DNA from: Candidatus Bathyarchaeia archaeon
Lineage (GTDB): Archaea > Thermoproteota > Bathyarchaeia > Bathyarchaeales > Bathycorpusculaceae
Reading direction: 5' to 3'
Assembly (NCBI GenBank): GCA_050010515.1
Contig: JBEKKX010000029.1
Location: forward strand, 1 to 30,875
Length of the DNA: 30,875 bases
The first letter of the stretch is position 1. Every line of letters starts with the position of its first letter. The position numbers and the translations under genes are program-made. Shown one piece after another: positions 1-30,875 of the stretch. The notes beneath the pieces were generated by a model. It had not been told where the DNA came from. It was given only the letters and a program-made list of their open reading frames with translations, and searched no databases.

Positions 1-1
1 C

Positions 2-34
2 TCCTAGACGGTAGACGCAACCTGCCGTCTAGGA
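2..34. repeat. 13-bp stem-loop (inverted repeat)
   Basis: TCCTAGACGGTAG-acgcaac-CTGCCGTCTAGGA; 12 Watson-Crick pairs + 1 G-U. Confidence 0.8.
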
Positions 35-175
35 AACACACTTAGCGAGTTAGCAAAAGAACCTACTGCCGATTCATCTGCAACCTAACGGTTGCAGTAT
101 TCTCGTCAAGTTTTAATAAAAAAAGAAAATTTATTGGCAGCCTATGAAAAGATTGATTGCTTAGAGTCACGTGTT

Positions 176-538
176 TTAAACTCGGCTTCCGAACTTTTTC
201 TTCGTACATTCTTCGCAAAAATTGTCCTTGAACCTTCTTATCCGTCTGGGCTGAAAGAGTTTTCCGCAACCACTGCACTTTATTTGATTAACCCCTTTAG
301 GCTCAAGCAACTTAAGTCTTCTCTCAATCTCAGCTTTAACCTCAGAATTATCCTCCCTCTCCAAAGCAGCTTTCAACAAAGCCTTAGCTTGCTCCAAGCT
401 TTTGTCTTTGAAAACATGAAGGAAAAAACAATCTGATTTTCCAGCGCCTAATTGTACCGGTAGCATACAAACAAAATTTTGAGGATAACTCTTAGACTTA
501 CTAAAGTCAACAACAGCGAAGCGAAAGCGTTTTCGCAT
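176..538 (-). CDS. hypothetical protein with C-terminal zinc finger
   Basis: ORF 176..625; likely start ATG at 538 (MRKRFRFAVVDF...); C-terminal CSGC...FCEEC motif. Confidence 0.7.
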   Translation of the reverse strand: MRKRFRFAVVDFSKSKSYPQNFVCMLPVQLGAGKSDCFFLHVFKDKSLEQAKALLKAALEREDNSEVKAEIERRLKLLEPKGVNQIKCSGCGKLFQPRRIRRFKDNFCEECTKKKFGSRV

Positions 539-760
539 ACTATTATTATCATCCGCATAATACTCGAAAACTTGCAGTCTAAGATCCAAGTTGATAAACC
601 TTGAATGAAAGAGGAGACGAATCAAGTTAATATCTGTGTCTAATAGTTCGCTTTTTTACTTTAATGCCATGTAACAGTTTCTAATTCTCGCTTCAGGAAT
701 TATTTAAATCTGCAACTAAGAATACTGAACTCATATGTTTGAGCGTTTAAGCGTTTAATG

Positions 761-946
761 TTACTTGCAGTATTTCGCTGCTTCCTCGATGTAGTCTTTG
801 ATCTCTTGAAGTAATGTAGGTGGATAAAATTGAAGACGAATCTTCGCTTTTTGCCTATCCTTGAAATATGCGGTGAGCGTTTCGCTCTTTATTTCGGCTT
901 TCTCAAAATCGCGTAAGAGGTACATTTCAGGGTCTTGCCTCTCCAT
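761..946 (-). pseudogene. 3' half of a split PH-domain-like gene
   Basis: MERQDPEMYLLRDFEKAEI... is duplicated at 1706..1763, where it is preceded by a plausible N-terminal half. Confidence 0.6.
889..946. repeat. 58-bp direct repeat, copy 1
   Basis: 56/58 identical to 1706..1763. Confidence 0.95.
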
Positions 947-1033
947 TCCCCACGAGAATCTTGGCGAGTAAGTCCGCTTCTTGATGAGGAAAAAAGAGAA
1001 AAATAGAGAAGTAAATGTGCCTACGCCGAGGTT

Positions 1034-1090
1034 TTACTTTTTCTTTTCTGGGGCTTTCTTTTCTTCTTTCTTAACTGGTTTCTTGGCCAC
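1034..1090 (-). CDS. 18-aa Lys-rich micropeptide MAKKPVKKEEKKAPEKKK
   Basis: GTG start with GAGGT RBS 8 nt upstream, TTATAAATA box further upstream, T-rich tract downstream on the minus strand; not in the ORF track. Confidence 0.55.
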   Translation of the reverse strand: MAKKPVKKEEKKAPEKKK

Positions 1091-1359
1091 TAATAATACC
1101 TCGGGATTTTATATATGTCAGTAATTTGTATTTATAATTTGTTAAAGCCCACGCTGTATTTGAGACTCTTTAATTGAAATCGCAAGAATTAAGCCATAAA
1201 ATCTCTAAAGGTTTCTGGGTTTCGATTGCTTGCCTTGGACAAAGTTAAATGGTTCCATTTCGAATAGCTTGTAATTTGGAGCCAAAAATGCCTTACCTGA
1301 GTCAATTTAGAAACAAAAAAAGAAGATGTTACGTTTTTAATTTAGAGGAAAAAGATAAC

Positions 1360-1400
1360 AAAGGTTAATATTTCTTTAAAAAGAAAAAGAGGCTAGGAGT
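1360..1400 (+). promoter_or_regulatory. putative BRE/TATA and RBS of the histone gene
   Basis: AAAAGG-TTAATA at about 1360-1370; AGGAG at 1395-1399, ahead of ATG 1408. Confidence 0.5.
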
Positions 1401-1407
1401 AGTCGTT

Positions 1408-1629
1408 ATGACTGAATTAGAAATAGCTGTAGCTCCCATGCACAGGTTATGTAAGAAAGCTGGTGCTGACAGAGTGAGCGAAGCAGCAGCAAAGGAACTT
1501 GCAAAGACACTTGAAGAAATCGGCGTAAAAATCGCTAAAGAAGCACTGGATTTTGCGATACATGCTGGAAGGAAAACCATTAAAGCTGAAGATATTGAAA
1601 TTGCCGCTAGAAAAGTCATGGAAAAATAA
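1408..1629 (+). CDS. archaeal histone (HMfA/HMfB family)
   Basis: APMHRLCKKAGADRVSEAA...A.HAGRKTIKAEDI histone-fold signature, 73 aa. Confidence 0.97.
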   Translation: MTELEIAVAPMHRLCKKAGADRVSEAAAKELAKTLEEIGVKIAKEALDFAIHAGRKTIKAEDIEIAARKVMEK

Positions 1630-1643
1630 TCAGTTAGCTTCCC

Positions 1644-1656
1644 TTCTCTCTTTTTT
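1644..1656 (+). terminator. oligo-T terminator of the histone gene
   Basis: TTCTCTCTTTTTT about 15 nt after the stop codon. Confidence 0.5.
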
Positions 1657-1707
1657 GTCGAAGCTCAATGCGACAGGATTGAAGTTGCAGGAAGCGTAAG
1701 AAGACTT
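1657..1707 (+). pseudogene. fragment of a family X DNA polymerase / nucleotidyltransferase gene
   Basis: translates to VEAQCDRIEVAGSVRRL, the PolX 'C.RIE.AGS.RR' motif; no start codon, cut off by the repeat. Confidence 0.65.
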
Positions 1708-1763
1708 ATTTCGGCTTTCTCAAAATTGCGTAAGAGGTACATTTCGGGGTCTTGCCTCTCCAT
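1706..1763. repeat. 58-bp direct repeat, copy 2
   Basis: 56/58 identical to 889..946. Confidence 0.95.
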
Positions 1764-1888
1764 AATGTTAAGGCGCGGGTTATGCTTCTCTTGTTGGGCG
1801 TTGAGGCGATGAGTGGTTAACCAGCCTCACCATTTGCCAGCTTGAAGGATAAGATTTCTTTTTCGCCGGGAAAGCCATCAAATTTCAT
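1706..1888 (-). pseudogene. 5' half of the split PH-domain-like gene (also frameshifted near 1825)
   Basis: MKFDGFPGEKEILSFKLANGE / GWLTTHRLNAQQEKHNPRLNIMERQDPEMYLL...; the GE...LTTHRL pattern resembles prokaryotic PH domains. Confidence 0.55.
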
Positions 1889-2111
1889 AATGCCCTATTG
1901 TGAGTAAGTGCTATTTCCTTTTTTTCTTTTTTAAGAAACCTTTCACTTTCACTTACCCCTTCACTGCCCAAATGTGTAGTTTGTTCGCTTTCCTTTTAAG
2001 CGGTCTAAACTATATGCACGAGCCCAAGTGAAAGCCTATGAAAAAGCAATTTCTAAAATGCTTGATTTAACACTATACTGTAATGCTCATTTGACATTTG
2101 AAGGTTAAATA

Positions 2112-4364
2112 ATGTCTGGTTCAGGGAAGCAACTATTATCGGAAATAGAGGCAAGTCGGCTCTACTTTAAGGAGGCTCTTGACGCCTATAAGGAGAAAAT
2201 TGGGCAGCTTGATCGAATAGAGTCTCTTAAGCTAATTAACCAAATAGTTGACGAAGGTAAGATTTTTCGCCATCTTAGTATTGTAGGATATATTTTGCAA
2301 AAGATTGCGTTGCCAGATAATCTCTTTTTTGAGATTCTAACGAAAGTTATGGAAAAAACAAGTCGTGATATGGCACAGTCTTTACTTATAAAAGACTTAG
2401 TTGAAATAGGCTTTGAAAATCCAGAGCTCGGTTCAGAAATATACCAAACGGCAAAAAAGTTGAATAAACCCAGCCTTTTGTTATCCTGCCGTTGGATTTT
2501 CGGAGGCGTTGGCGAAAGGAACTTTGCATTAATTCATAAAGATGTACTTCAGGATATCAAGGCAGTTAACCCTGAATTACGTATCTCTGCCTTAACGGCA
2601 ATAAAGTTATCATTCGCAAAAGGAACCATCCCAAGTTGGGTCTCTGAAATTTTTTCGCTTTTGGATAGCAAACAAGATGATCCAGACCAAAAAGTGAAAA
2701 CAGAGCTTCTCCGCACATATTTGGCCTTCTACAGCTATGCTAAAGACCGATGCTTTTCAGCGATTTTAGACCTTTCTAAAAAGGATAATGAGCTAATGGA
2801 TGATGCATCAAACTTACTGTTTAACAAGGATTTGACTACACAACATTACTTGATAATGGTGGAATTTCTAGCAGGCAGTAAAGAAAAGCGTATTCTTGAG
2901 ACCATTTTGCTATCATTCCACAACTGGGCTAAGAAAGAACTAATCGAACCTGAATTGAAAATTGTTTACGGAATGTTTCAGCGTTTTTCTTTTTTTGACT
3001 TAGGAACTCTTAATGAAGCTTTAAATGAAATGGGAAACGCTGACTTAGAAACGTGCTTAAAATATGTTTATTGCTGGTCACAAGACGAAGATGCCAAGAT
3101 CCGATACTTTGCACCAAATATAGCTGTAGAATTTGCGCGAAATGACTTCGGCAAACTAGTTGACAGCATAAACTTCTCAAGTAATTCAGAAAAGGACTGG
3201 TTCATTTTCGAAACCTCACGAATCCTACTTGAACAAATTTATGAAAGATCATCTGAAGGAAAGAACCTTACAGAATCTGACCAAAGGACCATCAACAACT
3301 TGCTTGAAAAACTGAAAGGTTTAGCTAAAACTAAAGGTCTAAATTCGGAAGAAATTGCAAATAAAGAGCAATTGACTTTCTACAAATGCCTTATTCTAAT
3401 AGAGGTAATGAAGAATGCATGCGCAAACATAGACTACAACTTGGTCAGCCACAATCTTGAGTTATTTCCAAACATTAGGAGGTTCCTAGGGGATAAATGG
3501 CTTAAGAAAATGGAACAGGAGCAGAACAAAACCCATCCATTATTAGCGTTCTTAAACGATAAAATGCTGGACCCACAAGAGCTACAGCACAAAGTGGTCG
3601 AAGCAGAGACTTTGCAAGGTACGTCCAAAAGACTTGCGTATCTCCGTATTAAGCACTCGCTAAGAACTCGTGCTTTACTAATTCATCTTGAAAATGAATT
3701 ATCAATAATTAAAGACAGCCCTTGCTTGAAAAATATGAAAGCGGCACTTCGCAAGGAAGAGCATTTCTGGAAAGTCTTTAGTGAAATAGATGTTATGAGC
3801 CGCCTTATCAGGTGCTTTTCTTTGGAAATATCACCACCGTTAGAAATACAAGACGGTCAGATAACCAAAGTCAAACATCCAGACTTTGGTCTAACATTTA
3901 ACGGAAACAAGCTTTATGTGGAAGTAATTGCCCCAGAAATGTTTTCGGCGTTAAGGTATTTTCAAAGTGCTGGTTTACCTGACAATAGAGTTAGAGCTAA
4001 AATAACTGAAGAACTAAAAAGCCATTTCAGAGGCATGAAAACCACAGGAGACGTCATAATTATCGTCGATTTAGCAAGCACAGAATTACATTATGAAAAT
4101 ATCCAAGACTACGTCGAAGGAGACATGCAATTTATCTTTAGAATGAATGCACAGACTCGTGAGGAGGGGGGAATTTATACTCAGCGTGGAGAACCAATGA
4201 TAAATAAGGATGAAGAAACCAAAATAGTAGTCGGTATCATTGGATTTACGAGGGTTATAGGGACCGATGGCAGAGTACATCTGAAGGGTCGAAAGTTTCT
4301 TAATCCACAATCTTCACAGAAGTCCCGATTATTGGATAGTGTAACTAAAGCCTTGTTGGGATAA
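2112..4364 (+). CDS. HEAT/ARM-repeat protein with C-terminal PD-(D/E)XK-like nuclease domain
   Basis: helical repeats (NPELRISALTAI, DPDQKVKTELL, DEDAKIRYFA); C-terminal FSEIDV...HPDFGL...LYVEV motif. Confidence 0.6.
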   Translation: MSGSGKQLLSEIEASRLYFKEALDAYKEKIGQLDRIESLKLINQIVDEGKIFRHLSIVGYILQKIALPDNLFFEILTKVMEKTSRDMAQSLLIKDLVEIGFENPELGSEIYQTAKKLNKPSLLLSCRWIFGGVGERNFALIHKDVLQDIKAVNPELRISALTAIKLSFAKGTIPSWVSEIFSLLDSKQDDPDQKVKTELLRTYLAFYSYAKDRCFSAILDLSKKDNELMDDASNLLFNKDLTTQHYLIMVEFLAGSKEKRILETILLSFHNWAKKELIEPELKIVYGMFQRFSFFDLGTLNEALNEMGNADLETCLKYVYCWSQDEDAKIRYFAPNIAVEFARNDFGKLVDSINFSSNSEKDWFIFETSRILLEQIYERSSEGKNLTESDQRTINNLLEKLKGLAKTKGLNSEEIANKEQLTFYKCLILIEVMKNACANIDYNLVSHNLELFPNIRRFLGDKWLKKMEQEQNKTHPLLAFLNDKMLDPQELQHKVVEAETLQGTSKRLAYLRIKHSLRTRALLIHLENELSIIKDSPCLKNMKAALRKEEHFWKVFSEIDVMSRLIRCFSLEISPPLEIQDGQITKVKHPDFGLTFNGNKLYVEVIAPEMFSALRYFQSAGLPDNRVRAKITEELKSHFRGMKTTGDVIIIVDLASTELHYENIQDYVEGDMQFIFRMNAQTREEGGIYTQRGEPMINKDEETKIVVGIIGFTRVIGTDGRVHLKGRKFLNPQSSQKSRLLDSVTKALLG

Positions 4365-4368
4365 AGAG

Positions 4369-5181
4369 ATGAAAAAAAGGAAGAAAGAGAAGCTTGTCCT
4401 TATCGCTCCTAGTGGTGAAGAATACAAAATTGGCTTTCTAAGGCCTTGTACTGATGGATTTGTTTTGGGGACAACACAAATGGAAGGAGAAAGCTCGCAT
4501 CTTACTATCCTTCACAAGGAAGACATATTGTCAGCTCATATTACTCCTCAGAATTCATTAAAACAGCAACAGTACTTTCCCCCAGTTAGTCTGAAAGAAA
4601 CCAAAACCCGGTTAGGCTACCTGATTGAGAACAAAATGATTTTTCAACTTTCACAAGAACAGTTATCGGAAGAGGTATTTTACCTAACCAAGAAATTCCA
4701 AGACTGGTTTGATGCTTTGATCAGTGCTCTCTTCCAAAAGGAAACAAGTGAAAATCAAGTAACCTATGTCATTAATTTCAAGAGACTGTTCGATGAGCTT
4801 CCCAATCTTGTTGAGCAGCTAAAGATCTCACCACAATCTTTCTTTGGAATATGCAAAGCTCAGAACATACTATCAGACAGTTCGATAGCAATAGGAATTA
4901 GCAACTCAAAAAGCTTAATTATCCCAATCGAAAAAGAGCTCATAGGCATAGACCTAAGCACTTTTACAAACTTAGAATTCATACCCTCAACAGACAAGCC
5001 CCAATTAGATAGTCCCCTAACCGAAATATACCAAAGTATGGGAATAAATCAATACATAAAACAAGAGATCATAGACAAACAGTTTTTTGAGAAGTTGCTG
5101 ACACCTGAAAAGTGGCAAGCTGAAGCCTTAAGGCTTGAAACAAAGCTAAAGAAAAATGATCACACTGGCTCAGTTTTATGA
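4369..5181 (+). CDS. hypothetical protein, co-transcribed with the upstream gene
   Basis: 270-aa ORF starting 4 nt after the previous stop; no recognisable motif. Confidence 0.75.
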   Translation: MKKRKKEKLVLIAPSGEEYKIGFLRPCTDGFVLGTTQMEGESSHLTILHKEDILSAHITPQNSLKQQQYFPPVSLKETKTRLGYLIENKMIFQLSQEQLSEEVFYLTKKFQDWFDALISALFQKETSENQVTYVINFKRLFDELPNLVEQLKISPQSFFGICKAQNILSDSSIAIGISNSKSLIIPIEKELIGIDLSTFTNLEFIPSTDKPQLDSPLTEIYQSMGINQYIKQEIIDKQFFEKLLTPEKWQAEALRLETKLKKNDHTGSVL

Positions 5182-5228
5182 ACGTATCAAATCATTACTT
5201 TTGCAACTATATCTAATAGTGATTTAAG

Positions 5229-5993
5229 CTATGCATTCACTGTGAGAGTAACTTCATGAGTTGCTGCTTCATTGCCATCTGCGAACACAGTAATGGTGAT
5301 AACGTACTTCCCAGGCAGCATATTTTGCGACACTAGATTGAAGCTGTAGTCTATACTTGTCCCTAATGAGCCTAAACCATTGATTGAACTAAAATTAGGT
5401 GTTATCGTTAGCCCTGAAGTACCTGACTGCGCTGTTGCTGTTGCTGAGAAATCCGTATAAGTGGCATGACCATCGCTCTTTATTTCAAAGTGCAGAGCTG
5501 TATTATCATTTTGTCCAATTTGACTTTTTTCTGGAACAAGTGGATACCCTAAGGGTTCCGTCCAATGAACATTTACAATTTCTATTGATGGGAGCACATA
5601 GCACGTAGGATTAATATTAGCTACAGTTGTGGTTCTATTGTAGGTATAGCTAACTGTTATTGGGTAATAACCATTAGCAATATCTGCTACTTGAATGGTG
5701 CAGGAAACTTGTTTCGTAGCGTTAGCTGAGATGTTAATTGAGTTTGAAGTAACTGTGCCAAATGCGTTTGACTTCAGAGTCACAAAAACTCCTTTTGCCT
5801 CTCCACCAGTATTCTGTACACTAACAGGAACTGTATATGCTAACGTCGCTTCTGCTAAAAATGAGTCTAAACTGACAGATAGTACTGCTGGTTGTGTTGG
5901 TTCTTTTGGTGGCAAAGTAAGGTAATAGCCTGCTACTACGCTTGCTATGACAATTATAGCTATTGCAATTGCTGCAATGTACTTATTTTCCAA
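5229..5993 (-). CDS. membrane-anchored surface protein with two Ig-like (CARDB/NEW3-like) domains
   Basis: N-terminal TM helix IAAIAIAIIVIASVVAGYYL; VQNTGG and G.Y.ITV beta-sandwich motifs; several N-x-S/T sequons. Confidence 0.75.
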   Translation of the reverse strand: MENKYIAAIAIAIIVIASVVAGYYLTLPPKEPTQPAVLSVSLDSFLAEATLAYTVPVSVQNTGGEAKGVFVTLKSNAFGTVTSNSINISANATKQVSCTIQVADIANGYYPITVSYTYNRTTTVANINPTCYVLPSIEIVNVHWTEPLGYPLVPEKSQIGQNDNTALHFEIKSDGHATYTDFSATATAQSGTSGLTITPNFSSINGLGSLGTSIDYSFNLVSQNMLPGKYVITITVFADGNEAATHEVTLTVNA

Positions 5994-6133
5994 TTGTCAG
6001 TGCCTCAAATTAAATACTTTAGCGTTTGCAGTATTTAGTTTTTGTCAACTTATGTATGTTAAAATCACGTATTTTCATCATTTTTGTTGCCACACTTACT
6101 CAGAGCATGCAAAGCAAGCGCGCCGCACTTTCA

Positions 6134-6406
6134 TTATCTACTTTTGCTCTTTTTGTATTCTTCGTACTTTTCCAGTAGTTCGTTCATCTGGCTGTTTATG
6201 AAGTGTTCAGCATCACGGAAGGGCGTGTCCATCTCTTTCACGGCTTCATTTACCTTCTCGTATTCTTCCCGGGAAATCTCTAGGCGCTGGTTGTCACCTT
6301 TGAGCCAGGTTAACCTGAAGCGTATGGCGTCGCGCACAAACTCTTCTTTGGTGGTGAAGCCCAACTGCTTGTTTTCTTCGATGAAATTCTGAGTTTGAGT
6401 CGGCAG
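6134..6406 (-). CDS. ribbon-helix-helix-like regulator (start uncertain, possibly degenerate)
   Basis: NFIEENKQLGFTTKEEFVRDAIRFRL RHH-like helices; frame open to 6412; CTG at 6406 follows a GGAG; the in-frame ATG at 6421 hits TAA after 2 codons. Confidence 0.55.
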   Translation of the reverse strand: MPTQTQNFIEENKQLGFTTKEEFVRDAIRFRLTWLKGDNQRLEISREEYEKVNEAVKEMDTPFRDAEHFINSQMNELLEKYEEYKKSKSR

Positions 6407-6434
6407 CTTCTGTTACTCCATGAAAACGTCAATT

Positions 6435-6503
6435 TTAGTATAAATAGGGTCAAAAGAAAAATTTGCCCAAGGCATTTCTAGCCTAGAAAAATTTTGCCTC
6501 AAG
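6435..6503. promoter_or_regulatory. divergent promoter/operator region
   Basis: TATA-like TATAAATA near 6440; imperfect direct repeat AGAAAAATTTGCCCAAG / AGAAAAATTTTGCCTCAAG; palindrome TTTCTAG-C-CTAGAAA 6475-6489. Confidence 0.45.
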
Positions 6504-6594
6504 TCAAAACCGCCAAAACAGGCACGAATAATGTGATAAGCTAGTTCCGAAAGCCCTAATTTTTGCTCTCAGCGTCGGAGGCGAACTGAAAACT

Positions 6595-6972
6595 TTGGCG
6601 CGGAAGAACTGCAAAGGCACAAAGCTTGAAGTGTTTAGTGGCAAACAGGAGAGCCTAAACCGAGTCATATGCCAAATTCTTGAATGGAAGAGCCCTCTCA
6701 TTGCTTATGATGTTTGGCGCCAACTCAAAGCAATCAAAGGCTTCAAGTACATCGATTCCAAGACGGCTTATAGGCGTATGGAAGCATTAGAACAGGAGGG
6801 CTGGATCGTTCAGAAAGGAACAAGACAGGGAAAAAGAGGCGGGGATAAAATACTCTACGAGTTGACACTCAAAGGGAAAGCAGCTCTTCGGCTATATGAA
6901 AAAAGCTTAGAAGAATTTCTCCGCACAGCCACAGACGAGCAACTACTCAAGTTCATCGACTCATTCTCATAG
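6595..6972 (+). CDS. winged helix-turn-helix transcription regulator (PadR/MarR-like)
   Basis: AYDVWRQL...TAYRRMEALEQEGWI...LYELTLKGK; GGAGG RBS before TTG. Confidence 0.85.
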   Translation: MARKNCKGTKLEVFSGKQESLNRVICQILEWKSPLIAYDVWRQLKAIKGFKYIDSKTAYRRMEALEQEGWIVQKGTRQGKRGGDKILYELTLKGKAALRLYEKSLEEFLRTATDEQLLKFIDSFS

Positions 6973-7020
6973 CACGGGATATAGCAAACACTTTAAGTTC
7001 AAATTCAGATCATTCTCAGA

Positions 7021-7209
7021 CATTAATTTAATGCCTCTGCCGAATCAGGTTTGCAACCGTTTCCAAATTCCGTTGGAAAGCCTATTCATCAAGCTTACAC
7101 TGGATTAACCACTTTTTAATCTCACGGAGACAGCAAAATTTAGATTTGGAGGATATATCCGATTTTGGACACATGTCTTTACAAGCCTCAAAAAGCCAAG
7201 TTGGCTTTT
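7021..7209. promoter_or_regulatory. cluster of palindromes upstream of the morphogenesis operon
   Basis: CATTAA-T-TTAATG 7021-7033; GGTT-TGC-AACC 7048-7058; TTTCCAA-N6-TTGGAAA 7060-7079; GGATATATCC 7151-7160; AAAAGCCAA-G-TTGGCTTTT 7191-7209. Confidence 0.5.
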
Positions 7210-7329
7210 CAGCGATAGATGCTTTTTATTTTTAGCCTGCAAGACCTTAATGAAACGTGGGCAAGCGCTTTTTGTTAAAGCGTCCTTCAGTTTCACCTCG
7301 CCGCCTTCGAGTGGCTTTTAGGGGATATT

Positions 7330-7590
7330 ATGCACAAGAGAAACGTTGAGAAATTGCAATCTGTAAAGATACAGAAAATTATACTTCACAGTAGCTTCCA
7401 CGATAAGAAATTAGCTGAAGTGATTTCTAGAATGACACGTTTAGAGGTGATGGAGCAGTTGAAAGAGCCTATTGAGGTTCATCTTGTGCCAGATGTGGAG
7501 AAGGGCGAAGTGTTACTTGATTTGCGTGGAAGGGGCAGTTTGCAACGGGAAAATGATTCTGCTCAAAATAGCAGGTTTAGGCTGTATTGA
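7330..7590 (+). CDS. hypothetical protein (first gene of the operon)
   Basis: 86-aa ORF overlapping the next gene (TTGA); start uncertain. Confidence 0.6.
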   Translation: MHKRNVEKLQSVKIQKIILHSSFHDKKLAEVISRMTRLEVMEQLKEPIEVHLVPDVEKGEVLLDLRGRGSLQRENDSAQNSRFRLY

Positions 7591-8081
7591 GTAATCGCAG
7601 ATTAAACAAAAAATTTAAGAGGATTATAACTATGAGGCGTAATCCAAGTTCCATTGTTCTAGTTGAAAGGCGTATTTTTGATCTTCGACAAACAGCTAGA
7701 CAAACGCTTAAGACTAATGTAGATACGCAGCTTCTTAGAAATACGTGGATTGAGAAACTTGATGATTTGTTTTCTATCGCTACTTCGATGGCGAAGGGTG
7801 ACGGCAAACCACAGCAAGTTGGCGATAAGCCAGAGATTATAGCTCCTAAGGAGCGGCAGCTGTGGGCTCATGTAGCTGCTCATACTGCGGAGGTTATGGG
7901 TAACTTGGCAAGGGGGTTTGATGAGCGGCAGTTTAATGAGGATTTAGCTGAATTGGAACGGTTGGTAGATGAGATCAAAAAGCTTCAAGCTCAAAGAGCT
8001 GAGAAAGGAGATCGACCAGCAGAAAGGAAACCTGCCGATAAATGCAGTGAAACAGGCATCGAAAGCGTTAGTGATCCCTGA
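7587..8081 (+). CDS. putative terminase small subunit
   Basis: helical/coiled-coil protein immediately upstream of, and overlapping, TerL; positional call only. Confidence 0.5.
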   Translation: MSNRRLNKKFKRIITMRRNPSSIVLVERRIFDLRQTARQTLKTNVDTQLLRNTWIEKLDDLFSIATSMAKGDGKPQQVGDKPEIIAPKERQLWAHVAAHTAEVMGNLARGFDERQFNEDLAELERLVDEIKKLQAQRAEKGDRPAERKPADKCSETGIESVSDP

Positions 8082-9378
8082 TGACCCTGTTGTTTTTGCG
8101 CGGGATTTCTTTGGTTTTGATGCAAAGGAGTATCAGGCTGGGCTTCTTCGGGACAAGAGTAAGCGGATTGTGGTTCGCTGGAGCCGGCAAGCTGGAAAAA
8201 CCACGTGCATTGCGTTGAGGGCAATCTGGTTTGCTTGCATGCACCCGAAGACCTTGACCTTGATTGTGGCTCCTACTCTGCGCCAGAGCATGATCATGGC
8301 GGATCGCATCCAAGACTTTCTTGCAGGCTTGCCGAAAGATAAGAGATCAGCGCTTGTTGAGAAGTTTCAGCGCACAACCGTTGGCTTTTGTAATGGCAGC
8401 CGTATAGTTGCTTTGCCTAATAGTCCGCAGTTGCTTCGTGGCTATACGGCAGCTCAGGTTATCACTGATGAATCAGGATTCTTCAAGGATGATAAGCTCG
8501 TTTTTTATAACGTGCTTTATCCTATGCTGTCAACAACAGATGGTACATTAATCGCAAGCAGCACGCCTTGGAGTAAAGATAGCGTTTTCTTCCGTATGTG
8601 CCAAGCGCCAGAATTCAGTAAGCATTTTATAACATGTGAGGATGTTGTCCGGAGTGGTTTGGTTAAGCAGAGTTTTATTGATGAGATGCGAAGTCAGTTA
8701 CCGTTTGAGCGTTTTCAGCGAGAGTTCATGTCTGAATTCGTAGAAGAGATTGATGCATGGCTAACGCAGAGCCTTATCGTCAGTTGCATCGACAGTCAAC
8801 TAGTGTCTTACGATTTTCAAGCCCAGCTGAAAGGTGATTTTTATGTGGGCGTTGATTTTGGCAAGGAACAAGATTTCAGCGTTGTGCTAGTGGTTGAGAA
8901 GCAAGGATCCGTACTGCGAGTAGTACATTTTCACCGTTTTCCGTTACACACGGAGTATGCTAGCGTCATAGGTTATATCAAGAGTTTACAGGATCGCTGG
9001 AAAATAATCCGAGCAGTATATTCTGACATCACAGGAGTTGGAAACTATATTGTTGAGGATATGGTTCGTAGTGGGATCCAAGGCGTAACTGGAGTAAACT
9101 TCACAGTTAAGTCTAAAGAGGAGATGGCGACGATTCTGAGGGAAAAGATGCGCAGTGGCGAAGTAAAAATCCCCTATGTCCCGACAAGAAAGCTGGACGA
9201 TATTGATCTAACGGCTGAATTGAACATTGAAAAGTTTGAGCTCATGAAGACTGGGCACTTGCGCTTTAGTCATCCTGAAGGTGGCCATGATGACGTGTTT
9301 TGGAGTATTGCACTCGGTGTTTATAGTGCTGTCCAGTCTCCGTTGCCTGGTAGGGGCGCGGTTTTGCTTCCGCATTAA
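7969..9378 (+). CDS. terL: terminase large subunit
   Basis: Walker A SRQAGKT, Walker B ITDES, coupling motif SSTP, RNase H-like GVDFG...D...HDD. Confidence 0.97.
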   Translation: MRSKSFKLKELRKEIDQQKGNLPINAVKQASKALVIPDDPVVFARDFFGFDAKEYQAGLLRDKSKRIVVRWSRQAGKTTCIALRAIWFACMHPKTLTLIVAPTLRQSMIMADRIQDFLAGLPKDKRSALVEKFQRTTVGFCNGSRIVALPNSPQLLRGYTAAQVITDESGFFKDDKLVFYNVLYPMLSTTDGTLIASSTPWSKDSVFFRMCQAPEFSKHFITCEDVVRSGLVKQSFIDEMRSQLPFERFQREFMSEFVEEIDAWLTQSLIVSCIDSQLVSYDFQAQLKGDFYVGVDFGKEQDFSVVLVVEKQGSVLRVVHFHRFPLHTEYASVIGYIKSLQDRWKIIRAVYSDITGVGNYIVEDMVRSGIQGVTGVNFTVKSKEEMATILREKMRSGEVKIPYVPTRKLDDIDLTAELNIEKFELMKTGHLRFSHPEGGHDDVFWSIALGVYSAVQSPLPGRGAVLLPH

Positions 9379-9400
9379 TCAAAATTGGAGGCGAGAATAG

Positions 9401-9574
9401 ATGAAATTGTTAGAAAATCAATGTAAGAAATGGAATGATCGATTGGCTGCTTTGCCTGAGTGGATGCAGGAGATTTTCCTTGAGGACCTATCCGATACTA
9501 TTGAGAATAGATTTGTGGTCTTTGAGGCTCTAGCCAAAAAAAACGCCGGTAAAACAGAGGCTGACAATAAGTAA
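9401..9574 (+). CDS. 57-aa hypothetical protein MKLLENQCKKWNDRLAALPEWMQEIFLEDL...
   Basis: GGAGG RBS; stop overlaps the portal start (TAATG); not in the ORF track. Confidence 0.7.
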   Translation: MKLLENQCKKWNDRLAALPEWMQEIFLEDLSDTIENRFVVFEALAKKNAGKTEADNK

Positions 9575-11022
9575 TGAGTTCTGATGCGGAAAAAAAACAG
9601 GTAGATGTCGTTAATCAGCGAAGCCGCGAATTGGCTCAAAGATTCCGCGCTCAACGTAATGTGCCGCCGCAGGTTAGCAGGCAACAAATTCGTGAGGAGA
9701 TTCCAGTTACATGGGAAAAAGACGCTAATTTGCTGGGTTATATTAACAAGTATATGCTGAAAGGGTCTGGTGCAGGCTTTGTTGTTCCGCCTTACACGGC
9801 CTATTGGGAGCGCCTCTGGGGCGCTGTACCCATTGAGGATCTGCCGAAGTATAAGGATCTCTACAATTTTACTCCATACATTAAAGCAGCTATCGACTGC
9901 ACTATTAACTTGGGCATAAGTAACGGTTTTGAGTTGGAAGGCGGCGACGATGCCGTTCGCGAATGGCTTAGTAATTGGCTTGATGAACAGAACATTCTTG
10001 AGACATTGCGTGTGGTTGCGACGGATATGCTGGATTTCGGCAACGCTTTCTTGGAGATTTGTCGAGATGAAGCCACTGGCGATATCGCATGGCTTAAACC
10101 GCTAGATCCTGTACAAATGCGCGTTCGCCGCAACGAATACGGCGAAGTTTTCGGGTATATTCAACTATTAACGTTTCCCCCAGTAGTTTTTGAAGCTCAA
10201 GACATAATTCATTTTCGCTGGGGCGCTAAGTCCTGGTGGTACGAATTCAATTACGGCATAAGTTTGCTTAGGCCTCTGCTTAAGATTCAAGCGTTAATTA
10301 ACCAGTTTGAAGACGATATGTCAGTTGTCGTTCATACTTACGCAAAGCCGATGCTTGTGATTAAAGCAGGAACTCCTGAGAGACCTTTTAGTGATGCTCA
10401 ACTTCAAACGTTAATGGAGGTTTTTCGTGATCGTAAACCTGCGACGGATATGTTTGTGCGTGGAGACGTTGCAGTTGATGTCGTTCAAAGTATGACTAAA
10501 GACGTTAATCTGCAGTGGTGGCTCGACTACCTCTACAAGCAGCGGGAAGCTGTCCTTGGCGTTCCCAAGATTTTTCTCGGGGAAAGTGAGGGAACAAATC
10601 GTGCAACTGCTGAAACTGTCATGCAGGAGTTTGTTACCCGGTTGCGGATGATGCAGGAGATCCTCAGCGATATCCTGGAGACTGACTTGTTCAAGCAGCT
10701 GATCGAGCATCAATTCGGAGAAAGCGTTGAAGTGCCTGAGATTAAGTGGAAGCCGATTTGGGAGCCAACAGTTGAGGATAAAGCGAAGTTTCTTGTCGGG
10801 TTAGTTCAACAAGGCATAGTTACTCCTGTTGAAGCGCGTATGCAATTGGGTCTTCCGGTTAAGCCTGAAGATGGAACGTTGCCTAAGCAGCCTGCAGAGG
10901 TCCAGGAGCCGGGTAAAGGTGGCGGCGCTGCAGCTGGGCAGTTTGGTAGTCAAATGCTTGTCCGTAAGGATGGCCAGGAATATATTGTCTCAAAACTTAA
11001 GCCGAAACCAAGTGTTTCTTGA
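9574..11022 (+). CDS. portal protein
   Basis: DFGNAFLEI, LKPLDP..MRV, IIHFR, YGISLL, LGVPKIFLG...NRATA, TPVEARMQLGL; follows TerL. Confidence 0.95.
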   Translation: MSSDAEKKQVDVVNQRSRELAQRFRAQRNVPPQVSRQQIREEIPVTWEKDANLLGYINKYMLKGSGAGFVVPPYTAYWERLWGAVPIEDLPKYKDLYNFTPYIKAAIDCTINLGISNGFELEGGDDAVREWLSNWLDEQNILETLRVVATDMLDFGNAFLEICRDEATGDIAWLKPLDPVQMRVRRNEYGEVFGYIQLLTFPPVVFEAQDIIHFRWGAKSWWYEFNYGISLLRPLLKIQALINQFEDDMSVVVHTYAKPMLVIKAGTPERPFSDAQLQTLMEVFRDRKPATDMFVRGDVAVDVVQSMTKDVNLQWWLDYLYKQREAVLGVPKIFLGESEGTNRATAETVMQEFVTRLRMMQEILSDILETDLFKQLIEHQFGESVEVPEIKWKPIWEPTVEDKAKFLVGLVQQGIVTPVEARMQLGLPVKPEDGTLPKQPAEVQEPGKGGGAAAGQFGSQMLVRKDGQEYIVSKLKPKPSVS

Positions 11023-11305
11023 AGCAGTTGATGTCGTTGAAGCTATAGAAGTATTTAGGGCTGCTGTGGTTGATCCAAGGATCCGGTATACTGTTTGGGG
11101 TTATGTTACTGAAGGGTTGGCTCCTAGCCCGAACATGTGCGATGATTGTGATGATCAGAACTGCGACGAGTTTGAGCTGGAAGACCCCGATGATCTCCTA
11201 GATATGTTTCCCTATGGCGAATGGCTTGATGATGATACTTTCGCGGTTAACCTGCATCCGAATTGTCATTGTACAATTATCAGAGAGGAAGATGTGTATT
11301 GGTAA
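10985..11305 (+). CDS. minimal MuF/SPP1 gp7-like minor head protein
   Basis: CDDC...HPNCHC motif, right after the portal; TTG at 10985 is more plausible than 10829. Confidence 0.65.
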   Translation: MSQNLSRNQVFLEAVDVVEAIEVFRAAVVDPRIRYTVWGYVTEGLAPSPNMCDDCDDQNCDEFELEDPDDLLDMFPYGEWLDDDTFAVNLHPNCHCTIIREEDVYW

Positions 11306-11327
11306 CTGGATTTAGGTTTGAAAAGCT

Positions 11328-11639
11328 ATGCCTAGAATTGATGAAGACAAATCAGTTTGGAGATATCGTTATCGTAGCATAACTGAGTTTGATAAGCTAA
11401 AGGTTAACGATGTTGAACGGGGCGTGAAGGTTACACTTGGAAGATTTAAAGGTACATATCGCTGGGGAATTCTTAATTTTATATTTGAGAAAGAACGGTT
11501 TAAGACGTGTGAGCAAATCAGTGGCTGGATTGAGCAGCACGTGAAAACTGAGACTCGCACAGCTATGGATCATAAAGTATGGAATGAATACCGTAAAATG
11601 CTTTTTCAACTTTACATGGAAATATCCCACATTTCATAG
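11328..11639 (+). CDS. head-module hypothetical protein
   Basis: 103 aa; WRYR...F...GVKVTLG...F.K..F...W...H pattern resembles small domains seen beside prohead proteases. Confidence 0.65.
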   Translation: MPRIDEDKSVWRYRYRSITEFDKLKVNDVERGVKVTLGRFKGTYRWGILNFIFEKERFKTCEQISGWIEQHVKTETRTAMDHKVWNEYRKMLFQLYMEISHIS

Positions 11640-11655
11640 TAATTGGTGATAAAAA

Positions 11656-12036
11656 ATGAGTTTTAAAGCAGACGTTTGGACAACAGCATACATAAATGAT
11701 TTACCAGATTCAGCCTTTGCAGTTATTGAACCTGGCGGGAAAAAGGATAGTGAAGGTAAAACTGTGCCGAGTAGCCTAAGGCATTTGCCATATAAGGGTA
11801 AGTCTGGCAAAGTTGATTTGCCTCATTTGCGCAATGCGTTAGCGCGGTTAAGCCAAACTAAAATAAGTCCGGAATTGAAAGAGAAGGCGCGTGTGAAGCT
11901 GGTTAACGCTGCTAAGGATGCTGGCGTCGAAACAAGTTTAGATGAAAAGAAAAGTATGCTCAGCGACATTAACGCTTTCCGCGCTTACCAAGAAGAATTT
12001 TATCGAATGCTCGGCAAAAAGGTCATGGTGATTTAA
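11656..12036 (+). CDS. head-module protein, DUF6582-like
   Basis: INDLPDSAFA...RHLPY...D.PHLRNALARL motif; GGTGA RBS. Confidence 0.7.
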   Translation: MSFKADVWTTAYINDLPDSAFAVIEPGGKKDSEGKTVPSSLRHLPYKGKSGKVDLPHLRNALARLSQTKISPELKEKARVKLVNAAKDAGVETSLDEKKSMLSDINAFRAYQEEFYRMLGKKVMVI

Positions 12037-13311
12037 GTGCAGCTTCATTATTTTGTGCCTTTTAAGGCTCAGGAAGGCGTTTCTGAAGCTTTAGCGCTGA
12101 AGGAAAAGCTCATAAATATTGAGGGTATCGCTGTCGATACGAGCGTAAACGCAAATAAATGGCAGGTTTCTGAGAAAGATTTAGATGTGTTTACTCAGTC
12201 GCTGCTAGGCGTTCAGTTGCGTATGGATCATGCGGAAAGCGTGTTGATGGTTGTTGGTAAAGTCTCCGCGGCAAAACGCAACGGCACCCAAGTGTTTTTT
12301 ACTGCTGAAGTTGGCGATGAAAAATTAATCGAGAAAATCCTTCGTAAATATGTAGATCACGTAAGCGTCCAAGTTGATAGTGACGACGTGGAGTGCAGCA
12401 TGTGCAAAAAGCAGACGAGAAGTGAAGGCATGCTGATTCATCTTTGTCCTGGAGCTTGGGAAATCGTGCATAAACCTAAGGTCCGCGAATTAAGCGTTGT
12501 TGCAAGCCCGGCATATCAGAATACGGCTTTTAAGCCGGTAGGCTTCGGCGCCGCAATGGATCAGAATCAAAGTGAAGCCGAATTGCTTAACGCAAAAAAC
12601 GTTTTAACCTTAAAAATTTGGAAAGCCCAAAAAACAGCACAGTTAGGCCAGTTAGCAGATTCCATAATTTCACAGTCATTTGTTCACACGAGTGATGATG
12701 AGGGTTCTAAACGAAAGTTGCAAGAACCTGAAAAGCAAAAAATGAAAGCAAGCAAGGAAGTGAAGCATATGTCTGAACTTAATGCTCAGAATAATGCTTC
12801 TTCAGATAAAACACATCAAGCAGCTATAGTAAATACGGGCGGCGGAGAGAAACCAGGCAAAGATGAAAGCTACGAAGACATAATGAGTCAGCTTGAGAAA
12901 CTTAGTGAGGCAGTGAAGAGCTGCGGCGGCTCAGGAAATGAAATGGCTGATTTGAACAAGAAAGTTGATGATTTGACAGGTGAAGTAGCGAAGAGAGCTA
13001 CTAAACGTAGTTTAAGCATGAAAATCAGCGCTTTACAGAAGCAACTACAGCAAGATGGCGACGACGATGACGATGACGCGGAAGCTGAAGGCGCCGAAGC
13101 GGAAGGCGCCGAAGCGGAAGGCGCCAAAGGTAAAAAGGGTAAAAAGAGCGAAGCATGCAAAAGTGAGGGTTCAAAAGCTGAAGGCAAAGCGCATGGTAAA
13201 GGCATCGTTGCAACTGATGAGTTAAAAAAAGATGCAGCTGCATCCGCGCTTAACTGCGAATGGTTCAAAGACTTGCTTAAAGCCAACAACAAAATGAAAG
13301 GAATGCAATAA
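12037..13311 (+). CDS. prohead protease fused to scaffold
   Basis: MDH, HVSVQ and RELSVVASPAY protease motifs; coiled-coil, acidic/Lys-rich C-terminal half. Confidence 0.85.
   Translation: MQLHYFVPFKAQEGVSEALALKEKLINIEGIAVDTSVNANKWQVSEKDLDVFTQSLLGVQLRMDHAESVLMVVGKVSAAKRNGTQVFFTAEVGDEKLIEKILRKYVDHVSVQVDSDDVECSMCKKQTRSEGMLIHLCPGAWEIVHKPKVRELSVVASPAYQNTAFKPVGFGAAMDQNQSEAELLNAKNVLTLKIWKAQKTAQLGQLADSIISQSFVHTSDDEGSKRKLQEPEKQKMKASKEVKHMSELNAQNNASSDKTHQAAIVNTGGGEKPGKDESYEDIMSQLEKLSEAVKSCGGSGNEMADLNKKVDDLTGEVAKRATKRSLSMKISALQKQLQQDGDDDDDDAEAEGAEAEGAEAEGAKGKKGKKSEACKSEGSKAEGKAHGKGIVATDELKKDAAASALNCEWFKDLLKANNKMKGMQ
13081..13125 (+). repeat. 3 x 15-bp tandem repeat (EAEGA)
   Basis: GAAGC(T/G)GAAGGCGCC x3. 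Confidence 0.9.
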
Positions 13312-13811
13312 TGTCAGCAACAGGAGTTTTTGAAGGAACTACACCGCTTGTTTCAGATGAATACCTTGTTTCAGCTTTAGCAGGCTCAGCTATCACGATG
13401 GGGCAAGCTCTTGCCATTCAAACAACGTCAACCAGTTTTCCACCGACTGTTATACCGTGTGCAACAGCGAATGCGCCTAACTTTATGGGCTTCGCGCTGA
13501 CAAGCCAACCAACCACTGGCGGACCTATAACTGTCGTATGCAGAGGCGTATGCAGGGCAATATCGGACGGTTCAGCAGCGATAACGGCAGGCGACCAAAT
13601 AACGTGTTCAGCAACGGCAGGTCAGGTAAAAACTTTTGCTCCCACAACTGACGCAACCATAGGCGGAGACATAACAGCACCTTCAGGCGGAGGCGCTTGC
13701 ACAGCTTCAGGCGTAGCAGCAATCATAAACGCTACACGAACAATCATAGGCAAAGCATTGACGCCAGCAGTCGCAACAGCAGGCACAATCTTCTATATAC
13801 TTGTAAAATAA
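13311..13811 (+). CDS. capsid cement/decoration protein (DUF2190-like)
   Basis: Ala/Gly/Thr-rich, AITAGDQI and IIGKAL motifs, between scaffold and MCP. Confidence 0.7.
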   Translation: MSATGVFEGTTPLVSDEYLVSALAGSAITMGQALAIQTTSTSFPPTVIPCATANAPNFMGFALTSQPTTGGPITVVCRGVCRAISDGSAAITAGDQITCSATAGQVKTFAPTTDATIGGDITAPSGGGACTASGVAAIINATRTIIGKALTPAVATAGTIFYILVK

Positions 13812-13831
13812 GAAAAGAGGATTGATTAGAC

Positions 13832-14779
13832 ATGGCATTTGTTGAATCGGCACTAACGTGGGTTGACTCAGGCGCAGTTGCATATCCAGCGCTGCATCAG
13901 AAAATCATCGAATTAACCATGCCGGCACTCGTTGTCAAAAAGCTGTTTCCAGAGTTTCCGTTAGTTCAGGGCAGAACCGCAACGTTTGTGAAGCAAAGCG
14001 GCAGCAGAGCAGCAGCGATCAGTCAAATTTCGGAGGGCGCTGAAATCCCCATGGACTTTACGCCATACACGGAATATACTGTGACACCGTACAAGAAAGG
14101 CTTACGCGAACGCGTATCACGTGAAAACATTGAAGATCTCTATATACCGGTCATTGAGGATCAGCTTAGGCGTGTAGCTCGAAGAATGGCTTTCACCATA
14201 GATAATGATTGCATGACCGTGATAGATCTAGCTGCAGGTAATGCTCCAAGTAACACTTTCGCTGCGACAGGCTTAAGCTTGGGCTCAACAGGAGTACCGT
14301 TTGGTCCCTTTTATCAAACAGGCTCAAGCGGCCCAGTAGCGATCGGCAGCAAAGACCTCTTAGCAGCTAAAGCACTTTTGGAAACCTACAGCTTAATCGC
14401 GGATACAATATTGATTAACCCGGTAAACTTACGCGACGTCATGTATCTACCGCAATTCAGCCTGTGGGCTCAGTATGGCAATGAAGGCGGCCAAGGCGTA
14501 TCGCCAACGCAAACAGGCAAGGTCGGCACGATCTTCGGCATGAACGTTTACGTAAGCATGGTTGTTCCAGTAGGCAAAGCATACGTTATATCCACAGGCC
14601 AAAACTTAAGCGCGGCATATGCACCATTAGGATTCTTCGTTATCAAAAGACCTCTCATGACTGACGTTGAAATCAAGAAAGAATTCGATGCTGTTGATGT
14701 GTCGTTAACTACCAGATATTGCCCGGTAGTAACTTACGGAGAAGCAATCGTTAGAATAACAAACTTAAGCACAGCTTAA
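13832..14779 (+). CDS. major capsid protein, HK97 fold
   Basis: ISEGAEIP, K.G....VSRE.IED, ILINP, GTIFGMNVYVS; 315 aa; position. Confidence 0.95.
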   Translation: MAFVESALTWVDSGAVAYPALHQKIIELTMPALVVKKLFPEFPLVQGRTATFVKQSGSRAAAISQISEGAEIPMDFTPYTEYTVTPYKKGLRERVSRENIEDLYIPVIEDQLRRVARRMAFTIDNDCMTVIDLAAGNAPSNTFAATGLSLGSTGVPFGPFYQTGSSGPVAIGSKDLLAAKALLETYSLIADTILINPVNLRDVMYLPQFSLWAQYGNEGGQGVSPTQTGKVGTIFGMNVYVSMVVPVGKAYVISTGQNLSAAYAPLGFFVIKRPLMTDVEIKKEFDAVDVSLTTRYCPVVTYGEAIVRITNLSTA

Positions 14780-14813
14780 ACTTAAACTTGAATTGCGATT
14801 AAAGTTTTATTCC

Positions 14814-14882
14814 TTTTTTGTTTTTTGCCCAGTTGAAAAAGCTGGCCCTCTTTAGCTTTATGGCTGGGAGAAGCGGGCAAAA
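14814..14882 (+). terminator. oligo-T tract plus structured element after the MCP gene
   Basis: T-run 14814-14826; TTTTGCCC/GGGCAAAA closing stem with internal hairpins. Confidence 0.5.
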
Positions 14883-14895
14883 GGAAGCGAAAAAC

Positions 14896-15192
14896 ATGCT
14901 GAATGAAGATAAAATATTGACTATTCTTGGCTTTGTCGTAACTATAGCAGGCATTGCAAGTTCAGTTGCAACGGGCGCAGGCTACACTCAAGTAGCAACA
15001 ATTATTGCAGGTATAGGCATGATGGCTAAAGGTTGTGGAGACTTCATTAATGGTAACGTAGCAACAGCAACTCAAGAACTAACTACGGCCGTACAAGACG
15101 TAAAAGCGGGAACGCAAGCGCCGGCAACTTCAAAAGCTAAGAAAATGAAGGATGTAGTGAAAAACACTTTGTTTGATCACTTTCATCCTTAA
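14896..15192 (+). CDS. small two-TM membrane protein (holin-like?)
   Basis: start MLNEDK after AAGGAAG; two hydrophobic helices. Confidence 0.6.
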   Translation: MLNEDKILTILGFVVTIAGIASSVATGAGYTQVATIIAGIGMMAKGCGDFINGNVATATQELTTAVQDVKAGTQAPATSKAKKMKDVVKNTLFDHFHP

Positions 15193-15240
15193 CCCATCTT
15201 TTTTTATGCATGTTTAAAATTAAAAGGAGTTTGAAAAAAT

Positions 15241-15402
15241 TTGAGTCAAACAATAGTTGAGAATGCAGATTGGAAACTGATAAAAAACGCAGACGGCACG
15301 CTGCTACTGCAAGACATCGCATTGCAAGAAACAATCGGTATCACAAAAGCGAAGCTGCTTAGTCTTAAAGCTATAGTTGATGGAGCTGCCAGCAATGTCT
15401 AA
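15241..15402 (+). CDS. 53-aa hypothetical protein MSQTIVENADWKLIKNADGTLLLQDIAL...
   Basis: AAGGAG RBS, TTG start, overlaps the next ATG (15395); not in the ORF track. Confidence 0.65.
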   Translation: MSQTIVENADWKLIKNADGTLLLQDIALQETIGITKAKLLSLKAIVDGAASNV

Positions 15403-16049
15403 AAAAGCACATGACAAAGCAAGAAGCGTCGACCGCGTAGCAGCCAGAAATATGTCGACTGTACGTGACAGATGTACGCATAAGACGCGCTGGACAATTT
15501 TCAAGTTCAGTGACGAAGACGGCTTAATCGAAAAACTGCTAAAGAAAGGATTCACGCAAGAACACATTGCTAACTTGTTTCCGCATAGGCTACTTGGAAT
15601 TTCGCGGTTTATTGGGCATCCTAATGCTAAAGGAAACTTGTGCTTGAACACTGGAATTCAAGGATTCGAGAAGTTAATTGCTGGGTTAAGTTCGCCGCCT
15701 AATGCATGGAGTAATACGTACGCGTATTTAGGCGTTGGAGATTCAACAACAGCAGCGGCAGCGACACAGACAGACTTGCAGGCGTCAAGCAACTATACTT
15801 ACGTTGCTATGGCATCGGGCTATCCGTCGCAGTCTTCGCAGACACTTTCATGGCAGGCAAGCTTCAGTTCAGCAGTAGCTAACTACGCGTGGAACGAGTT
15901 TGTTGTTACAAACGCAAGCAGCAAGGGTAGCGGAGTAGTTTTAAACCGATTAGTTAGCTCGCAGGGAACCAAGACCTCAGGGCAGACATGGAAGAAGTTA
16001 CTTTCTCCACTGTATATGGGTCTTGACTGTAAGCATAACCTGGTCATAA
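15395..16049 (+). CDS. virion structural protein (tail-collar/fibre-base-like); proposed spliced CDS join(15395..15987,16016..16049), 208 aa
   Basis: YLGVGDSTTA...TDL...ASF....ANYAWNEF...LNR...GTKTSGQTW; unspliced frame ends KKLLSPLY... at 16060, spliced frame ends WVLTVSITWS*. Confidence 0.7.
15988..16015 (+). other. candidate 28-nt bulge-helix-bulge (BHB/BHL) mRNA intron
   Basis: central helix GCAG(15982-85)/CTGT(16010-13); 3-nt bulges ACA and ATA; inner stem TGGA/TCCA; outer stem CAAGACC/GGTCTTG. Confidence 0.7.
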
Positions 16050-16118
16050 ACTGCGCGTAAACCTTTCTTTATTTTCCCTTTTTTGAAGTTAAATAATAAA
16101 TAAATGGAGTAAAAAATC

Positions 16119-18380
16119 GTGTCAGCAATAACGCGTGTTCAGGGTAATGCAAGGGGAACAACTACATCATCCACGTTAACTATAACGATGGGTGCTGCGC
16201 CTACTGCAGGAAACCTGCTTATTCTTACTTACGGTAGCGGCGGCTCTGGCTATATCACGATTTCTTCAATAAGCCAAACAGGTGTTACTTGGACTCTAGC
16301 AAAACAGAAAGAATATAATAGTATGGTTGACGACGAGATCTGGTATGGGGTCGTGGGTTCAAGTCCGTCTGCTACAATCACGGTTAATCTTTCTGGAGCA
16401 CCTTCTTCTTATGGTGCAGTCGGCAACGTATGCGAATACACCATAGGAACACCGGCTATTTGGACTTTAGACCAAACCGCCTCAGCGACGGATTCTGGCA
16501 CGACTCTCGTCACTGGTACGACAGGAACAACTTACACCGCTAATGAAGTGATCGTTGGTAGTGTGGTTATTGCTAATACTGGACAAACTACGCCAGTTGG
16601 CAATAGTTTTGCGTTGTTGGATGGCGCACAATATGAGTATATATCCGATGCTTACTTGGAGTATATAGCGAGTGCTACGGGAACGTTTAGTTCAAGCACG
16701 ACAGTAAGCGGAGCTCATAATTCTGTGGGCGCTATCGCTACTTTCTATGGGATACCGTTAACAGTGGACGTTAACGTTTCTGATTCAGGTTCAGGCTCAG
16801 ATGCACTTGCTGTTGGTGCAATACCGATTAGTGTATCTGATTCAGGTTCAGGCTCAGATGCGACTGCAATAACTGCAAACATGACAGTGACAGAAACAGG
16901 TTCAGGAAGCGACAGCGTAACTTCTGGTGGGCCAGTCGATGTGTCTGATTCGGGCTTAGGCTCGGACGCAGCATCTGTGCTAGCCCAAGTCGGTCCGGTT
17001 CTGCCGATTTTCGCTGATAGCTTTCAAAGCGGCGATTTCAGCGCCTGGTCAAATGAATATTTCAACGCGGGGAACTTTCTTACTGTTTCGAGCGCCGTGA
17101 CATATAATAATGAACCTTTCAGTGCAAGCGTCTACATCAACGAAGTTGGTGCTGCAGTCGGGGGCGCTGGTTCCTACGCCACGGTGAATAAAGTATTTGC
17201 TGAGTCGCAGTCGCCCATTTATTGTCGGTTCTACGTTTATTTGACGGAATTGCCGGGTCCCGTGGAGAACGACGCCATAATCTTGTTTACTTTGTACAAC
17301 GGTGAACATGACCTTGTCGAAGTCGGCCTAGTCAGAAAATCAGGCAACTTGGAATTTAGAGCAGACGAGAATTATCCGAGCGAGATCTACAGCTATAGTT
17401 CCCCCGTGGACTTCCAGGCAAATACGTGGTATTGTATAGAAGTCGGATACGTGCAGGATCCGGTCAACGGCGCGTATTACATCTTTTTCAATGGGACGCA
17501 AGTCCTCAACGATACGGGCTTGAACACGAGCGCGGGAGACGCGACATCAATAGCCTGTCCCTCCAACAGGCAGCAAGGTACGTTGACATATCCTGTAGTT
17601 TACACGGATTGCGTTGTCATGGCCAATACGTATATCGGGCCAATAGGCTACGGACTCTCGGACATAGGGTTAGCGGTTGACGTAGCTTCGACTCCAGGAG
17701 TCATCTCCGTCTCCGACATATGTACGGGTGACGCAGGCCTGATCATGTCATGGCCGATCGGGGTTTCTGACGCAGTCTCAGGAGCAGACAGCGCAAGCAT
17801 GGTCGTTGCAACTCAAATCCCAGTTTCCGACACAAGTTCAGGAGCTGATGCTGTCGCCAGTTTGCAAGCTCAAATCCCAGTTTTGGATGCTGGGGCAGGA
17901 GCGGAGAGTATTGGAGTTCAAGGCGCGATACCTGTTTCCGATGTAGGTTCAGGAGCAGACAGTGCAATAGTTGGCAGCCCCGTAAACGTTTCTGATAGCG
18001 GGTTGGGTTCTGATATTTTAGTAGCAGTTAACGTTCAAGTTTTAATTTCTGATGTGGGCTTAGGCACGGATGCTTTAGCAGCAATAATTGCTCAAATTCT
18101 CGCTACTGATTTAGGGTTGGGAACTGATAGTTTACTTCTTGGAATTCCGGTAAACCTTTCTGATTTAGGGTTGGGAACTGATAGTTTACTTCTTGGTACG
18201 CCGGTAAACCTTTCTGATTCAGGTTTAGGATCAGACGTTGTTGTAATTAAAGCTCAAGTTTTCTTAAGTGACATAGGAACAGGTTTGGATGTTGCGGTTA
18301 TTGTTGGAACGCTGCCTACTCACGCAATCATAATTCAAACTGAAAAAGGAAACGTAACGCTTCAAAGCGATTCAGATTAA
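16119..18380 (+). CDS. large fibre/adhesin-like virion protein with SDSGxGxD repeats and an inserted lectin-like beta-sandwich
   Basis: Thr/Ser/Gly-rich; about 18-19-aa V.D.G.G.D repeats flank the FADSFQSGDFSAWS...NTWYCIEV...YTDCVV domain. Confidence 0.7.
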   Translation: MSAITRVQGNARGTTTSSTLTITMGAAPTAGNLLILTYGSGGSGYITISSISQTGVTWTLAKQKEYNSMVDDEIWYGVVGSSPSATITVNLSGAPSSYGAVGNVCEYTIGTPAIWTLDQTASATDSGTTLVTGTTGTTYTANEVIVGSVVIANTGQTTPVGNSFALLDGAQYEYISDAYLEYIASATGTFSSSTTVSGAHNSVGAIATFYGIPLTVDVNVSDSGSGSDALAVGAIPISVSDSGSGSDATAITANMTVTETGSGSDSVTSGGPVDVSDSGLGSDAASVLAQVGPVLPIFADSFQSGDFSAWSNEYFNAGNFLTVSSAVTYNNEPFSASVYINEVGAAVGGAGSYATVNKVFAESQSPIYCRFYVYLTELPGPVENDAIILFTLYNGEHDLVEVGLVRKSGNLEFRADENYPSEIYSYSSPVDFQANTWYCIEVGYVQDPVNGAYYIFFNGTQVLNDTGLNTSAGDATSIACPSNRQQGTLTYPVVYTDCVVMANTYIGPIGYGLSDIGLAVDVASTPGVISVSDICTGDAGLIMSWPIGVSDAVSGADSASMVVATQIPVSDTSSGADAVASLQAQIPVLDAGAGAESIGVQGAIPVSDVGSGADSAIVGSPVNVSDSGLGSDILVAVNVQVLISDVGLGTDALAAIIAQILATDLGLGTDSLLLGIPVNLSDLGLGTDSLLLGTPVNLSDSGLGSDVVVIKAQVFLSDIGTGLDVAVIVGTLPTHAIIIQTEKGNVTLQSDSD
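16779..16861 (+). repeat. 26-bp exact repeat at 57-bp spacing
   Basis: TCTGATTCAGGTTCAGGCTCAGATGC at 16779 and 16836. Confidence 0.9.
18106..18219 (+). repeat. 54-bp tandem duplication
   Basis: CTGATTTAGGGTTGGGAACTGATAGTTTACTTCTTGG...CCGGTAAACCTTT x2. Confidence 0.9.
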
Positions 18381-18415
18381 TTCCGAAAGATGGCGTTTAA
18401 GGTTCGGGAAATAAT

Positions 18416-18622
18416 TTGGGCTATGGTCATAAGAAGCCTAAGCTTCCTTGTAAGAGTCATCAGCATCGATGGATGCGTTTTGGTTGGCATGGGGGACCTG
18501 TGGGTTTAGGCGCAAAATTACCAAGTGATTATTGCTATTTCTGTCGCATAACGCGTGAACAGTTTGAGGAATTTGAGAAGAATTTGAAAGGATGTGTAAA
18601 ACGCGAGTATTCCAAGTGTTGA
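18416..18622 (+). CDS. small Cys/His-rich hypothetical protein
   Basis: C...H.H.W...CYFC; fills the gap up to the next ATG. Confidence 0.55.
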   Translation: MGYGHKKPKLPCKSHQHRWMRFGWHGGPVGLGAKLPSDYCYFCRITREQFEEFEKNLKGCVKREYSKC

Positions 18623-18623
18623 A

Positions 18624-19403
18624 ATGAACACTGGCGATTTGTCGCCTAGCATTGTTGCTACCCTGCAGAATAGCGACGGCTCAATTTTTAATTTGACAGG
18701 TTGCACTGTGCTATTCCAGATGAGTCAGCAAGGACAAATACTGTTCAGTCATGCTGCAACAGTGACGAATGCAACGAGCGGTGTTGTGCAGTATAATTGG
18801 CAAGAGAGCGATACAGAAGACGTTTACGGCGTCTGCACCGGGCAATTTATCGTTACATTGCCAGGCGGTGCCACGCAGACTTTTCCAACAGTCGATGTCT
18901 TCTACATTATTTTTCCGCTTCAACCGGTAACTACACCGTCAACGCTGCCGCAATTCACCACATTAAGCGAAGTTATGGGGCACCTTAACGTCCAAGGACC
19001 TGACAGCACCGGGAACTATACTGTTTATGGGTTGCCTGTTTCTCAGCAAGGTATCCAGGCGCAGGTTGATCACGCGAACACGTACATAAACAGCCTATTG
19101 CCAAATGTGACATCGACGGATCCGCGTTATCCGTCTGCTCAGCTAGCAGCACTTGATATGGCATGCATGGACGTGTTAGTCGCTGCAAGCGGCGGCATGC
19201 TCCTGGGCGCAGCAGATTACAAGCTTGGCGACTTATTCGTAACAAAAGGCACAATTACAAAGTTTGCATATCAAACTGCTGTCCAAAACTTCAAAGACGA
19301 CTTCGTCCGAAACATAACGAATCTTTCAACTGTTGCAATAGGCGCCGTAGCACGTACAGCATTCTCAGTACCACGATACCAAGGAGGCTTGATTTCCCCT
19401 TGA
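18624..19403 (+). CDS. BppU-N-like Ig domain fused to a putative head-tail adaptor
   Basis: GDL.P...L...DG...NLTG.TV.F...GVVQY.W...DT...TFP; C-terminal half FTTLSEV..HL...ANTYINSLL...AALDMA. Confidence 0.65.
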   Translation: MNTGDLSPSIVATLQNSDGSIFNLTGCTVLFQMSQQGQILFSHAATVTNATSGVVQYNWQESDTEDVYGVCTGQFIVTLPGGATQTFPTVDVFYIIFPLQPVTTPSTLPQFTTLSEVMGHLNVQGPDSTGNYTVYGLPVSQQGIQAQVDHANTYINSLLPNVTSTDPRYPSAQLAALDMACMDVLVAASGGMLLGAADYKLGDLFVTKGTITKFAYQTAVQNFKDDFVRNITNLSTVAIGAVARTAFSVPRYQGGLISP

Positions 19404-19594
19404 GTGAATCAAATCATCCTAACGTAGTGATCGTTGAAAATGCCATTGTCGGATCATTTCGGATTCGGCGTAACCGCATAATCGCTAAAGTCAACAACGT
19501 AAACACAATCATGACTAGCGCCGAATTTGAGCGGCTCCGGCATGAAGGCTACGATTTAGAAGCAATCGGTAGCGAATGCGAAACAGGGGCGTAA
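19400..19594 (+). CDS. 64-aa hypothetical protein MSESNHPNVVIVEN...
   Basis: AAGGAGG RBS, TTGA overlap; 3' part of track ORF 19163..19594. Confidence 0.6.
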   Translation: MSESNHPNVVIVENAIVGSFRIRRNRIIAKVNNVNTIMTSAEFERLRHEGYDLEAIGSECETGA

Positions 19595-19595
19595 A

Positions 19596-19751
19596 TTGAC
19601 GTATCATGAAGCAACCATACCTCATCAGCAAGATCCATCGATAACAGTTGTTGAGGAAGCTTGTTATCTTGCAAAATTAACCTTGCATATTTCAGATTGC
19701 CGCCAATGCTACGGAAAATCAAGCTGTTCTAAAAAGAAGCCAGGTGTTTAA
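19596..19751 (+). CDS. 51-aa Cys-rich hypothetical protein MTYHEATIPHQQDP...CRQC...C
   Basis: TTG 1 nt after the previous stop; fills the gap; four Cys. Confidence 0.55.
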   Translation: MTYHEATIPHQQDPSITVVEEACYLAKLTLHISDCRQCYGKSSCSKKKPGV

Positions 19752-19766
19752 AGGAGTTTAACGTGA

Positions 19767-20204
19767 ATGTCGACTGATCAGGCTGCGGTTGTTTCGGAGT
19801 TGCTGCAGGCTAATTGGAGCTTAGCTAATCCGGTGGCGGTTGCTAATATTTTGTGGCCTACTACGCGGATGGATGCGATTGGGGTTACTCAGGGCAAAGG
19901 ATCCTTGCAAATAGCTGTCTATAATGCGAGCCCTTCAAAGCAGGTTGATCCGCTTAGCCGTGAATGTTACTTGGTTGCTGAGAAGCTGGTTGTTGATGTT
20001 ATCGTGGTTAATGCTAGTCAGAGCACAAGTGATTTAGCAGCGGCAGAAGTAACGTTGGAGTTGTTGCAGGCTGAGGTTTACCGTATTATTCACATGCAGG
20101 ATCCGAATTATGCGGTGTCGGGGGAGCCGATTCATAGTAATGCGCCAGACATAACTCGATTGATGATTAATGTTGACGCAGTGTACTTTCAAGTTTCAAC
20201 TTAA
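19767..20204 (+). CDS. putative tail terminator/completion protein
   Basis: 145 aa, AAGGAG RBS; size, alpha/beta pattern and position. Confidence 0.55.
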   Translation: MSTDQAAVVSELLQANWSLANPVAVANILWPTTRMDAIGVTQGKGSLQIAVYNASPSKQVDPLSRECYLVAEKLVVDVIVVNASQSTSDLAAAEVTLELLQAEVYRIIHMQDPNYAVSGEPIHSNAPDITRLMINVDAVYFQVST

Positions 20205-20216
20205 CAGGTGTTTTTG

Positions 20217-20360
20217 ATGGGTAAGAAGTCAAGAGAGAAGCATACGGGTTTAACAGCAATGGGGCGGCAGAGATGCCCTAAAAAAGCAATCCCGATTGCT
20301 CTGCAGTTCACGCAAGGGAAAAAAGGATGCGTATGCGAAGGCGTCAGCCAAGCAGCTTAG
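20217..20360 (+). CDS. 47-aa basic hypothetical protein MGKKSREKH...
   Basis: AGGTG RBS; possible 1-nt indel in the A6 run near 20320. Confidence 0.4.
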   Translation: MGKKSREKHTGLTAMGRQRCPKKAIPIALQFTQGKKGCVCEGVSQAA

Positions 20361-20375
20361 GTTACGTGTTCTAAA

Positions 20376-20738
20376 ATGAGTATTGAAGTTCAAGTTAACT
20401 TATCGAATTTTAATGTGTGGGGCAGTTGCTTGGAGTGTCTTTGTGAGCAGTACCCGGAGGCTGTGGGACAGGCTATGGTGAATGTTGCAGGGAATATTTT
20501 GGCGACTGCGAATGTTCTTGTACCGGTGCGGACTGGTTTTTTGAAAAGTACCTTGGCGGTTGAGCAACCTAGCAATTTTCAGCTTAAGGTTAAGGCTACG
20601 GCGCCTTACGCGTATTATGTTGAGTTTGGCACAAGAAAAATGTCTGCGCGGCTTTTCCTTACTAACTCGGTTAATCAGCATCTTAGCGAATTTGCGCCGG
20701 AAATTGAGCAGCAAATCCAAGATTTACTGCAAGGTTAG
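20376..20738 (+). CDS. HK97 gp10-family neck/tail-completion protein
   Basis: VPVRTGFLKST...APYAYYVEFGTRKMSAR.FL. Confidence 0.9.
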   Translation: MSIEVQVNLSNFNVWGSCLECLCEQYPEAVGQAMVNVAGNILATANVLVPVRTGFLKSTLAVEQPSNFQLKVKATAPYAYYVEFGTRKMSARLFLTNSVNQHLSEFAPEIEQQIQDLLQG

Positions 20739-20777
20739 CGGTCTTTAAAGTAACTACATGTAATCGAGGCGAAAAGT

Positions 20778-21200
20778 ATGAGTTTAGCTACCACACCGGT
20801 TCTAAGTCGGAATGCAGTTGTTCAAGTGGGCGGAACGGCAATCGGTTTCCTCACTGACTTCACTATGGATGTTAAGGCGGAAATGATTAAGGAATACGTT
20901 TGCGCGTCAGGTGGGTCTCCATCTCCAGCTTTCACGGCAAGCGGCAACCAGTCTTACACGTTTAAGGCTTCTGCGCTTTATGTTCCCGCAAATTATGCAG
21001 CATTGCTTACAGATGTTCTTAACGGCTCATTGGTTACTGTTATTTGGGGTCCACAGGGCACGACTACGGGGTCAGGAACTCCAAAAATCACGTTAAGCAA
21101 CGTTGTCTTGACAGCTTACAGCGTGAAGAACGGCCAGAAAGGCACAATAGCAAACGATATTAGCGGAGAAGCGCAAACCGTAGCAGAAAGCACATTCTAG
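20778..21200 (+). CDS. major tail (tube) protein
   Basis: 140-aa beta-rich protein between gp10-like gene and tail chaperone; GAGG RBS; oligo-T after the stop. Confidence 0.75.
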   Translation: MSLATTPVLSRNAVVQVGGTAIGFLTDFTMDVKAEMIKEYVCASGGSPSPAFTASGNQSYTFKASALYVPANYAALLTDVLNGSLVTVIWGPQGTTTGSGTPKITLSNVVLTAYSVKNGQKGTIANDISGEAQTVAESTF

Positions 21201-21241
21201 CGTTTTTTTTCTTTTCGTCTTAGTAGTTTGAGTCGATTTTC

Positions 21242-22102
21242 TTATCGCCAAACTCGATGAGTGAGAATTAAAATAGCGAGGACTAACATGAATATTCCAA
21301 GCGCAAGAGGTACTAATGCAAGCAGATAACTTGCAGATGTTTCCGAAGCAACAGTTGATCCCTGTTGCTGAGTAAGCGAAAATGAATCCACTATTGCCTG
21401 TATGCTTGAGCTTGCCAAGAAGTAATATTGACCTTGGGGCAGGTTGAGTGAGACACTTCCAGCTTGGAGGTCGTACTGGGTTATGTATGCAGTTGGAACA
21501 CCAGTGAAATTTGTCAAAGCTACAGATACCTCCCCGTTCGTCGTGTGTTGCAGCAGTAAAGCATCATGTTGTGTGGAGTTCTGAATGTAAATTGAAATAA
21601 TGCTTGAAGCGCTCCAAGTAATATTCAATGGTGAAGCAGATTGGATATTCCAAGATAAGAGCGATACAGTTGTGTTTTGAGGTATAACCTGATTTGAAAT
21701 TCCCGCTTGATCTGTACTGACTGAGGTGATTGGAGCAAACGCAAAAGAACCAAGCGCAGATGCGATTAGCAGAATACCGACGAGAATTAGAAGCGCAGCT
21801 GCCACCATTTTTAGAGTCGATTGATGCTTCTTTTCCTTTGAAGCCTTCTCAGGGAAGGTCTGAAGCAAGTTGACGGCAAGCTGTCCTCTTTCAGTCAGGT
21901 GATACATTCCTTGGTCATCTTTGGAAATAAGACCATTTAATGCCTTCAGATGATAGTTAAGCCTGCCCGTGTTTGTTACTTTTAAGATCGCCATTATTTC
22001 GGTATAGCTAATCGCGTCTTTTTCCTTAAGCAAGTCAAGAATACTTCTTCTTGTAGTATCGCCTAGAATCTTATGCAAGGATGACCAATCAACTTGTTCC
22101 AT
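21242..22102 (-). CDS. ArsR-type wHTH membrane-bound regulator (moron)
   Basis: LHKILGDTTRRSILDLL...GRLNYHLKAL...YHLTERG; TM, extracellular domain, TM; antisense to the tail operon. Confidence 0.85.
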   Translation of the reverse strand: MEQVDWSSLHKILGDTTRRSILDLLKEKDAISYTEIMAILKVTNTGRLNYHLKALNGLISKDDQGMYHLTERGQLAVNLLQTFPEKASKEKKHQSTLKMVAAALLILVGILLIASALGSFAFAPITSVSTDQAGISNQVIPQNTTVSLLSWNIQSASPLNITWSASSIISIYIQNSTQHDALLLQHTTNGEVSVALTNFTGVPTAYITQYDLQAGSVSLNLPQGQYYFLASSSIQAIVDSFSLTQQQGSTVASETSASYLLALVPLALGIFMLVLAILILTHRVWR

Positions 22103-22130
22103 ACTAATCGCTTCTTTCAATGCTTCATTT

Positions 22131-22179
22131 TAACATTTTTGATAAAATCCGTTATCAATGCGTTATCAAAGAAATGTTA
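22131..22179. promoter_or_regulatory. putative operator upstream of the ArsR moron
   Basis: TTGATAA-N6-TTATCAA 22139-22158; CGTTATCAA x2; longer IR TAACATTTTTGATAA / TTATCAAAGAAATGTTA. Confidence 0.55.
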
Positions 22180-22268
22180 GGCCGACAATAGAAAAAAAGG
22201 TTCCCTCGTTCCCGATTATGTTGAAGTAACTAGCATTATATGGGCATTAATGGTTATAATGAGGTGAT

Positions 22269-22724
22269 TTGATGAGTGAAGAAAAATTTGATGCTGAAGG
22301 CTTCGAGAAACTTAAAGCTGCATTCAACGAATATGAAGCAGAGCAAAAAGAGCGTTTCAAAAACTTTAACGTAGGCCTACTGAAAAACAGTAAGGTCCCG
22401 CAGGAGGCTAATGTTCCTGGCGCCGGATGGGTCAAATTCGTATTACTTACCCATAACGAACTGAGCGATTTAGCGAAGTTTTACAAGGATGATCAGCGCG
22501 AATTCGAACTGCAGGCGCTTCTAAAGATGATGAAGCCCTGCTACCCAGATTTAACAGAGAAGGACCTGCGTGATGCCCCATGGGACCTCGTACGGGCTCT
22601 AGAGAAGGCTTTGCTTAATGAGGGTTTTTTACCGCGTCAGGTGAGGCGGTCAATGACTGGATTTACTGGAGCAGTGAAGCCCAGCGGATCGCAGCCGTCA
22701 TCAACCTCTACCACTACACCCTAG
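22269..22724 (+). CDS. tail assembly chaperone (gpG-like)
   Basis: GAGGTGA RBS; between tail tube and tape measure; slippery site near the 3' end. Confidence 0.8.
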   Translation: MMSEEKFDAEGFEKLKAAFNEYEAEQKERFKNFNVGLLKNSKVPQEANVPGAGWVKFVLLTHNELSDLAKFYKDDQREFELQALLKMMKPCYPDLTEKDLRDAPWDLVRALEKALLNEGFLPRQVRRSMTGFTGAVKPSGSQPSSTSTTTP

Positions 22725-22807
22725 AATACGCGTCGTCTTTAACGGATTTTCAGCTTGAATTCTTAATTCAATCAGCCGTCTGGTTCAATAAATTGACTTC
22801 TACTTAA
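22622..22807 (+). CDS. -1 frameshift extension (gpGT-like) of the tail chaperone
   Basis: GAG GGT TTT TTA contains G GGT TTT and T TTT TTA; -1 frame reads FTASGEAVNDWIYWSSEAQRIAAVINLYHYTLEYASSLTDFQLEFLIQSAVWFNKLTST*. Confidence 0.8.
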   Translation, partial: GFFTASGEAVNDWIYWSSEAQRIAAVINLYHYTLEYASSLTDFQLEFLIQSAVWFNKLTST

Positions 22808-22864
22808 CATATAGTAAAAAACTTAAATGAAGGCGGAGATATAGGTATCAGTTAAGGAAGAAAC

Positions 22865-23437
22865 ATGTCAAAAGCTGAATACCAAAAAAAATGGAGAGAA
22901 AAAAATCGTGAAAAAATGCGTAACTATAACAGAAATTATAGAGTTTTACATAGGGAAAAGAGAACAGAACAACTAAGAGAATGGCGAAAAAAGAATCCTG
23001 AAAAAGTTCTTAATTGTAACAGACAGTATAGCGCCTTACATAAAGAAAAGAGACGAGAGTACGCAAAAGAATATTCAAGGAAAAGAAGAAAAGACCCAGA
23101 ATTCCGTAAGCGAGAACGTCTCGCAAACAATAAAAGTAGAGATAAGCTTAAAGTTAAGGTTTTTGAATTGCTTGGCGGTCAATGTGCCAATCCTTATGGT
23201 TTACATGATAAGCCATTCATTGATGTCAGATGTCTTCAAATTGACCATGTTGATGGAATCAGAGATTCCAAAGATTACCCAAGGAATAAAGATTATAGAG
23301 GTACATATGCTTTCTACAAGGAAGTCTATCAAGAGCTTCTTAAGGGTTCAAAAAAGTATCAATGTTTATGCGCTAACTGCAACTGGATTAAAAGAAGCGT
23401 AAACCACGAACTCAGAATGCAGGATAGAAAAAATTAA
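22865..23437 (+). CDS. HNH-like endonuclease with basic N-terminal repeats
   Basis: LGGQC...CLQIDHVDG...YQCLCANCNWIK; visibly AT-rich compared with its neighbours. Confidence 0.8.
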   Translation: MSKAEYQKKWREKNREKMRNYNRNYRVLHREKRTEQLREWRKKNPEKVLNCNRQYSALHKEKRREYAKEYSRKRRKDPEFRKRERLANNKSRDKLKVKVFELLGGQCANPYGLHDKPFIDVRCLQIDHVDGIRDSKDYPRNKDYRGTYAFYKEVYQELLKGSKKYQCLCANCNWIKRSVNHELRMQDRKN

Positions 23438-23459
23438 CAGAAGGTTAGCAGTAAATAAA

Positions 23460-23633
23460 ATGCGCTATAAAATATATCAAATCATGTGGCAATGTTGCGA
23501 CGGTTCGCTTTTCTTTGCTGTTTATCTTACAGATGAGAAAACGGGTAAGATAATCGGCACCAAAGGAACTACATTAAAATGTCCAATGTGCAAGGGCGAT
23601 CTTCGTATAAAAAAGATAGGCGTGATGATGTGA
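23460..23633 (+). CDS. 57-aa zinc-ribbon-like protein MRYKIYQIMWQCCDG...CPMCKG
   Basis: CC...CPMC; stop 1 nt before the tape measure start; not in the ORF track. Confidence 0.6.
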   Translation: MRYKIYQIMWQCCDGSLFFAVYLTDEKTGKIIGTKGTTLKCPMCKGDLRIKKIGVMM

Positions 23634-23634
23634 A

Positions 23635-25020
23635 TTGAGTGGGGTTCCTGCAGAGATAGATATTGTTGCGACTGATGATGCGTCAGACGTTTTCCAATCA
23701 GTCAGCAGCAACTTTACTGATATGAGCAGCAGCGTCAGCGAAGCTTCTGAAGCTATGAGTAGTGATGTTTCAGATAGCATGCAGGAGACTGCGAGTTCTG
23801 TTTCAACTATGTCAACAACTGTAGAGGCTGACACTAGCCAGATGCAGGATTCCTTCAATCAAGCCGGAAGCACCGCTCAGGTGAGCATGGGTCAAATAAC
23901 AACTAGCACTGGAGCTGCAACCGATGCGACAGATGCTTCTAGCCAAAGCTTTAGTCAAAACGCTATGCAGATGAATAGTGCAGCTATGAGCGGTGCTATG
24001 CTGTATATGGCTGTGAACAATATTGAGAATGCTCAAGTTAGCCTTAGCCGAGCAAACTTGATGGAAGAAAAAGCCGCGAATTCCGTGACGTTAGCGCAGC
24101 AGGCCTATAATTTGGCTGTTGCAAAATACGGTGAAACCAGTCTTCAGGCGCAGGATGCGGCGAATAAGCTTAACCTGGCCATTCAGACTCAACAAGTAGA
24201 TCAGGAGCGTGTTGAAGAGGCAAGCCGTAACTATAACAGTACTTTAATGATGTCGGCGCTTACTGTTATTCCTGCGGTTATTAACGTTGTAAACTTGGCA
24301 TGTAACGCCACGAAAATGTGGGAAGGCGCTCAAGCAGCTCTTGATGTTGTAATGGATGCTAACCCCGTGATGCTTGTTGTATTAGCTGTCGCGGCTTTAG
24401 TTGTCGGTTTCATAGCTGCTTACGAATACTGCAAGCCTTTCCGCGACATCATAAATGACATTGGAAGCATCATGGGCGGCGCCGTATTAAGTGCCTTTAA
24501 CGCTTTAAAAACAGCAGGCGACGCACTGTGGAATGGCTTAAACGCTGCTTACACTGGAATTCTTCTGCCAGTAGCAAACTTTTTCAAAGAAATTTTTGTT
24601 GCAGACATAAACGCTGCCTTAGTACCTATCAAAGCTTTTGAGTCAGTTATTGGCGCCGTAGCAAACGCCGTTAAACCGCTCGAAGGTTTCATAGGCGATT
24701 TAGGTTCAGCATTGGGTAAATTGTGTTTTGCGCATGCATCGCCAGCTGCTGAAGAATTCAATAAGCAGATTACACAGAGCATAGCGCTTAGCGATCAGTT
24801 AACACATAAAACCGGCACGTTAGGATCCAGTCTCCAAGGGCTTTCAGGTAACGTTAACGTTAAAAGCGGAGCTGGAACAAGCAACGTCTCAATCGGCTCA
24901 CCTAACATTACGATCGGCAGCATAACCGGGACAGCTTCGCTAAAACAGACACGAGATGCCGTGAACAAAGGTATCTGCGATGCAATGTACAAAAAAGGCA
25001 TAATGAATAAGGTGACATAG
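23635..25020 (+). CDS. tape measure protein
   Basis: IDIVATDDAS N-terminus; Ala/Ser helical body; MDANPVMLVVLAVAALV...AY...FRDII motif. Confidence 0.9.
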   Translation: MSGVPAEIDIVATDDASDVFQSVSSNFTDMSSSVSEASEAMSSDVSDSMQETASSVSTMSTTVEADTSQMQDSFNQAGSTAQVSMGQITTSTGAATDATDASSQSFSQNAMQMNSAAMSGAMLYMAVNNIENAQVSLSRANLMEEKAANSVTLAQQAYNLAVAKYGETSLQAQDAANKLNLAIQTQQVDQERVEEASRNYNSTLMMSALTVIPAVINVVNLACNATKMWEGAQAALDVVMDANPVMLVVLAVAALVVGFIAAYEYCKPFRDIINDIGSIMGGAVLSAFNALKTAGDALWNGLNAAYTGILLPVANFFKEIFVADINAALVPIKAFESVIGAVANAVKPLEGFIGDLGSALGKLCFAHASPAAEEFNKQITQSIALSDQLTHKTGTLGSSLQGLSGNVNVKSGAGTSNVSIGSPNITIGSITGTASLKQTRDAVNKGICDAMYKKGIMNKVT

Positions 25021-25128
25021 ATGAGAAAAATACCTTTATTCATCAAAGCTTGTTTACTTTTGCTTGTGATGTTGGAGCTTTATTTTTATCTGATTTTTGG
25101 AGAAACATTAGGAGATAAACTTCGATGA
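25021..25128 (+). CDS. 35-aa single-TM peptide MRKIPLFIKACLLLLVMLELYFYLIFGETLGDKLR
   Basis: AGGTGA RBS; abuts the TMP stop; ATGA overlap with the next gene. Confidence 0.55.
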   Translation: MRKIPLFIKACLLLLVMLELYFYLIFGETLGDKLR

Positions 25129-25520
25129 GTTGGCAGATAACGCAAGGATCTACAACAATTACGTTGCCTTATGCTCCGCAGACTAATACGGATGAAGCGC
25201 CCACCGTCGATGATTCTTCAATCAACATTCCTGAAGTAGGAACCACTCTTATCTCTGTCTGCAATGACGTGCGGACTTTAACGATGGAAGGCTTTTTCTA
25301 TATTGCAGGATCCAGCAAAACTGCAATCGACAACACTTACGTTATTCCCCTACTAGGCATGCTGCATGGCTTAGTTGTGTTAAGCACTCCGCGGCCCAGC
25401 CTCAACGCTACCTGGAAGTTTGATAAAGCAACTTTCACAGAAACCAAAGATTACGCTGCGCAGTCAGCAATCAAATTTACTCTTGTTTTCAAGTTTGCAG
25501 CAAACTACGTGGTGCTCTAA
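25125..25520 (+). CDS. putative distal tail (Dit-like) protein
   Basis: 131-aa beta-rich protein directly after the TMP. Confidence 0.55.
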   Translation: MSWQITQGSTTITLPYAPQTNTDEAPTVDDSSINIPEVGTTLISVCNDVRTLTMEGFFYIAGSSKTAIDNTYVIPLLGMLHGLVVLSTPRPSLNATWKFDKATFTETKDYAAQSAIKFTLVFKFAANYVVL

Positions 25521-28352
25521 GTGACCAGTTGGACAATACAATACTATAATGGTTCAGCATGGGTAACTAAAACTGACGCAGTAATCGATCAGATAATTGA
25601 TGAAGTCAATGGTCAATTAGGAACTGCTGGCCAACAAGAATTCGATTTCATCATACCGAATACGCCAGCGAACTTAACTTTTGTTGAAAGTGATCAGCAA
25701 GTTCAAATTCTCTGGGGCAGCACAAGCGTCTTTTCAGGATTACTACGAGCTTATAAAGCAAAATTCCTGAATATTTCATGTACAGTTTATAACAACGTTT
25801 TTGAATTGATGAAAAAGCAGAGTATAACAGGCAAATACAGTAATGTAGCTGCAAACACGGTCTTCGCGGCTATTTGTGCGGTCTGCGGCATGACCGCGGG
25901 ATCTTGCCCCTCAACAGTTATTAGCACGCAGTTCAACGCAACTGACTGTTATACGGCAGCGCTTAATGTCGCCAACATTTTAGGCCTCAACTTATTCAAT
26001 TCAGGCAGCACCATAAATATTGCAGTAAAAGGCAATCAAATTCCTACAGCCATAACAATTGACACGGAAAGTGAAGTAGACATAGATCGGAGTAAAGCAG
26101 GGTATGATGGGGTAATTATCCGCGGTGTTGATCAAGCTGGAAACGCAATCACGGGTTCTGCCGGGAACACTGGATCTGGCTATAGTGTTAAAACTTTAAC
26201 TAATAAAATTGCTATGAGCCAAGCAACGCTAAATAGCCTTGCAACAGAGTACTTGCAGAGTCTCCAGCAGACGAATAGCGGTTCTCCCCTGGTATGCGAT
26301 ATCGCTCAAGCGGCACTACTCAATAGTGGCGACTTAGTTACTGTAACAAACGGTGCAGCCTTCGGGCTTTCTGGAAACTATGAAACTTGTAAGATAACGA
26401 AAACTTTAGTGAAGGCAACTATTGAAATTGTGCATTCAGTTAGCGACTTCAGCAACTTAGTTGACGCCATGGCTTCTTCAACAACTGCACTAAGCACTTT
26501 GCCCGTTAGCAGCGATCAAACGCAAGGCGCAAGTGTCAGCATGCAGAGCCTCTTAGGCTTTTATCATCTTGGCGAAGGCAGCGGTACAGTAGCAATAGAT
26601 CAAAGCCCAAATGCAAATAACGGTGCGATAGGCTCAGGAAACACTTGGATACCTGGACCAGAGACAGAAGTTTTAATGTTTAACGGAAACGGCTCCTACG
26701 TTGACATATCAAACAATATAATTGATTTTAGCGGCTTATCTAAATTTTCATTTACTTGCTGGTTCTCGCCGACGTCGGCAGCTGCGCAATATTTGGTGTA
26801 TAAGGCTAATCAGTTTTACGTGGAAGTATTAGCTAACGGCAGCATCGTTTTCGGCTTATATATCGGCGGCGCCTGGGTAACGTTGACGGCGTCAGCAGGA
26901 TCCGCACCGCTAAATGGGCGTTTATTTGTTGCTTGCATTTATGACGGAACAAACATGTACATGTACCTTAATGGGCCTGTTCTGGTGCAGCAGGCTCAAA
27001 CAGGTGCAATCGGTAGCAGTACGAGTGACACGTATATAGGTGCACAAAGCGCTTCTGCAGGAGGCTTCACTGGAGTTGAGTCTGAAGTTATGTTTTTTGC
27101 GCGTGTCCTCGGTGCAGCAGAGGTGTATTCGCTTTACTTTTTTCCCCTTATTAGCTACGTAAATGTGCCTGCTACAGTTACCGTAAGTAACGGTGAATTA
27201 TTCTTAACTTATGCGACGAACATCAAAGCAAAATATGCGGTAAACCTGAACTATTTGCTGGATAACTGCATTTTAAATGACATAGTTATCGTTTCTTCAC
27301 CTACGGGAACAATGAACTGCTACGAAGCCGGCTACGCAATATTAGCAATGTTGCAGTATGGCGGTTCAGCATACTATACTCAAGTTCAAAACATTTTAGA
27401 CTTGTGGGTTTCGCTACAAAATTCTGACGGTAGTTGGTATCAACAGTATAATCCCTATTCGCCTTATGCTGTTGTTACTGAAACTTCAGAGGGCACAGAT
27501 GGAAACTTAAAGGTTGATTCCGGTGCAGCTCTGCTTGCCTGGGCGATGAGCAACTATGATCGATTAACAAGCGGAACGCGATACAAGGCAAATGTGCAGC
27601 TTGCGCTTGATTTTCTGCGTGCACTACAGTATGCTCATACTGTGGCTTACTCATCGAATCTTATCGCAAACGAAATCCTTGACGGAACCACTGATACGAC
27701 AGCTTTGCTTGCAGACTGCGGCGAATGCTTACTTTCAGCGAAATTCGCCATGGACGCTTACGGCAGCACTCTATTAACAACTTCAGGTTATAGCGTTCAA
27801 ACCTTCGCCAACAACCTGTACTATAGCATAGCCGTTACCGGATGGCGCGGTAGCGCTGCTCAATATTATGATACGTCTTATCCTTACGGGCAAAACACTA
27901 ATGTACCCTTCACATACGAAGAAAAAATCAGCTACACGCAAGCACTTTGCAGCTGGGCAGTCTACGTATTCGCAAAGAGCGCTTTCCAAACAGTAGGCGA
28001 TTATAGCAGTCAATGCGAAATCTGCCTAAGCTATATCAATACGTTAACTCGTGGTTCATGGGGCGGCGAATACTACTGTCCCTATACCGGTGCTACTGGC
28101 CAAACACAAAACGAATACTCCGGGTACGCGGCATTGATGGCTATAGCCTGCCAAACCGTAGGCAGCACCACATACACATCATTGATTACGGGATTAATCG
28201 CTTTTATCAAATGGTTAACGCTAAACGGCGGACAAGTATGCGACATGGTCGATGTAACTGGAAGAGTATGGCGAAGCCAAATAGGAACCACAGAAGACGG
28301 ATTCTTAGTTTTGCCTATTGCGTTAGCCTTGCTTGCAGGTGCGGGAACCTAA
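25521..28352 (+). CDS. tail tip/hub protein (Tal-like) with LamG domain and C-terminal (alpha/alpha) barrel, glycoside hydrolase-like
   Basis: N-terminal hub-like region; YHLGEGSGTVAIDQS...FNG...FSFTCW...YDGTNMYMYLNG LamG motif; LQNSDGSWY helical-barrel repeat. Confidence 0.75.
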   Translation: MTSWTIQYYNGSAWVTKTDAVIDQIIDEVNGQLGTAGQQEFDFIIPNTPANLTFVESDQQVQILWGSTSVFSGLLRAYKAKFLNISCTVYNNVFELMKKQSITGKYSNVAANTVFAAICAVCGMTAGSCPSTVISTQFNATDCYTAALNVANILGLNLFNSGSTINIAVKGNQIPTAITIDTESEVDIDRSKAGYDGVIIRGVDQAGNAITGSAGNTGSGYSVKTLTNKIAMSQATLNSLATEYLQSLQQTNSGSPLVCDIAQAALLNSGDLVTVTNGAAFGLSGNYETCKITKTLVKATIEIVHSVSDFSNLVDAMASSTTALSTLPVSSDQTQGASVSMQSLLGFYHLGEGSGTVAIDQSPNANNGAIGSGNTWIPGPETEVLMFNGNGSYVDISNNIIDFSGLSKFSFTCWFSPTSAAAQYLVYKANQFYVEVLANGSIVFGLYIGGAWVTLTASAGSAPLNGRLFVACIYDGTNMYMYLNGPVLVQQAQTGAIGSSTSDTYIGAQSASAGGFTGVESEVMFFARVLGAAEVYSLYFFPLISYVNVPATVTVSNGELFLTYATNIKAKYAVNLNYLLDNCILNDIVIVSSPTGTMNCYEAGYAILAMLQYGGSAYYTQVQNILDLWVSLQNSDGSWYQQYNPYSPYAVVTETSEGTDGNLKVDSGAALLAWAMSNYDRLTSGTRYKANVQLALDFLRALQYAHTVAYSSNLIANEILDGTTDTTALLADCGECLLSAKFAMDAYGSTLLTTSGYSVQTFANNLYYSIAVTGWRGSAAQYYDTSYPYGQNTNVPFTYEEKISYTQALCSWAVYVFAKSAFQTVGDYSSQCEICLSYINTLTRGSWGGEYYCPYTGATGQTQNEYSGYAALMAIACQTVGSTTYTSLITGLIAFIKWLTLNGGQVCDMVDVTGRVWRSQIGTTEDGFLVLPIALALLAGAGT

Positions 28353-28408
28353 ACGCCAGTTGTCACGAGTGCAATTTCATGGTAAACGATAGTGAAAGGT
28401 GAAAAGGT

Positions 28409-28825
28409 TTGGAACAAAAAAATTTGAAGAAGCAGCTTGAATCTCTTTGTGTAGGTGACTTGATCTGTGTGGAATGGTGCGATGCTAGCACTGGCAAGAG
28501 CCTGGGCAGTGGGGCATCTATTGATGTGCCTGTTAAGAGCTGGGGTGTTTACGTAGGTTTATTCGGGAACAAAACTAAGCATGTTGTTATTGCGCAGAAC
28601 AGTTTTCGTTATGCCGACGGTGTCTTTGACTTGGATTATACGGCTATTCCTCTTAGTTGGGCTGTGGGCGTGTCAGTGCTGGTTAAAGAGCACATTCCCA
28701 GAGAAGCGGCTGGCAAGCTTGTTAACAGCTTCTTGCTGGGCGGGCACCGTACGCTTAGTCGCACGCGAACTTTTCAGCGCCGTATGTTTCAGCAGAGGTT
28801 AAGCGTGGATGGCAGGCCTGATTAA
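28409..28825 (+). CDS. hypothetical protein
   Basis: GDLICVEWCDAS...SWGVYVG; AGGTGA RBS. Confidence 0.75.
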   Translation: MEQKNLKKQLESLCVGDLICVEWCDASTGKSLGSGASIDVPVKSWGVYVGLFGNKTKHVVIAQNSFRYADGVFDLDYTAIPLSWAVGVSVLVKEHIPREAAGKLVNSFLLGGHRTLSRTRTFQRRMFQQRLSVDGRPD

Positions 28826-29051
28826 GCGTGCTTTGACGCGCAGGCGTTTTCAACGTGGGCATTTCATAGATGAGGAGCCTGACGAGACGCTTGTGTATGT
28901 AGTAAAGTTTGGTATGGGTATGACTGCTTGTTTTTCAGCGCTTGAAATCGCTAACATGGCATTTCTGCATAGTTGGAATAGCGAAGTTTTCAGCGCCATT
29001 ACCGGCTTAACCGGGATAGTTGTTGGTGTTTTTGTTGGGCGCAAAACGTAG
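28809..29051 (+). CDS. small two-TM membrane protein (holin candidate)
   Basis: two hydrophobic segments, basic termini, after the tail genes. Confidence 0.6.
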   Translation: MAGLIKRALTRRRFQRGHFIDEEPDETLVYVVKFGMGMTACFSALEIANMAFLHSWNSEVFSAITGLTGIVVGVFVGRKT

Positions 29052-29148
29052 AGTAACCAAAATAATTCGCTGTTTTTTCGCATAGTTTAGTGAGTGTATG
29101 TAGCTTTTTTTGGCATTTTAGATTCATGGTCAGTGGAGACTACGCAAA

Positions 29149-30687
29149 ATGAGAAAAGAAAAATCCGACTTAACTCGTATCCGAAAGAAACTGGCAGAAC
29201 GCAGGGTTAATGGTGAGTGCCGAATCGCGAGAAGGCACGAGGAGTTTTTCCGTATCAGACAGTTCCGGAGAGTCTATGATAGGGATGTGGGCAAGTTCAC
29301 ATTCAACATAAGCTACGAGACCCACACTAAACCAACTCCAAGAAGCCTTGTTGTCGCAGAGGCTTTTGGCTTAGGCATTGACGAAACACAGAAGTTCACA
29401 GTGCTGAATACTGAATTAAAAATAAGCCCAACAGATATCGTCCTAGTGACTGGGGACAGCGGCAGCGGAAAATCAGTCCTACTGCGAGCAATCAGGACAG
29501 ACCTTGGCGATGAAGCCATCGACTTATCGGATATTCAAGTTGATTCTGAGAAGCCATTAATCGAAACTGTCGGCGCAACTGTTGAGGAAGGGCTTGAACT
29601 TCTAAGCAAGGTCGGACTTAACGATGCCTTCCTATTTTTGCGGTCGTATAGTCAATTGAGTGATGGGCAGAAGTTCAGGTACAAAATCGCAAAATTGGTC
29701 GAGTCTGGGAAAAGCTGGTGGATGGTTGATGAGTTTTGCGCTTGCTTGGATAGAGATACAGCGAAGATTATCGCTTTTAACCTGCAGAAAATCGCGCGTC
29801 AACAAGGAAAGGCGGTGATTGCTGCAACCACGCATGGTGACTTGTTTGAGGACCTAAACCCCAGCGTGCATGTGCATAAGCGGTTTGGAGAAGAAATCCA
29901 AATAAAATACTTCTCGAATGAAGCAGCAGCTGAATGCAGTTTAATCCGAGAAATGAGAGTTGAACAGGGAAGCAAAGCGGATTGGTTTAAACTCTGCGTT
30001 TTCCATTATCGTGGTCATAGGTTTGCTGTTTCTCGCAGGATTTTCCGGTTAGTCAGAGGTGACGAGCTTTGCGGCGTAATCGTTTATAGTTATCCTCCGC
30101 CCGCCTGCTACGGAAGGCGACTAGTGCTACCGCGAATGTCAATCCGAGAAATGAACAAGCAACTAAGTATCATCAGCCGAGTGGTTATCCATCCAAAATA
30201 CCGAACAATAGGCTTAGGCGCCAAACTAATCCATGAAACCCTTCCTCTAGTAGGCACGCCCTATGTTGAGATGATTGCAGTCATGGCGAAATATAACCCG
30301 TTTGCAGAAAAGGCAGGAATGCAAAAAATAGCTGAACAACAAAAGGTTGAAAGCGTTTCAGAAGTCTCTAAAGTACTCTTAAAGTTGGGTTTTGACTTGC
30401 AACTCTTAGGCAGTGAACGCTATGTCAAGGGAAGACTTGAGAGCTTGAACTTGGAACAAATAAATGAGCTTAAAGCTGCATTCATAAGGAATAAACATCC
30501 GCGGTTCAAGAAGGAGTTTGCAGTTAGTCGACATCAACCATTCGGCAAAACATCGGACTACATTGCCTGCATTGAGAAGGCAGACCATGTAAAAATGGCA
30601 AAGCTAGTCAAGCTTGTTGGAATGCTTCTTCAAACAAAAGTTTATCTGTTTTGGCAAGCTCAAAATGAAGCAATCGCCTATTCTTAA
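29149..30687 (+). CDS. ABC-type ATPase fused to GNAT acetyltransferase (COG2401-like)
   Basis: GDSGSGKS, LSDGQK, VDEF, ATTH; FHYRGH and ISRVVIHPKYRTIGLG GNAT motif A. Confidence 0.9.
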   Translation: MRKEKSDLTRIRKKLAERRVNGECRIARRHEEFFRIRQFRRVYDRDVGKFTFNISYETHTKPTPRSLVVAEAFGLGIDETQKFTVLNTELKISPTDIVLVTGDSGSGKSVLLRAIRTDLGDEAIDLSDIQVDSEKPLIETVGATVEEGLELLSKVGLNDAFLFLRSYSQLSDGQKFRYKIAKLVESGKSWWMVDEFCACLDRDTAKIIAFNLQKIARQQGKAVIAATTHGDLFEDLNPSVHVHKRFGEEIQIKYFSNEAAAECSLIREMRVEQGSKADWFKLCVFHYRGHRFAVSRRIFRLVRGDELCGVIVYSYPPPACYGRRLVLPRMSIREMNKQLSIISRVVIHPKYRTIGLGAKLIHETLPLVGTPYVEMIAVMAKYNPFAEKAGMQKIAEQQKVESVSEVSKVLLKLGFDLQLLGSERYVKGRLESLNLEQINELKAAFIRNKHPRFKKEFAVSRHQPFGKTSDYIACIEKADHVKMAKLVKLVGMLLQTKVYLFWQAQNEAIAYS

Positions 30688-30745
30688 AAAAAAATTAAGC
30701 TGAAAGGGAACCTTCTTCTCAGTCTTTCTTTCGGCATTTAACTTC

Positions 30746-30790
30746 TTCGGCGGGAAGTCTCCATCCTTTAGTGTGGGGATGAAAGCCGAA
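30746..30790. repeat. stem-loop resembling an archaeal IS200/IS605-family end
   Basis: TTCGGC...GCCGAA outer stem enclosing GTCTCCAT-cctttagt-GTGGGGAT. Confidence 0.45.
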
Positions 30791-30875
30791 AAACATATAT
30801 TTTGTTTGGTTGAGTTGTTTCGTCGTTAGACCGCAATTCCCAGACTGGGTGGCTTATCGCCTATAAGAGATCAGT

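What the first reader, a model, noticed from the sequence alone, without database searches (positions are those of the whole stretch)
15970..16049. Candidate tRNA-type (bulge-helix-bulge) intron inside a viral structural gene
Seen: after ...GTKTSGQTW the frame runs into an unrelated-looking tail (KKLLSPLYMG...). Removing 28 nt gives ACA TGG GTC TTG ACT GTA AGC ATA ACC TGG TCA TAA = TWVLTVSITWS*, an alternating terminal beta-strand as I recall for this protein family. The RNA folds independently into a 4-bp central helix GCAG(15982-85)/CUGU(16010-13), with 3-nt bulges ACA(15986-88) and AUA(16014-16), an inner hairpin UGGA../..UCCA, and an outer stem CAAGACC/GGUCUUG offset by a small loop (relaxed BHB/BHL). 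Established: archaeal EndA cuts after the 2nd nucleotide of each bulge, RtcB ligates, and such introns occur in crenarchaeal cbf5 mRNA. Those cuts excise exactly 15988-16015, which restores the frame. Inference: virion assembly would depend on host tRNA-splicing machinery, acting as a regulatory switch or yielding two C-terminal isoforms. I know of no described example in an archaeal tailed-virus gene.
Basis: partly seen in the sequence, partly recalled or inferred. Interest (0 to 1): 0.92.

Follow-up and report, generated by a model that had tools for sequence, protein, structure and literature searches.

The report
tRNA-type intron in archaeal virus gene
A 28-base insert that breaks a conserved tail-protein gene of an archaeal virus has the shape that the host's tRNA-splicing enzyme cuts, and related viruses carry clearer inserts of the same kind inside their capsid gene, so these viruses probably rely on host tRNA-type splicing to make virion proteins.

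Summary
Window 15988-16015 is exactly 28 nt that are absent from 8 related alleles. All 119 other listed homologues end in the strand ...GQTW-VLT.S-ITWS, and the window still encodes that strand intact in the +1 frame. EndA cuts placed after the 2nd base of each bulge remove exactly those 28 nt. By chance this geometry appears in 122 to 829 of 300,000 random or shuffled inserts.

The main new result is that related Bathyarchaeia (pro)viruses carry 27-106 nt inserts at five sites in the major capsid gene. Nearly all fold into hBHBh' motifs whose predicted cuts restore the reading frame. The exon downstream of one such insert has dN/dS of 0.07-0.13.

The bin that holds the window encodes a crenarchaeal-type EndA with the broad-specificity loop, a second EndA paralogue, and RtcB.

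No RNA data were available, so splicing is inferred and not shown. The window's own motif is relaxed at the 3' site.

Verdict: probable BHB intron (about 0.8). I found no published description of this kind of intron in viral structural genes. Interest is high.

The parts
15395..15987 (+). Exon 1 of the tail-associated virion gene (phrog_23653 family). It runs from ATG 15395 to the AC of the split Thr codon and encodes residues 1-197 plus 2 bases.
   Evidence: The database protein P0003 starts at this ATG, and homologues start MSK.... phrog_23653 matches at E 1.4e-34, and the match stops at profile position 160 of 168. Coordinates were checked.
15988..16015 (+). Candidate BHB (tRNA-type) intron of 28 nt. 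Five equivalent registers exist (15988-16015 through 15992-16019) because of the ATGG repeat. The BHB rule picks the first.
   Evidence: Exactly 28 extra bases relative to 8 relatives.
16016..16049 (+). Exon 2. It starts with the A that completes Thr, then TGG GTC TTG ACT GTA AGC ATA ACC TGG TCA TAA, which reads (T)WVLTVSITWS*.
   Evidence: The residues are identical to the tail of P0012/P0014 and fit the family consensus.
15982..15985 (+). Central helix H, 5' strand (GCAG, exonic). It pairs with 16010-16013.
16010..16013 (+). Central helix H, 3' strand (CUGU, intronic).
15986..15988 (+). Bulge 1 (ACA). The predicted 5' cut is after 15987.
   Evidence: A 3-nt bulge in the minimum-energy fold. 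The cut rule was checked on the host tRNA-Arg(CCG) intron.
16014..16016 (+). Bulge 2 (AUA). The predicted 3' cut is after 16015. In the minimum-energy fold it is part of a 4x4 internal loop (15978-81 / 16014-17). Alternatively it is a 3-nt bulge closed by a single G15981-U16017 pair.
   Evidence: The outer helix adjacent to the bulge is only 1 bp.
15989..16009 (+). Inner helix h' and loop: UGGA/UCCA plus GAAG/CUUU with a bulged A, and loop UUAC.
15970..15977 (+). Displaced outer helix, 5' strand (CAAGACCU, codons T-K-T). It pairs with 16018-16025.
   Evidence: 8 of 8 pairs in the window against 3-8 of 8 in 8 intron-less relatives.
16018..16025 (+). Displaced outer helix, 3' strand (GGGUCUUG, codons W-V-L).
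16016..16060 (+). Unspliced read-through tail. The full tail (KKLLSPLYMGLDCKHNLVINCA*) starts at 15992. It is unrelated to any homologue.
13832..14779 (+). Major capsid gene, uninterrupted in the window. Relatives carry BHB inserts at positions equivalent to after 14044 (site B), 14082 (D), 14620 (E), 14642 (A) and 14728 (C).
   Evidence: Pfam Phage_capsid_4. Inserts are shown.

Best explanation
The window is the genome of a tailed virus of Bathyarchaeia. Window 15988-16015 is most likely a 28-nt archaeal tRNA-type (bulge-helix-bulge) intron in the mRNA of a conserved tail-associated virion protein.

The pre-mRNA folds so that exonic GCAG pairs with intronic CUGU. A canonical 3-nt bulge (ACA) and an inner hairpin sit on the 5' side. 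An A/U-rich loop (AUA) lies in front of a displaced 8-bp exon-exon helix on the 3' side. This is a relaxed HBh'/BHL form.

The host splicing endonuclease EndA would cut after the 2nd base of each bulge, and RtcB would join the exons. The product is ...GQTW-VLTVSITWS, which completes the last beta-strand of the fold.

What is shown:
- The insert, its exact boundaries and the fold geometry.
- The intact out-of-frame exon 2.
- The host enzymes.
- A population of clearer BHB inserts in the capsid gene of related viruses, whose downstream exon is under purifying selection.

What is inferred:
- That EndA actually cuts this relaxed motif.
- That RtcB actually joins the exons.
- That the spliced protein is the functional one.
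For: (1) Boundaries. The insert is exactly 28 nt relative to 8 relatives. The cuts dictated by the BHB rule fall in one of the 5 frame-restoring registers. At the 20 slid registers, a 4/4 central helix never co-occurs with an inner helix of 3 bp or more.

(2) Chance. The geometry arises in 122/300,000 random inserts, 189/300,000 shuffled inserts and 829/300,000 ATGG-kept shuffles.

(3) Conservation. 119 of 119 other listed homologues keep the terminal strand. The AlphaFold model of the intact homologue P0004 (pLDDT 87.5) has strand E197-207, and the insert falls after W199.

(4) The same kind of insert occurs in relatives, in the capsid gene.
- Site A: 27-29 nt in G001, G002, G003, G004 and L165, and 70 nt in L180. 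L180 has the same central and outer helices but an unrelated inner helix.
- Site B: 28 nt.
- Site C: 106 nt.
- Site E: 28 nt.
- Site D: 31 nt, relaxed.
- Across the ten instances, predicted cuts restore the capsid frame, for example F-V-I-K-R-P as in the intron-less window.

(5) Selection. The 44-codon exon downstream of site A has dN/dS 0.13 at dS 1.18 (G001 vs G004) and 0.07 (G004 vs L180). It is therefore translated in frame even though the upstream inserts carry stops or shift the frame.

(6) Host.
- G000 has EndA alpha (E 1.5e-44 to 2cv8, end-to-end match to 3p1z_B). Lys/Lys sit at the positions of K44/R46 of the Crenarchaea-specific loop. That loop confers cleavage of BHL substrates (PMC3241643, passages read).
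- It also has a second EndA paralogue and RtcB.
- The host tRNA-Arg(CCG) has a textbook 21-nt hBHBh' intron.
- The virus contig itself has no EndA or RtcB match.

(7) Host assignment. The closest homologues lie in 120-954 kb contigs of Bathyarchaeota MAGs. One of those MAGs has an EndA 93% identical to G000's.

(8) The insert is stable in DNA of 4 of 4 runs from 2017 to 2025.
Against: - No RNA evidence exists. No RNA run holds the locus, and no spliced-form protein is in the databases.
- The 3' splice site is not a clean bulge. The helix adjacent to it is a single G-U pair, and the minimum-energy fold gives a 4x4 internal loop. This is the least canonical of the eleven instances apart from site D.
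- Folding energy is barely better than shuffles (z -0.86 on 60 nt).
- All three intron-bearing DNA copies are identical, so there is no covariation for this site.
- The insert is lineage-specific and could be recent. Conservation of exon 2 therefore does not prove that it is still translated.
- The flanking ATGG repeat is not required by the BHB model. It is what a duplication or microhomology insertion would leave.
- The second EndA paralogue resembles the M. jannaschii alpha4 type, not a crenarchaeal beta subunit, so the enzyme's architecture is uncertain.
- cbf5, the classic archaeal intron-bearing mRNA, is uninterrupted in this host.
Confidence: 0.8

Rival explanations
1. The 28 nt are a plain insertion, from a slippage or microhomology event that left the ATGG repeat. 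It frameshifts the gene. The gene is then a pseudogene, or a tolerated variant with a 22-residue foreign tail, in a recently mutated or decaying (pro)virus. The BHB-like fold is a coincidence.
For: - The insert is flanked by the 4-nt repeat ATGG.
- It occurs in one lineage only, and all copies are identical.
- The 3' half of the motif is irregular.
- Fold stability is near that of shuffles.
- No spliced product is on record.
- Not every insert in these genomes is a BHB intron. One example is the roughly 500-nt element with a duplicated gene end in G003. Another is the intein in G002.
Against: - The geometry at a frame-restoring register is expected in only 0.04-0.28% of random or shuffled inserts.
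- The same virus group demonstrably keeps BHB-shaped inserts in an essential gene under purifying selection.
- Every other window ORF of 80 or more codons that found a match in four relatives matched as unbroken stretches, so the genome does not look decayed.
- The interrupted strand is kept in 119 of 119 other homologues.
- The allele persisted unchanged from 2017 to 2025.
Confidence: 0.14
2. Translational bypassing. The ribosome takes off at UGG 15989-91 and lands at UGG 16017-19, skipping 28 nt as in phage T4 gene 60. This would give the same protein without any RNA cleavage.
For: - Take-off and landing codons match (UGG/UGG, within the ATGG repeat).
- A hairpin begins at the take-off codon.
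- The product would be identical to the spliced one.
Against: - There is no stop or evidently slow codon after the take-off codon. The next codons are AAG AAG, and a tRNA-Lys(CUU) gene is present.
- To my knowledge (recalled), bypassing has not been reported in archaea.
- By eye, the capsid-gene inserts at sites A and B have no matched codons at their borders yet obey the BHB rule. One mechanism explains all sites only under the intron model.
Confidence: 0.02
3. Assembly or sequencing artefact, or a chimeric contig.
For: The window is a metagenome-assembled contig.
Against: - Contigs of 4 of 4 runs from four studies span the site with 0 differences.
- Two IMG/VR contigs and two JGI contigs carry the same 28 nt.
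- The protein with the aberrant tail is on record on 19 contigs from several sources.
Confidence: 0.01

Closest known systems
BHB introns in crenarchaeal cbf5 pre-mRNA (Aeropyrum, Sulfolobus; Watanabe 2002, Yokobori 2009, PMC2738675, passages read)
   Same: A short intron of tens of nucleotides in a protein-coding mRNA. It often has a relaxed cleavage motif. It is cut by a hetero-oligomeric crenarchaeal-type EndA. Intron-less alleles exist in relatives, with lineage-specific gain and loss.
   Different: That case is a cellular housekeeping gene with a single known site, and splicing was shown experimentally. Here the genes are viral structural genes, there are at least six sites in two genes and up to three in one capsid gene, splicing is not shown, and cbf5 of this host is uninterrupted.
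Archaeal tRNA introns at canonical and non-canonical positions (hBHBh' and relaxed HBh'/BHL motifs)
   Same: The geometry matches: a 4-bp helix, 3-nt A/U-rich bulges, and cuts after the 2nd bulge base. The host's own tRNA-Arg(CCG) 21-nt intron shows this geometry. Sizes of 21-92 nt in host tRNAs overlap the 27-106 nt seen here.
   Different: There is no tRNA body to help recognition. The exons are constrained by coding. No sequence similarity was found to any host sequence.
Putative 12-bp 'introns' in protein genes of the rudivirus SIRV1 (Peng et al., as cited in PMC2738675; the original paper was not read)
   Same: Short inserts that appear in genes of an archaeal virus and were proposed to be introns.
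   Different: According to the citing paper, splicing was not shown, the inserts keep the frame and may simply be translated. A BHB geometry is not claimed there. The inserts here break the frame or carry stops, and they fit the BHB rule.
Unconventional HAC1/XBP1 mRNA splicing in eukaryotes (recalled; mentioned in PMC4090602)
   Same: Protein-only endonuclease plus tRNA-ligase splicing of a short mRNA intron that changes the C-terminal reading frame.
   Different: The endonuclease is Ire1, not EndA/TSEN. The recognition element is a pair of stem-loops, not a BHB. It serves a regulated stress response.
Self-splicing group I introns and inteins in phage and archaeal-virus genes
   Same: Selfish intervening elements tolerated in essential viral genes. 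An intein with a LAGLIDADG domain sits in a relative's ATPase gene.
   Different: Those elements are autocatalytic and large. The inserts here are 27-106 nt with no catalytic potential, and they depend on host enzymes.
Phage T4 gene 60 translational bypass (recalled)
   Same: A short non-coding gap within an ORF, flanked by matched codons, with a hairpin at the take-off site.
   Different: There is no stop after the take-off codon. The host is archaeal. The sibling inserts at capsid sites A and B lack matched codons (by eye).

Membership tests
Archaeal BHB (tRNA-type) intron | A central 4-bp helix, with the 5' strand in exon 1 and the 3' strand at the intron's 3' end | tested here: met
   GCAG 15982-85 pairs with CUGU 16010-13: 4 of 4 pairs including one G-U.
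Archaeal BHB (tRNA-type) intron | Two 3-nt bulges on opposite strands, each flanked by helices (strict hBHBh') | tested here: inconclusive
   The 5' bulge ACA is canonical, lying between H and a 4+4-bp inner helix. The 3' bulge AUA is closed on its outer side by only one G-U pair, and the minimum-energy fold shows a 4x4 internal loop before an 8-bp helix. The site fits the relaxed HBh'/BHL class and not the strict class.
Archaeal BHB (tRNA-type) intron | Cuts after the 2nd base of each bulge yield exons that join into a functional product | tested here: met
   The predicted excision 15988-16015 equals the homology-defined 28-nt insert and restores ...GQTWVLTVSITWS*. The rule was calibrated on host tRNA-Arg.
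Archaeal BHB (tRNA-type) intron | The host encodes EndA able to cut relaxed motifs, plus an RtcB ligase | tested here: met
   Two EndA paralogues are present. The alpha-type has the Crenarchaea-specific loop, with K/K at the K44/R46 positions. RtcB matches at E 9.8e-177. Activity on this substrate was not tested.
Archaeal BHB (tRNA-type) intron | Intron-less alleles exist in relatives | tested here: met
   45 of the 47 loci where the motif regex matched are uninterrupted; the other 2 are copies of the window. 9 further metagenome loci are uninterrupted.
Archaeal BHB (tRNA-type) intron | Removal at the RNA level (spliced junction, free or circular intron) | not testable with these tools
   No RNA holder was listed. 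All four runs laid were DNA contigs.
Archaeal BHB (tRNA-type) intron | The structure is kept through sequence change (covariation) | tested here: inconclusive
   For this site, the three DNA copies are identical. For capsid site A, the inner helix is wholly replaced in L180 while H, the bulge sizes and the outer helix are kept. H and the outer helix themselves never vary.
Programmed translational bypass (T4 gene 60 type) | Matched take-off and landing codons | tested here: met
   UGG 15989-91 and UGG 16017-19.
Programmed translational bypass (T4 gene 60 type) | A stop or hungry codon directly after the take-off codon | tested here: not met
   The next codon is AAG. tRNA-Lys(CUU) is present in the bin.
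Inactivated gene (pseudogene) | Further lesions, or relaxed constraint, in the gene or its genome | tested here: not met
   Exon 1 is full length and 90% identical to P0004. Exon 2 is intact. Other window ORFs that found a match in relatives matched as unbroken stretches. A very recent lesion cannot be excluded.

The most novel reading that the evidence does not exclude
Tailed viruses of Bathyarchaeia harbour a whole population of host-dependent BHB (tRNA-type) introns in their late structural genes. At least six insertion sites were seen in two genes, with up to three in a single capsid gene. The introns are gained and lost between close relatives.

Capsid and tail formation would then require the host's EndA and RtcB. 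The substrate range of the host splicing endonuclease would become a determinant of which hosts can support the virus. The introns could also act as timing or anti-defence devices, for example by breaking up conserved targets at the DNA level.

The window's 28-nt insert would be the youngest and most relaxed member of that population.
Probability: 0.6. Interest if true: 0.92.

Novelty: new variant of a known kind. Interest (0 to 1): 0.88.

Why it matters
Protein-only, tRNA-type splicing of mRNA in archaea has been confirmed for a single cellular gene, cbf5. The authors of that work stressed that other cases were predicted but unverified (PMC2738675).

If these inserts are spliced, several consequences follow.
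- Archaeal viruses would use the host tRNA-splicing machinery to express their capsid and tail proteins.
- Introns would be more common in archaeal protein genes than gene callers assume.
- Many 'frameshifted' or 'split' capsid genes in archaeal virus catalogues would be mis-annotated.
- Virus-host compatibility could depend on EndA specificity.

The finding also offers a natural set of non-tRNA BHB substrates, both strict and relaxed, for studying EndA recognition. It is directly testable with RT-PCR or metatranscriptomes from peat and wetland samples where the virus is present.

Tried and rejected
- RNA evidence. The look-up of sequencing runs listed no RNA holder. The four runs laid were DNA contigs. 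Nothing can be said about expression.
- Copies of the insert elsewhere. blastn-short of the insert with and without its flanks against the whole bin found only itself. The inserts at different sites share no significant similarity with each other or with the bin. I found no donor and no evidence of transposition.
- Motif-only scanning. A simple BHB scanner gave 68 hits on the + strand of G001 against 43-57 in shuffles. The motif alone is not diagnostic, so I dropped genome-wide motif scans and used homology-defined inserts instead. In my first scanner run a loop bound cut off the true tRNA sites; this was fixed. At Aragorn's predicted intron positions, only 1 of 7 tRNA controls (Arg-CCG) gave a strict motif. 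I did not resolve the other six.
- Spliced form in protein databases. None of the cluster members is the window's exon 1 joined to the conserved tail.
- cbf5 intron in the host. It is absent.
- Apparent split of the gene after the capsid gene in G001. This turned out to be a conserved non-coding stretch upstream of the real start.
- Split at the end of the BppU-like gene in G001 and G003. This is a different mobile insert that brings its own copy of the gene's 3' end, and it has no BHB.
- The 1.2-kb insert in G002's ATPase gene. It is an intein.
- The first blastn indel census printed nothing, probably because of a gap-cost setting blastn does not accept (I did not read the error). It was rerun with defaults. 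Most indels it listed are alignment noise in variable regions.
- Supplementary tables of the two Bathyarchaeia-virus papers (PMC10848311, PMC11705971) were not opened. They might list some of these contigs. Their main texts contain no occurrence of 'intron', 'splic' or 'frameshift'.
- A genome-wide search for BHB introns in host protein genes was not attempted. It would require handing joined sequences to other tools.
Full report
**What is in the window**

The window is the whole of contig C29 of an archaeal metagenome bin (G000: 2.38 Mb, 66 contigs, 98.5% complete). It is a tailed-virus genome.
- Large terminase at 7969-9378 and portal at 9574-11022.
- A protease/scaffold-like ORF, a cement/decoration protein at 13311-13811 and an HK97-type major capsid protein at 13832-14779.
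- Tail-region genes follow.

The gene in question starts at ATG 15395. It belongs to PHROG 23653 (function unknown, E 1.4e-34). An AlphaFold model of an intact homologue (P0004, mean pLDDT 87.5) is a beta-rich fold. Its only significant PDB neighbour is a chain of the tail of Haloferax tailed virus 1 (9h4p_BD, E 3.9e-4). I therefore call it a tail-associated virion protein.

**The observation**

- 19 of 19 aligned homologues end ...TKTSGQTW-VLT[LVI][SQT]-ITWS.
- Among the 120 best database proteins, the only one with a different tail is the window's own. Of the other 119, 108 matched my regex and 11 are printed variants of the same strand.
- The window still encodes WVLTVSITWS* intact, but in the +1 frame from 16017.
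- A DNA alignment with eight relatives shows exactly 28 extra bases in the window and in two identical IMG/VR contigs.
- In the model of the intact homologue, the last strand spans residues 197-207. The insert falls after W199, so the unspliced product loses most of a strand that the whole family keeps.

**Not an artefact**

Contigs from four runs (2017, 2018, 2020, 2025; peat and wetland) cross the site with no differences and no gaps. The protein with the aberrant tail is on record on 19 contigs from several sources. Two further JGI contigs carry it. I found no intron-less DNA copy of this same virus.

**Geometry and chance**

I first checked the BHB cut rule on the host's own tRNA-Arg(CCG) gene. 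It has a textbook 21-nt intron: outer helix, 4-bp helix CUCC/GGGG, bulges GG|A and UU|A, and inner helix.

Applying the same rule to the window gives the following.
- Helix GCAG/CUGU.
- Bulge AC|A, followed by a 4+4-bp inner hairpin.
- AU|A after the 3' strand of the helix.
- Excision of 15988-16015.

Because of the ATGG repeat, five registers would restore the frame, and the rule picks one of them. At twenty slid registers, a 4/4 helix never coincides with an inner helix of 3 bp or more.

With the exons fixed, the helix plus an inner helix of at least 4 bp at a frame-restoring register arises in 122 of 300,000 random 28-mers. It arises in 189 of 300,000 shuffles of the insert and in 829 of 300,000 shuffles that keep ATGG.

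The weak points should be stated plainly.
- The 3' site is not a clean bulge. The adjacent outer helix is a single G-U pair, and the minimum-energy fold makes a 4x4 internal loop before an 8-bp exon-exon helix.
- Folding energy is near that of shuffles (z -2.03 on 66 nt, -0.86 on 60 nt).
- The 8-bp outer helix is 8/8 paired in the window but already 3-8/8 in intron-less relatives. It is only weak evidence.

**Relatives carry the same kind of insert in the capsid gene**

This result changes the odds. To see whether other genes differ by short inserts, I compared the window's ORFs with two IMG/VR contigs and two proviruses in Bathyarchaeota MAG contigs. More relatives were added later.

The window's capsid gene is uninterrupted, but relatives carry inserts at five sites.

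| Site | Position relative to the window's capsid gene | Carriers and insert length | BHB features |
|---|---|---|---|
| A | after ...APLGFFV | G001, G003: 29 nt; L165: 28 nt; G002, G004: 27 nt (in frame but containing TAA or TGA); L180: 70 nt | helix UCGU/GCGA, 3-nt bulges, inner hairpin, outer helix UUUU/AAAA plus GGGC/GCCC |
| B | after ...EGAE | G002: 28 nt | GCUG/CAGC, AA\|A, AU\|A, inner GUGUU/AACAU, outer GGGA/UCCC |
| C | (see window equivalents below) | G002: 106 nt | CCUG/CAGG, UA\|A, AA\|G |
| E | (see window equivalents below) | L170: 28 nt | GCAU/GUGC, AU\|A, AG\|G, 7-8-bp inner helix, outer GGCG/CGCC |
| D | (see window equivalents below) | L171: 31 nt | relaxed: one A-G mismatch in the helix and a 2x2 loop |

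- At site A the predicted cuts give F-V-I-K-R-P, the residues of the intron-less window.
- In L180 the central and outer helices are the same as in the other site-A carriers, but the inner helix and loop are an unrelated sequence.
- G002's capsid gene therefore carries three inserts.
- The window equivalents of the five sites are after 14044 (B), 14082 (D), 14620 (E), 14642 (A) and 14728 (C).
- The minimum-energy folds of 8 of these 10 instances show the outer helix, the 4-bp helix and both 3-nt bulges. In G001 the folding program pairs the 3' side differently, and in site D the motif is relaxed.
- By eye, the inserts at sites A and B have no matched codons at their borders, so ribosomal bypassing does not explain them.

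The 44-codon exon downstream of site A is under strong purifying selection among carriers that have diverged to near synonymous saturation. G001 vs G004 gives dN/dS 0.13 at dS 1.18, and G004 vs L180 gives 0.07. An essential gene interrupted by stop-bearing or frame-shifting inserts thus continues to be selected as one reading frame. That requires removal of the inserts, and the only shared property of the inserts is the EndA recognition geometry.

**The host side**

- G000 encodes an EndA that aligns end to end with the catalytic subunits of Sulfolobus tokodaii, Aeropyrum pernix and Pyrobaculum aerophilum (E 1.5e-44 to 1.1e-29).
- That EndA includes the Crenarchaea-specific loop, with Lys/Lys at the positions of K44/R46. 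The loop and K44 confer cleavage of non-canonical and BHL substrates (PMC3241643, abstract and passages read).
- A second paralogue resembles the M. jannaschii homotetramer type. The subunit architecture is therefore uncertain.
- RtcB is present.
- Aragorn lists ten host tRNA genes with introns, several of them doubtful calls; the plausible ones are 21-92 nt.
- The virus contig encodes neither EndA nor RtcB.
- The closest homologues of the gene lie in contigs of 120-954 kb labelled Candidatus Bathyarchaeota. One of those MAGs has, on the same contig as its provirus, an EndA 93% identical to G000's.

**Rivals**

- Plain frameshifting insertion. This remains possible for this particular site. 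The ATGG repeat, the single lineage and the irregular 3' half all fit it. It needs a coincidence of roughly 1 in 400 to 1 in 2,500, in a virus group that demonstrably maintains BHB inserts. I give it about 0.14.
- Bypassing from UGG to UGG. It would give the same protein, but there is no stop or slow codon after the take-off site, and it has no precedent in archaea (recalled). I give it about 0.02.
- Artefact. This is effectively excluded.

**Comparison with what is known**

The closest precedent is the cbf5 pre-mRNA intron of Crenarchaeota. It is a cellular gene with one site, and splicing was shown experimentally. Those authors note that no other archaeal mRNA intron had been confirmed. They mention putative 12-bp 'introns' in a rudivirus whose splicing was not shown (PMC2738675, passages read).

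My literature searches found nothing on BHB introns in viral structural genes. The term sets were:
- 'bulge-helix-bulge' + 'archaeal virus' + 'intron' + 'protein-coding';
- 'bulge-helix-bulge' + 'capsid';
- 'archaeal pre-mRNA splicing', 'splicing endonuclease', 'mRNA intron' and 'Bathyarchae';
- 'splicing endonuclease' + 'major capsid protein' + 'archaea', which returned 0 papers;
- 'BHB', 'intron', 'virus', 'archaeal' and 'mRNA splicing' from 2015 onward.

The main texts of two Bathyarchaeia-virus papers contain no 'intron', 'splic' or 'frameshift'. Their supplements were not seen. The library lacks most subscription journals, so absence from it is not proof.

**Verdict**

The most likely explanation (about 0.8) is a relaxed BHB intron spliced by host EndA and RtcB. 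It is one member of a previously undescribed population of such introns in structural genes of Bathyarchaeia tailed viruses. Splicing is inferred from comparative evidence, and no RNA data were available. In terms of novelty it is a new variant of a known kind. Interest is high.

Noticed in passing
Relatives: L156:6461-6489 (G001), L161:1853-1881 minus (G003), L163:1515-1541 minus (G004), L158:10368-10394 (G002), L165:3276-3303, L180:706-775. Window equivalent is after 14642.: Capsid-gene site A. Inserts of 27-29 nt, and 70 nt in L180, form a textbook hBHBh' motif. In L180 the inner helix is replaced by unrelated sequence while the cut geometry is kept. The window's capsid gene is the intron-less allele.
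   Followed up: yes
L158:9778-9805 (site B), L158:10481-10586 (site C), L170:3248-3275 (site E), L171:2753-2783 (site D): Four further BHB-shaped inserts in capsid genes of relatives. One relative (G002) has three in a single capsid gene. Site D is relaxed, with a mismatch in the central helix.
   Followed up: yes
L158/L159 (G002) about 26346-27536. Window equivalent is in 29149-30687.: A relative's ABC/AAA-type ATPase gene carries an in-frame insert of about 410 codons, with Intein_splicing and LAGLIDADG_3 domains. It is an intein with a homing endonuclease.
   Followed up: partly
Reverse complement of L160+L161 (G003) about 24069-24570, and G001 about 10945-10976. Window equivalent is near 19380-19403.: At the 3' end of the BppU-like gene, G003 has an insert of about 500 nt that brings its own copy of the last 7 codons and the stop. 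The original gene end is left behind as a remnant. G001 keeps a 32-nt remnant. It is a different kind of mobile insert, with no BHB.
   Followed up: partly
window 14826-14885: The stretch between the capsid gene and the next gene (TGCCCAGTTGAAAAAGCTGG...GGCTGGGAGAAGCGG) is conserved across five diverged genomes although it is non-coding. It contains a CCAG/CTGG hairpin. Its function is unknown; it could be a promoter, terminator or leader.
   Followed up: no
G000 C14:35205-35459 (L002:1471-2022 minus strand): The second EndA paralogue of the host is closest to the M. jannaschii homotetramer type and not to crenarchaeal beta subunits. The same pair of paralogues occurs in three Bathyarchaeota MAGs. 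The enzyme's subunit make-up in this class is open.
   Followed up: partly
window 18624-19403 / 19163-19594, 25521-28352 / 28013-28402, 7587-8081 / 7969-9378: Pairs of long ORFs on the + strand overlap by 100-340 nt in different frames, and relatives keep the same arrangement. I did not work out whether these are real overlaps, frameshift sites or spurious ORFs.
   Followed up: no
window 1-35: The contig starts with an inverted repeat (CTCCTAGACGGTAGACGCAACCTGCCGTCTAGGA). There is no terminal direct repeat. Independent assemblies give nearly the same length (30,875, 30,877 and 30,887 bases), which suggests defined genome ends.
   Followed up: no
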